This document shows, piece after piece, positions 1-64,000 of a stretch of DNA of 64,000 nt (position 1 is the first letter of the stretch; each line of letters begins with the position of its first letter). The notes beneath the pieces were generated by a model. It had not been told where the DNA came from. It ran no database searches and saw only the letters and a list, made by a program, of their open reading frames with translations. The position numbers and the translations under genes are program-made. Source of the stretch: Cyanobacteria bacterium P01_D01_bin.156 (lineage in GTDB: Bacteria > Cyanobacteriota > Cyanobacteriia > Phormidesmidales > Phormidesmidaceae); contig JBCCQQ010000028.1 of the NCBI GenBank assembly GCA_039024555.1, forward strand, positions 10,798 through 74,797. Reading direction: 5' to 3'.

Positions 1-60
1 AACCCGACTGAGAACACAATATCTTTTTTCCTAAAGGGCTATGTAGAATATTCCTAACCA

Positions 61-945
61 TTGATCGGAATGATTAGCAGACCTGTGATAGATGAACTCA
101 GAACAGGGTTGGAGTTAGCGACTCAAGATGAATTAGCGTCCTTGGCTGAAGTTCTGTTTAGGCCCAAGTTTAATCCTTTGGATTACTGCTGTACGCCTTC
201 ACCACAGGTGATACTGAGTTGCGATCGCACTCAGCGTATTCAACACATTGAGTCACGGGTGCGTTTTTTAGCCGCCGATGGCATTACTGTCCTGAAACAG
301 GACACTCAGCAGCTCAGCTATCGATGCATCTTGCTACAGCTAGCGCGACAGCTCAAGCTAAATCTTCCTAAGGAGCTCACCACCCTAGATTTAGAAGCAG
401 AAATTTTCTTACAATTCCTAGAAAAATCGTGGCAGCGATTGTCCCCCGACGAGCAGCGGCAAATGGAGCAACGCTTCACCAACGAGCTAGCTCAAGTGGA
501 ACAGTTTCAAGCGCTTTCGCCACAGCTCCAGCGCCATCCCATGGCATTAGTTCTAAAAGGCAGCAGTGCGATCGCCATTAACTCTGTGGTACGTCCTTGG
601 CTACTCAGGCAAATAGCCAAACAATTTGCTATTCAGTTAACCCAATATCAGGCCGCACAGCAGTCACTGCGAGGAACCCTTAGCTTAGGAGCCAAGCTCC
701 AAGGACGCGCAGCTCTCACCCTAGCGTCACGGGGCATGGCTCTCAATGCCGCTCGCTATGGGGCCATGCGAAGTGTATTTGCCTGTTTAGGACCCGCTCT
801 ATGGGGCTGGTTCATGGTGGATTTAGGGTGGCGAACCATTGCCGCAAACTACACAAGGGTGATTCCAGTGGTACTGACCCTAGCCCAGATTCGCCTTACC
901 CGCGATGCCAATTGTGGGTCAAAATTAAAGACAGCAGCGGCATAG
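61..945 (+). CDS. Conserved cyanobacterial YaaW-like hypothetical protein
   Basis: 294-aa ORF. Motifs 'DELRTGLELATQDEL', 'RPKFNPLDY', 'FLAADG' and 'NYTRVIPVVLTLAQIRL' resemble the cyanobacterial YaaW family. True start may be slightly downstream. Confidence 0.7.
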   Translation: MIGMISRPVIDELRTGLELATQDELASLAEVLFRPKFNPLDYCCTPSPQVILSCDRTQRIQHIESRVRFLAADGITVLKQDTQQLSYRCILLQLARQLKLNLPKELTTLDLEAEIFLQFLEKSWQRLSPDEQRQMEQRFTNELAQVEQFQALSPQLQRHPMALVLKGSSAIAINSVVRPWLLRQIAKQFAIQLTQYQAAQQSLRGTLSLGAKLQGRAALTLASRGMALNAARYGAMRSVFACLGPALWGWFMVDLGWRTIAANYTRVIPVVLTLAQIRLTRDANCGSKLKTAAA

Positions 946-960
946 CGTAACTCAACAGAG

Positions 961-1422
961 ATGACCAAAAGCGGCACCGAAGATAGTCCTAAAAATCACT
1001 ATGAACTGCTGGGAGTAAAGCCAACGGCTTCTGCCCAGGAGATTCGTCGAGCCTATCGCGAACTTAGTAAGCTATATCACCCAGATACCACAACGCTATC
1101 GGACGCGATCGCAACCCGCAAATTCCAAGCACTCAACGAAGCCTACGGTATCTTGAGCAACCCAGAACAGCGGCTCACCTACGATCACAAAATTGGCTAT
1201 TCCCGGTTTTATGTCAGTCAAGCACCTAAAGATATGGATGGTGGCAAAACGCAGGCTTTTGAATCTCGCTATACCTATCTTGATCCCACAGAACGACCAC
1301 TCTCCGCAGGAGAAATCTTTGCCCTGTTCATTTTAGGTCTTACCTTTGCAGCTTGCCTTGCGCTCGTCTTTATTTTAGGTATTGCCGACAGTGACCTGAC
1401 AGTATCTTCCCTGTCTTCTTAG
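961..1422 (+). CDS. J-domain (DnaJ type III) protein with C-terminal TM helix
   Basis: 'NHYELLGV...EIRRAYRELSKLYHPD...LNEAYGILS' J-domain with HPD motif; hydrophobic C-terminus. Confidence 0.85.
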   Translation: MTKSGTEDSPKNHYELLGVKPTASAQEIRRAYRELSKLYHPDTTTLSDAIATRKFQALNEAYGILSNPEQRLTYDHKIGYSRFYVSQAPKDMDGGKTQAFESRYTYLDPTERPLSAGEIFALFILGLTFAACLALVFILGIADSDLTVSSLSS

Positions 1423-1499
1423 GTGATCGACCTCATGGTAATAAGAACTCCAGAAACGACTTCCGCTGCGTAAACTCATCCCACATCTAACTTATCCCC

Positions 1500-1772
1500 A
1501 TGGCACTTCCTTCTGCAGATACTCCTCTTTACAACCACACCCTGCCAGACATTGAATTATGGCTAACTCAGCAGGGTGCCAAACAGAGCAGAGCTGAACT
1601 CAATTATTGGGAAATCACTAAAGCTAGCTGGAAAGCAAACCTAGTCCTAGAAACTGATTCAATTATCGTGCGTTATTTGGAAGCAAGCGATACAGGCGAA
1701 GATATCCAACGCGGCTTTAAGTACTCCCTAAACCGCCAAGATTTAGAAGATGCTATTTTTGCAGGGCCTTAG
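1500..1772 (+). CDS. DUF3143-like conserved cyanobacterial protein
   Basis: 'LPSADTPLYNHTLPDIELWL...FKYSLNRQDLEDAIFAGP' matches the small protein usually found after this J-domain gene. Confidence 0.75.
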   Translation: MALPSADTPLYNHTLPDIELWLTQQGAKQSRAELNYWEITKASWKANLVLETDSIIVRYLEASDTGEDIQRGFKYSLNRQDLEDAIFAGP

Positions 1773-1903
1773 AAACCTGGCGTTACAGATAGTCGAGATA
1801 ATGCTATCCGTCAAATCTAGACAACCAGTGAGTTCCACAAATCGTTCCAGTTCCAAAATCAGCAACGGCAAAAACTAAAGTTTTAGATTTTTTCATATTT
1901 AAG

Positions 1904-2320
1904 CTAGGAAAAATATTGATCACATCGGTCTGACTTACAGACACGATAGTCAGACTCATAGGTCGTAGCGCGGCGGCCGAACAGACGGTAGCGATTATCG
2001 CGCACAAACGCATAGATGCGATCTCCACCGCGCTTGATACCTGGCAAACTGCGATAGGCCGCGACAAATAGCCCGCCCATTGGCAACAACGCACCAATTT
2101 CTTCTGCGGCATCACTTCCTTGCCAGCGAAGATCGGGATTAGCCTCATCAATGAGCAACATACCTAGCTCACAGTCAGCAGCCGTTACGACAAACTGCTC
2201 TAAAGTCTGACTGTCTTGCATAGGGGCATACCGAAACCGTTGGCCTTGGTCAAACCATTCTAACCACTGCACCAAGGTGGTACACAGATTGCAATCACCG
2301 TCATAAATCACATAGTGCAT
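1904..2320 (-). CDS. DCC1-like thiol-disulfide oxidoreductase (DUF393)
   Basis: N-terminal 'VIYDGDCNLC' DxxCxxC motif and 'YAFVRDNRYRLFG' C-terminal signature. Confidence 0.85.
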   Translation of the reverse strand: MHYVIYDGDCNLCTTLVQWLEWFDQGQRFRYAPMQDSQTLEQFVVTAADCELGMLLIDEANPDLRWQGSDAAEEIGALLPMGGLFVAAYRSLPGIKRGGDRIYAFVRDNRYRLFGRRATTYESDYRVCKSDRCDQYFS

Positions 2321-2613
2321 ATCAAATCAACAGGTACAAATAACAAATAGCTGGGCTCTACCGTGCAGGGGTCCAGCGTAGAAGATTATTGATATTTTAG
2401 AGAAAACCGAGAGATGAATTGATTTTTCTAATGGATCAACCAAGGTTCAAGCCTATGTCCTGGCAGAAGATGCACCATCATCACATTTCTCAAACAGTCA
2501 TTTCATAAGGCTTTAATAGCCCCTTAATGTATCCTCCAACACATTAAGAAGGTTTCCAAAGGTACAAAAACACTGAGAAAAGCATGTTAGCTTAAACGCA
2601 TTTTCAAAATTCT

Positions 2614-2632
2614 CTTAACCTAGTCTTTACCT
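2614..2632 (+). promoter_or_regulatory. Cyanobacterial Pho box (SphR/PhoB site) upstream of pstS
   Basis: CTTAACCT and CTTTACCT repeated at an 11-bp period, matching the PyTTAAPyPy(T/A) consensus, about 70 bp before pstS. Confidence 0.65.
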
Positions 2633-2699
2633 TAGCTCGGTAGTTTTCACCAAGAATGTCTGTAGGCATATTTTGGTGAGGAGTTAAGTCTAAGCAATC

Positions 2700-3728
2700 A
2701 TGGAATTTAAAGCACGGAAAATGCGCTACGCATACTCAGCAACTTTGCTGGCTCTATTGACTAGTCTAGCTGCCTGCGCCGGTGGCACTACAACTGATAC
2801 CGCTGACGCACCTGCTGATGGTGGTACTGAAGTTGCGGCTGCTGGCGGTGTATCTGGTGATGTTCTAATTGACGGTTCTAGTACTGTATTTCCCATTGCT
2901 GAAGCAATGAGTGAAGAATTCAGTTTGGCTAATCCCGATGTCAACGTGACTGTGGGTGTTTCTGGTTCCGGTGGCGGCTTCAAGAAGTTCTGCGCTGGTG
3001 AGACCGATATTTCCAATGCTTCTCGCCCTATTAAGGAAGAAGAAGTTGCTTCATGTGAAGAAGCTGGTATCGAGTTCGTCGAAGTGCCTGTCGCTTTTGA
3101 TGGTCTCACCATTGTTACCAATCCGGCTAACGATTGGGCTCAGTGTCTGACTACTGATCAGCTGAACACAATGTGGGCTCCTGACTCTGAAGGTCAAGTA
3201 GCTAACTGGAATCAGGTAGATGCTTCCTTCCCTGATCAGGCACTAGGTCTATATGGTCCTGGTACTGACTCTGGTACCTTCGACTACTTCACCGACGAAG
3301 TCAACGGCGAAGAGGGTGCAAGCCGTGGTGACTACACCGCTAGTGAAGATGACAACGTCATCGTGCAGGGTGTATCAGGTGATGAAGGTGCTCTAGGTTA
3401 CTTTGGTTACGCCTACTTTGAAGAGAACTCTGATTCTCTGCAGGCCGTTGCGATTCAAAACGATGCAGGTGAGTGTGTAGCTCCTTCCACCGAAACTATC
3501 GCAGATGGTTCTTACAACCCCATGTCTCGTCCTCTGTTCTTCTACGTGAAGAAAGAGGCTTACGACACTAAGGAGCAGGTGAAGGGTTTTGTTGACTTCA
3601 TGCTAGATCCTAAGAATGGTGTGCTGATTGGTGACGCAGGTTATGTTGCATTGCCGGACGACATTCTTGCCAACTCCAAAGCTCGCATCGACGAAGGTAA
3701 ACTAGGTACCGATCCTACTAACCTGTAG
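2700..3728 (+). CDS. pstS: Phosphate ABC transporter substrate-binding lipoprotein
   Basis: Lipobox LAAC; '[10 protein letters not shown]', '[11 protein letters not shown]', 'SGTFDYF' motifs; first gene of the pst operon. Confidence 0.95.
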
Positions 3729-3776
3729 ATTTTGCACTGAGTGAAATCTTCTTCTAACTCTCTTGATTGAGATACA

Positions 3777-3810
3777 AGAACTGGAGGGATCATTCAATCC
3801 CTTCAGTTCT
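3777..3810 (+). terminator. Stem-loop after pstS (terminator or mRNA stabiliser)
   Basis: AGAACTGGAGGGAT-cattca-ATCCCTTCAGTTCT inverted repeat. Confidence 0.6.
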
Positions 3811-4060
3811 CTTTAAAGAGTTTTCCCATTAGTGGGACATTGCAAAAAAGGCTTTAGCTTTGTTTGAGCATTGATAGCTCTATTCACTTCATAGAGATGT
3901 TAAAGCCTACTTAATATTGGATGTATTTAATACTTAAGCTACGTTCAACACTGTTTTTCAAAGCAGTCGAGTTTAGACTATATGCTTTGAAAAATTAGAA
4001 ACTCTGAAGGTTCCTAATTGTTTTACGTAGTTGGCCCAACCTGCGCTGAGGACTTTGTGC

Positions 4061-5044
4061 ATGACAGCTGAGCTTCCCATAAGAGATATTGCCCCAGGTG
4101 CCTGGAGACCAAACCGTAGCCGTTCTCAGAATATTGAGCTGCTCGTTAAGATTATCTGCGGCTCATTTGCTGCGATCTCGATCTTTACCACTATCGGTAT
4201 CATCGGAACGCTGATCTTTGAAACGTTTTCGTTTTTTGGCGACTTACCCACTGAGCTTTCCAAAGATGGCGAGAATGTTTCCTATGTCCAGGGTGTTATC
4301 CATTTCCTCACCGCTGGCCGTTGGACCCCTCTATTTGCCAGTAAACAGTTTGGGATTTTTGTTTTGATCAGTGCCACGCTGATGATTACCTTTATTTCGA
4401 TTTTAGTGGCATTGCCCCTGGGTCTACTGGCAGCGATTTGTTTGAGTGAGTACGCCAGCCCAAGGTTCCGCAAGGTTCTCAAGCCTGTACTAGAAATACT
4501 AGCAGGCGTGCCTACCGTGGTTTATGGCTACTTTGCACTGTTAACAGTGACACCATTCCTACAGTTATTTTTGCCACCTGTAGAGGGTTTTAATTCCCTC
4601 AGTGCGGGCATTGTTCTTGGAATTATGATTACGCCGATGGTGGCTTCGCTGAGTGAAGATGCTATCTACTCGGTACCCCAATCTCTACGAGATGGATCTT
4701 ATGCATTGGGGGCAACCAGACGTGAAACAGTCTCAGCAGTTGTTTTACCGGCAGCACTTTCAGGGATTGTGTCGTCTTTGATTTTAGCCATGTCACGAGC
4801 TGTGGGTGAAACCATGATTGTGACCCTAGCAGCCGGTGCTAACCCCACACTGGGCTTTAATCCATTTGTGCCTGTGATGACGATGACGGCCTACATTGTG
4901 CAGGTCACTAAGGGAGATGCGCCTCACGGAACCATTGCCTATGAGACTCTGTATGCCGTAGGTATGACACTGTTCTTAATCACATTAGCGCTCAACGTAT
5001 TTAGCTTCTGGTTTGTGCGTCGTTTCCGTCAGAAATACGATTAG
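4061..5044 (+). CDS. pstC: Phosphate ABC transporter permease PstC
   Basis: 'ILAGVPTVVYGYFAL', 'SRAVGETM' motifs; ATG at 4061 preferred over TTG at 4031. Confidence 0.95.
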   Translation: MTAELPIRDIAPGAWRPNRSRSQNIELLVKIICGSFAAISIFTTIGIIGTLIFETFSFFGDLPTELSKDGENVSYVQGVIHFLTAGRWTPLFASKQFGIFVLISATLMITFISILVALPLGLLAAICLSEYASPRFRKVLKPVLEILAGVPTVVYGYFALLTVTPFLQLFLPPVEGFNSLSAGIVLGIMITPMVASLSEDAIYSVPQSLRDGSYALGATRRETVSAVVLPAALSGIVSSLILAMSRAVGETMIVTLAAGANPTLGFNPFVPVMTMTAYIVQVTKGDAPHGTIAYETLYAVGMTLFLITLALNVFSFWFVRRFRQKYD

Positions 5045-5123
5045 GTCTTTTGCAGAGGCTTTTTAGCCTGCATCGATCGTTTAGCGAGTGATAGAGCAAT
5101 TGAGCAAATAGGAAGATAAGGAT

Positions 5124-6035
5124 ATGACGGCTCAACCCGGAATTGATAGCAAGGACATATCAAGTAGCAACTTTAAACAAGATTTATCGGGTCGCTACAA
5201 TCTAGACAAAATTTTTGCAGCAGCAGCATGGACCGCCACTTTTGTGGCTGTTTTGGTATTAGCGTGGCTGCTGCTGACGATTTTAGTAGATGGCGTAAGC
5301 ACCCTAAATGGCAACTTTTTGACTGCTTTCCCATCTCGAAAAGCTGAGCGCGCAGGGATTAAGGCGGCTTTATATGGCACTTTATGGGTCATGGGTATTG
5401 TCGCTGCAACATCTTTCCCCGTAGGCGTAGGTGCAGCCATCTACCTAGAAGAGTTTGCCACCGACAACTGGTTTACCCGCTTGGTGGAAATCAACATTGG
5501 TAATCTGGCAGGTGTGCCCTCCATTATTTACGGCTTATTAGGTCTAGCAGTTTTTGTACGAATTTTTGAGCCAATTACAGGCGGACGTAGTGTGCTGTCA
5601 GGTGGCCTCACTTTGTCATTGCTTATCTTGCCAGTGATTATCGTGGCCACACGAGAAGCTCTAAGAGCTGTTCCAAACAGCATGCGATTGGCAGGATTCG
5701 CGTTAGGTGCAAACAAGTGGCAGGTGGTTTGGCACCATGTGCTGCCCAGTGCGATGCCAGGTGTTTTAACAGGTGTGATTTTAGCCCTGTCTCGCGCCAT
5801 TGGGGAAACTGCACCGCTACTTGCCATTGGTGCAGTAGCTTTTATTCGCTCCACCCCCGATAGCTTACAGAGCTCATTTACAGCAATGCCGATTCAAATC
5901 TACAACTGGGTTGGGCGTCCACAAGAAGAGTTTCACCACATTGCAGCATCAGGAATTATCGTGCTGATGATTATGTTGCTGTTAATGAACACCATTGCAA
6001 TTTATTTCCGTAATCGTTTCCAGAAAACCCGGTAA
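5124..6035 (+). CDS. pstA: Phosphate ABC transporter permease PstA
   Basis: 'NLAGVPSIIYGLLGL', 'SRAIGETAPL' motifs; operon position. Confidence 0.95.
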   Translation: MTAQPGIDSKDISSSNFKQDLSGRYNLDKIFAAAAWTATFVAVLVLAWLLLTILVDGVSTLNGNFLTAFPSRKAERAGIKAALYGTLWVMGIVAATSFPVGVGAAIYLEEFATDNWFTRLVEINIGNLAGVPSIIYGLLGLAVFVRIFEPITGGRSVLSGGLTLSLLILPVIIVATREALRAVPNSMRLAGFALGANKWQVVWHHVLPSAMPGVLTGVILALSRAIGETAPLLAIGAVAFIRSTPDSLQSSFTAMPIQIYNWVGRPQEEFHHIAASGIIVLMIMLLLMNTIAIYFRNRFQKTR

Positions 6036-6134
6036 CGGCTGCACCGTTGTCGATATGCCTTCCACATTAGCAAGGGCATTGTCGTAGCCAATTTATTTGT
6101 TTAGATACTAAGCCGTAGCAGGAAAACTAGAACT

Positions 6135-6932
6135 ATGCAAGACACACGTCCTAAAACCATGATTGATATGTCCCTTAAAGCCGAAAAAATTTCGGTTTAT
6201 TACGGCTCTACCTTAGCCGTTAAAGACGTTTTTCTGGATATTCCCCGCAATCAAATTGTTGCTTTTATTGGTCCGTCTGGATGTGGTAAGAGTACTGTTC
6301 TGCGATGTTTCAACCGCATGAATGACTTGATTCCAAGCGCACGTGTGGAAGGGAACATTCTGTTTGATGGAGAAGATATCAAACAGTTTGATCCTGTTGA
6401 ACTGCGTCGCCGTGTGGGTATGGTGTTTCAAAAGCCCAACCCTTTCCCCAAGTCTATCTATGAAAACATTGCTTTTGGTGCCCGCATCAACGGCTACCAG
6501 GGGGATATGGACGAGCTAGTAGAGCGCTCTTTAAAGGGAGCTGCCCTATGGGATGAAGTCAAGGACAAGCTCAAGGAAAGTGGCTTAGGTCTATCCGGCG
6601 GTCAGCAGCAGCGTCTATGTATTGCTCGTGCGATCGCAATTGAGCCTGAAGTCATTCTGATGGATGAGCCCTGTTCCGCATTAGACCCCATTTCCACCCT
6701 AAAAGTGGAAGAACTCATGCACGACCTCAAGACTCGCTACACCATCGTTATTGTCACCCACAACATGCAGCAGGCATCCCGAGTGTCTGACAAAACTGCA
6801 TTCTTTAATGCCCAAGCAACTGAAGCCGGTGGCAAAATGGGCTACTTAGTAGAGTATGACAGTACTCAAGTTATCTTCAGCAACCCTCGCGAAGAGTACA
6901 CTCGCGATTATGTTTCTGGTCGCTTTGGTTAA
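6135..6932 (+). CDS. pstB: Phosphate ABC transporter ATP-binding protein
   Basis: Walker A GPSGCGKS, '[14 protein letters not shown]', '[13 protein letters not shown]', C-terminal 'YVSGRFG'. Confidence 0.97.
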
Positions 6933-6960
6933 TTGATCTCTCCAATTCATATCTCCGTAG

Positions 6961-6989
6961 GGGCACCTCCAGTAGGTGCCCTGTTTTTT
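6961..6989 (+). terminator. Rho-independent terminator after pstB
   Basis: GGGCACCT-ccagt-AGGTGCCC hairpin followed by a T-tract, between convergent genes. Confidence 0.7.
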
Positions 6990-7051
6990 GAGGACATTGG
7001 TATGTCGGTGCAGCAGCCCAAAATTTTTTAGTACAGGCACAAAGCGCTCCC

Positions 7052-8281
7052 CTACTGGAAAAACAATATCCCTGTCTGCAGCAAACCAATGGTAAAGCCT
7101 AGAATTCCACCCAAGTTGACAATGGCTTGCAACTCATTACGTACAATCCCTTGAATCGCCATTTCCAGATTACGAGGAGACGTAGCATTAACACGCTCCA
7201 TAATCACTTGGTCAATGTCTAAAATCGGAATCGCTTTCGCAACAATTGACTCCAAGTCTTTTTCTAGATATCGCTCTAAAATCAGTGCCAGCTCTTGACT
7301 CACCGTATCCAAAGAATCCATCACCACAGCTGAGGATTGCAAGCGCATCAGCAAGCGCTGAGCTAACTTATGCCAGTTTATAGAATTACTCAGCCCCTGC
7401 AGTAAAGGCACCCCATCCGTTTGCAAATACTTGCGAATGGCTTGACGCAGTGTATTGCGCAGTTGTTGAACAGTAGAAATAGGAAAATCCTGAAGAGAAA
7501 AATTTTGCAACCATTCCTGAAAACGATTTTCTACCCGTAGTTCAGTAATAAGCTCAGAAATACGGTTATTACACTTAGTCGGTTCATCTAAACAGTAGGT
7601 ACGCAACCGTGTGAGCGCATTACGCACACCAAAAAGATTAGCGACGACCCAGTATGTGCCACTGGTTTTCTCCCGCAGAGTTTCATCGATTACGGTGATA
7701 TTTCGATCCGTAAGAAAATCAATAATCAGCTGTCGTATCCGATCGGGCGGTAAAATCCCCTGTCTCACCCATTGAGCAACTTGTTTAGCCTGGGCTTCGT
7801 TTAAACGAAATTCTAACAATACCTGATCAAACACCTGATCAAGTTGCTCTGCCAAAAAATTTTCATCCCTTGCCCATACCCGCAACATTTTAGGCAGAGA
7901 CTGGCCCAACATATCTTGAAGAATATCACCGAGAATATGAGCTGTTTTTTCTTGATTAGAAGATTGGGTTTGGGTTAATGCCAGATCTAACAACCAGCGA
8001 ATCGCCGCTTCAGTACGTTCAGTCTTCAACAATCTCTTGGCTAGACGTTGCAATTCTTCCGGCGTCAGGAGGGAGCCCATAATAGTATCGGCGATACGTT
8101 TGGCCAAGCGGTTTTGATTACTCGGAATCAATCCTGGCGTAAACGGCAACTGTTGTCCAAAAATGAAAAAAGGCCGATAGGGACGAAACAACATTTTGAT
8201 AGCTAAATCATTGGTGAAATAGCCGATAATGCCGCCTGCCACTGGTGGCACAGCCAATAAAACAGGGGAGAGATTACTCAT
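7052..8281 (-). CDS. DUF445 family protein
   Basis: '[19 protein letters not shown]' N-terminus and '[13 protein letters not shown]' C-terminus. Confidence 0.85.
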
Positions 8282-8988
8282 TTTTGCGCGACTAGTACCC
8301 CCATCATCCCACCGAGGAGAGGATAATGCACAACATCGTTAAAGCCAGCTGTATGGGCTAAAGCAACTTGTTCACTGCCCACAGGAAAACGATCCACACT
8401 GGGACTAATATAGGCATACTCTTCTGTGAGACCACATCGATTGGCCGCAGGTACGACCACGGTATCGAGATACCATTGCTGGAACTGCTTCACCCATTCA
8501 GACTTGGGGCGATGAAAATCTAAAACCGCAGCTTTTGCCCCCGGCTTTAAAACTCGGTACAGTTCCTGCAAACCTTGAGGAATATCTACGAGGTTCCGTA
8601 GTCCGTACCCCATGGTCAGTGCATCATATTGATTCGACTCAAATGGCAAGTTGAGGGCATCTGCTTCGATCCATTGGGTGGAATGGCTGACTCCTTTATC
8701 AGCGGCACGTTGAGCTGCGATCGCCAGCTGCCCAATGGCAAAATCTGCCCCTGTCACTTTGCCCTCCGAACCAACGCGGCGAGCCAGCAACAACGCCAAA
8801 TCACCGCTGCCACAGCATACATCCAACACATTCAGACCTGATTGTGCGCCGCTCCAGTCAACAGTCATTTGCTTCCAAATCGTATGTAAACCGAAGCTCA
8901 ACGACTGATTCAGATCGTCATAGACTGGAGCAATCCGATCAAATAAATCGCGAATATAATTAGCGTCGGGCGTGGCCTGAGCCATCAA
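8278..8988 (-). CDS. menG: Demethylmenaquinone/phylloquinone methyltransferase (UbiE/MenG)
   Basis: '[12 protein letters not shown]', SAM motif '[10 protein letters not shown]', 'YGLRN'. Confidence 0.9.
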
Positions 8989-9085
8989 GCAAGTTCACCT
9001 ATACAGAAATCGTGGAATAGCCCCATAGCAAGCTGAGACCATTCATCATCATACTCCTGCTAGGAGAAGGTCAAGCTGAGATTTG

Positions 9086-9124
9086 TGAAGAACGCAACGA
9101 ATATTTTGAAGAACGCAACGAATA
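9086..9124. repeat. Direct repeat TGAAGAACGCAACGAATA x2 (period 21)
   Basis: Identical 18-mers at 9086-9103 and 9107-9124. Confidence 0.85.
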
Positions 9125-9187
9125 GTAACCGGTACTTTTCGCCGTGAAACGAATCGTAAAACCTTTCAAATAGAATGTCTCATTCTG

Positions 9188-10108
9188 CTAACGGCCATAG
9201 GCACTTAACGCAATAATAGAAATCGCCAACTGTTGAGTCGCAAGATTGAGCATTTTGCTGACATCATCTAAACTGCGATAAGTTTGCTTCCAATGGAGCG
9301 ACACAATTGCCAGCAAACGAGTTTGAAACATGACCGGTGCCACTAAATGAGACTGAGTCGCTGTTGCCACATAAAGAGCATCAGCAATTGAGTCCTCCTG
9401 ATTAGCCAACACATTTGGATTGGCCTGCATGGTCAGAGACTCAATTGCCCCTTTTACCAGCCGATTACTCTCTAAACTATGGCCGTGTAACTCTCCAGCC
9501 ACCGCCAGATAATCCAACTGATCTAGACACTTAATAGCGCAAACTTGAGTCGACAGAGTCTTGCCCCAACCCTCTGCAATGTATTGCAGAGCATCTTGCC
9601 CCCTCAAATCCATACTCCCAAGTTGGGCCACGCGCTCCATGAGCTTTCCTTGCCAATCTGCAATGGACAGTGCGTGGTAGTTCTGCTTGATCTCTTTATA
9701 GGTATCAGCTGCTTGATCCACTAATTGCTTGAGCATTTCTGGCTCCCACGGCTTAGTGATATAGCGATAGACCTGGCCATTATTAATGGCTTGAACTAAA
9801 TCCTCAACATCAGTAAACCCGGTCAGAATAATACGTACCGTATCTGGAAAGTCAGGCACTGTTTTACTCAGAAACTCAGTACCGTTCATCTCCGGCATCC
9901 GCTGATCAGAAATGATGACGGCCACTTCACCATTATTTTCTAAAACCTCTAGGGCTTGCTTACCACTTTCTGCACGCAGTACCTGGTATTCCCGACGAAA
10001 TGTCCGGTACAGCAAATCTAAATTGTCAGGTTCATCATCAACAACCAACAGGCGAGGTTTTTGCTTAGTCAAGACCGGAGTTGTATTTAAAGGACTAAGA
10101 ATAGTCAT
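9188..10108 (-). CDS. Response regulator (receiver plus GAF-like domain)
   Basis: 'LLVVDDEPDN', 'IISDQRMPEMNG', 'YITKPW' receiver motifs; C-terminal 'SHLVAPVMFQTRLLAIVSLH' is GAF-like. Confidence 0.85.
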   Translation of the reverse strand: MTILSPLNTTPVLTKQKPRLLVVDDEPDNLDLLYRTFRREYQVLRAESGKQALEVLENNGEVAVIISDQRMPEMNGTEFLSKTVPDFPDTVRIILTGFTDVEDLVQAINNGQVYRYITKPWEPEMLKQLVDQAADTYKEIKQNYHALSIADWQGKLMERVAQLGSMDLRGQDALQYIAEGWGKTLSTQVCAIKCLDQLDYLAVAGELHGHSLESNRLVKGAIESLTMQANPNVLANQEDSIADALYVATATQSHLVAPVMFQTRLLAIVSLHWKQTYRSLDDVSKMLNLATQQLAISIIALSAYGR

Positions 10109-10427
10109 AGAGATTTGCAGGAATACACAGCAATAAATGCTAGAACTTGATGTTCATAGTTCACGTCATAGGGAAGTACCAAAGGATTCAAACATCTCGA
10201 GCTATTTAACTTGAAATCAGCTAGATGCACTCAAAAAATACAATGGCTAGCTCAGATCACAATCATATGTCAGCCCTAAGAACGTGCTCAAGCGTTGCTA
10301 TTAGTAAGCCCAGGTCAGAAGACAATTAACACGACAGGGGAAAGCTCGGCTCACTTTAATGCAATTCAAAGGGCATGATGATAATGGAGCTAGATACAAT
10401 ACAAGCGCCATCTATAAACGCCTAACA

Positions 10428-10787
10428 ATGTTACAAGCACTGCTTCATGCCGCTATCAATGTTTCAGATTTAGCGGTAGCTGAACAATTTTATGGCGGCG
10501 TTCTAGGCCTCACTAAGGTAGAGCGAGTTCTATCATTTCCCGGTGCCTGGTACCAGTTAGGTCCTCTTCAACTACATCTGATCGAAGCTAAGGGGAACTA
10601 TAGGCCTCCCAGCCCTGATGAAAAATGGGGACGTCGAGCGCACTTAGCATTTGCGATTGAGGACCTAACCACTACACAACAGCAGCTGAGCCAAGCAGAC
10701 ATTCCCATACAGCCGAGTTCATCCGGTCGGGCCGCTATCTTTATCCAGGACCCTGACGGTCACATCATTGAGTTAAGCCAACTGTGA
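10428..10787 (+). CDS. VOC/glyoxalase family protein
   Basis: 'LLHAAINVSDL..AEQFYGGVLGL', 'HLAF', 'FIQDPDGHIIEL'; ATG at 10428 is the likely start. Confidence 0.88.
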   Translation: MLQALLHAAINVSDLAVAEQFYGGVLGLTKVERVLSFPGAWYQLGPLQLHLIEAKGNYRPPSPDEKWGRRAHLAFAIEDLTTTQQQLSQADIPIQPSSSGRAAIFIQDPDGHIIELSQL

Positions 10788-10856
10788 TCACTTAAGCAAT
10801 CCTGTAAATAGAAATAAGAGCATTATCGTTGTGTTGTATTAGATCAGGAGGCAGCA

Positions 10857-11828
10857 GTGAAAATTCTGATTTTTAGCATATGCTTTCTCATCACTAGCCT
10901 TATTGCTATTGAGATAGCCCTGAGGTTGTTGTTTGGATTTGGTGACCCGCCGCTCTACGTAGCTGATGACACCATTGGCTACTTACTGGCTCCCAATCAG
11001 CGAGTACGGCGTTTTGGCAATCGCATTGTTATTAATCAATACTCTATGCGCTCCGATCAGGTTCAAACATCTCGACCTGTAGAGAAACTACGAGTGTTTG
11101 TCATTGGTGACTCCATCATCAATGGCAACTGGTGGACTGATCAGACTGCAACATTATCGGCTCTATTGCAGCAACAGCTTATCCACAAACAACAACAACC
11201 GATAGAAGTGCTCAATGCGTCTGCAAATTCTTGGGGGCCTCGTAACGAGCTGGCCTATTTGAAAAAGTTCGGCACCTTTGAATCTCAAATTGTCTTGCTT
11301 GTGATTAATACGGACGATTTATTCGGCACTCAGCCCACTTCACTACAGGTGGGCAAAGATCGCAGCTATCCAGACAAAAAGCCAGCACTCGCCACCCTCG
11401 AAATACTCAATCGATTTAGACAACAAGCACCTATTCCAGGACTCAAAGAGATTCAAAATGAAAAAGGCGATCGCATTGGCAAAAACTTGAGTGCAATCCA
11501 AGAGATTAAAGATCTAGTAGCAGCTCATAGTGGTCAACTGCTATTAGCCATGACACCGCTAAAACGTGAGGTTTTAGATACCCCCAGGGATTATGAAATT
11601 GTTGCACGCCAGCGTGTGGATCAATTTGTCAAAAAACAACAAATTCCATATCTAGACTTTCTAGCAACGTTTCAAACCCATGTCTCATCAGAAACACTCT
11701 ACCGCGACCATATTCATCTGAGTCCCACAGGCAACAGTTTAGTCAGCCAAGCTCTGAACACTTTGATCCTGGAGAACTTACCACAATCCTTAGAGAAGGC
11801 AGCATCAGCCACCACACCAGAGCAGTAA
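10857..11828 (+). CDS. SGNH/GDSL hydrolase family protein
   Basis: 'FVIGDSI' (GDS block), 'DHIHLSPTG' (DxxH); N-terminal TM anchor. Confidence 0.85.
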   Translation: MKILIFSICFLITSLIAIEIALRLLFGFGDPPLYVADDTIGYLLAPNQRVRRFGNRIVINQYSMRSDQVQTSRPVEKLRVFVIGDSIINGNWWTDQTATLSALLQQQLIHKQQQPIEVLNASANSWGPRNELAYLKKFGTFESQIVLLVINTDDLFGTQPTSLQVGKDRSYPDKKPALATLEILNRFRQQAPIPGLKEIQNEKGDRIGKNLSAIQEIKDLVAAHSGQLLLAMTPLKREVLDTPRDYEIVARQRVDQFVKKQQIPYLDFLATFQTHVSSETLYRDHIHLSPTGNSLVSQALNTLILENLPQSLEKAASATTPEQ

Positions 11829-12018
11829 GTCCATTAGCATTGTTTCGGCGCGTCCTTCGACTTCGCACACCTGAGCTGAAACGTCTGATTATGGCTGAGT
11901 CTCCAGACGTTTCATCGGAAGCAATGCCGATATATTGAATCACAGCCAGCTCAGTACATCCGCTAAATCAGTACCGGCAAAAAAGTAATCGTTCTCCGCT
12001 GTGATAGTATCAACTACA

Positions 12019-12100
12019 CAGCTAGGGGTGCCTGTAGAAACAGGCTGAGATCATACCCTCGGAACCTGAGTCTGGGTAATGCCAGCGTAGGGAAGCAGCC
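12019..12100 (+). promoter_or_regulatory. TPP (THI-box) riboswitch
   Basis: Canonical elements: ctaGGGGTGC, P3 CCTGT/ACAGG, GCTGAGA, ATACCC, GAACCTGA, GGTAATGCC, AGCGTAGGGAAG. Confidence 0.95.
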
Positions 12101-12151
12101 GTTTTTTAGGCAGGTAAGCTCTGCTCCTAGCTTCACCTGACGATATGAGGA

Positions 12152-13633
12152 ATGACCGTGTCCATAGGAGCTATTGCATTACTAGTCACCCTGGTAACTG
12201 CTGCCGCATTTACTTTGTTTGGCGTTTTATATGCTGGACGCCGCCACATCGACTTAGAAGGTTACATGGTCCATCGCAACCAGGTGAGTGGCTGGTCAGC
12301 CTTCGCGACTGTTACCGCTTCAGCTTTAGGTGCTTGGATTTTATTTAGCCCACAAGAGGCCGGGTCTATTTTTGGCGGTGTGACAGCCATTCTAGGGTAT
12401 TGTCTCGGTTCGGCTGGGGCCGTTGCCTTGTTTTTTGTGATCGGCCCGAGATTGCGACATCTTATGCCCCAGGGACATTCACTCAATGAATATGTCAAAC
12501 ATCGCTTTGGTGGACCTATGTACTGGTTAGTAGAAGCGGTCATTGTTTTTTACATGTTTATTTATCTGACGGCAGAGCTGACAGCCATTGCCAAAGCTTT
12601 GCAGTTGGTAGCCGATGTTCCCCTTGGGGTTACGGCCCTCGTGGTGATTACCGCCGTCTTTATTTACACTGCAGTAGGTGGTTTAGGGGCAACAATCTTG
12701 ACCGATGTGGTCCAGTTTGTGGTGATTGTTCCTTTATTGTTATTGAGCGCTGGAATCGTGATCACGGCTTTGGGTGGCACCGATGCGTTTAGTGCAGTGG
12801 TCGCTCAGCAGCCTGAGTTATTCTCTCTAGGAAATATCGATGGTATTCGGTTTGGAGCAACCTTGTTTATTGCCATCGTAGCGGCAGAAGTGTTTAATCA
12901 AGGTAACTGGCAACGAGTGTATGCCTGTCGCGATAGCCAAACCGTACGTCGCGCATTTTTGGGTTCAGCCGTGATCATTTTGCCGTTAATCTTTCTGGCT
13001 GGTTTATTAGGACTGCTGGCTGTTCCCCTCGCTGAAGTACAGCCTGACATTCTTGGGGAAACAGCTTTGTTTGGCTTGTTGAGTCAATTAGGCATGCCTG
13101 GTTGGGTGATGATCACGGTCATTGTGCTTGCCCTAGCATTAGTGATGAGCAGCCTAGATACTATGCTGAACGGCCTTGCTAGCGTGTTTACCCTAGACTT
13201 GATGAGACTTTTACCCAATCCTTCATCTCAAAATGTGTTGAAAATTTCACGGGTTTTGACGGTATTCGCAGGAATTCCTGCGATCGCAATTGCCGCTCAA
13301 GGCTACAGCGTTCTTTACCTATTTTTTGTAGCCGACTTAATCTGTGCAGCCGTTTTGTTTCCAGTTTTGTATAGTCTCTACAACCGCCACCTGACAGGCA
13401 TAAACGCATTGATAAGCTCACTAGTCGGAATGACTGCTGGCTTGTTATTTTTCCCAAAACCAGATTTTTCACCTTTATTTGCGGGTATACCTGGCAGTGC
13501 TGATTTACTTCACAGCTTTGCAGCTTCTCTCATAACATCAACAGTTGTGACATTAATTTGGACAGCCCTAGCAAAACAAAATGGTAGTGGTCAAATTTTT
13601 AACTATGACCAGCTACGTGCCAAAAGTTACTAG
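12152..13633 (+). CDS. Sodium:solute symporter, probable thiamine/HMP precursor transporter (ThiV-like)
   Basis: Many TM helices, 'YTAVGGLGATILTDVVQ', 'NQGNWQRVYA', 'MSSLDTMLN'; directly downstream of the TPP riboswitch. Confidence 0.85.
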   Translation: MTVSIGAIALLVTLVTAAAFTLFGVLYAGRRHIDLEGYMVHRNQVSGWSAFATVTASALGAWILFSPQEAGSIFGGVTAILGYCLGSAGAVALFFVIGPRLRHLMPQGHSLNEYVKHRFGGPMYWLVEAVIVFYMFIYLTAELTAIAKALQLVADVPLGVTALVVITAVFIYTAVGGLGATILTDVVQFVVIVPLLLLSAGIVITALGGTDAFSAVVAQQPELFSLGNIDGIRFGATLFIAIVAAEVFNQGNWQRVYACRDSQTVRRAFLGSAVIILPLIFLAGLLGLLAVPLAEVQPDILGETALFGLLSQLGMPGWVMITVIVLALALVMSSLDTMLNGLASVFTLDLMRLLPNPSSQNVLKISRVLTVFAGIPAIAIAAQGYSVLYLFFVADLICAAVLFPVLYSLYNRHLTGINALISSLVGMTAGLLFFPKPDFSPLFAGIPGSADLLHSFAASLITSTVVTLIWTALAKQNGSGQIFNYDQLRAKSY

Positions 13634-13844
13634 CCTGAGATATCGTCTTAAGCCCTAGCCTCAAGACTGGCAGCTTTAGAAAGAAAAGGGCGTTGCTGAT
13701 CCTCGGGATGATTTCATCTGCCAAATCCAGGTAAATAGTAAGTTCTACAGATCGTTTCATCCCCTAAATCAGCAGCGGCAAGAAAAGCGATATACAACAA
13801 AACCTGATGAGTAACCCATCAGGTTCAATGCAACAGGCTTCTGA

Positions 13845-15287
<1,443 letters not shown>

Positions 15288-15333
15288 GAACAACATTGCT
15301 AGTTTAAGAGCATGAGCTAGCTAACTCAACACA

Positions 15334-15366
15334 AAACAGGTCAGAGGTTATGCCTCTGACCTGTTT
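15334..15366. terminator. Bidirectional terminator between thiC and the haloperoxidase unit
   Basis: AAACAGGTCAGAGG-ttatg-CCTCTGACCTGTTT perfect stem. Confidence 0.8.
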
Positions 15367-15384
15367 CTTTGGGTAGATATGCAC

Positions 15385-15720
15385 CTATAGGAGTCGACTT
15401 AGCAGCAACAAACCACTAACGACAATAAACAAGACTGCAAACCATATCCGAAAACGATTAGGGGAGCGATCAACGTCCGTTGGATATTGGGGCTCCTTTA
15501 AATCTTTTTCAATTGGCGCAGATTCAGGGGGTAGAGGCCTATGAGGGACAGGCGATTTCGTGGCTAGCGATTGATTCTGCCAATAGCGTCCGGAACCATG
15601 GGAATTCAGTGGACGACGTATGGAAGCAACCGGTGCAAAGTTACCACGATATTGTTTGGTCGCCGCCCGCCCCCGCAGGGGCGGCTTTACCCTTGTCGGA
15701 CGACGGGGTAAACGGCTCAT
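15385..15720 (-). CDS. Hypothetical basic, Pro-rich protein with C-terminal TM helix
   Basis: 111 aa. Its ATG overlaps the haloperoxidase TGA (ATGA), it ends just before a terminator, and it has a hydrophobic tail 'IWFAVLFIVVSGLLLLSRLL'. Confidence 0.55.
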   Translation of the reverse strand: MSRLPRRPTRVKPPLRGRAATKQYRGNFAPVASIRRPLNSHGSGRYWQNQSLATKSPVPHRPLPPESAPIEKDLKEPQYPTDVDRSPNRFRIWFAVLFIVVSGLLLLSRLL

Positions 15721-17594
15721 CGATTACCAATCCTCACAACATCACCATCAAAGGTGGGAACCGAAAGAACAAACAGATCGGTAGAGTAGGTAAGTGCCTG
15801 CTCTTCTAGGATACCGATAGCAATTTCTTCACCCATGCGAAGACTATCGTAATAGTCGCTAAAGTAGTGCACACCAGCCATATCACGACCAATGGAGATA
15901 TTAGCCGCAAGCTTGTTTAGCTCACCTTCTAGAGTAAGAAATTTGTCGGATTCGCACTCAATTAGCTTGGTGGTGTTATTGCTATAACTATCGGTGACTT
16001 CAGGAGCACGGAAGATAACCGCTTGATCACCATGGGCTAACCGTTTGAACGCAACCTGATTACCAGTCTTGGCTAAGACAGCATTGGTATCAAAAAACGC
16101 CTTTAAGATAGTGACGCAGGCCCCAGCCACCGTGGCATGTCCTGCACCGTAGGCAGGGTGCATGGGAGATCCTTCAGGAAATGCCATAGGTAATAAATAT
16201 GTGCTTTCCTTAGGGCCACTCTTTTGAGTCAGTTGTCCAATCTCGTGGAGTGTTCCATTCGCCTTTAGGGCTTCAGAAAACTTACTAATGGCATGGAATA
16301 GTTTTGGAGAAACACCCTCTTTATCTTTATCACTTAGGGTCTCAAATCGACGTACCAGTTCAATCCGTGCCGCTAATGCTTCTGGACGCAACCGAATATG
16401 GTTATTGAACTTTTGGAAACGAACAGCTTTGAGTGCCCGTGTGGCTACTTCAGTTACTAGATTGAGAATATGGGGGCCACCGTATAAAGCAAAACCACCT
16501 GCATTGCGTCTAGTTTGACCACTTCCTGCCGCTACGCCTACACCAGATAGATGATCAAAAGCAGGATCAAAGGGAGTTCCCATTCCTAGCAGGACAATGC
16601 ATGCATTGAGATACGCTTCATACAGCGCATCATAGTGAACGTAAGTAGCTAAATCTCTAGGCGTGGAGATAAATCGACGGGCAGCTCGTGCCTTATCGTC
16701 ATTGTCGGTTTCAGGAACATACGCCTCTCGATCAGGGCGTAAACCGCGCTGCGCATCTACATAGGACTTCATGTCCGTCATGTAGTCAACACATGGCTTA
16801 GCGATCGGCACTCGCTGATCAATTTCCAGAACACCATAGGTAATCTTGCCATCGGCAACATGGCCACCACCATTCACATCAGTGTTGCCAATCATCAGAA
16901 ATTGAGACAGGTAAGGGCCTACATCCACACCGGGGGATGAACCACGAAAGAGGGTTTGAGCATCGAATTCAGAGTCAGAATTCACCTTACGGGGGCGTCC
17001 GGTCTGATTGCCGACATAGCTAAGCTGGTTGAGGCGGGCAATCGCACCGTCAATTGCTGGAGTAGAGCGACCGTTTTCAAACGCATTTAAGGGTTGATCC
17101 CGTAAAATCGCTAACTCATAGACTTCAGCCATTTCCAAAACAAGTTCTGGATTAGCATTACCTATTTCATCTAACAAAGGCGGTGCAGGAGGCATGGTCA
17201 CGGCCTGAGCATCAGGCCCTTGTAGCCCGTAAACAACGCCTGCTGTAGGAGCTTCCCACTGACGAAAGTTATCAGCAGGACATGCTAAGGGAACAACTTG
17301 ATCACCTTGAACCTCAAACTTGGCACCATGGCGAACGCGATCGTTAAATGGATCAATAAACCCATCGTCAATGGCACGGCGAAACTCGACAAAGTCCTGA
17401 GGATCTTGAATTAGACCTGTCTCTTCGTTATGGGGTAGCCCTTTAGTAAAGGACATAAAATATTTGGAATCAGCATAGCGCTGCTCATCTCCGTTAGCTT
17501 TATGCTCTGGATGCTGGCGGCTTCTGGCGAGTTCAGCTGCTTCCAAACGAACAGCATAGGACTCTTGACGACGATCAGACATAGAAATCTCCAT
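15717..17594 (-). CDS. Vanadium-dependent haloperoxidase (bromoperoxidase-type)
   Basis: Vanadate-binding motifs 'QKFNNHIRLRPEA', 'PEGSPMHPAYGAGHATVAGA' and 'GRDMAGVHYFSD'; N-terminal 'SFTKGLPH'. Confidence 0.92.
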   Translation of the reverse strand: MEISMSDRRQESYAVRLEAAELARSRQHPEHKANGDEQRYADSKYFMSFTKGLPHNEETGLIQDPQDFVEFRRAIDDGFIDPFNDRVRHGAKFEVQGDQVVPLACPADNFRQWEAPTAGVVYGLQGPDAQAVTMPPAPPLLDEIGNANPELVLEMAEVYELAILRDQPLNAFENGRSTPAIDGAIARLNQLSYVGNQTGRPRKVNSDSEFDAQTLFRGSSPGVDVGPYLSQFLMIGNTDVNGGGHVADGKITYGVLEIDQRVPIAKPCVDYMTDMKSYVDAQRGLRPDREAYVPETDNDDKARAARRFISTPRDLATYVHYDALYEAYLNACIVLLGMGTPFDPAFDHLSGVGVAAGSGQTRRNAGGFALYGGPHILNLVTEVATRALKAVRFQKFNNHIRLRPEALAARIELVRRFETLSDKDKEGVSPKLFHAISKFSEALKANGTLHEIGQLTQKSGPKESTYLLPMAFPEGSPMHPAYGAGHATVAGACVTILKAFFDTNAVLAKTGNQVAFKRLAHGDQAVIFRAPEVTDSYSNNTTKLIECESDKFLTLEGELNKLAANISIGRDMAGVHYFSDYYDSLRMGEEIAIGILEEQALTYSTDLFVLSVPTFDGDVVRIGNR

Positions 17595-17760
17595 ACGGAA
17601 TCAATGTTGTTGAGCTAAGAACAAGCTCTACACTTGAGCCCCGCTCATAACAACGTCATTGATTCCAACTATAGGCAGCCTCTTAAGGAGAAGACAGTAC
17701 CCACACGGGTGATTTTGCTACAGGTTGTCACACAATACGGGCAGGAAATCTATCCAACAT

Positions 17761-18366
17761 CTACGCGCTGAGTTCTTGCCAACGAGCTTTAATATCACTG
17801 ATGGTATAAACCGCCGTAAAATCGATGTTCTCCTGAGCGTAGTACTCTGCACCGCCCTGCTGGCGATCCACTAGAGACAGCACCTGGGTCACCTGATAAC
17901 CTGCCGCTTGTAACCGTGTAATCGCTTTCATCGCTGATTGACCAGTGGTTACCACATCTTCTAAAACCACCACTTTGCTCTGCTCTGGCAACACAGGACC
18001 TTCAATGTAGGCTTGGGTTCCATGGCCCTTGGCTTCTTTTCGAATAATCAGCGGCGTAATGGAACGCCCTTCGTAAGCAGCAACCACACTCACAGCTGTC
18101 ACAATTGGATCAGCGCCTAATGTCAGCCCCCCCACTCCAGTAACATCATTGTCTAAATAGTCCAACATGACTCGACCTACCATCTGGCCACCTTGAGGAT
18201 GAAGAGTCACTAATTTGCCGTTGATGTAATAGGTACTTTTCTGTCCAGAGGATAAAACAAAATCGCCTTCTTTGTAGGCATCGGTACAAATCAAATCCAG
18301 GAGTTGTTGCTTAATCGTGGTGAAGGAGACAGAGTCGATGGGCACGGAAACCATAGATGTTGACAT
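17761..18366 (-). CDS. pyrE: Orotate phosphoribosyltransferase
   Basis: 'FVLSSGQKSTYYIN', 'RKEAKGHG', PRPP motif 'VVLEDVVTTGQS'. Confidence 0.95.
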   Translation of the reverse strand: MSTSMVSVPIDSVSFTTIKQQLLDLICTDAYKEGDFVLSSGQKSTYYINGKLVTLHPQGGQMVGRVMLDYLDNDVTGVGGLTLGADPIVTAVSVVAAYEGRSITPLIIRKEAKGHGTQAYIEGPVLPEQSKVVVLEDVVTTGQSAMKAITRLQAAGYQVTQVLSLVDRQQGGAEYYAQENIDFTAVYTISDIKARWQELSA

Positions 18367-18769
18367 TAAATAATTGGTGGGCAAATTAAACCTTGTCTAC
18401 GTCCAGAATTGGAGTTGTACCGTAAAGGAAACGATAGGTTTTAACTTGGACGTGATTTAGGGCAATCATTAGCTGAACTTTCAGTCAATGTAGCCAAGAT
18501 GCATTGCAAATATTAGCAAAGTGGCTAATATTTAGGTCCACATCTGCAGTAATTGACGATGTATTCGTCATTCACTGATCAAGTTCACCACTATTGCTTG
18601 GGTGCAAACGGACAGTCATGTCCTGACTTACCTAAAAGACGATTAGGCTGAACAAACTTGCTGACGATCTTCGTAAATATTGTCTTTAGGGCCAGATATT
18701 GCTTAGATAGTTTATCGATTTTTTTGGACTGGGGTACTATACACCCCAAATTGTGAGGTAAAAACCACC

Positions 18770-19195
18770 ATGAAACTGAAGGGGTTAGTCGTAGGTACAG
18801 CAGTTGCGATCGCAGCTTTATCAACGGTAGGCACGCGTGCTCAAGCTCAAACATTTTTTGATGAGCCCACTGTATTAGAAACACTAGATGACATCAGCAC
18901 GCGCAACAGCGGCAACTACGATACAGATCGAAGTGCATTTCGTCATTTAGCTCACTACTTTGGACTAGGCTTCCCAGGCAATTCTGCATTTCCTGAACTA
19001 GAGCTAGATCGCGATAGCAAAGGAATTTTAGAAGCCTATAACGAGCTAATGTTCCTACAAACACAAAACACGGCCACTCTCCGAGTGCCCGATTTGGCTA
19101 GCCCTTACAATACGTCCTTACAGATGCTGCCGGGTAGTCAGAGCGGTGGAGTTGTGGGGACCGAGCTGAACTTTGCGCCCCTACCTCGCCGGTAA
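18770..19195 (+). CDS. Secreted hypothetical protein
   Basis: Signal peptide ending AQA; 'LRVPDLASPYNTSL' motif; RBS GAGG upstream. Confidence 0.7.
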   Translation: MKLKGLVVGTAVAIAALSTVGTRAQAQTFFDEPTVLETLDDISTRNSGNYDTDRSAFRHLAHYFGLGFPGNSAFPELELDRDSKGILEAYNELMFLQTQNTATLRVPDLASPYNTSLQMLPGSQSGGVVGTELNFAPLPRR

Positions 19196-19201
19196 TCACA
19201 A

Positions 19202-19231
19202 GTCCCCCGGTGCTACCAAACATCGGGGGAC
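19202..19231. terminator. Hairpin between the CDS and the convergent tRNA
   Basis: GTCCCCCGGTG-ctaccaaa-CATCGGGGGAC. Confidence 0.65.
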
Positions 19232-19238
19232 CGATTAA

Positions 19239-19311
19239 TCCAGGGTGCAGGAATCGAACCTGCCTAGGGCGAATTATGAGTTCGCTGCCTAATCCGCTCG
19301 GCCAACCCTGG
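19239..19311 (-). tRNA. tRNA with CAT anticodon, most likely tRNA-Ile2 (lysidine)
   Basis: Minus strand CCAGGGTTGGCCGAGCGGATTAGGCAGCGAACTCATAATTCGCCCTAGGCAGGTTCGATTCCTGCACCCTGGA; anticodon arm GCGAA-CTCATAA-TTCGC; T-loop GTTCGA; resembles cyanobacterial/plastid trnI-CAU. Confidence 0.92.
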
Positions 19312-19450
19312 TCAGTTTAACTCGTTTAACTTAACCTCTTAGGCCTGTTATATCATAGCCAACTGCGAAAAACAGATGAGTTATAGTTTTTGATATATTT
19401 AACCTGATTAGCAATCTGACAGTCGCCCTCCAGCCCATCTCTTACCTTCC

Positions 19451-19711
19451 ATGAGAATCAACCCTGCTATTGCCTTCACCTTGATCTTACTGACCGCCAT
19501 GTTTGGTTCAGGCATTGTCAGTGCTTCTTGGGGATATTCACTGGGGCGTCAAGCACTTATAGGTATTCGACAGCCAGAAACTCGACCGGCCTCTGCCTCA
19601 ACAGGCAGCAGAGGCAGTACGCAGACTAGCACCTTTGTATTGCTTAAAGAAGAAGATATTCTCAAAAACGTTAAGGCCCGTATCGAAGGTGGTTTGGACA
19701 CTGCAGAATAG
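19451..19711 (+). CDS. Conserved small hypothetical membrane protein
   Basis: 86 aa with N-terminal TM, 'LGRQALIGIRQP', 'LLKEEDILKNVKARI'. Confidence 0.65.
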   Translation: MRINPAIAFTLILLTAMFGSGIVSASWGYSLGRQALIGIRQPETRPASASTGSRGSTQTSTFVLLKEEDILKNVKARIEGGLDTAE

Positions 19712-19743
19712 TTGAAAATGCAGGAAACACAGATTCTTACACC

Positions 19744-21147
19744 TTGGTGATTGCAACAACGGTTGTGGAAGCCTTAGAAAGCGGCAGTAGCTTACCTATT
19801 AGCACTGCGGGCATTATGCTACGTTTGCTCGTTGTCGCTGCACTGATCATGCTCAATGCCTTTTTTGTAGCAACTGAGTTCTCCATTGTCTCGGTTCGGC
19901 GCTCTCGGATCAATCAGCTCGCTGCAGTCGGTGATATTCAAGCACAAACCGTTCAGAGTTTACAACGGAGCATTGACCGTTTGCTGCCCACCACCCAAAT
20001 CGGCATTACCTTGGCGAGCTTAGCCCTAGGTTGGATTGGTGAAGACACCCTAGCGATCCTGATAGGTTACTGGCTACGAAAACTTGCTATTCCTGTAACG
20101 GTTTTATCCCATGGGGTTGCACTCATCATCGCCTTCTGTTTTCTAGCCTATCTCCAGATTATATTGGGGGAACTCGTCCCAAAATCTCTGGCTTTAAGCT
20201 ACTCAGAGAAAACATCGCGGATGTTAGGACCCGTTAGCCTCACCGTTGCTAGGGTCTTTTCTCCTGTGGTTTGGTTTCTCAATTGTTCTACTCAGGGGTT
20301 CTTAAAACTGGTGGGGCTACAAGAGCAGCAACAGGCAGACACCCAACTCACGTCTGATGAACTGCAAATGATTATTAGTACTCCCGCAGCAGTCCTGGAT
20401 CTCGATCAAGAAGAGCGGGAAATTCTCAATAATGTTTTTGAGACTCGTGACTTTACCGTCGAAGATATCATGGTGCCTCGGACCCAAATCGTTGCCCTTG
20501 ACGATACCGCCACTTGGCAAGAGGCCTTAGACATGGTGGTGGAAACAGGCTTATCACGGTTTCCACTGATTAGCGATTCTCTGGATAATATCAGCGGCAT
20601 ACTAGACTTCAAAACCATGGCCCTTCCTTTAGCCAAAGGGCACCTTACCCCCCAAACCAACGTCACCCCTTGGATGATCGCCGCACGAGTTGTCCCTACG
20701 GACTTACCGCTGAGCGATTTGCTCAACCGCATGCAGAGCCTTAATCATTCCATGATGATTGTGGTCGATAACTATGGAGGAACCGCAGGTTTAGTCACTT
20801 GGTCTGATGTCACTGCCGAACTCATTGGCGAGGGTGAGGGATTAACCTCAGGGGAGATTGCATATCTGGATGATTATTCTGCCGTCGTTTCTGCCCAGAT
20901 GGAAATTGATGAAGTCAACAAGCAGTTTGACTTAAATCTGCCGACTACTGATGATTACCAAACGTTAGCTGGATTCATCATCCATGAACTGCAAAAAATT
21001 CCTGGAGCTGGAGAACAGCTGACCTATGGAGATGAGCTACGATTTATCGTCAAAACTGTCAAAGGCCCTAAGTTGGAAGAAATACAAATTGACCGGCACC
21101 AGACACCACTGCGGCAACGTCCGCCTCGCAGACAACTAGGAAATTGA
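19744..21147 (+). CDS. Hemolysin/CNNM family protein (DUF21-CBS-CorC)
   Basis: 'NAFFVATEFSIVSVRRSRI', 'GELVPKS', CBS pair 'IMVPRTQI...VVDNYGGTAGLVT', CorC-like 'YQTLAGFI'. Confidence 0.9.
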   Translation: MVIATTVVEALESGSSLPISTAGIMLRLLVVAALIMLNAFFVATEFSIVSVRRSRINQLAAVGDIQAQTVQSLQRSIDRLLPTTQIGITLASLALGWIGEDTLAILIGYWLRKLAIPVTVLSHGVALIIAFCFLAYLQIILGELVPKSLALSYSEKTSRMLGPVSLTVARVFSPVVWFLNCSTQGFLKLVGLQEQQQADTQLTSDELQMIISTPAAVLDLDQEEREILNNVFETRDFTVEDIMVPRTQIVALDDTATWQEALDMVVETGLSRFPLISDSLDNISGILDFKTMALPLAKGHLTPQTNVTPWMIAARVVPTDLPLSDLLNRMQSLNHSMMIVVDNYGGTAGLVTWSDVTAELIGEGEGLTSGEIAYLDDYSAVVSAQMEIDEVNKQFDLNLPTTDDYQTLAGFIIHELQKIPGAGEQLTYGDELRFIVKTVKGPKLEEIQIDRHQTPLRQRPPRRQLGN

Positions 21148-21333
21148 CACACCCCCGGCTGTTTTGCACCTTAGGGCGTCACAATAAGTGCATCGGGCTA
21201 ACAGCAACACTGTTAGCTCAATGTGTTCGTGCCACCATTGACCATCGCTAACCGAAGAATTCAGAAGTGCTGTGGTAATATCTGGTGGACTTTGAGCAAT
21301 GTAAAGTCATATTGAGAGTATTGGCTCTCTGGT

Positions 21334-22410
21334 GTGAGGAACCCTGGCGTGCAACAACGAGATTTTCAAGCAGCAAATGATCATCATGAGGATGCAGCCA
21401 TACGCATCGGCGTGATTGGAGTTGGCAATATGGGGCAGCACCATGCCCGTGTTCTGACTCGCATTAAAGATGTACAGCTGGTGGGCATTTCAGATGTCAA
21501 TGTCGAACGCGGATTAGCTACAGCGGGTAAATACGGGGTTCGTTTTTTTGAAGATTACGACGAGCTGCTAAAACATGTGGATGCGGTTTGTATAGCGGTT
21601 CCTACACGCTTTCATCACAAGGTTGGTATGGCTTGCCTAGAGGCTGGCGTACATATGCTGATGGAAAAACCCATTGCCGCTAGCATTCCTGAAGCAGAAT
21701 CCCTGGTCAATGCTGCAGCTGAAGCCAATTGCATTCTTCAGGTGGGCCACATTGAACGGTTTAATCCCGCATTCCAAGAACTACACAAGGTCCTCAAGAC
21801 CGAAAAACTGCTGGCATTAGACGCACGCCGCATGAGCCCTTACTCTAAGCGGGCGAACGATGTTTCGGTGGTTTTGGATCTGATGATCCATGACATTGAC
21901 TTATTACTTGAGTTGGCTGGTGCTCCGGTAGTCAAGTTAACAGCCAGCGGTAGTCGAGCTGGGGATTCGCGCTATCTAGACTATGTAACAGCCACATTAG
22001 GTTTTGCCAATGGAATTGTAGCGACACTCACCGCTAGCAAGGTCACCCATCGAAAAATCCGTAGCATTGCTGCTCATTGCCAAGACTCGCTTACTGAAGC
22101 AGATTTCCTAAATAATGAAATTCTGATTCATCGCCAGACCACAGCAAACACGATGGCTGATTATGGTCAAGTACTGTATCGACAAGATGGCTTGATTGAA
22201 AAGGTCTACACTAGCAACATTGAGCCACTTCATGCCGAACTAGAGCATTTTGTTAACTGTGCACGCGGCGGGGGTAAACCTTCTGTTGGCGGCGAACAGG
22301 CACTCAAAGCACTGCGATTAGCGAGCTTAATTGAACAAATGGCCTTGGATGGCCAGAGCTGGAAAACGGATGAAGAGCTGGCTGGCGTCCTGCAGGCCGT
22401 TACGGTATAG
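21334..22410 (+). CDS. Gfo/Idh/MocA family oxidoreductase
   Basis: 'IGVIGVGNMGQHH', 'EKPIA', 'GHIERFNP', 'DLMIHDID'. Confidence 0.92.
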   Translation: MRNPGVQQRDFQAANDHHEDAAIRIGVIGVGNMGQHHARVLTRIKDVQLVGISDVNVERGLATAGKYGVRFFEDYDELLKHVDAVCIAVPTRFHHKVGMACLEAGVHMLMEKPIAASIPEAESLVNAAAEANCILQVGHIERFNPAFQELHKVLKTEKLLALDARRMSPYSKRANDVSVVLDLMIHDIDLLLELAGAPVVKLTASGSRAGDSRYLDYVTATLGFANGIVATLTASKVTHRKIRSIAAHCQDSLTEADFLNNEILIHRQTTANTMADYGQVLYRQDGLIEKVYTSNIEPLHAELEHFVNCARGGGKPSVGGEQALKALRLASLIEQMALDGQSWKTDEELAGVLQAVTV

Positions 22411-22657
22411 CCTTAATTACAGCAGGTTCAATTGCGATCGCAAACAGACTACTATCTTGAGCTGCTCCACCGAAAATGACTTCCCCAGCATGGGCAGTAA
22501 AAAAGCAGCTCCGGATACCATCCACAGTGCGACATAACGCTAATGTGCCTGAGTTCACCTGCCATGCTTGGTCGGGACCATTTAAATCCAGAATTTGATC
22601 TTGTTGGATGTGACACTCCGATAGGTTAGATAGCTGGAGTGAAGTACGCAGAGACAT
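22400..22657 (-). pseudogene. Probable N-terminal remnant of an NHLP/NHLM bacteriocin export ABC transporter subunit
   Basis: 85 aa 'LDLNGPDQAWQVNSGTLAL...RSCFFTAHAGEVIFG...LFAIAIE' resembles the cNMP-binding-like N-terminal domain of these long transporters; it stops inside the end of the convergent gene. From recognition only. Confidence 0.45.
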
Positions 22658-22898
22658 AAAACTATTGCCAATGATAATTATGGAGAGTCTTCTAGCATAG
22701 ACAAAACCGCTGGTAGACTGGGACAATTTCTCACTTATCTTAGGATTCCTCATCCAACGGAAAGATCGAACAAGGGGAAATATCCAAAAGCTTTTATCCT
22801 TACAGAAAGTTCCCTGATGTACAGGATTGAGATCATCGGCATCCAACACAGATCATCTGTAGGAGTTCTAACCATAACGGTCCATTGAGCTAACTCAT

Positions 22899-23951
22899 TT
22901 ACAGTGGCTGTACCTTCTCTATGCGGGGGGTCAAAGCTGATAAGGCAATGCCAGCTCGCTGTGCTGAGATCGCACCCACTACCTCCAAATAGGATGAAAC
23001 TTCGACCACATTTAGCCCCAGGGACTGAGCGCCCACCGCCAAAGCTGTCGTGTTATTCCCCACAGCAATAATTTGAGTGGCTGTTCCGCTGAGACTCAGG
23101 ACAGCACTACCCCCCAGGGCACTGGCCGGCACCACTAATGCATTTACATGATCAGACCGCATACTATCACTATCGGCCTGCAGCTTAAACTGGGGAGCCC
23201 GACTCAGCCCAGCTAATACACACGGCAAAAAGGTATAGCCAATTTCCTCCGCAGCCGAGCGGGGCGAAATTTTTGGGTCAAGGGGTAAAGGCTGGAGGGC
23301 CGGAGCATGGGCACAGGGTAGCTGAAATTCACGTACCACCAAGTGGCTAATTACGGCTTCAGCCCCCGCCAGGGGATCGACTCCCGACCCTTGACGGTAG
23401 GCCTGTAAGATATCACTGTCCTCATCATCGGGGAACCGGGCCACTACAGCAATGGCTGTACAGCCCGAATCTATAAGCTTAGCCACAGCTCGCAACAGAC
23501 TGTCAGGCCGAGTTAGAGTCCCCCAGGTGGCTGCTTGGGCCTGATTTAACTGCACCCCTAACGGGGCATCTGTGGTGACATAGCCCTTGATATCTAATCC
23601 CAAAGTAGCCCGTACTGCATCCACCGCTTGCAAATGTCGCCAGCGGAGGTCATCTTCTATCGCCTGATCTAGAACTAGGCCAATAGCATTTTGAGCCACG
23701 GGCTGTAGATGCCAGCGCCCTGCAGCAAACTGATCTAGACCGTAGCCTTCAACATAGTAAGCGTTGGCTAAGGGCCAGTACAGCTGTGCCCCATTCAACA
23801 CATTCGGATGGGTAATGAGCCGATCGGTTACGGCTGCGATCGCACGAGCAACCGGCAACGCATCTCCGGCATAGCCACCAATGGCAGCCCCCACCCCAGT
23901 CGGGACAATCATCATTGTGGTGTGGCAAGTACCACGGGAACCTACATTCAT
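22899..23951 (-). CDS. DUF3326 family protein
   Basis: 'IVPTGVGAAIGGYAGDA', 'THPNVLNGA', 'GVDPLAGAEAVISH', 'AAEEIGYTFLPCVL'. Confidence 0.88.
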   Translation of the reverse strand: MNVGSRGTCHTTMMIVPTGVGAAIGGYAGDALPVARAIAAVTDRLITHPNVLNGAQLYWPLANAYYVEGYGLDQFAAGRWHLQPVAQNAIGLVLDQAIEDDLRWRHLQAVDAVRATLGLDIKGYVTTDAPLGVQLNQAQAATWGTLTRPDSLLRAVAKLIDSGCTAIAVVARFPDDEDSDILQAYRQGSGVDPLAGAEAVISHLVVREFQLPCAHAPALQPLPLDPKISPRSAAEEIGYTFLPCVLAGLSRAPQFKLQADSDSMRSDHVNALVVPASALGGSAVLSLSGTATQIIAVGNNTTALAVGAQSLGLNVVEVSSYLEVVGAISAQRAGIALSALTPRIEKVQPL

Positions 23952-24157
23952 GACTGCTTGTTGTCAAAAAGAGTCACCACAGCCTCCACATGGGCCATAG
24001 CACCCTCCACGGAAGTAATGGCCCAGCGTAGAGGCTGGCCATGTGTTTGCAGCTGGGCCTCAATCAGGTCTCGCAATGCCGGACCTGTAGCCTGATCAAA
24101 CTCAATTTGGATTTGAACAAACCGAGTCGTAATCGACTGGCTAGGCTCTAATGACAT
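23948..24157 (-). CDS. Small conserved hypothetical protein
   Basis: 69 aa, 'GQPLRWAIT..AHVEAVVT'; 4-nt overlap with the DUF3326 gene. Confidence 0.7.
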   Translation of the reverse strand: MSLEPSQSITTRFVQIQIEFDQATGPALRDLIEAQLQTHGQPLRWAITSVEGAMAHVEAVVTLFDNKQS

Positions 24158-24348
24158 AGTAATTTTTCAAATTTACCACTCATGAAGGCTGAGCATAGGG
24201 GGTATCAACTTGAGATCAGCCATCTCCGCTAGGAATAAATTCGGAGGTCCGAAAGGGAACATATTCCGAGTTCCGAACAATAAACGTCGTGGAGATAGCG
24301 TCCTGGCTAGTATTAGGACCTGAGCAGAGCTCACAGTTATCCGTACAG

Positions 24349-24669
24349 CTACCCCTGAAACTGCCCAAACTGAGCCTGATAAACTTCGTCTTCTTTTTCA
24401 GTTTCTAGCTTGATATCTGAGGTGGGGTACGCAACGCATAGGAGAGCATATCCCTTATCCTGCAGCTCTTGGCTCACACCCATACCATCTTCTTGGGAAA
24501 CGGTTCCTTCTGTGATCAAAGCTGCACAGGTGGTACACACCCCTGCACTGCAAGATGTAGGCAAATCTAACCCAGCGTCTTGAGCCGCATCCAAGATAGT
24601 CGTGGTTTCATCCACTGTGATGGTTTGGGTGGACCCTTGATGATTAATTTCAACGGAATAGGTAGCCAT
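24349..24669 (-). CDS. [2Fe-2S] plant-type ferredoxin (Fed3/FdC1-like)
   Basis: 'LPTSCSAGVCTTCAA...ALLCVAYP...EKEDEVYQAQFG'; start MATYSV at 24669. Confidence 0.92.
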   Translation of the reverse strand: MATYSVEINHQGSTQTITVDETTTILDAAQDAGLDLPTSCSAGVCTTCAALITEGTVSQEDGMGVSQELQDKGYALLCVAYPTSDIKLETEKEDEVYQAQFGQFQG

Positions 24670-24762
24670 TTTGAAGATTGTTTTTGACAATTTTTTTGAA
24701 AGCGTTTTGGCTGGCAGCAGGCACAACCATTACGTGTTTGACGGTATGCATCAGCCTAGAAA

Positions 24763-24860
24763 ATGCCGCTGCTAAAAGTGGGATTGAGCGCTCCGTTAAC
24801 CCTGCCGTAGCCACCATACCTGCCAACACGGTCGAGGGTATGTGACTCGGCAGCAGCTGA
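24763..24860 (-). ncRNA. Putative structured RNA / 5' leader upstream of the ferredoxin
   Basis: Long imperfect hairpin CTGCCG-AGTCAC-ATACC..GGTAT-G-GTGGCT-A-CGGCAG (24802-24853), plus an alternative pairing GCTGCTG/TAGCAGC. Confidence 0.4.
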
Positions 24861-24909
24861 CTATTGGGGTGGACTCAAATAGCAACTCGCTAGTATTGCT
24901 CAGGCTATA

Positions 24910-25098
24910 TCAGCCTTGAGCCTGAGATTTTTCTTGAAATACGCGCTCAAACTCATCTAGTAAATCATCCATTTCTTCAAGCGCCTGGTTTACGTCAATA
25001 CGCAATGTGCCTAGGTTTGGCTGCTCCAGGAGTTGGACTAGAGATTCACGCTTGGCCCGAATTTGTTCAATCTGCGTTTTGAGGGCTTCTAAGGTCAT
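24910..25098 (-). CDS. Small coiled-coil hypothetical protein
   Basis: 'LEQPNLGTLRIDVNQALEEMDDLLDEF', a conserved-looking cyanobacterial small protein. Confidence 0.7.
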   Translation of the reverse strand: MTLEALKTQIEQIRAKRESLVQLLEQPNLGTLRIDVNQALEEMDDLLDEFERVFQEKSQAQG

Positions 25099-25296
25099 GG
25101 CACTGTGCTCTTTCACCGTCTACACCATCCAGAATAAGCAACTTTGGGTGCTCAAGGCTATGTTGAATAGTCAGAGTTAAGTCCAATCCCCTTTACTATG
25201 GATTAGGTAGGGCAGCGGCTTGGGCTCACTGTAGTCCTCATATCAAGTTAGCCGCTACTTCCACACACCACTGACGTTTTTAGACATTCCTTGTTC

Positions 25297-25854
25297 ATGC
25301 TGCGCAAAATTCCCCTTGGTGGTGTTTTACTGTCCGTTGGTTCTATTCTCACTCTGGTCGGTTTTGTAGCCTATTTTCGCGATATGGCGACCCTCAACCT
25401 GGCAGGTTTTTTCTACGGTATTCCCATCTTGCTAGGGGGAGCGGCCCTACGCGCTGCTGAGCTAGAACCCGTGCCTTACACCAAAGAGCCCAGCGATAGC
25501 ATTATTGAGCTCCGTGAGCAAACCGCCACCCAAACTCAAAACCAGGTACGCAAGGATGTGACACGCTACCGGTATGGTCAAGAGGCGCATCTGGATATTG
25601 CCCTAGAGCGTCTGGGACTTGCCCCCAATGACAGAGTGCGACCTGTACTCAGTGGGCTGCGCGAAGAGTTACGGGACGGCGCCTATGCGCTCATACTAGA
25701 GTTTGAATCTCCCTACATACCATTAGCCGACTGGCAAGAAAAGCACACCAAAATTGAAACGTTCTTTGGCCCCAATGTGCGAGCAGTATTGGAAAAGATG
25801 GCTGAGGACAAACTAGAGCTGGCATTGATTACCTCTTCTGGAACCAGCACTTAG
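25297..25854 (+). CDS. DUF2854 family protein
   Basis: 'LNLAGFFYGIPILLGG', 'DVTRYRYGQEAHLD', 'FFGP'. Confidence 0.85.
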   Translation: MLRKIPLGGVLLSVGSILTLVGFVAYFRDMATLNLAGFFYGIPILLGGAALRAAELEPVPYTKEPSDSIIELREQTATQTQNQVRKDVTRYRYGQEAHLDIALERLGLAPNDRVRPVLSGLREELRDGAYALILEFESPYIPLADWQEKHTKIETFFGPNVRAVLEKMAEDKLELALITSSGTST

Positions 25855-25857
25855 TCC

Positions 25858-26910
25858 ATGGCAACGATTGCTGTTGTTGGGGCTGGCATTGCGGGACTGA
25901 CCTGTGGTCAACGGTTGCGGACAGCTGGACATGAAGTAATTTGGCTAGAAAAGTCACGAGGTGTTGGGGGCCGTATGGCCACTCGCCGTTTGGGAGATGG
26001 GGCATGGGCAGACCATGGTTTACGCCAATGGCCCACCGAGGCCCCTCAACTACACGAGTTGACCAATGACTTAAAACAAGAGAGGCTTTTAGTGCCCTGG
26101 TCGGCCCAAAGCTTCCTATGGCAGGGGCAGCTCGAACCTCAACCTGGGGAAGTTTATTGTTCGGCGTCTGGGATTAATGCGATCGCAAAGCATCTAGCTC
26201 AAGGTGCCAACATTCAACGGCAGCAACAAGTCACTGCTCTAATCAAGACCAACAGTGGCTGGCGGCTTACCACTCATACCCCTGACAATCAGACGCATCA
26301 CGTCGATACCGATGCTGTAGTCTTGGCAATTCCTGCACCTCAGGCTCATCCACTGCTGTCACCGTTTCTGGATAGAAACCTATCTGCTGCCCTCAGCGCG
26401 GTGAGCTATGCTGCTTGTTTAAGCCTCATGGCTACTTACCGTGATCTGCCCAATTTGCCCAAGCTAGATCATGCTAGAGGATGGCACATCACCACAAAAA
26501 AACCTGCGATCGCTTGGGTTTCCCTAGAAAGTAGCAAGCCTAAGATTTCTCCTGAAACCTATGTATTAGTCATTCAAAGTCAGGCTGAGTTTGCATCTGA
26601 CTACCTGAAACAATTAGACGCTATCCCAGAAGACCAGGCTGCTCTAGACCAGCTACAGAACACTACGACAGCTCAGCTGTTAGAAGCTACCACTAAGATT
26701 CTTCCTGGACTCGGCCAGCCAGCCACACATCGTCTACAACGCTGGCGTTACAGCACTGTTAGCCACCCTTACCCCAATGCATTGCTGAAAACATCATGGG
26801 ACAGCCTAGTAGGTTGTGGAGATTGGTGCGGTTCTCGTCAAACCAGCTTAGAAAATGCCTACACATCTGGTATTGCCGCCGCCGAGCATATCCGTCACGT
26901 TATCGCTTAA
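25858..26910 (+). CDS. Renalase-like NAD(P)/FAD-dependent oxidoreductase
   Basis: 'IAVVGAGIAGL', 'EKSRGVGGRMATRR', 'QRWRYS', 'CGDWC'. Confidence 0.9.
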   Translation: MATIAVVGAGIAGLTCGQRLRTAGHEVIWLEKSRGVGGRMATRRLGDGAWADHGLRQWPTEAPQLHELTNDLKQERLLVPWSAQSFLWQGQLEPQPGEVYCSASGINAIAKHLAQGANIQRQQQVTALIKTNSGWRLTTHTPDNQTHHVDTDAVVLAIPAPQAHPLLSPFLDRNLSAALSAVSYAACLSLMATYRDLPNLPKLDHARGWHITTKKPAIAWVSLESSKPKISPETYVLVIQSQAEFASDYLKQLDAIPEDQAALDQLQNTTTAQLLEATTKILPGLGQPATHRLQRWRYSTVSHPYPNALLKTSWDSLVGCGDWCGSRQTSLENAYTSGIAAAEHIRHVIA

Positions 26911-27722
26911 GTACTAACAATCCCAGACCATTGCACCTGCTTTAATTTAGTGCGGCGATAGGAGAAAAAGTGGTTAGGTTCTTGGTAGGTGCAATGGGGT
27001 GCAATAGAGATTTGCTCAGACGAGAGACCCAATTGCACCAATTGCATCTGATTAATTCGACGCACATCCAATCGCACACGCCCCGGCTCTGTATCTGGCA
27101 GCAAAGGAGAATTATCCAGAGATAGTAACTGAGACACAACAGCCTCAGCAGATAGTGTCTCGGCTTGCTCCAGTACACTTTTCCCAATTTCAGCCGCTAC
27201 ATCTTCACCCACTTGATACACCTCACCAGCAATAGCCGGTCCCAACAATACCCTTAAATTTGACAGTAGAGACCCCTGAGCTTGCAGTTTACCGATAGCC
27301 ACTGGCACAATTTTTCGAGCAGTGCCACGCCAGCCCGCATGGACCGCGGCCACCTGTCCTGTTGTTTGGTCAGCAATCAGGGCAGGAGTGCAGTCTGCTG
27401 TACAGACCCATGCAGCCTGCCCTGCTCTATCACTAAAACAACCATCGGCATGGGGGCGCTGGATCGATTCTTCTGCAGCCGGGAGACGGTTACCGCTAAC
27501 CACCAGCATCCTAGTACCAGCTTGAATATCCGTTGACCCCAGCACCACATTGCCATGGACCTGTTTCGTTCTCAGGACATCAGCCGATGAGCTGAGAGCC
27601 CCCGTCAATGTCTCCGGTCGCTGAGGAGCAAAAGCGGACGTGAAAAACCCATGGGGTTGAGTGACGAGATCGCAGGTTAAGTAAGACTTCCCCCGCCAGG
27701 TTTGCCAAGTCCAGTTGTGCAT
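26907..27722 (-). CDS. pgeF: Peptidoglycan editing factor PgeF (YfiH/laccase domain)
   Basis: 'KQVHG', 'TADCTP', 'AVHAGWRG', 'FFSYRR'. Confidence 0.9.
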   Translation of the reverse strand: MHNWTWQTWRGKSYLTCDLVTQPHGFFTSAFAPQRPETLTGALSSSADVLRTKQVHGNVVLGSTDIQAGTRMLVVSGNRLPAAEESIQRPHADGCFSDRAGQAAWVCTADCTPALIADQTTGQVAAVHAGWRGTARKIVPVAIGKLQAQGSLLSNLRVLLGPAIAGEVYQVGEDVAAEIGKSVLEQAETLSAEAVVSQLLSLDNSPLLPDTEPGRVRLDVRRINQMQLVQLGLSSEQISIAPHCTYQEPNHFFSYRRTKLKQVQWSGIVST

Positions 27723-27750
27723 AGTGACGCCGATGATAGAGAGGAACAGA

Positions 27751-29415
27751 TTAAGACTGACACGCTACCAGCTTAGCTTTTGCTTGCGTTCGCAACTTAA
27801 GTAAGCCATATTCTAGACCTTCGACCACTGCCTGGTAGGACGCCTCTAGAATGTTGGAAGATAGCCCCACCGTTGTCCAACGACGTTCTCCATCGCTAAA
27901 TTCCACCAGAACACGAGTTTTTGCGCGAGTACCGGCAGCGCTATCGAGAATTCGAACTTTGTAGTCTGTCAGATAAAAACGCTCTAACTCAGGATAAAAC
28001 TGCTCTAGAGCCTTGCGTAGGGCATGGTCCAATGCTTCCACAGGGCCATTACCTTCAGCAGAATGCAGCAGATTTTTACCATCCACGGCTACTTTTACAG
28101 TTGCCAAAGAATGACTAGCCAGTGAAAAATCAGGAGTGCGGTCAATACTGTTGCCACTGTGAGACATCCGCTCACAGTGCACCTGAAAGCCTTGCACTTC
28201 AAACATAATAGGCCGTTGGTCGAGAGCTTCTCGCATCAGTAATTCAAAACTAGCTTCTGCAGCTTCGAACTGATACCCTTCATCCTCTAAACGCTTCAAA
28301 CGATTTAACAGCTCTCGCGACGTTGGATGAGTACGCTCTAAGTTCAGACCAAAGCTACGGGCTTTAGCCATAATGTTGCTGAGACCTGATTGGTCCGAAA
28401 TAACAATTCGGCGTAGATTGCCAATCTGACTGGGCTCAATATGCTCGTAAGTTTTAGGGTTACGCTCAACTGCACTCACGTGAATTCCCCCCTTATGGGC
28501 AAACGCAGACAGCCCCACATAGGGGGCATGATCGTCCGGAGCTAAATTCACCACTTCGCTGATATAGCGACTAGTAGCTGTAAGCGTCTCTAGCTTATGA
28601 CTAGACAAGCAGCCATAACCCAGCTTCAGCTGCAAATTGGGAATTAATGAGCACAGATTCGCATTGCCACAACGCTCTCCATAGCCGTTAATAGTGCCCT
28701 GTACCATTGTCGCCCCTTCCAGAACCGCGTTGAGGGCATTGGCTACAGCTAAAGCCGCATCATTGTGGGTATGGATCCCTAACTGAGGAGGATTATCAAC
28801 ATTGAGAGTCACTAACCACTGACTAACCGTACGCACAATATCCGTAATTTGGTGGGGTAGCATTCCTCCATTGGTGTCACATAGGACAATCCATTCAGCC
28901 CCAGCACGAATGGCCGCTTCTAGCGTTTGTACAGCATAGGTGGGATTATTCAGATAGCCATCAAACCAATGTTCTGCGTCATAAATCACCCGTCGACCTT
29001 GCTGTTTCAGATAGGTGACAGAATCGTAAATCATTGCCAGATTTTCACGCAGATCCGTCTTTAGACCTTCGGTGACATGCAGGTCCCAGGATTTCCCGAA
29101 CAGGGTAATCCAATTGGTCCTCGCAGCTAATGCTGCGGCTAGAGTGACATCTTCTGCAGCCACACTATGAGGTCGTCGAGTCGAACAAAACGCCACAACC
29201 TCTGCTTGCTGGAGGGGTTGCTGCTGTAACTGTGTAAAAAACTGACCATCCTTGGGGTTGGCTCCTGGCCATCCACCTTCGATAAAGGGAATGCCTAAAT
29301 CATCTAGCCGTCGCGCAATACTGAGCTTATCCTCAACGGATAGGGCCAGCCCCTCACGTTGGGCACCGTCGCGCAGAGTAGTATCGTAAATCCAAAGCCG
29401 AGTATGGGGAGGCAT
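27751..29415 (-). CDS. cimA: Citramalate synthase (LeuA family)
   Basis: 'YDTTLRDGAQREG', 'IEGGWPGANPKD', 'DAEHWFDG', 'SAFAHKGGIH', 'LTDYKVRI'. Confidence 0.9.
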   Translation of the reverse strand: MPPHTRLWIYDTTLRDGAQREGLALSVEDKLSIARRLDDLGIPFIEGGWPGANPKDGQFFTQLQQQPLQQAEVVAFCSTRRPHSVAAEDVTLAAALAARTNWITLFGKSWDLHVTEGLKTDLRENLAMIYDSVTYLKQQGRRVIYDAEHWFDGYLNNPTYAVQTLEAAIRAGAEWIVLCDTNGGMLPHQITDIVRTVSQWLVTLNVDNPPQLGIHTHNDAALAVANALNAVLEGATMVQGTINGYGERCGNANLCSLIPNLQLKLGYGCLSSHKLETLTATSRYISEVVNLAPDDHAPYVGLSAFAHKGGIHVSAVERNPKTYEHIEPSQIGNLRRIVISDQSGLSNIMAKARSFGLNLERTHPTSRELLNRLKRLEDEGYQFEAAEASFELLMREALDQRPIMFEVQGFQVHCERMSHSGNSIDRTPDFSLASHSLATVKVAVDGKNLLHSAEGNGPVEALDHALRKALEQFYPELERFYLTDYKVRILDSAAGTRAKTRVLVEFSDGERRWTTVGLSSNILEASYQAVVEGLEYGLLKLRTQAKAKLVACQS

Positions 29416-29838
29416 AACAACAGAGACACAGTAGGTGTTGAAACTAAATCCTGAAAAGTCAAATGGAATAATGCTGCCTGTGGTAAATGCTGAGATGCCG
29501 ATCACGACATCGGTTTATCGGCATGACAAACCTAAAACTCAAATGTGAAGACCCTGTGTACTGAGTTTAGACCTTAGATGAAGGTCTTCACAAGCTTTCC
29601 CTAGAGAATGTTCCAAGTGAAGCAGACTAAAATACTCTGCAATACATCAGACACAGAATCCAGAAGTTTAGGATTTGAACCACAAACGCACTTCGCGCTA
29701 TTAGACCATTCCCGGCCTGAGCATTAGAGAAAAGTCACAAAACCTTAAGGTAGCCTCGCCATACTCAGACCCCGCAGATAACAGTGTGCACACTTTCGAA
29801 AACTAACAACGCTCCATTATTCGTCACGTCATATAAAT

Positions 29839-29866
29839 TGTTATGGGTGAAATGTTATGGGTGAAA
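29839..29866. repeat. 14-bp tandem duplication TGTTATGGGTGAAA x2
   Basis: Exact adjacent copies at 29839-29852 and 29853-29866. Confidence 0.85.
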
Positions 29867-29936
29867 CACACAGCCTAGGCTCTTGATATGTCAAGAGAAA
29901 TCTACGAATTAGTTCAACTTTTACCTAACGAGACCT

Positions 29937-30263
29937 ATGCCCACTGTCACTGCTCAAGGCAAAACCGTTGAATGTCCGGTTGGCGCTAACCTACGGCAGG
30001 TTTTGCTAGACCATGATTTTGCCCTATACAACGGCAACGCAAAATGGATCAATTGCCGTGGCATCGGGAGCTGCGGCACCTGTGCTGTACAGATTGAAGG
30101 AGAAGTATCCTCTGCTAACTGGAAAGATATAGGGCGCCGATCCTTACCCCCCCACAATCCTGAGCGCACCCTACGGTTAGCTTGTCAGACCAAGGTTCTG
30201 GGCAATATTACTGTGACCAAATACGATCAGTTTTGGGGACAGGGAGTTACAAAAATCTGGTGA
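29937..30263 (+). CDS. [2Fe-2S] ferredoxin-like protein
   Basis: 'NCRGIGSCGTCAV...RLACQT'. Confidence 0.88.
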   Translation: MPTVTAQGKTVECPVGANLRQVLLDHDFALYNGNAKWINCRGIGSCGTCAVQIEGEVSSANWKDIGRRSLPPHNPERTLRLACQTKVLGNITVTKYDQFWGQGVTKIW

Positions 30264-30422
30264 GGCATTAACGTTGAGAGCCAAAGTTGTTAGAGTTAAT
30301 GTCGCTGTTGCAGCATTGCGGATTCGCATTATCATGACATCGACAAGATCTTCGAATATGGCGTGTCTTGCAGATTGGTAAATTCTCCAAGTCAAAGGCG
30401 TTAGCAAGGAGTTGATCGGAGT

Positions 30423-30848
30423 ATGAATAAGTTTGTTTTAGGTGGAATTTTAGCTGTTATTTCATTGCTCGCTATTTATGGGGCCAGTGCATCCAATCGT
30501 GTCACCTCCTGGATGGATGGCAGTCGTCCCTCCCCAGCGCCCACCGATACGGAGAAAACCTTAACTCCGCCAGACGATTCATTCATAGCATTGACGCCAA
30601 CCAATGCCGAACGTGCTGATGTGAATATAGACGATATGACCCCCTTGGAAAAAGCGGGCACGCTACCCCAGCGCCAAACGATTGGTGTTACTCCTAATTT
30701 TGGGGGAACTGACGACACCGAAGGAGGAGTTATTGAGCCGAACCCATCAGCTGCTGATTCAGAAAATAACACAGCTAACAATAACCAAACTAATCAAACC
30801 AATCAGAATCCAACTCCTGATTCAGGAGCCATTCGAGCCCTGTGGTAA
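30423..30848 (+). CDS. Hypothetical exported protein, low complexity, ends in RALW
   Basis: N-terminal hydrophobic signal; Pro/Thr/Asn-rich body; RBS AGGAG upstream. Confidence 0.7.
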   Translation: MNKFVLGGILAVISLLAIYGASASNRVTSWMDGSRPSPAPTDTEKTLTPPDDSFIALTPTNAERADVNIDDMTPLEKAGTLPQRQTIGVTPNFGGTDDTEGGVIEPNPSAADSENNTANNNQTNQTNQNPTPDSGAIRALW

Positions 30849-31010
30849 GGCCCCTAACCAGGAGAATTAGTTGACCTCGAGATGACTTGTTTTTGAGATT
30901 CTGACGCAGTTTTTTGGACACACCCTCTCCCAAATAGATAACTATCGACGACAGCGGGCTTTACACTAAACAGAGAGAATTATTTGGCAAAACGGCAATC
31001 GTAGAGGTTT

Positions 31011-33032
31011 ATGGGGCAGGCAGATGTACTGGTAATTGGTGGTGGCCTGATTGGCCTAGCGATCGCAATCGAACTTCGGCAGCGGGGAGCAACTGTTACC
31101 GTACTGAGCCGCAACTTTGAGGCGGCCGCTGGCCACGCAGCCGCAGGGATGCTGGCACCCCAGGCAGAAAACCTAACAGGTCCGTTGCGGGAACTGAGCG
31201 ATCGCAGTTTAGCCTTATATCCAGAATGGAACCGTAAACTTGAAGAACTGACAGGTCAGGACACAGGTTACTGGCCCTGTGGCATTTTGGCACCTGTTTT
31301 TTCATCGGGAACCATCGGACAGAACTGTCTGAGTCAAGCGGCTATCCATAGCTATCAGCCCTATTTAAATCCAGAGGTGACAGGCGGATATTGGTATCCA
31401 TCTGAAGGACAAGCAGATAGCCGAGCGCTGATTAAGGCATTGCGTGTCACTGCCCAAGAATTAGGAGTCACGATCCAAGAGGGCGTGAGTGCCCATGCAT
31501 TTTTACAACACCATCAACAGGTTCAAGGAGTACTCACCACCAGCGGCCAACAGCAAGCTGGACACTACGTTTTAGCAACCGGAGCCTGGTCTAGTGAGTT
31601 ATTACCTGTCCCTGTAAAGCCTCGTAAGGGTCAGATGGCAAGCCTGCTGACGCCCTCCAACTCTGCCTACCAACTCAACCGAGTGCTTTTTGGAGAACAT
31701 ATTTATATTGTGCCGCGTAAAGATGGACGCATTGTGTTGGGTGCCACGAGTGAAGATGTGGGATTTGCTCCCCACAACACGGCAGCGGGGGTTCATCAAC
31801 TCCTACAGTCAGCAGTACAGCTTTATCCTCCACTGGCTAACTTTCCATTGCAAGAATGTTGGTGGGGCTATCGTCCTACCACGCCTGATGAGTTGCCAAT
31901 CTTAGGCCCGAGCCACTGTGACAACCTCACCCTAGCAACAGGACACCATCGCAACGGTGTCCTCCTCACACCCATCACTGCACAATTGATCGCTGATTCC
32001 CTAGAAGGCAAACCAGATACCCTTATCAACTCCTTCCATTGGCAACGGTTTACAGAAATACAACAACCCAATGGACCTACAGATCTCAATCCTATCAATG
32101 CTGTTGCTGCTGCAGAAAATCAGAACGGGGGTTCTCTAAACTCAACCCAAACGACAGGATCAAATCAAGCTCAATCCTTTGCCACTCCAACTTCTTCTAA
32201 TTCCATGCAAACTCTGTCTGCTCCTCCCACTGTTCAAAGTGATGATGCCTTGGTCATTGCTGGCCGTTCATTCTCATCTCGTTTGATGACAGGCACCGGT
32301 AAATTCGACAACTTTGATACGATGCGAGCTAGCTTAGCTGCCAGCGGTAGTCAGATTGTCACTGTAGCCGTGCGACGTGTTCAAACCAACGCCCCTGGCC
32401 ATGAAGGGTTAGCTCAGGCTCTGGATTGGACAAAAATTTGGATGTTGCCTAATACAGCAGGTTGCACTAACGCAGAAGAAGCCATACGAGTTGCCCGTCT
32501 AGGGAGAGAGATGGCAAAACTGTTAGGTCAAGAAGACAACAATTTTATTAAATTAGAGGTCATCCCCGATGCCAAGTATCTGTTACCCGATCCCATTGGC
32601 ACCTTGCAGGCAGCAGAACAACTCGTAAAAGAAGGATTTGCCGTCCTTCCCTATGTCAACGCCGATCCTATTCTAGCCAAACATCTAGAAGAAGCGGGGT
32701 GTGCAACTGTCATGCCCCTCGGATCTCCGATTGGCTCCGGTCAGGGTATACGCAACGCAGCAAATATTCAGATTATTGTTGAAAATGCCAATATTCCAGT
32801 TGTCGTGGATGCGGGTATTGGCAGCCCTAGCGAAGCTGCAGAGTCCATGGAACTCGGGGCCGATGCACTGTTGATTAATACTGCGATCGCAAAAGCCCAA
32901 GATCCCATAAAGATGGGTCGAGCCATGGGCCTTGCCACCGAAGCCGGCCGTTTAGCCTACCTAGCCGGGCGTATTCCAGTCAAAGGCTATGCCAGCGCTA
33001 GTTCTCCTCTAACCGGTACAATCACTAGTTAG
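31011..33032 (+). CDS. thiO-thiG: Fused glycine oxidase ThiO / thiazole synthase ThiG
   Basis: N-terminal 'VIGGGLIG...AAAGMLAP...[11 protein letters not shown]' (ThiO); C-terminal '[10 protein letters not shown]', 'LPNTAGC', 'KLEVI', '[13 protein letters not shown]' (ThiG). Confidence 0.95.
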
Positions 33033-33049
33033 CAGCAACAGAAAAGCGT

Positions 33050-34771
33050 TCACCCCTTAGCGGCTAAAAGACAAGCAGCCGAGATCATTGTTTTACCTTG
33101 ATCACTCACAACAGCACAATCTTGTTGCAGACGCTGCAAGGCCGATGGTTGTGCTCGCAGCTGGGTAATAGCGACTGTCCATTCAGCGTCAAATTGCCGT
33201 AGCCACATACCCGGCATATCATCTGGATTAAAAGATTGCTCATCCACAAGCCAAAAATCAATGCCATAGTCATTAATGACGGACTGCAGTACAGATAGGT
33301 CTGGACTATATTGAGCCCTGATCAAATCCAAAATACGTTGACGAATTTGGCGGTAATACCCTTGATGGTAAGCCAAACTATGACCACGACTTAGCAATAC
33401 TGAGCGTCCCGTAAATGCAGGAATATTCTCAGCCTCCTTAGCAAGAGAAGCAATCAGCGTATCTTTCGATTGCTGTTGAATATACTCGTATAAAACAACA
33501 CGATCGGACTTAATATAGAGAACGTTTAAAAAGCTATTGAGCAGCAAAGGATATCCCACTGTTATCATGGCAACTCCAGCAACCATAGCTATTGCCACCA
33601 GTTGTTTCCAGATCTGTTGCGGTGCACGGTTTAAGCGCTGTAATCCCCAATCCAATAGAGCTATCAGCACCACAGCAGACGCGATCGCAACAATGACCTT
33701 TAACGAATGACGACTATATCGACTGGGTAAATGCAAACGAAATAACACCCCATGGGATAACAAAAATAGAACAAACGAAACAATCCCAAATTGAACAATT
33801 AAGGTACCGTGGCGAGTAATTTTTTTCAGTAGCGGCAACTTCAACCATTGCAATAAAGGAAACAATAGGGAAAAACAAATCGTAGTCGGCACAACGGGGG
33901 GCAGTAATCCACTACGACCTGAGAACAGCCAATATCGTACCCAATCATCATGGAAGTATGAATTTCGCCCCCCTGGTTGAAATTCAGCCATAGTTTTAGC
34001 CTGTTCTAAGGTCACCACAGGACCATAGGGAGACGTGACCAGAACATAGGGCAAAAGGACCAATACAGCTACGATAGCACCAACAATAAACAGCCTAAAA
34101 TGATGTCCTTTACTCCCCTGTGACCAGACGATGCGCAGGGCTAACAACAATACGGAGATGAAGACAAGGTGTGGATAAAACAACCCTTGCAAACAAATCA
34201 CAACAGCGCAGCCAACAAGACTACGCCGAGAAACATAAAATAACAAAGCTAATATTAGCAACACACTAAAGGCCTTTGGCGTGCCGGACGGGAGTTCATC
34301 CCACATCCACAATGCCTGATTAAGAATAAGCGTATTAATAAATGCAATCAGTGGAACAGGAATAACAGCTAGCGCTAGATAAAATGTATATACCGTACCT
34401 AACAGGCAAATAAGGGGGGGCAACAGTTTATGAAATGTCAGCGGATGGATGCCTACCCATGCAGCTAGACGATAGATAGCCTTATAGCCAATAGGAGCCA
34501 CTGACTGAAAATAATCAGCAACCAGGTCACCAGGAAACAGACCAGGATCAACATAGCGCCACATCCAAAACACATGTTGCCGGGCATCATCCTGGATGGC
34601 GTAGGGCTGTTCAAATACAAGTCGCCAAAACAAAATGCCATAGAGCATCGCAAACAGAAGACTTGCAAACAGCCAAACACGCTGATTTTTGAGGGTAGAA
34701 CTCAGGCCATAATGATTGACCCAACTGGCGATAGTTTTCAAGACAGCATTACAAACAAGGTCCGGTCTCAT
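33050..34771 (-). CDS. Polytopic membrane protein, possible GT-C-type glycosyltransferase
   Basis: Multiple TM segments; 'IQDDARQHVFWM' acidic motif after TM1; soluble C-terminal domain. Confidence 0.6.
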   Translation of the reverse strand: MRPDLVCNAVLKTIASWVNHYGLSSTLKNQRVWLFASLLFAMLYGILFWRLVFEQPYAIQDDARQHVFWMWRYVDPGLFPGDLVADYFQSVAPIGYKAIYRLAAWVGIHPLTFHKLLPPLICLLGTVYTFYLALAVIPVPLIAFINTLILNQALWMWDELPSGTPKAFSVLLILALLFYVSRRSLVGCAVVICLQGLFYPHLVFISVLLLALRIVWSQGSKGHHFRLFIVGAIVAVLVLLPYVLVTSPYGPVVTLEQAKTMAEFQPGGRNSYFHDDWVRYWLFSGRSGLLPPVVPTTICFSLLFPLLQWLKLPLLKKITRHGTLIVQFGIVSFVLFLLSHGVLFRLHLPSRYSRHSLKVIVAIASAVVLIALLDWGLQRLNRAPQQIWKQLVAIAMVAGVAMITVGYPLLLNSFLNVLYIKSDRVVLYEYIQQQSKDTLIASLAKEAENIPAFTGRSVLLSRGHSLAYHQGYYRQIRQRILDLIRAQYSPDLSVLQSVINDYGIDFWLVDEQSFNPDDMPGMWLRQFDAEWTVAITQLRAQPSALQRLQQDCAVVSDQGKTMISAACLLAAKG

Positions 34772-34976
34772 CTTACTAGAGCCAGTGTCCAAAACAGATT
34801 CTACAACCAAGAGAATCCACAACCAGACACCATGTGGATCAGTGCAATGAAGGAGGCCTCGAATCTGAACACCAATTGCGACTACCCGCTCAGATACAAG
34901 TGCTGCTAAGCACCAATAAAAAACAGGACACCTGAATAGATATCCTGTTACACATTTAATCCGTTAACTGTGTAAG

Positions 34977-35441
34977 CTAAGCAGCTTTAACCAAAACTAG
35001 ATCACCGTCAATAATTGCTTCATAGGAACCGAGAGGATCCGTAGCAGGACCATTAGTTACACTGCCATCTATAGCAAATGTTGACCCATGACAAGGACAT
35101 GCAAAGGCACCATCTTCGAATGCAACGGAACATCCTTGATGAGTACACATAGAATTTAGGGCAATAACGCTGTCAGCACCGGCTGGGTCACGAATGACAA
35201 TCACAGGCCCAGCAATAAAACTCTTTTTAGCCAAAAAACCATTGGCATCTAAGTCAGCAACGCTACCTAGGGCAGCAAAGCCATCTTCACGAGGGGTTTC
35301 ATCGATAGCAGGTGGAGCAGAAGATGCAGCGGGTGCATCACTAGATGCTGTCTCTGGAGCCTTGCAAGCTGCGATCGCAACTGGCAAAGAAGTCGCAATC
35401 ATGCCTAAGCCAACTAAATTACCAAATTCACGACGATTCAT
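34977..35441 (-). CDS. Rieske [2Fe-2S] protein (PetC3-like), Tat lipoprotein
   Basis: Tat motif 'MNRREF', lipobox 'AIAAC', Rieske boxes CTHQGC and CPCHGS. Confidence 0.92.
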   Translation of the reverse strand: MNRREFGNLVGLGMIATSLPVAIAACKAPETASSDAPAASSAPPAIDETPREDGFAALGSVADLDANGFLAKKSFIAGPVIVIRDPAGADSVIALNSMCTHQGCSVAFEDGAFACPCHGSTFAIDGSVTNGPATDPLGSYEAIIDGDLVLVKAA

Positions 35442-35534
35442 AACTCACTTTCCTCTCTCACTAACTGCTGTAACGTCGGATACCAGGCATCTAAACAGGA
35501 GAAAAAGACGAACGCATCGTCTCAGGGCAACCCA

Positions 35535-37250
35535 TTAATTACCAGATGGATTAGAACTCACTACCTGAGCGGGCTCAGCATCTGAAACAAAGACGTTACT
35601 CAACCATCCTTGGTGACGAATGGCCGTAACCAGAACAAATAGCAGATCTAAACCAACAACACCAGCAATCATCATCTCTGAGCCACCGGTTCCAAAGCCA
35701 TAGCTGTGAAGCCCCGTACCTAAAACAAAATTCACGCCGTACCAAGCCATTAGCACTGCATTAAAGGCAACCACGCTAGCAACACTAATCCCAAAGTTGC
35801 CAATCCAACCCACTAAACGACCATGGAGAGGCACCAGATAACACAGCAATGCAATTAATGCCCAGGTTTCTTTTGGATCCCAGCCCCAGAAGCGCCCCCA
35901 GGAAAAATGCGCCCAGATTCCTCCTAAGATAATGCCACCGGTTAATAACAGGACACCCACCTGCAGCACTCGATAGTTCAGCTGAGAAAGCAACTTAATG
36001 CGAGAAGTCGCGTTGGGGGTAAATAAATAACTCCCCAAGGCCACATGGCCTAAACCAAGTGCTAGGGCAAAACTGGCATAGCTGAGCGCAATGGTCGGTA
36101 CATGAATACTCAGCCAGAAATTATCCCGTAGCACCGGCACTAGAGGAGAAATGCTGGGATCTAAAACAGCCGGTAGACTGTCAGCCAAAATTAAACACAC
36201 CACCGAGAGCGGAGCCGCTGCTAACAGGTAATACTTAGAGCGATGGAGTAATTCAAAGGCCAAGGCAATAGCCGCAATACCAAACCCAACCCAAACCACA
36301 GACTCATACATGTTGGTCACCGGAGGCCTACCGGCAATCTGCATCCGCAGCCAAAAGCCACAGCTTTGGACCATGACCCCAGCAACAAACGTCCCAATTG
36401 CAGTCCAGTACAAATTGAAAGGCTGCACCCATAGGGCCACCAACATAATGACAAAGGCAATGGCGTACAGCTGCCACGCCTTGGCAAAGGGATGAAAGTG
36501 ATTAAAAAAGACTTCCCGCTGCATCACCCCATTCGCTGGGTAGACGGTAGGACTAAGCTCGGCAAGACCTGTTTTCAAAGACTGCGCCAAAGGCTCCAGC
36601 ATCGGCAAATGGTCAGTACCCGACAAAATCGTTTGCTTAATAATGGCAAAGTTAGCCAACAGTGGCCCTACAGCCTCAGCCTCATAGAGACTCTGTGCTT
36701 CAGTAATGCCGACCCACTTACCCTTAATATCGTCAGGGTGGGGAACGATTGCGATCGCATTATCATCCACCATGCTCAACATCAGCTGCAGACGATCCTC
36801 AATGGTTAGTGCCTCACGCTCTTCGCGACTTAAATCTTCATCATCAATCTGTTTTCGATGAGCAGAACGCACCACTTCAGCCAGGGGCTCATTTCTCATC
36901 AATGTGGCAAAAGAGAAATGCTTTTGCTCTACATCCAAGCCAGCTAGCTCCTTTAAAGGGCGATAGCTCACCAACACAAATGGCTCTTCATTCCAGTTAC
37001 GGTTATTCAGCCACAGAGACATAAATGTTTCCATGGAGCTCTCTTGGATACCTTCATGCCGATAGGTAGTCGCCCCATAAATCTTGGCAACGGTTTCCTG
37101 AGCGACGGTGTCTAAAGGCTTTTTACGACCACCTTGCTGCACAGTCATCGTCTCTAAGCTATCTAGAGCAGATGGCTGAAACTGACTAATGGGCATAGCG
37201 ATTAGCAGTAGCCCTAAACATAAGCCAATCGCAAATTTGAGAAGTTTCAT
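35535..37250 (-). CDS. ccsA: System II cytochrome c synthase CcsA (long form)
   Basis: WWD domain 'WAHFSWGRFWGWDPKETWALI', conserved His in 'WLSIHVP' and 'GLHSYG', 'PPVTNMYES'; extra N-terminal soluble domain ('GRKKPLDT'). Confidence 0.93.
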   Translation of the reverse strand: MKLLKFAIGLCLGLLLIAMPISQFQPSALDSLETMTVQQGGRKKPLDTVAQETVAKIYGATTYRHEGIQESSMETFMSLWLNNRNWNEEPFVLVSYRPLKELAGLDVEQKHFSFATLMRNEPLAEVVRSAHRKQIDDEDLSREEREALTIEDRLQLMLSMVDDNAIAIVPHPDDIKGKWVGITEAQSLYEAEAVGPLLANFAIIKQTILSGTDHLPMLEPLAQSLKTGLAELSPTVYPANGVMQREVFFNHFHPFAKAWQLYAIAFVIMLVALWVQPFNLYWTAIGTFVAGVMVQSCGFWLRMQIAGRPPVTNMYESVVWVGFGIAAIALAFELLHRSKYYLLAAAPLSVVCLILADSLPAVLDPSISPLVPVLRDNFWLSIHVPTIALSYASFALALGLGHVALGSYLFTPNATSRIKLLSQLNYRVLQVGVLLLTGGIILGGIWAHFSWGRFWGWDPKETWALIALLCYLVPLHGRLVGWIGNFGISVASVVAFNAVLMAWYGVNFVLGTGLHSYGFGTGGSEMMIAGVVGLDLLFVLVTAIRHQGWLSNVFVSDAEPAQVVSSNPSGN

Positions 37251-37317
37251 GGATTGAGAAGCAATAATGTTGTGAGATTAAAAACGTATTCTTATGTCAG
37301 AGCAACCATTGCTCTCA

Positions 37318-39114
37318 CTAACGGCTTGAGAAAAAACTCAGAATAGGAATGGGTGAGGTAGCCTCTCCAGATTTCTCTTCCCCATCAGATGAGCCTAAAA
37401 GATTAGCAGCAATCTTTAGATTTTTAGCCACCGAACGACCATAGAACATAACAGCCACTCCAATCGTGACCATCAGCGACCCTAACCAAGTCAGCCCCGT
37501 GACCCACCAAGGCTCCCGCTTTACCTGCAAGGTAGACTGGGCTAAATCTCCTGGATTCCAGGACGCTTGGGCAATTTTCCATCCTCTAAACCAAGTGGGA
37601 TGATTCATCCATACGCGCCGCTCAGATAAATCACCATTCGCAGGGTCCATCAAGGTCATTAAGCTAGTCCACATTGCCACAGACTCACTACCCTCATTGC
37701 GCTCCACAATAAAATCATTGAGTTTAAGCGCAAAAGGTAGCTGCATGAGTTTCGGACTAAATGCCACATACCAGGTTGTATCACTATCTTCTACCGTGGT
37801 TGGCTCTCCCCACGGGACCCAAGTAAGCGTGCCATCTGCCGTGGATATCTGCAAAGCAGGCTCTCCGCCTTCCGAACCCTCTGGCAAAGGTACCACATCA
37901 CGCTCAACTCGGGCTCTGGGAACATACTCCTCAAGAGTAATTGCAAAATCAGCCCAACCAGGCATAATCGACTGGCCCACCACAAGTGGACCTGACTTAA
38001 ACCCTTTAGACGATTTAGCCGCGTAGTAGAGATGCCCATCAGCATCAACGATTACCTTAAAGAATGCGTCTGGTTGAGCGTCAGCAGAAATGGTATAACG
38101 CACATCAACATCCAAGGGCGCATCTCCTGCCAGCTGGGTACGAATGGGAGAAAATTCTGGATTACCAAAAACAAACCATCGCTCAGCAACATCACCGATG
38201 GATAGCTCCAGCTGCACAGCTGGATTGCGCAATTGCTGAGTAGACGTTTCGGGCTGACCGTTGCCATCCAGACGAAAATCAGGCCAAAAATCTTTAACGG
38301 TGAGGGTTACATCATCCAAATGCATGACCTTGCCAAGGCCAGCTTTCACATCTACGCTCTGACCACCTTCTGAGACCTGCAAAGTACCCCAAACGCCACC
38401 AAGACTTTCTTCAGATGGCTGCTGTAGCGAATTTCGTAAAGCTTGCTCAGAATCAACCTTAGCAATCTGCAACTCAGCAGGTCCAATATCCATTCGGTCG
38501 TAAGCAGCAGGTGCCACCGCCAACCAACGCTCTAGGCTTTGCCCCATACGTTGGCTACTCAGAGCAAGACGCACTGCCGGATTGTCAATAGCAGCACCAT
38601 CAACGAAATGAACCGTTTTAATGGCGTGGCTGGTGTAACCAAGCAGAGACAAATCTCCAAGATGATCAGGAACAACCGTGCCATCACCTTTAATAAATAA
38701 GGATGTTTGCTGCGTCTCCTTACCAGGTACAGCAACTTCCACTAAATCCCCTTCTACCCGCAGCGTACTAACGGGGCCACCATCGGTACGAGCCAGCAAC
38801 ATTCCCTCAACACTTAAATGGATGACAGCCGCTGAACCAGCAATAATTACGACTAGCCCCCAGTGGGCAATTGCAAAGCCAACCTTACGTGCCCCTCGCC
38901 ATGGATAGCGCAACAATGTAGACACACTCAAGTTCACCGCCAGCAAAAACATCAGAGCTCCGAACCACGGACTCTTATAAATCTCTTGCTGAACAACCGC
39001 CGATCCGACCTCTGCCTCATAAAATGTGGCACCGATTAACACAGCACCGATCACTGCGAGCAGAGGCACAGCCAACCGAATTGAGCCAATAAATTGAATC
39101 GCTACAGAACCCAT
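37318..39114 (-). CDS. ResB/CcsB-like cytochrome c biogenesis protein
   Basis: 'GSIRLAVPLL...IYKSPWF...NL...GFAIAHWGLVVII.G' ResB N-terminus; 'LPFALKLNDF', 'MNHP', C-terminal TM; adjacent to ccsA. Confidence 0.85.
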   Translation of the reverse strand: MGSVAIQFIGSIRLAVPLLAVIGAVLIGATFYEAEVGSAVVQQEIYKSPWFGALMFLLAVNLSVSTLLRYPWRGARKVGFAIAHWGLVVIIAGSAAVIHLSVEGMLLARTDGGPVSTLRVEGDLVEVAVPGKETQQTSLFIKGDGTVVPDHLGDLSLLGYTSHAIKTVHFVDGAAIDNPAVRLALSSQRMGQSLERWLAVAPAAYDRMDIGPAELQIAKVDSEQALRNSLQQPSEESLGGVWGTLQVSEGGQSVDVKAGLGKVMHLDDVTLTVKDFWPDFRLDGNGQPETSTQQLRNPAVQLELSIGDVAERWFVFGNPEFSPIRTQLAGDAPLDVDVRYTISADAQPDAFFKVIVDADGHLYYAAKSSKGFKSGPLVVGQSIMPGWADFAITLEEYVPRARVERDVVPLPEGSEGGEPALQISTADGTLTWVPWGEPTTVEDSDTTWYVAFSPKLMQLPFALKLNDFIVERNEGSESVAMWTSLMTLMDPANGDLSERRVWMNHPTWFRGWKIAQASWNPGDLAQSTLQVKREPWWVTGLTWLGSLMVTIGVAVMFYGRSVAKNLKIAANLLGSSDGEEKSGEATSPIPILSFFSSR

Positions 39115-39195
39115 AAAACAAGGAGATAATAAAATGCTAGCCAGTTAACCAGCTAGCAACATCCAACAATCTTCACCACGAACGCTAGTATTTTT

Positions 39196-39211
39196 TGTAA
39201 AAGAAATCACA
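39196..39211. promoter_or_regulatory. CRP/NtcA-family-like palindrome in the divergent promoter region
   Basis: TGTAA-AAGAAA-TCACA, one mismatch to TGTGA-N6-TCACA; 82 bp upstream of the ResB-like start. Confidence 0.35.
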
Positions 39212-39827
39212 CTTTTTTGGGTTTTACCGTCCGTGATTCCCACACTATGCGAAAAACGAATCACTCATCATCAATAAACGCAAGTAGCAATTGTTTTCGG
39301 AACAAAGCAAACACCAGTAATCAATGTAGAACAGTCTCAAAAAAAATGCTAAAACGCCTTTTGAGAATGAATTATGACTCTTGAAAGATATTCCATCAGA
39401 TGGAAACAACATTATTTTCTTCTGTCAAAAAAAGCTCAATCCCCTTTTTGCAAGTATTGAATGCAATAAAAGGATTAGTACATATTTTTGGTATCTGAAG
39501 CAACAAAAAAATACTTAGGATCGCCATACCTTGATAGTCACATAAGTGTCCGCACGATTACGTATCCTTCTCCCTTGAAAAGAGTGGAATTTGTTTTCGA
39601 GCTTTCTCTTATGTAAAACGATCAGAGAACCTGTTGATTTGGCGACGTGCAGTTTTAATTCCTTGAGCTTTATATCCTCCATATCTCTGTTTTGTTAATT
39701 TTTTCTAGTATTTCTCAACCTAGTTTTGGGGACTCGAAGAATTGCTTAACAGGCAGTAGACGCGCACCTCGTAGGTTCTTTGAAACAAACCCTGTAATGT
39801 AAATTTGTTGAATTCGAGACTGTAGGC

Positions 39828-40817
39828 ATGTCCTTAAACGTTGAGTTGTTAGAGCAGAGCTTCGAACTCGTGAAGCCAAAAGCAGATGAGTTTGTAGGAA
39901 GTTTCTACAACAATCTGTTCACTGACTATCCAGCCGCTAAGCCCCTGTTTGAGCATTCCGATATGGGGAAGCAACAACAGATGCTGAAGGGAGCTCTAGT
40001 CATGGTGATTGAGAACCTCAGAAAGCCAGAGGCGTTAAGCAAGGCTCTCAAGGGTTTGGGGGCACGCCACGTCAAGTATGGAGCACTTCCAGAACATTAT
40101 CCTTTAGTGGGAAATAGTCTGCTTAAAACTTTAGAGCAGTATGCGGGTAGCGCTTGGACTTCAGAGCTTAAGGAGGCTTGGACAGGTGCCTATGGTGCCA
40201 TCACCGAACTCATGCTTGAGGGAGCTGACTACACAAAGGAAGAAGTTGCTCTAGAAAACGTACCAGCGCCCGCTGAAGAAGGTGGTCTAAAGGTTGAGCT
40301 TTTAGAGAAAAGTTTTGCATTGGTAGCGCCAAAAGCCGATGATTTAGTCTCGACATTTTACGACAATTTATTTACTGACTATCCAGACTCTAGACCTCTG
40401 TTTGAGCACACTGATATGGCCAATCAGAAGAAGATGCTTAAGGGTGGTTTAGTCATGGTTATCGAAAATCTTCGTAAGCCTGAAGTATTAAGTAAAGCCC
40501 TGAAGGGATTAGGCGCTCGCCACGTCAAATATGGAGCTCTACCAGCCCACTATCCTTTGGTAGGCAACAGTCTTCTCAAAACATTAGAACAGTATGCAGG
40601 CTCTGCATGGACTTCTGATGTTAAAGAAGCTTGGGTCGGTGCTTACGGAGCTATCACTGAACTAATGCTTGAGGGAGCCGAATATGACAAACAGGACGTT
40701 CAGCTAAGTTCTGCTGAAACAGTTGCTGTTCCTGAGGGCATTGGGATGGGAAAAGTAGGCGGCATCATCGGTGGTGGAGCTGCTCTTTTAGTTATTCTCA
40801 TGATTATTCTGCTTTAG
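39828..40817 (+). CDS. Tandem two-domain globin with C-terminal membrane anchor
   Basis: Two 3/3 globin domains (period 151 aa), each with 'FY..LF..YP...LF', E7-like Gln and proximal His 'LGARHVKYG'; C-terminal TM 'GGIIGGGAALLVILMIILL'. Confidence 0.92.
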   Translation: MSLNVELLEQSFELVKPKADEFVGSFYNNLFTDYPAAKPLFEHSDMGKQQQMLKGALVMVIENLRKPEALSKALKGLGARHVKYGALPEHYPLVGNSLLKTLEQYAGSAWTSELKEAWTGAYGAITELMLEGADYTKEEVALENVPAPAEEGGLKVELLEKSFALVAPKADDLVSTFYDNLFTDYPDSRPLFEHTDMANQKKMLKGGLVMVIENLRKPEVLSKALKGLGARHVKYGALPAHYPLVGNSLLKTLEQYAGSAWTSDVKEAWVGAYGAITELMLEGAEYDKQDVQLSSAETVAVPEGIGMGKVGGIIGGGAALLVILMIILL

Positions 40818-40838
40818 GTTGGGTTGTTTAGGGATTTC

Positions 40839-41480
40839 ATGGCACGCTCCTTAAAGCAAAGATTAGGGAAATTACTTTCGCTCAGAACAGGAATTATTCT
40901 GGCCATAGCCATGCTTCTAGTCTGGGTTTCAGCAGCATTTGCGCTGGACCAGAAGCAGATATTTTTGCCAGGCGAAACGTCCGAGGGACATCATATTTTT
41001 GAAGCTTCTTGTGCCTCTTGTCATGAAGGTTTCAAGCCTGTGAGTAATGAGACATGTACTCGCTGTCATCAAGCTGAATTGGTAGACGATGTCCACGGTG
41101 TTAAAAAATTTCGAGATCCTCGCTGGGCAGAATATCGCGAACGTGTTGATGTGCTTACATGTACAGCTTGTCACAACGAGCATGTTCACATGTTTGGACG
41201 AGGTGTGAATCTACAGCCTGACCTCTGTATGGCGTGTCATGAGGAGTTGACGCTTACCCAGCTGAAGAGTCATGAGGGCTTTGCAGCTGATGGATGTTGG
41301 ACGGCTGGCTGTCACAATTACCACGATCACCGAACCATATCCACTGGATTCTTACGGCAAAACATGGGAGCTCCAGAGATGCTGCCTGTTCAACAGGTTC
41401 CAGAGCGGGTGGTAACCACATCGCTCGATTCAGCACCTGCACCTAATCTCCAGAAAGAGTTTCTTGGAGGTGGTTCATGA
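40839..41480 (+). CDS. Exported multiheme cytochrome c (4 CXXCH + 1 CX4CH)
   Basis: CASCH, CTRCH, CTACH, CMACH, CWTAGCH; N-terminal TM/signal; extra His residues as candidate distal ligands. Confidence 0.9.
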   Translation: MARSLKQRLGKLLSLRTGIILAIAMLLVWVSAAFALDQKQIFLPGETSEGHHIFEASCASCHEGFKPVSNETCTRCHQAELVDDVHGVKKFRDPRWAEYRERVDVLTCTACHNEHVHMFGRGVNLQPDLCMACHEELTLTQLKSHEGFAADGCWTAGCHNYHDHRTISTGFLRQNMGAPEMLPVQQVPERVVTTSLDSAPAPNLQKEFLGGGS

Positions 41481-42286
41481 TTGCCCACATCAGTCAATTA
41501 ACATTGCGTTCCCTGCTGATTTTCACCTTGGTGACTGGCTTAATTGTGGGTTACCCGCACTCAGCGATCGCAACTACTGAGCAGGAGCTAGCCGATATCA
41601 CAGCCCAGTGGGAAGCGAGTGTTCATGGTCTCAATGACATCAACTGCTCTAGCTGTCATGAGAATAAGGAAACCAACGAGTTCGTTGCATCTCCTAATCA
41701 TGAGAGCTGTCAATCATGTCATGAGCAGTCCGTCGAAACATTTTTGCTAAGTAAGCATGGGATTCGTCTGTTAGAGGACAAATCCAGCCTGACCCCAGCC
41801 ATGGCTAGGTTACCTATGCAACATGCTGCTTTTGATAAGCAGATGAACTGCAATGCCTGTCACAACGTGCATTCAGTGAACACGGTTGAGGCATCTGTGG
41901 ATGCTTGCTTGACTTGCCATAATGACAATCACTCTCTGAACTATAGAAATTCAAAGCATGCTCAATTGTTTGCCGACAGCAAGTCGCTGCCTCAGCCAGG
42001 GGCTGGAGCCGTAAGCTGTGCCACGTGTCATCTACCGCGTTTTTCTGATGAGAATGCTGGTGACGTCGTCAGAGTGAATCACAACAATACCTACAACCTC
42101 AAGCCGCAGGATCGCATGGTGGGGGATGTATGTATGAACTGTCACGGCATTGAGTACAGCTACAACAGTATTTTCGACCCTGAGCTGGTCGAAGCCAATT
42201 TTGACCGACCTCCAACCCTTGAAATGGAGACCTTCGACTTGATGAAGGCTGCTGAGGCAAGGAGATCGGGCAATGACTCTGAGTAA
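41477..42286 (+). CDS. Exported hexaheme cytochrome c
   Basis: CSSCH, CQSCH, CNACH, CLTCH, CATCH, CMNCH; signal peptide ending AIA; ATGA overlap with the upstream gene. Confidence 0.9.
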   Translation: MIAHISQLTLRSLLIFTLVTGLIVGYPHSAIATTEQELADITAQWEASVHGLNDINCSSCHENKETNEFVASPNHESCQSCHEQSVETFLLSKHGIRLLEDKSSLTPAMARLPMQHAAFDKQMNCNACHNVHSVNTVEASVDACLTCHNDNHSLNYRNSKHAQLFADSKSLPQPGAGAVSCATCHLPRFSDENAGDVVRVNHNNTYNLKPQDRMVGDVCMNCHGIEYSYNSIFDPELVEANFDRPPTLEMETFDLMKAAEARRSGNDSE

Positions 42287-42416
42287 CAGTAAATTGTTGC
42301 TCGGACCCCTCTGTGTGGCTTGGCCACATTTGCATTGAAACCTTTTGACCAGGGCCTTCAATATCTAAATGTAGCCAAGAGCGACATACCCGGATGTACC
42401 AGGAGACAATCGATAA

Positions 42417-43076
42417 ATGATAGCTAATTTATTTCAGCGCATTCGCGCTAGGACAATTGCCTTATTGGGTCTAGCAGCTGCAGTATGTTTCACGGCTGTT
42501 GCGTGCAGCGGTGGCAGTTCAACTGTTGCTACAGCAGGACCCAGTATTTCCCCCGACTTAGTTGCTGACTACATTCATACTGTGTTAGCAGCTGACCGTA
42601 CGGCCTATACTAAGCACGTTGTAAACCGTGTTAAGACCCTCGAAGGTAAAGCCAAAGAAAAAGGCGTACTAGAGGTTGAGTCTACAGAAGGTTGGCAACA
42701 GACTGATGGTATTCCTCTACCCGCTCAAATGTTCCGTCTAGGTTCCGAGATCGCTAACGAGTCTGGTTATTTCACCTATAATCTCATCTCTACTTGGTAC
42801 ATCAACGACAACCATGGTCCCAAGAGCGATTTTGAAACAGTTGCGCTAGCTGAAATGGAAGCTAGTGGTGAAGCTTACAAGGATTATCAAGAGGTTGGTG
42901 GTCAGGCATATTTCTCTGCTATGTACCCTGATAAAGCCGTAGCTGAAGCTTGTGTGACTTGCCACAACACTCATCCTATTCACCTTGAGCGCTATCCTGA
43001 CAAGCAGTTTGAAATGGGTGAAGTAATGGGTGGTGTAGTTATCAACATTCCCGTTGATAGCATGCCTGCTTCCTAA
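42417..43076 (+). CDS. Tll0287/DUF3365-like monoheme c lipoprotein
   Basis: Lipobox 'TAVAC', 'ADRTAYT..VV', 'PLPAQMFR', 'AVAEACVTCHN', 'GEVMGGVVINIP'. Confidence 0.85.
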   Translation: MIANLFQRIRARTIALLGLAAAVCFTAVACSGGSSTVATAGPSISPDLVADYIHTVLAADRTAYTKHVVNRVKTLEGKAKEKGVLEVESTEGWQQTDGIPLPAQMFRLGSEIANESGYFTYNLISTWYINDNHGPKSDFETVALAEMEASGEAYKDYQEVGGQAYFSAMYPDKAVAEACVTCHNTHPIHLERYPDKQFEMGEVMGGVVINIPVDSMPAS

Positions 43077-43134
43077 GTAGCGGATCTGTTTCATTCTGTC
43101 TCCCTAAATAATAGCGATGGGAGTTTTCAGACAT

Positions 43135-43173
43135 ATAAGGTATGGCTTCATATTTTGAGAAGCTATACCTTAT
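43135..43173 (+). terminator. Intra-operon stem-loop
   Basis: ATAAGGTATGGCTTC...GAAGCTATACCTTAT inverted repeat. Confidence 0.55.
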
Positions 43174-43312
43174 TGCAGGTTTTGGCTTTGCTGATTTCTA
43201 AGGTTTTTGAATCTAGCGTATGGTTTTGTGCGCAATATTTTTGACAGATTGATTCATCTTTTGAGTCATCAACAGCTTTTGTTAAATCACTCACCACTTG
43301 TCCCCTAGGGTA

Positions 43313-43906
43313 ATGAAGCCTAAATTTTCCACCCTGATTATATTGACATTATTGAGCGCACTACTTTTGGTGCCTTTTGTTGTCAGCCCCATATATTTGG
43401 ACATGCTGCGAGAGCGGTCCATTGAACTGCATCACTTTATTCGGGGTGAAGTTTATAAGCAAGCCACTGGTTATGTTGCCCTCGCCTTTGTGGTTATAGA
43501 AATGCTCTTATCGCTACGTAAACGAGGTCGTAGCTGGATAGGAAAAATTAAGCTCCCCGGTTCTGTCATATGGTGGCGGGTTTCTCATATATTTTTAGGT
43601 GTGGCTCTGTTAGCCGTGGTTTTAGTTCATACCATTGGAGCGACTGGTCTGAATTTTAATGCAATCTTTCTATGGGTATTTTTTGCAGTCACCCTATCAG
43701 CGTTAGTGGGTGTGGTAGCAGAAACAGGCGTTTTGGAATCTCCACGTAAGTTATTTGGTTTGCCTGGCAATAAAGAGTTAACAATCACCAAAGGTCCTTT
43801 GATTAGAAATATGCGAGCCATTTGGTTACCCACTCACATTTTTCTTGTGAGTGTTTTTGTTTTAATGCTTGGTATCCATATTTTTCTCGCTTATTACTAC
43901 CGTTAG
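43313..43906 (+). CDS. Membrane protein with two HX13H motifs (putative di-heme cytochrome b)
   Basis: About five TM helices; 'H-IFLGVALLAVVLV-H' and 'H-IFLVSVFVLMLGI-H'. Confidence 0.7.
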   Translation: MKPKFSTLIILTLLSALLLVPFVVSPIYLDMLRERSIELHHFIRGEVYKQATGYVALAFVVIEMLLSLRKRGRSWIGKIKLPGSVIWWRVSHIFLGVALLAVVLVHTIGATGLNFNAIFLWVFFAVTLSALVGVVAETGVLESPRKLFGLPGNKELTITKGPLIRNMRAIWLPTHIFLVSVFVLMLGIHIFLAYYYR

Positions 43907-43920
43907 GGAGATATTAGTGG

Positions 43921-44412
43921 ATGGTTTCTAGTTCTGAAAAAGTAGCTGATGGCGCATCAAAGCCCTGGTTTAAAGGATTGATTGTCGGCATAGCCCTTAT
44001 GGCTGCAATTATTGTCACCCTATTCATAACTCGCCCTGCGGCTACCAGTACCAGCTTTGCTCCTTTGTCTGGGCTGGTTACCCTGAAGGCCATGGCCAAT
44101 GAAAGCGTTGCCTACGGAGATGCGATCGCTTCTGAGAAGCCTATTTTTTTGGAATTTTATGCAGACTGGTGTACCACATGCCAAGGCATGTCTGGAACAA
44201 TCGCCGATCTACATCAAACCTACGGCAACAATATTGAATTTGTCATGCTTGATATTGATGATCCCCAGTGGGCTCCGCAAGTTTTAGAGTATGGAGCTTC
44301 GGGCGTACCCCAATTCACTCTTCTGAATGGGCACCATGAAGAAGTAAATACATGGGTAGGAAAAGTCCCTAAGCCTATTCTGGCAAACGTTTTTGAGCAG
44401 CTAGTTGGGTAA
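43921..44412 (+). CDS. Membrane-anchored thioredoxin (TxlA/HCF164-like)
   Basis: N-terminal TM; 'LEFYADWCTTC'; cis-Pro loop 'GVPQF'. Confidence 0.88.
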   Translation: MVSSSEKVADGASKPWFKGLIVGIALMAAIIVTLFITRPAATSTSFAPLSGLVTLKAMANESVAYGDAIASEKPIFLEFYADWCTTCQGMSGTIADLHQTYGNNIEFVMLDIDDPQWAPQVLEYGASGVPQFTLLNGHHEEVNTWVGKVPKPILANVFEQLVG

Positions 44413-44421
44413 GTTATTGCA

Positions 44422-44640
44422 ATGACTCTATTAGATCGGTTTCTAAAATTATTAGAATTCCTAGAAACAGCCCAGGACGCCTTTGAGTTTTTAACGGACC
44501 CCATAGGCTTATCTGGAGTATTGGCCATTTGCCTTTATTTCCCGATTCAAAGCTTAGGGTGTGACTCACCGGCAGCAGCTACTCTGGCCTGTTCAGCAGC
44601 TCTTACATTCTTCTGTTTAGTAGAAAAACCAAAGTTTTAA
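44422..44640 (+). CDS. Small hypothetical membrane protein
   Basis: 72 aa, starts 9 nt after the thioredoxin, two hydrophobic segments, ends before a terminator. Confidence 0.45.
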   Translation: MTLLDRFLKLLEFLETAQDAFEFLTDPIGLSGVLAICLYFPIQSLGCDSPAAATLACSAALTFFCLVEKPKF

Positions 44641-44722
44641 GCAGGGAGCAATAACACAACAAGTGGCAGCCAGACACAACAAATCAGTTTTTGCTCAGCC
44701 ACGCTTAGGCTTTCCACCCAAA

Positions 44723-44778
44723 AACTCAGTAGCTTTATGGGCATGATGTACAACAGCATGTCATAAAGCTACTGAGTT
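44723..44778. terminator. Long hairpin / bidirectional terminator closing the globin-cytochrome operon
   Basis: 17-bp perfect arms AACTCAGTAGCTTTATG / CATAAAGCTACTGAGTT between convergent genes. Confidence 0.75.
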
Positions 44779-44810
44779 CTAATTAGGCAAACTAGTTTTG
44801 AATACCTAGT

Positions 44811-45737
44811 CTATCGAGGTAAATTCAGCACTCCATTTTGATTCAACCACTGAACCTGATTATCTGTGAGACCTTGAACATCAGTAAATATAGCACCAGA
44901 CACTTTGGCATCAGTCAAATCTACGGCTGTTAAGTTAGCGTTTTCAAGGTTTGCCTGCTGCAAATTGACTCCAGCAAGGTTTGCCCCGGCTAGATTCGCT
45001 CTTTCCAGATCAGCACCCATCAGAGAAGCCCCTGTCCAATCCGTTTCGACCAAGTTAGCACTATTAAACTTTGCCCAGTCTGCTTGGGAGCCCATTAAAA
45101 CAGCACCGGTCAGATGGGCAGCAGACAAGTTAGCATTAAGCAAGTTGGCATCAATAAACTTAGAACCTTCAAGATTTGCATTGATCAAACATGTTGCTTC
45201 GAGGTCAGCTTTTTCAAATGAAGCACCGCGTAGCGCAGCTCGGTTGCAACGACTTCTAGTCAAGTTAGCCCCGTCAAAATTGGCTTCACTAAAGTCTGCA
45301 TCGGCTAATTTAGCCTTAACTAGGTTTGCCCAATTGAAATGAGCCCTATGACCAATGGCATTAGACAAGTCTGCCTGGGTCAACGTTGCAAAAGATAGGT
45401 CTGCTTCAGTTAAGTGCGCGCCATGAAACTTAGCCCTGGGTGCATGAAGTTCACGAAAAATACCACGCTCCAAACGAGCACGAGTTAGCTCAGCTGATTC
45501 TAAACGCGCTTTATCAAAACGCGCATCTGAAAGGACAGCCAGCACCAATGTGGCCTTGGAGAAATCAGTCCCTTCGCAGGATGCCCCCGTTAGATTAGCC
45601 TGACGCAAATAGGCTTGGACAAAATTGCCACGATCTAGAGCAGCGCCCCCCAAATTAATACGACTCAACTCAGCTCGACGCAATGACTGCTGGTGGCTGA
45701 CTTTAGAAAGTACTTCATCGACAGTAAGCTGAGTCAT
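44811..45737 (-). CDS. Pentapeptide repeat protein
   Basis: Continuous A(D/N)LXX repeats (ANLTG, ADLSN, ANLVK, ANLEG...). Confidence 0.93.
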   Translation of the reverse strand: MTQLTVDEVLSKVSHQQSLRRAELSRINLGGAALDRGNFVQAYLRQANLTGASCEGTDFSKATLVLAVLSDARFDKARLESAELTRARLERGIFRELHAPRAKFHGAHLTEADLSFATLTQADLSNAIGHRAHFNWANLVKAKLADADFSEANFDGANLTRSRCNRAALRGASFEKADLEATCLINANLEGSKFIDANLLNANLSAAHLTGAVLMGSQADWAKFNSANLVETDWTGASLMGADLERANLAGANLAGVNLQQANLENANLTAVDLTDAKVSGAIFTDVQGLTDNQVQWLNQNGVLNLPR

Positions 45738-46005
45738 AATTTCGAAAATCCTTGATATGGTATCAGAAGCTACCAAATATATTCATAACTGTATAATACA
45801 CAACAGTTTTGGGATATTCGTTATGAGTTAAGAATTATTTTCGAATATTTATCTAGATTCCCTGACATATGGTTCCTGTAGCAAGTGGGCATCATCCCTC
45901 AATGGTTTAGCTTTTGCTTAACTAAGTTCTTGGCAAACAGCATTCACAAAAAACCATATCACTCTTGCCTTTATAAAAATCTCTTGAGAATTGTTGTTTA
46001 CATGC

Positions 46006-46866
46006 TCATTTTTTGCAAATTAGTTTAAGAAAGCGATCAACAGCTGGTGTTGGCAACGTATTTGCTAATGTTGCAACCCCAATGACTCGCTCTAGGGGGA
46101 CTGGTAATGGACGAATTTCAACTTTTTCAGGGATTGGCATGGCGGCCAAACGAGGCAGGATAGCCGCTCCCAATCCTTGAGCAACCATGCTGACAATGGT
46201 GGAGTCTTCTTTAATGTTGTAGGCAACATTTAAGGGTTGTTGCCAACGAGACCAATGTTCTCTCACTGCTGTAGTACATTCTGCATAGTTGAACAAAATA
46301 AATGCGCGATTTGAAAGATCTTTCCAGGTGAGCGTTTTGGGCAAAATAGTCTCGGTTTTTGGCAACAGGACCACATATTCATCACGAGAAACCTCCCAGG
46401 TGGCAAATTCTTCAGATCGAGGCAATGGCAACAAGCCTAAATCAACAGCCCCTGTCCGCAACGCTTGCTCAACACCGGCTGGATCAAATTCGTCTAAACT
46501 GACATCTACCCTTGGGTAAGCACGCCGAAATTGAGCAAGCTTGGGTGCCAAAATGTGGGTGGACGCACTCCGAAACGAGGCAATGCGCAAACGGCTGTTA
46601 TAAAGAGCTTTTTCTAGGTTTACCTCGTATTCAATTGATTCCCGCACATCCACAATTGTTTTGGCATGGGCAACAATCCGTTCACCAATAGGGGTCAGTT
46701 TCGCACCTAGACGGCCTCGTACCAACAAGGGCACGTCTAACTCATTTTCAAGGGATGCGATCGCACGGCTCACAGCTGATTGAGACATTTCCAATTCGAT
46801 GGCCGCATCGGAAAAACTACCGTACTGGGCAATAGTTACAAGCACCTTAAGTTGGGAAATGTTCAT
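46006..46866 (-). CDS. LysR family transcriptional regulator
   Basis: 'QLKVLVTIAQYGSFSDAAIELEMSQSAVSRAIASLE' HTH; 'MVAQGLGAAILP'. Confidence 0.95.
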   Translation of the reverse strand: MNISQLKVLVTIAQYGSFSDAAIELEMSQSAVSRAIASLENELDVPLLVRGRLGAKLTPIGERIVAHAKTIVDVRESIEYEVNLEKALYNSRLRIASFRSASTHILAPKLAQFRRAYPRVDVSLDEFDPAGVEQALRTGAVDLGLLPLPRSEEFATWEVSRDEYVVLLPKTETILPKTLTWKDLSNRAFILFNYAECTTAVREHWSRWQQPLNVAYNIKEDSTIVSMVAQGLGAAILPRLAAMPIPEKVEIRPLPVPLERVIGVATLANTLPTPAVDRFLKLICKK

Positions 46867-46981
46867 TGGTAAAACCTATTCGGTTAGCGCATAGATAGCC
46901 CTCGCTGGGCGATTTGATCCTTCCAATTAGTCTGGGTACCTTGAATTCATCATCACGTTTGAGTAGCCATACATACACTTT

Positions 46982-47482
46982 ATGTTTGAACTATATCCCT
47001 TCGAAAAATTTAGAGATACTCCTAGTGTTCAATTTTTTGATATCACAGTTCCCGACTCCAATGCCTGTGATCTAGTCTTTCACAGCGGCCCAGCCATTAG
47101 TCCCCACTGTACTAAGGCAGGAGATTGGCAGTTTTACCTACATCCCCGACAGGAAGATAATCTTCTAGCCCTCTCAGGAGGACGAACATTTTATTTAGTT
47201 AACTTTAATTGGGATTCCCCATTTCATCGAGTACGTCTCGATAAAAATACCCATATTTTGCGTATTCCCCCCGGCACATTTCACCGTTCCGAGTCTGATC
47301 CTGATGGTTCACTGGTCATTAACCAAGCCGTACGACAGGAAAAAGCTACGGTCCATAGTGAATTTCGCGTTTATAACAGCTCTCAAATCCCTAAGCTTAA
47401 AGCACTATTAGAGTCTGGAATCCCTCCTATCAGCCATGGTTTATCAGTACCGATGACAATGGAACCTCCTATGGCAGCCTAG
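46982..47482 (+). CDS. Cupin-fold (RmlC-like) hypothetical protein
   Basis: 'FYLHPRQEDNL' and 'LRIPPGTFHRS' cupin metal-binding motifs; divergent from the LysR gene. Confidence 0.75.
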   Translation: MFELYPFEKFRDTPSVQFFDITVPDSNACDLVFHSGPAISPHCTKAGDWQFYLHPRQEDNLLALSGGRTFYLVNFNWDSPFHRVRLDKNTHILRIPPGTFHRSESDPDGSLVINQAVRQEKATVHSEFRVYNSSQIPKLKALLESGIPPISHGLSVPMTMEPPMAA

Positions 47483-47682
47483 CTACCTGAAGCCTCTCAG
47501 AATGACAGATGCTGTTGAAGCATAATCAGAGTAAGGGGCAGAGCACCCGTTTCCGTTAGATAGCTATGCTTTGCGACTTCCAATCTTTAAAGTGCGCTAG
47601 CGATCGCAATAGGTACCAGAGAAGGGTTTACATTGAATAGGGTAACCTACACCACAAAGACGCTCGAAGAGCGCTTCAATAC

Positions 47683-48573
47683 ATGGCTCGCAAGGTTCCC
47701 CAACTGCATACTATGCCGTGGCCAGCCTTTGTTGGTACATCCCTTCTTGTGCACATTGGTGTTTTAAGTTTTGGCCTTCCTCGCGTAATTACGGTGGAGC
47801 GTCCTAGCGATAGTCTCAACCATATTCCCATCACCCTTATCGATACAGAAGCATCCAAAGCGGGTTCTAAATTGCCTCAGCTCGCCTCTTCACCTTCCCC
47901 ACCAAAGGCTGCTCCCCAGACCACAGCTCCCAATAGCGATCAAAATATTGTTACGGAAACACCGCCGCAAACATCACCTCAACAAAGTGCACAGCCTTCT
48001 CCTTTAAAGACTGACAATAGCATCTTAGAAAGCCCCTCTCCTGAACCTGCCTCCTCCACCCAACCTGAAACCAATCAGCCTAAATTAGATAGTCCGGCAG
48101 CCTCACCAGAAACCAGCTCAGAGATGGAAAATCAGCCAACTTCTGAGCCACCATCGGTTGCCGATACAGACACCGCTGAACAATCTGATGGCAAAACTCA
48201 GGGCGCTACCGCAGTGACTATTAAGTCCGTTAGGCTTACTCTCCAAAATCAGCCTAAGCCTAACTTTCAATGGCCGATACAGCTTCAGATCCCACGCGAG
48301 CATACCTGCCCCCGTGGGACCATCCCGAGTGACATCGAATTATTTGTGGAAGTTCAGGGTAATGGCCAGGTTATTTCTTTAAGGGACCTGAAAGGCAATC
48401 TCTACAGTCAGTCAGCTGAGGTCGTTACGGCAGACTGCCTATTCATGGTTGCCCTGCAAGCCAACCCAGCTACGATTAGCTTTGCAGCGCCTCAAACTGA
48501 TACCCCTTTCAACGATATTGAAGGGACAGCCAATCCATCCGCAGAAGTGCAGTTAAAGCTGAGCTTTCACTAA
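47683..48573 (+). CDS. Membrane-anchored Pro/Ser-rich protein (TonB-like architecture)
   Basis: N-terminal TM with 'SLLVH' motif, long Pro/Ser/Thr linker, small C-terminal domain. Confidence 0.55.
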   Translation: MARKVPQLHTMPWPAFVGTSLLVHIGVLSFGLPRVITVERPSDSLNHIPITLIDTEASKAGSKLPQLASSPSPPKAAPQTTAPNSDQNIVTETPPQTSPQQSAQPSPLKTDNSILESPSPEPASSTQPETNQPKLDSPAASPETSSEMENQPTSEPPSVADTDTAEQSDGKTQGATAVTIKSVRLTLQNQPKPNFQWPIQLQIPREHTCPRGTIPSDIELFVEVQGNGQVISLRDLKGNLYSQSAEVVTADCLFMVALQANPATISFAAPQTDTPFNDIEGTANPSAEVQLKLSFH

Positions 48574-48768
48574 GATCAATGGCTTTATGCACGCAGTTAA
48601 TCCTAGGGGAAAGCGTTAAAGGCTTCAATTTACAAGGGCTATGTTGACTGACAACAGTGAACTATACTCTGCAGTTTGCTAAAAAACTTAGCTTTTTATA
48701 GAGGTCTTCCATGACATAGTGTGCTAACCTTACGTTGCCAGCTGGATAAATGACTGGCTCTACACTAT

Positions 48769-48839
48769 GCGGGTGTAGTTTAGTGGTAAAACCTTAGCCT
48801 TCCAAGCTAATGATGGGGGTTCGATTCCCCCCACCCGCT
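48769..48839 (+). tRNA. tRNA-Gly(TCC)
   Basis: GCGGGTGTAGTTTAGTGGTAAAACCTTAGCCTTCCAAGCTAATGATGGGGGTTCGATTCCCCCCACCCGCT; anticodon arm TTAGC-CTTCCAA-GCTAA. Confidence 0.96.
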
Positions 48840-49600
48840 TTCAGTAACATGCAGCCTCCTTTTTCTATGAGGGAGAATTTTAGGAGGCTAAAATTCTCTC
48901 GTTATAGAATAGACACTCAACACTCTGAACTCTGCAAAGAGTAATAGATAGCTATGGATATCCAACAGATAACACCGCATAGCTCTGCTGAGATTCAACC
49001 AGAATAGGCAATTAGTTTTAGACTTTTGTCGAATAAAGGTCTAAAAGTCTTCTGTAGAAAAAATTAGATCAAAAGTGACTTTTTGAGTCTCTCCCGGCTA
49101 TACCAACAACCCTTCTTATTTGGATACAAACCTTTAGTCATAGTACCTAACAGTGATTAGGAAAGGCAGTATCACATATTGATTTCACCGAAAAATTTAC
49201 CAGTATTTCCAATAGTTATTCCAGTAAATTCTCAAACTAAAGTTTAATTAGCAAGCGTATTTATACTGACAATCAAAATAAGATTAAAATTTTCATTACG
49301 GACTTCTCAGTAGAAATTCTAATCCAAAAATATTCACCAAAATCTAGCCCAAACACCCTACAGCCTATTTTCAACAAGGGATTAACCACTGAGACATATT
49401 TTTTCTTAAATAGCTAAAAATTTTATTAACTGATGGCTTCAAAAAGAAGTATCAGTAACTTTACATACGTAAAAAAACTGATTAACTAATGTTATTAATT
49501 TTCTATTAAATTTTTCTGTTTTTTCGTTTAGGCTGACTGGTAAGCCATGCACATATGCATTGGCAGTCAATAGATTTGTGGAGTTTTTGGAGGAAAAGAT

Positions 49601-50767
49601 GTGTCTAGCCCGCCTACTACGCTAGTTCCTGAGACCCAACCCCTAAAAAAACAAAATACTTGGCAAAGAACATTGCCCCGTTGGAATCGTCTTGCCCACC
49701 GCTGGCTTGCGATAGCAATTTCTATCCCCATGATCTTTGTGATTGCTACAGGGATCTTTTTACAAGTTCGTAAGCCTGTTGATTGGATTCAGCCGCCTAC
49801 AGCTAAAGGTTCTCAGCAGTATCAACCCACTGTCGCCTTAGAACAAGTCTTAAGTCAGGTGAAAACTGTTCCAGACATGCAGGTGACCGACTGGTCAGAT
49901 ATAAAGTTGTTAGACCTGCGTCCTAAAAAAGGCATTATCAAAGTACGCAACCATAATGAGTTAGAAACTCAAGTAGACGCGACTACGGGAGAAGTTCTTC
50001 AAACTGGCCAGCGACTCAATGACTTTGTTGTGCAGATGCATGAATTTTCTGCTTGGGGAGCCCGGCTATGGTTAGGACTACCTGTGAGATTAGGGTTTTT
50101 AGTACTTTTTCTCACGGGTGTATATCTAAACATTAAATCAACACCAGCCCGTGTAAGACAGCTGTTCGTCAGGCGGAAGCCGACTAAATCGACTGCAGGG
50201 GCAGAGGCTCTGGTATCTACAGCAGTAAATCAAACAGCTGAAACTAACGTGTCCCCTCCGGTCGTAAACGTCAGCGATGCTAGACCAAAGCGTTTACGAC
50301 TTAAGGCGTGGCTCTTGAAATACCATTTCTGGCTCGGATGGATTGTTATTATTCCCTGGGCATTTGTAATCAGCAGTGGTCTATTACTACAGGTACGTTA
50401 TGAAGTGCCTTGGGTGATGCCAGTACAGCAGCAAGGTCAGGGCATAGTGCCTCAGATGGAGTTTGTTCAAGTTCTAGAAACTGCTCGTCAAACGTCTAAC
50501 TTTAATGTTCAAGACTGGAAAGATGTCTGGCGAGTTTATGTCTACCCCAACAAAGGTATCACAACAATTCGCGCTAAAAACCGTCAGGAACTACAGGTTG
50601 ATTCTTCAACTGGGGAGGTTTTACAAGTTGCTATTCGCAGAACCGATTGGCTAGAAGATATCCATGAAGGTAAATGGATGGGGTTGAATCTCACATTCTT
50701 TTTACCTGTGCATATTTTATCGCTGTTTCTATGGCTGACTGGCACGATTATTGCCTACAATCGCTAG
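49601..50767 (+). CDS. PepSY-associated TM helix protein, internally duplicated
   Basis: Two modules: 'HRWLAI..ATGIFLQ..QVDATTGEVLQ..QMHE' and 'HFWLG..SSGLLLQ..QVDSSTGEVLQ..DIHEG'; GTG start after RBS GGAGG. Confidence 0.8.
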   Translation: MSSPPTTLVPETQPLKKQNTWQRTLPRWNRLAHRWLAIAISIPMIFVIATGIFLQVRKPVDWIQPPTAKGSQQYQPTVALEQVLSQVKTVPDMQVTDWSDIKLLDLRPKKGIIKVRNHNELETQVDATTGEVLQTGQRLNDFVVQMHEFSAWGARLWLGLPVRLGFLVLFLTGVYLNIKSTPARVRQLFVRRKPTKSTAGAEALVSTAVNQTAETNVSPPVVNVSDARPKRLRLKAWLLKYHFWLGWIVIIPWAFVISSGLLLQVRYEVPWVMPVQQQGQGIVPQMEFVQVLETARQTSNFNVQDWKDVWRVYVYPNKGITTIRAKNRQELQVDSSTGEVLQVAIRRTDWLEDIHEGKWMGLNLTFFLPVHILSLFLWLTGTIIAYNR

Positions 50768-50840
50768 ACTCAATTTTTCTCAGATGACGTAAACTATCCC
50801 AGCGGTTGTAAGTTCACAAAACATAATCTGACGAGTGACT

Positions 50841-50873
50841 AAAGCTAGCCTTGCTGACGCGAGGCTAGCTTTT
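50841..50873 (+). terminator. Rho-independent terminator
   Basis: AAAGCTAGCCTTGC-tgac-GCGAGGCTAGCTTTT. Confidence 0.75.
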
Positions 50874-51142
50874 AATTTCAGTTGCTAATTATTCCGCAAC
50901 TGCTAAGGATATGCCAAGGTGTGAGATGAATCAAGGACCCGTGGGAAAGCTATAGCTACAAACGCCATATGCTAAATCGGCAGAATGTATTACGTGCACT
51001 GGGATCGTAGAGTTTTCTAGGAGAATCAGTATAAAATCTCTAACCGCCCTATCAGGGAATCTACTGCACGTCTTGAAAGAAATACGATGCAGATATTTTT
51101 CATCTACTTAAATAGTTCGCCGTATTAGTTCAAATACTCATA

Positions 51143-52039
51143 ATGAGATATAAGCCTACTTGGATTGGAATTTTGGCTGGGTTGATGCTGACATCAGCAG
51201 GCTGCAGCAGTACAGCCAACACAGCAGCGATAAAAGGAACTCAGGGAACAATTACCCAGAATCCTACCCCCGATAATATTCAAGCTGCTCCAATCATTAG
51301 ATTGGTAGGAGCTAGTACCCCTTACCCAGCTATGCAGCTGTTGAGTAATACCTACGAATTAAAGGCCAACAATATACAAATAGCATTTTTGGATTCTAGT
51401 CAGTCAAGTGGTGGAATTGCTGCTGTTAAATCAGGATTAGCTGAAATTGGTACAGTAACCCGTCCCCCTAAACCTGAAGAATCAAGTCGTGATTTAAGCT
51501 ATCGAGAAATTGCTAAAGATGCTTTGCTAGTAGCGGTTCATCAGAGTGTAAAAGGGATTAATGACTTAACAACTCAAGATCTAAAAGCAATTTACAGTGG
51601 CCAGGTCACTAACTGGAAAGTCTTCGGTGGGCCTGATGCTGAAATCATTGTTTTAGATAGAGCAGAAGATACCTCAGCCAAACGATTGTTGCGTAAACAC
51701 TATCTAGGAGATAGTCTCAAAAATTCACCCAATTCCATTTTGCTGCGCCGTGAAGCAGATTTGGTAGAAGCACTTCAAAATACTCCTCATAGTATTGGCG
51801 TAGTCTCTTTGGCAAAAACTACTAGTGAAAACTTATCCGTCAATATCATTACGTTAGATGGTATTGCTCCCAATGCAGAGAACTTAAAGTCGAATCGATA
51901 CGTTATGCATAGAACGTTGGGGATTGTTTGGTACGGCACCCCCTCCAATACAAGTCAAGAATTTATAGACTTTATTTTGAGCGAAACAAGTTCGAATATC
52001 CTCAGTCAGTCAGGATTTGTTCCAAGTTTTACGGATTGA
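51143..52039 (+). CDS. PstS-like periplasmic binding lipoprotein (PBP2 family)
   Basis: Lipobox 'SAGC'; 'GASTPYP', 'SSGGIAAV', 'IYSGQVTNWKVFGGPD'; no adjacent permease. Confidence 0.8.
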   Translation: MRYKPTWIGILAGLMLTSAGCSSTANTAAIKGTQGTITQNPTPDNIQAAPIIRLVGASTPYPAMQLLSNTYELKANNIQIAFLDSSQSSGGIAAVKSGLAEIGTVTRPPKPEESSRDLSYREIAKDALLVAVHQSVKGINDLTTQDLKAIYSGQVTNWKVFGGPDAEIIVLDRAEDTSAKRLLRKHYLGDSLKNSPNSILLRREADLVEALQNTPHSIGVVSLAKTTSENLSVNIITLDGIAPNAENLKSNRYVMHRTLGIVWYGTPSNTSQEFIDFILSETSSNILSQSGFVPSFTD

Positions 52040-52102
52040 TACTGATGTAAACACAAAGAGTTCAATATTAAACGCTACTTGAACTGCTTGATGCTCTGAT
52101 CC

Positions 52103-54163
52103 ATGTCTATATACCGTTTTAAGGTTCCATCACAGAAGTTCTCTGGAATAGAACAGAGTGTTGATGATGTGATCGTCAACTTATTCAAACGCATTAGGGT
52201 AAAAACTATCGGCACTTTCCAGTTTTCGAACCTCAGCCTGGCAGGTAAAATTCTGATCCCAATGCTGTCCATTTTTCTGGGTATGTGGTCAGTGGGAACA
52301 GTTTCGGTAGGATACTTTGAAACTAGAAAACAAGAAGAAGCACTTAAAGCAGAAACTCAGAAGACAACTGTGCAAATTGTTAAGGAGATAGAATCTTCTC
52401 AAGAATTGCTAGGTTTTCAAGCAAAGTCAATTACGGACATTACGTTCTTAACAGAAATCGTAGCCAGTGGGGATCAAAAAGCATTACTGAAAGCCTTATT
52501 ACCGCTCAAATTAAGTTTTCACCTTGATTGGATTAAGATTATCGATCCAGAGGGTAAAGTACTTGCCGATTTGAGAAGTTCCGCCTTAGGTTCTGCTCGA
52601 CTGCACGATACACAGGTGATGTCGTTAGCTCAAAATGGTTTATTGGTAGATGGAGTGGTCATTGCTGAGAGCCCAGGCCCTCCTTTACTGATTAAGACAT
52701 TATCTATTACTTCAAAACAAGAAGATGTGGGCAGTATCTTAGTGGGACATGCTCTGACACCAAATGTACTAACAGATATGTTGGCCGCTGAACGACAACA
52801 ATTGATTGTCTTGCAGGGCAATAACGTCATTAGCTCCACATTACCAACAATAGATCCATCTGATTTAGCCGAGCAATCGCAGCGGGTTCAGCAAATTCAA
52901 TTAGATGGCATCTCCTATTTGAGTCGTGCAGTTGAACTGCCATGGCTTAACAGCGATGAATTTCAAATAATTGTGCTCACTCCGTTAGCACAATTTCATG
53001 CATCTCAGCGGCAGATGTGGTTGTTGGTTTATGGGATTGGCTTGCTCGGAGGTGGGTTGATCTCCATAACAGGATTATGGACAACTCGTTTAATTACCAA
53101 CCGCATTACTAAACTCACTGAAGCCACGCAAAAGCTAGCTGCAGATGACTTGTCTATTTCTATTCCAGTGGATGGCAATGATGAGGTGGCTGTTCTAGCT
53201 AAGAGTTTTAACTATATGACGGAACAGCTAAAGTACCGGGATGTGAAGATCAGGACGCAGGTGGAAGAACTAGAAGAGCTAGTTCAGCAACTACAACAAA
53301 TGCCTGAACAAGTTCATATGGAAAAAATGGCAGGGTTGGGGCAGATGGTGGCTGGGGTAGCCCATGAAATTAATAACCCAATTAGCTTTATCTATGGAAA
53401 TATTCCAGCAGCCAAAGAGTATTTTCAGGATTTAGTCGATTTGACAAAACTATATCAGAAACATTTGCCGTTACCTCCCAAAGAAATTCAGGATTTAGAG
53501 AAGACCATTGATATCGATTTTATAATTACAGATCTCTCCAAGGTCTTAGACTCTTTCACATCAGGGGCAGAACGTATCCGAGAAATTGTGTTAAGTCTTC
53601 GAACGTTTTCTCGTAAAGATGAAGCCATCATGAAAACCGTCAACTTACATGATGGTATAGATAGTACATTAGTTATTCTTCAACATCGGTTAAATGTCCA
53701 ACCCGATCGCCCAGCGATTACAGTTTTGAAAGATTATGGCTCTATACCACGCATACAGTGCTTTGCTGGCGAAATTAACCAGGTATTTATGAATCTACTT
53801 ACCAATGCTGTTGATGCTTTAGAGGAACATACAAAACAACAACGAACTGTAGTAAAGCATGACGAAGGTTCAGCACTGAAACCCCACATACGTATTCATA
53901 CAGAGGTGATCGCTAATCGTTGGATCAAAGTGAGCATTGCAGATAACGGAACTGGTATTCCGTCAGAAATTCAAACTAAATTATTTGAACCTTTCTTCAC
54001 AACTAAAGTCGTAGGAGAGGGGACGGGATTAGGTCTTTCCATTAGTTACCAGATTGTTGTCAAGAAACATAAAGGAAAAATATGGTGCAATTCTGAGATA
54101 GGCCAAGGGACAGAATTTGTGATCCAGCTTCCTCTGGAAAATGATAATGCCACAACACAATAA
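52103..54163 (+). CDS. Membrane sensor histidine kinase (periplasmic Cache-like domain, HAMP, HisKA, HATPase)
   Basis: Two TMs, HAMP 'DEVAVLAKSFNYM', H-box 'GVAHEINNP', N-box 'NLLTNAVDA', G-boxes 'DNGTGI' and 'GTGLGL'. Confidence 0.92.
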   Translation: MSIYRFKVPSQKFSGIEQSVDDVIVNLFKRIRVKTIGTFQFSNLSLAGKILIPMLSIFLGMWSVGTVSVGYFETRKQEEALKAETQKTTVQIVKEIESSQELLGFQAKSITDITFLTEIVASGDQKALLKALLPLKLSFHLDWIKIIDPEGKVLADLRSSALGSARLHDTQVMSLAQNGLLVDGVVIAESPGPPLLIKTLSITSKQEDVGSILVGHALTPNVLTDMLAAERQQLIVLQGNNVISSTLPTIDPSDLAEQSQRVQQIQLDGISYLSRAVELPWLNSDEFQIIVLTPLAQFHASQRQMWLLVYGIGLLGGGLISITGLWTTRLITNRITKLTEATQKLAADDLSISIPVDGNDEVAVLAKSFNYMTEQLKYRDVKIRTQVEELEELVQQLQQMPEQVHMEKMAGLGQMVAGVAHEINNPISFIYGNIPAAKEYFQDLVDLTKLYQKHLPLPPKEIQDLEKTIDIDFIITDLSKVLDSFTSGAERIREIVLSLRTFSRKDEAIMKTVNLHDGIDSTLVILQHRLNVQPDRPAITVLKDYGSIPRIQCFAGEINQVFMNLLTNAVDALEEHTKQQRTVVKHDEGSALKPHIRIHTEVIANRWIKVSIADNGTGIPSEIQTKLFEPFFTTKVVGEGTGLGLSISYQIVVKKHKGKIWCNSEIGQGTEFVIQLPLENDNATTQ

Positions 54164-54306
54164 AATATGAAAGCCCTTTAGCTAGAGAAACTTCGCTGTA
54201 AGCGTTGGGTAACCGTATTGGTGGTCTCTGCTGATATGCATCTCAAGTTCTGATTATGTTAGAACGATAGAATAGCAGTTCATATCATCAGGACTACTGT
54301 AATTCA

Positions 54307-54687
54307 ATGAAAGGCAAATCATTTTTTGGTATTCTAGGTCTAGCAATGTTAGCTACGGTGCTAATCGCCACAAACCCCAACCACGACAAATACAATACAT
54401 TTGCCGCAGATACTTTACAGAACGAAGCAAATTCAGCTTTTTGTCAGGCAAAGGAGCTAGGTAACTGGCTAGGAGACCTTGGAAAAGCCTTAGGAGACGT
54501 CTGTGAAACTGCCATTGAGCAAGGTAACCTTATTGGCCAAGAAGACTTAGAAGACTTTATCGAAGACAATACCCAGCGCCAAAATTTTGTATTATTCAGC
54601 CTATACACAACAGAAATACCCGCTGTTCGCGTTAGAACTCTTGGCATTTTCAATCGATTTATCCCCATTCAACAAACAGTAGGGTAA
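54307..54687 (+). CDS. DUF4359-like protein
   Basis: 'LIATNP..DKY', 'NTQRQNFVLFSLYTT', 'TLGIFNRF'. Confidence 0.75.
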   Translation: MKGKSFFGILGLAMLATVLIATNPNHDKYNTFAADTLQNEANSAFCQAKELGNWLGDLGKALGDVCETAIEQGNLIGQEDLEDFIEDNTQRQNFVLFSLYTTEIPAVRVRTLGIFNRFIPIQQTVG

Positions 54688-54691
54688 ACCA

Positions 54692-55855
54692 ATGACAGCG
54701 CCTATTTACCTTGACTACCATGCAACAACTCCCGTAGATCAGCGAGTAGTTGAGGCAATGATGCCATTTTTTACAGAGCACTTTGGTAACCCCAGCAGCC
54801 TGCATCAGTACGGATGGAATGCAAATACTGCTGTCAAAAAAAGCCGTGAGGTTCTTGCTCAAGCAATTAATGCTCAACCTGAGGAAATCATTTTTACCAG
54901 TGGTGCTACTGAAGCTAACAACCTAGCAATCAAAGGAGTCGCAGAAGCATACTTTGACCACGGAAAACACATCATCACCGTGCAAACTGAACACAGTGCT
55001 GTCCTAGATCCATGTCGTTACCTAGAATCTCTTGGATTTGAGGTCACCTATCTGCCAGTGGAATCGGATGGGCTCTTGAACCTGAATACCTTGGAAAAGG
55101 CAATTCGACCAGATACCATTATGGTTTCTGTCATGACAGCCAACAATGAGATTGGTGTTCTACAGCCCATCAAAGAGATTGGTGCACTATGCCAAGAGAG
55201 GGAGATTATATTTCACACCGATGCAGCCCAGGCTATCGGTAAAGTGCCAGTGGATGTTCAATCGATGAATATCCACTTAATGTCCATGACAGCCCATAAA
55301 ATCTATGGACCCAAGGGTATTGGTGCTCTCTATGTGCGACGGCGACAACCGCGGGTCAATTTAGCCGCTCAGCTTCACGGCGGCAGTCATGAGAGAGGTT
55401 TACGTTCAGGGACCCTATATCCTCCACAGATTGTTGGCTTTGCCAAAGCTGTAGAACTTGCACTCACAGAGATAGATGCTGAAAAAGAACGCCTGCAGGG
55501 ATTACGCTTGCAACTGCTCAACTACCTCACACAATTACCTGATATCCACCTGAACGGTCACCCTACACAACGGCTTCCTGGGAACCTCAACATCAGTATT
55601 TCAGGAGTAGAGGCCCAAGCCTTACTTTTAGGGTTACAGCCTACCGTTGCCCTATCCTCAGGCTCGGCCTGTAGTTCCGCCAGCACAGCACCATCCCATG
55701 TGCTCAAGACCTTAGGCCATAGCGACCAGCTAGCCTATGCTTCTCTACGCTTTGGGCTTGGTCGTTTTACCACTGCTGAGGAAATTCACCAGGTAGGCCA
55801 AGCTATTGTTGAAACTGTAAAGACTCTAAGACTAGCAAAATACTTGCCAGCGTAG
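54692..55855 (+). CDS. iscS: Cysteine desulfurase (IscS/NifS family)
   Basis: 'IYLDYHATTP', 'FTSGATEANN', 'HTDAAQ', PLP Lys in 'AHKIYGPKG', 'SSGSACSS'. Confidence 0.92.
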   Translation: MTAPIYLDYHATTPVDQRVVEAMMPFFTEHFGNPSSLHQYGWNANTAVKKSREVLAQAINAQPEEIIFTSGATEANNLAIKGVAEAYFDHGKHIITVQTEHSAVLDPCRYLESLGFEVTYLPVESDGLLNLNTLEKAIRPDTIMVSVMTANNEIGVLQPIKEIGALCQEREIIFHTDAAQAIGKVPVDVQSMNIHLMSMTAHKIYGPKGIGALYVRRRQPRVNLAAQLHGGSHERGLRSGTLYPPQIVGFAKAVELALTEIDAEKERLQGLRLQLLNYLTQLPDIHLNGHPTQRLPGNLNISISGVEAQALLLGLQPTVALSSGSACSSASTAPSHVLKTLGHSDQLAYASLRFGLGRFTTAEEIHQVGQAIVETVKTLRLAKYLPA

Positions 55856-55894
55856 CCTCACTACTCCACCGTTCAACCCAAAAAGTCAGAATAT

Positions 55895-56467
55895 TTATTG
55901 GCCCATCTGACGCTTTAGTTCGTCAAGCTCTGCCTCCGTTTCCCAACGCTGAAAGCTTTCTTCTAAAGGATCTAAAGGCTGAGAAGAGCTAAATGGACTA
56001 CGATGCCAGCCAGCAGTACTGGAGTCCGGCGGCGGCTGTGATGCCGCGGCTGACTGAGCAGTTGCCATCTTAGCCTTGAGCTCTTGACGTTTTACATGAA
56101 TACGCTGGCGCAGCTGCTTAGTTTCCTCTAAGCGCGCCTTGACGCTCTTCATTTGTCCCCACAAATGATTTCCCTGCCGCAGGAGCGTAGCTTCTCTTTC
56201 TTTGGCAGGCTTAACCAGATCTAGGCGTTGGGCGGCCTCTGCCTTAGCAATTCGCTCATGCCAACGTTTGATATCTTTAGCGGTATCTAGCACCGCCGTT
56301 TCTAACTCAGTTTCACGCCGTTTTAAGGTTGCTAGAGCTGCGATCGCATCTTCCTCCTGGCCCCGCAGCTGTTCCTCAAGAGCCATCATCTCCAAATGGG
56401 GATGTGCCTTCAGAAACTCATCCAAACGCGTCTCTAGAAAATGACTAAAATCGTCAAAAATACTCAT
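55895..56467 (-). CDS. TIGR04376-like PspA-related coiled-coil protein
   Basis: 'MSIFDDFSHFLETRLDEFL..HPHLE', 'DPLEESFQRWETEAELDELKR'. Confidence 0.8.
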   Translation of the reverse strand: MSIFDDFSHFLETRLDEFLKAHPHLEMMALEEQLRGQEEDAIAALATLKRRETELETAVLDTAKDIKRWHERIAKAEAAQRLDLVKPAKEREATLLRQGNHLWGQMKSVKARLEETKQLRQRIHVKRQELKAKMATAQSAAASQPPPDSSTAGWHRSPFSSSQPLDPLEESFQRWETEAELDELKRQMGQ

Positions 56468-56470
56468 TGG

Positions 56471-57493
56471 TTAGAATTTTTGACCAATATAGATCGAGCG
56501 CACCTCGCCATTACGACGAACAACAACTTCTTCATTCTCAATAGAAACGATACTCCAACCACTGGCACCAATCGTTTCACCAATGTAAATACGTTGAGAA
56601 GTACCGTTGACGTCAAACAAAGCCGCCGAACGATCCCCCAATTCAAGTACACCTACTAGCTCATAGGTATTGACCGCAGCGATATTAGGTACTGGAGCTG
56701 CTGCAGTCGTCGTCGTACCTGAATCAGCATTCGTTGTATTGGGAGCCGGTAGCGTAGCAGCAGGCGTTTGATCAGTCGTACGAGCTCCCGGCTGCAATAA
56801 GGGTACAAATACCCGCTCAATTACGCCTGGGCGTCCCGTTGGCTGCTGAGTTGTCGATGTTGTAGGGGACGTAGCAACAACGCTAGGGCTTTGACTCTCA
56901 GTCTGGGCAGCACGCTCACCGCTAATGATGCGCAAAGAGCGCTGAAGATATTCGCCAAAAGCACCTTCTGCAGAAACAGCGGGTGTTGTAGCTGGCACGA
57001 CAGATGGAGCAGGGGCCACAGGCTGCAAGACAAATTTCTGCTGACGCATTCCCCAAAAGCCTAGAGCGGCTAACGCCGATAACGCGGCTACCCCTAAGAC
57101 AACCTTACGCCAAGATCGGCGTTGACTACTGTGACTGTTTGTCTGAGGAGCGTCTGCTTGAGCTCCCTTCCTAGTTTTCGGCACTTCCACCGAAGATTCA
57201 GCAGCATCGGCTTTCACAGCCTGCTCGGTCAGCACTGGCACAATCATCGCAGGGACTGTTACCGCTTCTGCCTGAAATACCGACGAAGTCGCTGGCTCTA
57301 ACGTTTCTGCAAAAATCGCATCATCATCTCCCGCCAAGATGCGATCTACATCTTCAAAGATTTCATCCATCAAATCTTCAGCATACGTGTCGACCAGAGT
57401 GTCAGCGTCTGGAGAAGCACCTGTACGGGTAGATGCCATGGCCTTGAACTGTCTAGATTGACTCATAACTTGATATACATGATTTGATAGCAA
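56471..57493 (-). CDS. Bitopic membrane protein with C-terminal beta domain (PilP/GspC-like)
   Basis: Central TM, Pro/Thr linker, 'ELVGVLELGDRSAALF...IGETIGASGW...RSIYIGQKF'. Confidence 0.65.
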   Translation of the reverse strand: MLSNHVYQVMSQSRQFKAMASTRTGASPDADTLVDTYAEDLMDEIFEDVDRILAGDDDAIFAETLEPATSSVFQAEAVTVPAMIVPVLTEQAVKADAAESSVEVPKTRKGAQADAPQTNSHSSQRRSWRKVVLGVAALSALAALGFWGMRQQKFVLQPVAPAPSVVPATTPAVSAEGAFGEYLQRSLRIISGERAAQTESQSPSVVATSPTTSTTQQPTGRPGVIERVFVPLLQPGARTTDQTPAATLPAPNTTNADSGTTTTAAAPVPNIAAVNTYELVGVLELGDRSAALFDVNGTSQRIYIGETIGASGWSIVSIENEEVVVRRNGEVRSIYIGQKF

Positions 57494-57647
57494 CGACTAT
57501 GGACAGGCACACGATAGCGTATTTTCCATAAACCAATAGAAGCTGCCTAGAAAGTTAGCAGAATATACCGCAAACTGACCAGAAAAATCTAAACCTTATA
57601 TAGTTTTTAAGCGTTCTTATGCGTCGGAAAACTGATTTTGATAGCTG

Positions 57648-58946
57648 CTAAGCCAACGTATGGGAAATATCAAGATGCCCAAACGTTAAACTCAAGGCAA
57701 GATTCAACGTCTCCAAAATTTTCACCAGCCAGGCAACTGAATCCTGCTTAGCCAGCTCATAATGACCAAATAATGCCGATAGACGTCGCTCTAGATAAGG
57801 CTTCACTTTACGGCACAATAGTAAAATTCTGAGCAGCAACCCGGTGGTTAAGGTAGCGCCCAGATTATTGATTAGATCGATAAAGACAAAGTGAGAACGT
57901 GAGCCAGCCGGATCAACAACCAAAAAGTTAAACAGATGAGAGCACGTACGCACCATCAAAAAGTCGTTGAGGTGTTGGCTATCATTTTCGGGATAGAGTT
58001 CAACCAAATGCTGGTGCAAAGCGTTATTAAAGTGCTGACGCCCATAGGCAGGATCTACACCCAGCAACAGATATTCGTACAAGCTATCCTTAAACGACTT
58101 AAAAGTGACAGAGTCACAGCATTGACTCTGGAATAGCAAGGCTAGGTCTTTGTAGGTGCGTCCATTACGATCTCGACCAGAAAACTGCTGTAAAGAATCA
58201 ACTAGCTCGCGATCGCTTAATAAAGTTGGATTTTGAGCGGGACGTAACCACTGCTCTTGCTCCTCAAGCAAGCCCTGACGCTTCAGGCGAGAACGGCGTA
58301 CCCGGTAATTAACATACTGAGACAAATCCAACTCAACTTTTTTCTGCGCCTGCTGCTGCATGCGACGGACGTGGGTTTTCTGCTCCCTAGGACTTTCATC
58401 ACTGAGCAAACAATGCTCATAAAGGTAGGGGTATCGCCCCAGCAACGTACCAAGAGGCTGACGAGAACGCGACTCCGAACCACCAGATTCATCCATCGCC
58501 TGTACAAGGCGCTTGAGCATCAGGTACTGCTCAGTCCTCTTGAACTGAGGAACAATATCACGCAGGCGACGCACCGAACGAGCTCGTGAAACTTCACGAA
58601 CTCCGTAGCTTGGATAATAGTCAAATAGGTCAACCAGTTCACCTATCGCTGCCTGACTATCCCGGTTCTTTTGCCAACGGTTAATCAAAATATGGCAGCA
58701 ACGGTTCAGAATGTGGTGAAAATACATATCCACCTGACCATCCTGCAAAATCTTGTCAAGGCTATTCACGACCTCTCTATTGTCATAGCCCGTACCGTCA
58801 ATGAATAATCGATTGAAGCGCTGAACTATCACATCGGGCTGTTCATGATTAACACAATCGAGCCAGTGATCATAAATCACTTGCTCTTGTGGACTGACTG
58901 ATCGCGTACTGTAATTGGGCCGCGAATGGCTTGATGACACGTTCAC
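57648..58946 (-). CDS. Conserved cyanobacterial hypothetical protein divergent from murF
   Basis: 432 aa; 'ILNRCCHILINRW', 'RYPYLYEHCLL', 'NPTLLSD', 'KPYLERR'. Confidence 0.75.
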   Translation of the reverse strand: MNVSSSHSRPNYSTRSVSPQEQVIYDHWLDCVNHEQPDVIVQRFNRLFIDGTGYDNREVVNSLDKILQDGQVDMYFHHILNRCCHILINRWQKNRDSQAAIGELVDLFDYYPSYGVREVSRARSVRRLRDIVPQFKRTEQYLMLKRLVQAMDESGGSESRSRQPLGTLLGRYPYLYEHCLLSDESPREQKTHVRRMQQQAQKKVELDLSQYVNYRVRRSRLKRQGLLEEQEQWLRPAQNPTLLSDRELVDSLQQFSGRDRNGRTYKDLALLFQSQCCDSVTFKSFKDSLYEYLLLGVDPAYGRQHFNNALHQHLVELYPENDSQHLNDFLMVRTCSHLFNFLVVDPAGSRSHFVFIDLINNLGATLTTGLLLRILLLCRKVKPYLERRLSALFGHYELAKQDSVAWLVKILETLNLALSLTFGHLDISHTLA

Positions 58947-59342
58947 CAGTGAAACCTCAGCAAATACACCTTATGACACGACACATTAGTACAGGGAAAA
59001 CTGACGCCAACCGTTCTCGTCAAGTTTACTAAGTTTAACTGCCCAAGTTCACTGAAAACAGCCGAAAATTATATGAAAAACTATATTTTTTTCAAAAATA
59101 TTCAGGTCAGAAAGAATTTATTAAATGGTCAAACTTAGAGGGTCAAAGGTTCAACAAAAATCTTATAAATCAACGGGGCAGGTAGATGCCTAGCAAGCAT
59201 GCAAACTCACTAAGTTGATTCAAAATAGCATCCCTCAGACTCTGTAACAGTAATGTGATACACATCCAAAATATGTCTACCTAGTGTAGCCCACATATAT
59301 TTTCGGATAGGATGCGATTACGCCCCTATCTGCTAAAGCTTG

Positions 59343-59358
59343 TGTGAATTCACTCACG
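59343..59358. promoter_or_regulatory. CRP (SYCRP1)-like site upstream of murF
   Basis: TGTGA-ATTCAC-TCACG, one mismatch to TGTGA-N6-TCACA, 80 bp before the murF start. Confidence 0.5.
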
Positions 59359-59438
59359 TGTCTTCATTAAGCCTATATACACATACTGAGGTGATGTGCA
59401 GTTAGCGGTCCTCCCGCATTTATTCTTTCAAGAAAGCT

Positions 59439-60788
59439 ATGTCCAGCCTTGCTTCTGTTTCTCAGGTATTGACTGCCCTCAGTAACGACTCAATAATACA
59501 CACGCTTCACCCCCATCACCTGGAGCAGACGGTAAGACGTATCAATACCGACACCCGTACTATTGAACCTCAGGATATTTTTTTAGCTTTAGAAGGAGAG
59601 CGGTTTGATGGCCATCAATTTGTTCGTCAAGCCCTGGAAAAAGGTGCGATCGCAGCTATCACCCGCAAAGGAATCATCACTGGAAACAGTCCCCGCATCG
59701 AAGTCACAGATACTTTGAAAGCTTACCAAACCCTAGGCCGCTGGTGGCGACGACATCTCGGCTTACCTATTGTGGCGATCACCGGTTCCGTTGGCAAAAC
59801 CACAACTAAGGAACTGATCTCAGCCGCCCTCAGCCTTCATGGAGCCGTCCATAAAACCCGTGCCAACTTTAACAATGAGATTGGGGTCCCAAAAACCTTG
59901 CTCGAAATCACCCATAACCATCACTATGGTGTTGTGGAAATGGGCATGCGCGGCCCTGGAGAAATTGCATTACTGACCCAAACTGCCCAGCCCAACGTTG
60001 GCGTGATCACGAATGTAGGCACAGCTCATATTGGTCGATTGGGGTCTGAACAGGCCATTGCCAATGCAAAATGTGAGCTGTTGGCAAATCTGCCAGCCGA
60101 TGGGGTCGCTGTTCTAAATCAGGATAATGCTCGGCTGATGGATACTGCTGCTAGGGTCTGGTCCGGCAAAACCATCACCTACGGCCTTACCGGCGGCACT
60201 GTCCACGGACATATGGACGAGCAAACAGTCATGGTCGATGGGGTCGCTCTACCGCTACCCCTAGAAGGTGAGCACAATGCACTGAACTACCTGAGTGCGA
60301 TCGCAACACTACAAGCCCTCAACCTTGACTGGCATCCATTATCGAAGGGATTAACCGTTGAGCTACCAGCGGGGCGAGCCAAACGCCATGAACTTGCTAA
60401 CGACATTGTGCTATTGGATGAAACCTACAATGCCGGGGCTGAATCCATGGCAGCAGCCCTGAGATTGCTTAAAGCACAATCTGGTCAGCGTTATATTGCC
60501 GTCCTTGGCACCATGAAAGAACTAGGCCATAAGTCTGTGGAACTACACCGCCAAGTGGGTCAGTTAGTGCAAACCTTAGGAATAGATCAGCTACTAATTC
60601 TAGCCGACCCTACCGAAGCGGAAGCCCTGGCAGAAGGGGCGGGCACGATTCCTAGTCAGCAATTTGCAACTCACGATGAGCTAGCCCAGTACCTCAAACA
60701 AGGTATTCAAACGGGAGATCGCATCCTATTTAAAGCCTCTCGATCAGTAGAAATGGATAAGGCTATTGAGCCACTGCTACCTAGCTAG
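59439..60788 (+). CDS. murF: UDP-N-acetylmuramoyl-tripeptide--D-Ala-D-Ala ligase
   Basis: 'GERFDGH', 'AITGSVGKTTTKE', 'NFNNEIG', 'EMGM', 'DETYNA', 'KASR'. Confidence 0.96.
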   Translation: MSSLASVSQVLTALSNDSIIHTLHPHHLEQTVRRINTDTRTIEPQDIFLALEGERFDGHQFVRQALEKGAIAAITRKGIITGNSPRIEVTDTLKAYQTLGRWWRRHLGLPIVAITGSVGKTTTKELISAALSLHGAVHKTRANFNNEIGVPKTLLEITHNHHYGVVEMGMRGPGEIALLTQTAQPNVGVITNVGTAHIGRLGSEQAIANAKCELLANLPADGVAVLNQDNARLMDTAARVWSGKTITYGLTGGTVHGHMDEQTVMVDGVALPLPLEGEHNALNYLSAIATLQALNLDWHPLSKGLTVELPAGRAKRHELANDIVLLDETYNAGAESMAAALRLLKAQSGQRYIAVLGTMKELGHKSVELHRQVGQLVQTLGIDQLLILADPTEAEALAEGAGTIPSQQFATHDELAQYLKQGIQTGDRILFKASRSVEMDKAIEPLLPS

Positions 60789-61000
60789 ACAACTACGTAA
60801 GCCAGCGTCAGCGATTCAAAAATAGAGGAGCTAAGCATATGGACCTGCTTGTCGTCTGCACTTTTGAGCAGGATTTACTGCGATGCAAACCGCACCAAGC
60901 CTTTCACACGGTCCTCAGCATACAAGGTATCTGCTCATTAAATCGGCCATAGCGAACAAAGCGTTTGCTATACAATAAAAAGTCTGACATTTCACCAAGT

Positions 61001-61525
61001 TTGGTTTTGGCGCTTACCCTGACCGAGGCACACATTGAGCGCATGGAGGCCCATGCCTCACAGGCATACCCCTACGAAGGGTGTGGGTTGATGGTGGGCA
61101 CTTTTGACCCGGTGACCGAAGAAAAAACTTTAATTGAGGTAGTGTTGCTGGCTAATGCCTGGACTGACAATGTAGCGACTGATTTCTCAGACCTTGGCCA
61201 GCAGAACGGTGTTTCAATGACTAAAGCCCGTCGCTACTGGATCGATCCCAAAGATTTACTAGCAACCCAGCGCCAAGCCCGTGAGAATGGGCTGAGTATT
61301 ATCGGTGTGTACCATTCCCATCCCGATGCAGTCGCAATGCCATCGGCATGCGATCGCGAGCTCGCCTGGTCCACTTACTCTTACATAATTGTTTCTGTCC
61401 GTAATGGTACTACTGTTGATCTGCAAAACTGGCAGCTGGACAGCAATCAACAATTTCAGCCTGAACCCATGAAAATCGTGCCAGCATCTGCGGCAAGGGA
61501 TCGAATGCCGCTTTTGTCGTCCTGA
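61001..61525 (+). CDS. JAMM/MPN+ (M67) metallopeptidase, sulfur-carrier processing type
   Basis: 'YPYEGCG' and 'YHSHPDAVAMPSACD' (E...HxH-x7-S-x2-D); next to moeB. Start codon uncertain. Confidence 0.88.
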   Translation: MVLALTLTEAHIERMEAHASQAYPYEGCGLMVGTFDPVTEEKTLIEVVLLANAWTDNVATDFSDLGQQNGVSMTKARRYWIDPKDLLATQRQARENGLSIIGVYHSHPDAVAMPSACDRELAWSTYSYIIVSVRNGTTVDLQNWQLDSNQQFQPEPMKIVPASAARDRMPLLSS

Positions 61526-61595
61526 ACAAAAACCCCTGCTCTTCGCAGAGGTAAAATACCCCCTTTCCCACTTCCCCTCTGTTCTTTAAGGAACC

Positions 61596-62768
61596 ATGCT
61601 GAATCCTAATCTGGATGACATCCAATTAACTAAAGAGGACTATGAACGCTACTCAAGGCACTTAATTTTGCCAGAAGTGGGCGTTGATGGTCAGAAACGA
61701 CTTAAAGCCGCCAGCGTACTGTGCATCGGTACAGGCGGTCTGGGCTCTCCCTTAATTCTTTACTTAGCAGCAGCAGGTATTGGTCGCATCGGCCTCGTAG
61801 ATTTCGATGTAGTGGACTATTCCAATCTGCAACGTCAGATTATCCACGGCACATCCTGGGTCAACAAACCTAAAATTGAATCTGCCAAGAATCGCATTCT
61901 TGAAATTAATCCCCACTGTCAGGTCGATCTCTACAACACCCGATTGAGTTCTGACAATGCCCTGGAGATTTTTGAGCCCTATGACATTGTTGTAGACGGT
62001 ACCGATAACTTCCCTACTCGCTACTTGGTAAACGACGCCTGCGTTCTACTCAACAAACCTAACGTCTACGGATCTATCTTCCGGTTTGAAGGCCAGGCAA
62101 CTGTCTTTAATTATGAAGATGGTCCCAACTACCGAGACCTATATCCCGAGCCGCCACCGCCGGGGCTAGTTCCCTCCTGTGCAGAAGGCGGAGTTCTCGG
62201 TATTCTGCCCGGTATTATCGGCGTTATCCAGGCTACTGAAACTATCAAAATCATTCTTGGAGAAGGAAACACTCTTAGCGGCCGTCTGTTGCTCTACAAT
62301 TCCTTAGATATGAGCTTCCGAGAACTCAAATTGCGACCTAATCCAGTGCGTCCTGTCATTGAAAAATTGATCGATTATGAACAATTCTGCGGCATTCCTG
62401 ATGCCCAAGCTGCTGAAGCGGAGCAAAAAGCGATGATTTCTGAAATGACTGTTACGGATCTCAAGAACTTGATTGATAGCGGCAGTGATGATTATGTGCT
62501 GCTAGATGTGCGGAATCCAAATGAATACGAGATTGCAAAGATTCCTGGCTCCATACTCATTCCTTTATCTGAGATTGAAAATGGATCGGGTGTGGAAAAG
62601 GTCCGCGAACTCGTGAATGGCCATAAGCTGATCGCCCATTGCAAAATGGGTGGCCGCTCCGCTAAGGCCTTGGCGATTCTAAAGGATGCAGGTATTGAAG
62701 GAACCAATATAACTGGCGGAATTCTTGCCTGGAGTCGTGAAGTAGACTCCTCAGTCCCCCAATATTAG
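61596..62768 (+). CDS. moeB: Molybdopterin-synthase adenylyltransferase MoeB with C-terminal rhodanese domain
   Basis: 'RYSRHLILPEVG', 'GTGGLG', 'SNLQRQ', 'DNFPTRY', rhodanese 'HCKMGGRS'. Confidence 0.95.
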   Translation: MLNPNLDDIQLTKEDYERYSRHLILPEVGVDGQKRLKAASVLCIGTGGLGSPLILYLAAAGIGRIGLVDFDVVDYSNLQRQIIHGTSWVNKPKIESAKNRILEINPHCQVDLYNTRLSSDNALEIFEPYDIVVDGTDNFPTRYLVNDACVLLNKPNVYGSIFRFEGQATVFNYEDGPNYRDLYPEPPPPGLVPSCAEGGVLGILPGIIGVIQATETIKIILGEGNTLSGRLLLYNSLDMSFRELKLRPNPVRPVIEKLIDYEQFCGIPDAQAAEAEQKAMISEMTVTDLKNLIDSGSDDYVLLDVRNPNEYEIAKIPGSILIPLSEIENGSGVEKVRELVNGHKLIAHCKMGGRSAKALAILKDAGIEGTNITGGILAWSREVDSSVPQY

Positions 62769-62853
62769 GCATCTTTCAAAAACTCAAGTGTCCCACTTAA
62801 CAGAGCGGCACTTGAGTTGTTTGCTCCTTAAAAACAATCATTATTTCTCTCCC

Positions 62854-63315
62854 ATGTCCCTCAAAGACCGTATTAGTGACGAAATCAAGGCTGCGATGAA
62901 AGCTCGCGACAAGGTCCGTTTAGAGACCGTACGCAGCATTAAAAAAGTCATCCTTGAGAAGGAAACAGAGGTACGTCCCAAGGGACAGGATGCCCTCACC
63001 CCTGAGCAAGAGATTGAAGTAGTTACACAGCTTGCCAAACAGCGCAAAGATTCCATCGAACAATATACGAATGCAGGGCGCGATGATTTGGCAGAAAAAG
63101 AAGCTCAAGAGCTGGCAATTTTAGAAGAATATCTGCCAGAACAGATGTCCGATGAGGAGATCGAAGCGGTTATTGATGAACTTATTGCTAAAAGCGGTGC
63201 TAGTGGACCTCGCGATATGGGTAAAGTGATGGGGCCTGCCATGAAACAGATGAAAGGAAAGGCAGATGGCTCTAAGGTTCAGTCTCTAGTGAAAGCAAAG
63301 TTAGCAGGTAGTTAA
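62854..63315 (+). CDS. GatB/YqeY domain protein
   Basis: 'MSLKDRISDEIKAAMKARDK', 'KQRKDSIEQY', 'YLPEQMS', 'DMGKVMG'. Confidence 0.92.
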   Translation: MSLKDRISDEIKAAMKARDKVRLETVRSIKKVILEKETEVRPKGQDALTPEQEIEVVTQLAKQRKDSIEQYTNAGRDDLAEKEAQELAILEEYLPEQMSDEEIEAVIDELIAKSGASGPRDMGKVMGPAMKQMKGKADGSKVQSLVKAKLAGS

Positions 63316-63386
63316 TGTTGCCCTCCAGGGGAGCGAGATAGTCGTATTCCTAATACCAATGCTTCTTAAAGAGATACTACATACGA

Positions 63387-63425
63387 AAATGAAGGACTTG
63401 ACTGGTGCAATCAAGCCCTTCATTT
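63387..63425. terminator. Hairpin downstream of yqeY
   Basis: AAATGAAGG-ACTTGA...TCAAG-CCCTTCATTT. Confidence 0.55.
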
Positions 63426-63619
63426 CTGAGTTTCAGGTCTACGATAACTTAATTGTAAAGTGACAAGAGCAAAGCTCATCTGTAGAATTACTGGGAACTG
63501 AGATTGCTGATACAGCTACTCCTCTAGATAAACCTCAGAGGAATTTTCTCGAAGAAGAGTTTTTGCAGGTCTGACTCTGTCATATTCTTTGGTCTAGCTC
63601 GTTAGGCAAGTAAATTTTA

Positions 63620-63796
63620 CTAACGCTTTGACATCAAGCTATAGAATTTGTTGTGTGTCACGTTACACCAGGCGGACTTAAGGCTATTAGCCAGCTGTCG
63701 GATGTAATCAGAACTACCACCACTAACAGTTTCTGCCTGCTGATTAGAAAGAGGCTGCCACAGTTGTTTTTCAGAGGCTTGAGTAAGCTTAGACAT
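63620..63796 (-). CDS. Small peptide with double-glycine-type leader (bacteriocin/RiPP precursor-like)
   Basis: MSKLTQASEKQLWQPLSNQQAETVSGG | SSDYIRQLANSLKSAWCNVTHNKFYSLMSKR; leader matches the LS-x-(E/Q)-x-x-x-x-V-x-GG pattern. Confidence 0.55.
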   Translation of the reverse strand: MSKLTQASEKQLWQPLSNQQAETVSGGSSDYIRQLANSLKSAWCNVTHNKFYSLMSKR

Positions 63797-63802
63797 TGAA
63801 TA

Positions 63803-64000
63803 TATAGCCATCCGTCTTGATTCTTGAGGGTAGATCGGTATGATCTGAGAATCTATATTTATCAGCGCATCGCCTGTCGCTTATCGTTATGAGTTCGGAG
63901 ACTTCATCAGCCCCTAAAACTGCCGCTATCGAAGAGTTGAAAGCATTTATCAAGACGCAACGAGATGGCCGTCAGGTGAAGAAAGCCCTGGCGGTAAAAC
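63803..64000 (+). mobile_element. Left end of a probable IS630-family insertion sequence (truncated by the window edge)
   Basis: TA-flanked end TATAGCCATCCGTCTTGATTCTTGA resembles cyanobacterial IS630 terminal repeats. ORF from ATG 63889, MSSETSSAPKTAAIEELKAFIKTQRDGRQVKKALAVK, resembles IS630 transposase N-termini. Confidence 0.6.

What the first reader, a model, noticed from the sequence alone, without database searches (positions are those of the whole stretch)
34977..44412. Self-contained globin / multiheme-cytochrome electron-transfer locus with its own heme-attachment machinery in a cyanobacterium
Seen: two divergent operons around a 713-bp intergenic region. The left arm is ResB/CcsB-like, long CcsA and a Tat Rieske lipoprotein. 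The right arm is a membrane-anchored di-globin, 5-heme and 6-heme exported cytochromes c, a monoheme Tll0287-like lipoprotein, a 2xHX13H membrane protein and a CXXC thioredoxin, closed by a strong hairpin (44723-44778). That totals 12 c-heme motifs plus predicted b-hemes and a [2Fe-2S] centre. Established: typical cyanobacterial c-type cytochromes (f, c6, c550, cM) are monoheme, and System II maturation needs CcsA, CcsB and a thioredoxin such as HCF164/CcsX. Inference: this is a complete, probably acquired, trans-membrane redox chain (quinol pool - cytochrome b/Rieske - multiheme c - acceptor) coupled to a cytoplasmic globin. Candidate functions are NO/nitrite/hydroxylamine handling, micro-oxic respiration, sulfide oxidation or extracellular electron transfer. 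I know of no characterised system with this composition.
Basis: partly seen in the sequence, partly recalled or inferred. Interest (0 to 1): 0.92.

Follow-up and report, generated by a model that had tools for sequence, protein, structure and literature searches.

The report
Nitrogen-controlled globin and haem-wire module
Ten neighbouring genes in this cyanobacterium appear to build a nitrogen-regulated chain of haems running from a haemoglobin inside the cell to cytochromes outside the membrane, most likely to dispose of nitric oxide; relatives in other bacteria end in either a haemoglobin or a predicted nitric-oxide reductase, and I found no description of the system.

Summary
In detail: nine genes, 12 c-haem motifs (one CX4CH), plus a missed tenth 72-aa gene. 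The scan noted this module before in three other genomes. It is conserved (membrane gene in 60 of 401 cyanobacterial genomes) and old, not a recent insertion. The right arm has an NtcA class II promoter (49 of 61 loci; 1.2 in shuffles). In other bacteria the two cytochromes are one 11-haem protein, and the membrane protein is fused to an NAD(P)H flavoprotein, so electrons probably run outward. Its C-half resembles hydroxylamine oxidoreductase without the catalytic haem. New here: those operons end in a globin (47) or an sNOR-type NO reductase (6), never both or neither (53 loci; at least two independent swaps). Published Acaryochloris RNA-seq shows two orthologues down in micro-oxia and up in hyperoxia, like glnN. 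That argues against micro-oxic respiration or anaerobic electron export. The Rieske protein is optional, so this is not a bc-type quinol chain. Best reading (0.5): a nitrogen-regulated NO sink. The cyanobacterial donor and the outer acceptor remain unidentified.

The parts
34922..34949 (-). Terminator-like hairpin closing the left operon
   Evidence: 12 pairs, T tail; consensus match only
34977..35441 (-). PetC3-like Rieske [2Fe-2S] protein with Tat/lipoprotein signal; optional part
   Evidence: Pfam Rieske; best PDB match 5cxm, E 3e-17; absent in 8 of 13 intact divergent loci
35535..37250 (-). Long CcsA/ResC haem-attachment subunit (WWD motif at residue 451), second copy
   Evidence: 31% to housekeeping copy; present in 13 of 13 intact divergent loci
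37318..39114 (-). ResB/CcsB-like haem-attachment subunit, second copy
   Evidence: housekeeping copy on C19; 12 of 13
39197..39210 (-). Second NtcA-like site, placed to serve the left operon; its -10 box is degenerate
   Evidence: conserved block in 12 aligned relatives; strict class II pattern on this strand in only 1 of 61 loci
39491..39532 (+). NtcA class II promoter: GTA-N8-AAC, 22 nt, TAN3T; leaves a leader of about 290 nt
   Evidence: calibration
39828..40817 (+). Two flavohaemoglobin-type globin domains with a C-terminal membrane anchor (TyrB10, GlnE7, LeuE11, HisF8, TyrG5)
   Evidence: these residues invariant in 30 of 30 rows; helix labels recalled
40824..41480 (+). Five-haem cytochrome c (4 CXXCH + CX4CH); N-half of the 11-haem protein of other bacteria; weakly MtrA-like
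41477..42286 (+). Six-haem cytochrome c; HAO-like but lacking the catalytic haem-4 motif; six invariant non-motif His
42417..43076 (+). Tll0287-like (sCache_heme) monohaem lipoprotein; invariant Met105 and His186, no conserved distal Cys
43298..43906 (+). Five-helix membrane protein with two His pairs; inferred di-haem b conduit; basic cytoplasmic loops (+6.8, +3.2)
   Evidence: weak cytochrome b561-type Pfam hits in 21 of 89 members; fused to NAD(P)H flavin domains elsewhere
43921..44412 (+). Membrane-anchored CXXC thioredoxin, CcsX/HCF164-like by inference; optional
   Evidence: absent in 4 of 13 intact divergent loci
44422..44640 (+).
   Evidence: 56 of 65 loci
44723..44778 (.). Strong hairpin between convergent genes; probable two-way terminator
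   Evidence: no Rfam family reached
44811..45776 (-). Pentapeptide-repeat gene that often travels with the module
   Evidence: 30 of 53 loci; 10 of 13 divergent loci, inside the operon in several

Best explanation
An NtcA-activated nitric-oxide sink built on a trans-membrane electron conduit. Step 1 (strongly indicated): the right arm is switched on by NtcA when carbon exceeds nitrogen. Step 2 (inferred): the left arm and the thioredoxin attach the 12 c-haems on the outer face of the cytoplasmic membrane. Step 3 (inferred from His pairs and loop charge): the five-helix protein holds one b-haem near each face. Step 4 (shown only as gene fusion in relatives): cytoplasmic reductant loads it, NAD(P)H through FAD and [2Fe-2S] in other bacteria, probably ferredoxin in cyanobacteria. 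Step 5 (inferred): the tethered globin draws electrons on the inside and turns NO plus O2 into nitrate, which can be assimilated. Step 6 (inferred): the eleven haems, probably all bis-His, carry further electrons to the Tll0287-like haem and on to an outer NO-reducing site. That site is an sNOR in some relatives and is unidentified here.
For: Terminal gene of the non-cyanobacterial operon: globin only in 47, haem-copper enzyme only in 6, both 0, neither 0, of 53 loci with at least 2.5 kb downstream. That enzyme has Asn in place of the active-site Tyr and Asn, Tyr+4, Tyr+11, Glu+12, matching the sNOR column of Dataset S1 of PMC11214002. The swap needs at least 2 changes on the tree. An ANTAR regulator or nitrate-type ABC binding protein lies nearby in 13 of 26 loci with 5 kb on both sides, and NirB, NirA or Nas genes in L103, L104, L152, L162. 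NtcA promoter in 49 of 61 close loci (shuffles 1.2) and 10 of 12 divergent loci; GTA-N8-TAC ranked first among all 3+3 palindromes. Of 8 intergenic matches to the extended pattern in this genome, one is this globin and three precede Sll0783/MSMEG_0569/0570 nitrogen-starvation-cluster genes. Globin pocket of Vgb/Cgb/Hmp type. AM1_4406 and AM1_4409 change by log2 -1.36 and -2.55 in micro-oxia and +0.97 and +1.91 in hyperoxia; glnN by -1.89 and +1.08. Precedent: Bjgb-Flp.
Against: No experiment ties the module to NO. This genome has no NOR by the searches made (two COX1 matches only; no qNOR domain), so the outer wire has no known end point. No stand-alone partner flavoprotein was found; the best match is a full NirB. 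sNOR activity is itself predicted, not measured. Six of the 7 sNOR loci are one group at 74-82% identity. 55 of 80 metagenome loci show no ANTAR or NrtA gene, many being short. glnB falls in hyperoxia (-1.53), so not all NtcA targets move together. Only 2 of the 5 core orthologues are in the differential table. qNOR exclusion is weak: 2 of 70 module-positive against 9 of 70 negative genomes, p 0.055, confounded by genus. Cytoplasmic globins could be re-reduced without any wire.
Confidence: 0.5

Rival explanations
1. A periplasmic assimilatory reductase: the wire ends in a split HAO/NrfA-type site, the missing catalytic haem being supplied in trans by the Tll0287-like subunit, and reduces NO, hydroxylamine or nitrite to ammonium.
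For: Asp150 and His152 align with the Asp-His pair that follows haem 6 in HAO (its catalytic role recalled) and are invariant in 47 of 47 rows. The flavin half is the NirB input module. The Tll0287-like protein has spare conserved ligands, His186 in 50 of 50 and His54 in 48 of 50. Nitrogen control fits an assimilatory role.
Against: The ligand budget closes without an open site: 11 conserved non-motif His for 11 haems. An sNOR in the same operon would be redundant. True NirB sits beside the module in L103 and L104.
Confidence: 0.15
2. An electron-overflow or O2-scavenging valve for nitrogen-limited cells: surplus reductant is exported or burned on O2, with NO only incidental.
For: Up in hyperoxia, down in micro-oxia. 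NtcA control fits excess reductant. A c5-type cytochrome is kept in 42 of 80 non-cyanobacterial loci, with or without sNOR.
Against: The alternative terminal enzyme lacks the Tyr that PMC11214002 says O2 reduction needs. No porin is conserved in the cyanobacterial core.
Confidence: 0.15
3. In cyanobacteria the flow is reversed: an outer donor (hydroxylamine, or another carrier through PetC3) feeds electrons inward to the tethered globin, which has taken the place of the lost flavoprotein.
For: Cyanobacteria lack the flavin domain, and 77 of 91 globin ORFs have a hydrophobic tail; non-cyanobacterial globins are short (median 138 aa). HAO ancestry of the six-haem protein.
Against: The oxidising haem P460 motif is absent. 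Basic inner loops are kept in both groups. The Rieske gene is optional.
Confidence: 0.12
4. One reading: quinol-linked micro-oxic respiration, sulfide oxidation, or anaerobic extracellular electron transfer.
For: Multihaem content; weak MtrA likeness of the five-haem half; Tll0287 family membership.
Against: Orthologues fall in micro-oxia; Rieske optional; NAD(P)H input in relatives; no conserved Cys ligand; NtcA-type promoter.
Confidence: 0.06

Closest known systems
Bradyrhizobium narK-bjgb-flp-nasC (PMC4724949)
   Same: Single-domain Vgb/Cgb-type globin plus an NAD(P)H flavoprotein, tied to nitrate assimilation and NasT control, acting against NO.
   Different: No membrane conduit or c-type haems are described there. 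Here the flavoprotein is fused to a haem-b domain (relatives) or absent (cyanobacteria), and 12 c-haems lie outside.
HAO / epsilon-HAO / NrfA octa- and pentahaem family
sNOR (PMC11214002)
   Same: Cupredoxin plus haem-copper subunit with the sNOR residue pattern ends the operon in 7 of 80 metagenome loci.
   Different: Not in this window or genome. I found no report of a dedicated NAD(P)H-to-sNOR wire.
Tll0287 / stand-alone sCache_heme proteins (10.64898/2026.02.01.703092)
   Same: Pfam family and CXXCH; stand-alone members behave as redox carriers with weak NO binding.
   Different: No conserved distal Cys; invariant Met105 and His186; fixed place in this operon, not mentioned in the three of six parts read.
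Dedicated System II maturases (NrfI, CcsA1; recalled) and the Tenderia uet cluster (10.1101/2022.05.06.490989)
   Same: A second ccsAB pair beside multihaem substrates; uet also has an 11-haem protein.
   Different: uet has a porin, NHL repeats and 11 canonical CXXCH; sequence homology to UetJ was not tested.
MsrQ / NOX / cytochrome b561 di-haem conduits
   Same: Two His pairs on helices 3 and 5; weak Pfam hits.
   Different: No curated family cut-off was shown to be reached and no solved relative was found by profile.

Membership tests
HAO/NrfA catalytic multihaem enzymes | HAO-type haem arrangement and fold | tested here: met
   (fold from fused homologue P0003, pLDDT 93)
HAO/NrfA catalytic multihaem enzymes | Catalytic haem 4 motif (CXXCH for P460, or CXXCK) | tested here: not met
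   No motif between haems 3 and 5; no CXXCK in long homologues
HAO/NrfA catalytic multihaem enzymes | A five-coordinate haem with catalytic turnover | not testable with these tools
   Model coordinates are not returned; His count is compatible with all bis-His
Cytochrome bc1/b6f-type quinol oxidoreductase | Obligate Rieske partner | tested here: not met
   Missing in 8 of 13 intact divergent loci and not among window-query matches in 80 metagenome loci
Cytochrome bc1/b6f-type quinol oxidoreductase | Cytochrome b family match with quinone sites | tested here: inconclusive
   No cytochrome b/b6 Pfam hit in 89 members, no PDB hit; no structure model obtained
FHb/SDgb (M-family) NO-dioxygenase globins | TyrB10, PheCD1, GlnE7, LeuE11, HisF8, TyrG5 | tested here: met
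   Invariant in 30 of 30 rows; nearest structures 3wfw, 3s1i, 3ubc, 1vhb
Flavohaemoglobin (Hmp) | Fused FAD/NAD reductase domain | tested here: not met
   159 bits against cut-off 432, globin part only
FHb/SDgb (M-family) NO-dioxygenase globins | NO-dioxygenase turnover | not testable with these tools
   needs assay
Bjgb-Flp system | Globin and flavoprotein in one operon | tested here: not met
   No flavoprotein in the cyanobacterial cluster; met in relatives
System II cytochrome c synthase | CcsA with WWD motif plus ResB partner | tested here: met
   below the TIGR03144 cut-off (155 against 188), so a divergent copy
NtcA class II promoter | GTA-N8-TAC, about 22 nt, TAN3T (consensus recalled) | tested here: met
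   One mismatch in the window; exact in 10 of 12 divergent loci
NtcA class II promoter | NtcA binding and nitrogen-dependent induction | not testable with these tools
   No nitrogen-shift data found; only O2-shift data
sNOR (relatives only) | Asn for Tyr, Tyr+4, Tyr+11, Glu+12, cupredoxin partner | tested here: met
   L094 and L103 sequences against Dataset S1; no tree with reference sNORs was built
Porin-cytochrome conduits (Mtr, uet) | Conserved outer-membrane barrel in the cluster | tested here: not met
   None in the cyanobacterial core; porin-like genes in a few metagenome loci only

The most novel reading that the evidence does not exclude
A new nitrogen-cycle enzyme type: a membrane-spanning analogue of NirB. 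Cytoplasmic reductant crosses the membrane through two b-haems and eleven c-haems to an HAO-derived scaffold that has lost its own catalytic haem and borrows one from a Cache-domain subunit, reducing NO or hydroxylamine to ammonium outside the membrane, while the tethered globin turns NO into nitrate inside. Benthic cyanobacteria would then harvest NO from neighbours as a nitrogen source.
Probability: 0.15. Interest if true: 0.93.

Novelty: new variant of a known kind. Interest (0 to 1): 0.74.

Why it matters
Cyanobacteria are usually taken to have only monohaem c-type cytochromes, apart from peroxidase-type dihaem proteins (recalled). Here about 15% of sampled genomes (60 of 401) carry a 12-haem outer chain under nitrogen control. 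The globin-or-sNOR swap gives a testable function for an unstudied 11-haem family, a candidate electron supply for sNOR (whose activity is unmeasured), and a context for two orphan proteins, PetC3-like Rieske and Tll0287-like. Cultured strains carry it, among them Acaryochloris marina MBIC11017 and Leptolyngbya sp. PCC 7375. If the module recovers NO as usable nitrogen it matters for nitrogen retention and N2O budgets in mats and reefs.

Full report
Observation. The motif count is 4 CXXCH plus CX4CH, 6 CXXCH and 1 CXXCH. Pfam names Rieske, CcsA, ResB, two globins, Tll0287-like and thioredoxin, and has nothing for the 202-aa membrane protein. Housekeeping ccsA and ResB lie on other contigs, and no other ORF of the genome has more than two CXXCH. 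A tenth gene of 72 aa follows the thioredoxin (44422-44640; 56 of 65 loci).

Conservation. A scan of species genomes gave 118 relatives, of which the best 80 were kept; all named ones are cyanobacteria. All nine genes are present in the same orientation in 44 of 51 loci that span the cluster, and the six right-arm genes in 57 of 59. The membrane gene is in 70 of 140 genomes of the order and 60 of 401 of the class, in many families. I took 14 more divergent regions; one (L186) is broken up by transposase-like ORFs. In the other 13 the order globin, five-haem, six-haem, Tll0287-like, membrane protein is intact, ccsA is in 13, resB in 12, thioredoxin in 9 and Rieske in 5, within the 20 kb read. 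Base composition is like the genome's. On a quick tree the 13 cyanobacterial rows form one group on a long branch. The module is old and patchily kept.

Relatives outside cyanobacteria. Longer homologues are fusions of the two cytochromes. Of 102 hits over 380 aa, 74 have 10 CXXCH plus CX4CH and 13 have 11 CXXCH. Named members include Arenicella, Granulosicoccus and Terriglobia. Eighty metagenome loci, the best of 401 confirmed, show one operon: NirB-like FAD and BFD flavoprotein fused to the membrane domain, 11-haem protein, Tll0287-like gene, often a c5-type cytochrome, then a globin. Counts of 80: flavin part 66, membrane part 70, Tll0287-like 77, c5 42, globin 61, haem-copper subunit 7. 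All 97 long homologues of the membrane domain carry an NAD(P)H flavin domain, 96 NirB-like and one FNR-like. No ccsA or resB match was seen in these loci, so the dedicated maturase is a cyanobacterial addition. An NAD(P)H input implies outward electron flow in those organisms (inference).

The terminal swap. Of 53 loci with at least 2.5 kb downstream, 47 have only the globin, 6 only a cupredoxin plus haem-copper subunit, none both and none neither (27 shorter loci left out). The subunit has Asn where oxidases have the cross-linked Tyr. PMC11214002 (passages; supplement file 1 whole) says enzymes without that Tyr do not reduce O2, and lists N243, Y247, Y254, E255 for sNOR; L094 and L103 show that spacing. 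The tree needs at least two changes of this label, but six of seven loci are close kin. The shared known substrate of the two alternatives is NO. This is the strongest functional clue, and the short earlier notes shown to me did not mention it.

Regulation. GTA-N8-TAC was the most enriched of all 3+3 palindromes in 61 intergenic regions (28 loci against 3.8). Alignment of 12 close copies shows two conserved blocks. The right one is a site, 22 bases, then TAN3T (39491-39532). A pattern allowing TAC, AAC or CAC, chosen after seeing the alignment, is in 49 of 61 loci on the globin strand, 1 on the other, 1.2 in shuffles; the exact class II form is in 10 of 12 divergent loci examined. Kin are not independent. 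In this genome a similar pattern has 19 matches, 8 intergenic; one is this globin and three precede genes of the Sll0783/MSMEG_0569/0570 nitrogen-starvation cluster (5 of the downstream proteins were scanned). Outside cyanobacteria an ANTAR or NrtA-type gene is near in 25 of 80 loci, and in 13 of 26 with long flanks.

Expression. Proteins of L189 and L192 cluster with A. marina MBIC11017 AM1_4410 and its neighbour. Table S3 of PMC5295598 (rows seen; passages) gives control / micro-oxic / hyperoxic values of 109 / 42 / 215 for the globin AM1_4406 and 416 / 70 / 1567 for AM1_4409. glnN gives 251 / 67 / 532, glnA 453 / 203 / 460, glnB 83 / 76 / 28. So the operon is transcribed in air and falls without O2. 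This fits NtcA control or an O2-requiring reaction and does not separate them. A short RNA (AM1_4405, 10,120) starts 389 bases before the globin; in L189 the predicted -10 box ends about 400 bases before the first ATG, a rough match across strains.

Mechanism. Best reading, 0.5: an NtcA-activated NO sink. Reductant loads a di-haem conduit; the tethered globin uses it to make nitrate from NO and O2; the outer chain passes further electrons to an NO-reducing site. Shown: gene content, conservation, promoter footprint, fusions and the swap in relatives, O2-dependent expression of two orthologues. Inferred: cofactors, direction in cyanobacteria, ferredoxin as donor, NO as substrate. The main gap is that this genome has no NOR by the searches made and no partner flavoprotein apart from a full NirB.

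Comparison. It works most like Bjgb-Flp of Bradyrhizobium (PMC4724949; abstract and one discussion section) but is not a member: no flavoprotein here, and a whole outer chain is added. It is not an HAO or NrfA (catalytic motif absent), not a bc complex (Rieske optional) and not Mtr/uet (no conserved barrel; uet passages). Searches found no paper on the module; PMC9230427 (passages) only lists a DUF3365 protein. The library lacks most subscription papers. Three earlier scan notes describe the same module on other DNA; I tested their conservation, nitrogen-control and nitrate-cluster claims and they held.

Verdict. Real, conserved and apparently undescribed; parts from known families in a new arrangement, with an unstudied 11-haem HAO derivative at its centre. 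Novelty: new variant of a known kind. Interest 0.74.

Noticed in passing
G000:C5:141110-144208 (L177:11111-14209, - strand): The genome encodes NADH-type NirB (871 aa) and a NirD-like gene, uncommon in cyanobacteria; NirB matches in 14 of 140 genomes of the order. A possible NO source or electron donor.
   Followed up: partly
G000:C50:11729-12178 (L178:8730-9179): A second PetC3-like Rieske gene, 63% identical to the cluster's, beside a dihaem peroxidase-like gene and adenylate-cyclase-like genes.
   Followed up: partly
window 39539-39827; L189 leader: Long leader before the globin. In A. marina a 195-nt RNA from this place (AM1_4405) is about 90 times more abundant than the globin mRNA, suggesting attenuation or a leader-derived small RNA. 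No Rfam match.
   Followed up: partly
window about 43135-43173: Strong hairpin between the Tll0287-like gene and the membrane gene; could set subunit ratios.
   Followed up: no
L058:14848-15726 and 15 other loci: A ChaN-like haem-binding gene follows the thioredoxin in 16 cyanobacterial loci but not in this window.
   Followed up: partly
L045, L047, L052, L053, L056, L058, L065, L068, L076: An extra globin gene between the membrane gene and the thioredoxin.
   Followed up: no
L186; L168; G426:C19:6075-6605: Copies broken by transposase-like ORFs or stop codons, showing ongoing loss.
   Followed up: no
G000:C11:77661-79844; C129:3412-3696: Sll0783 / MSMEG_0569 / MSMEG_0570 nitrogen-starvation genes with clear NtcA-type promoters.
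   Followed up: partly
G000:C94:10767-12875: 702-aa fusion of a LysR domain and an ABC substrate-binding domain behind an NtcA-type promoter.
   Followed up: no
window 33050-34822: 590-aa membrane protein without a Pfam match, with a 36% paralogue on C33; beside the cluster only in close relatives.
   Followed up: no
window 31011-33032: ThiO-ThiG fusion; ThiC at 13902-15287. Ordinary.
   Followed up: no
window 49601-54163: Low-GC stretch (about 0.41) with a PepSY membrane gene, a PBP-type gene and a sensor kinase; possibly a separate insertion.
   Followed up: no
P0455: The same membrane domain fused to cNMP-binding, BFD and FNR-like domains, a second flavin input.
   Followed up: no
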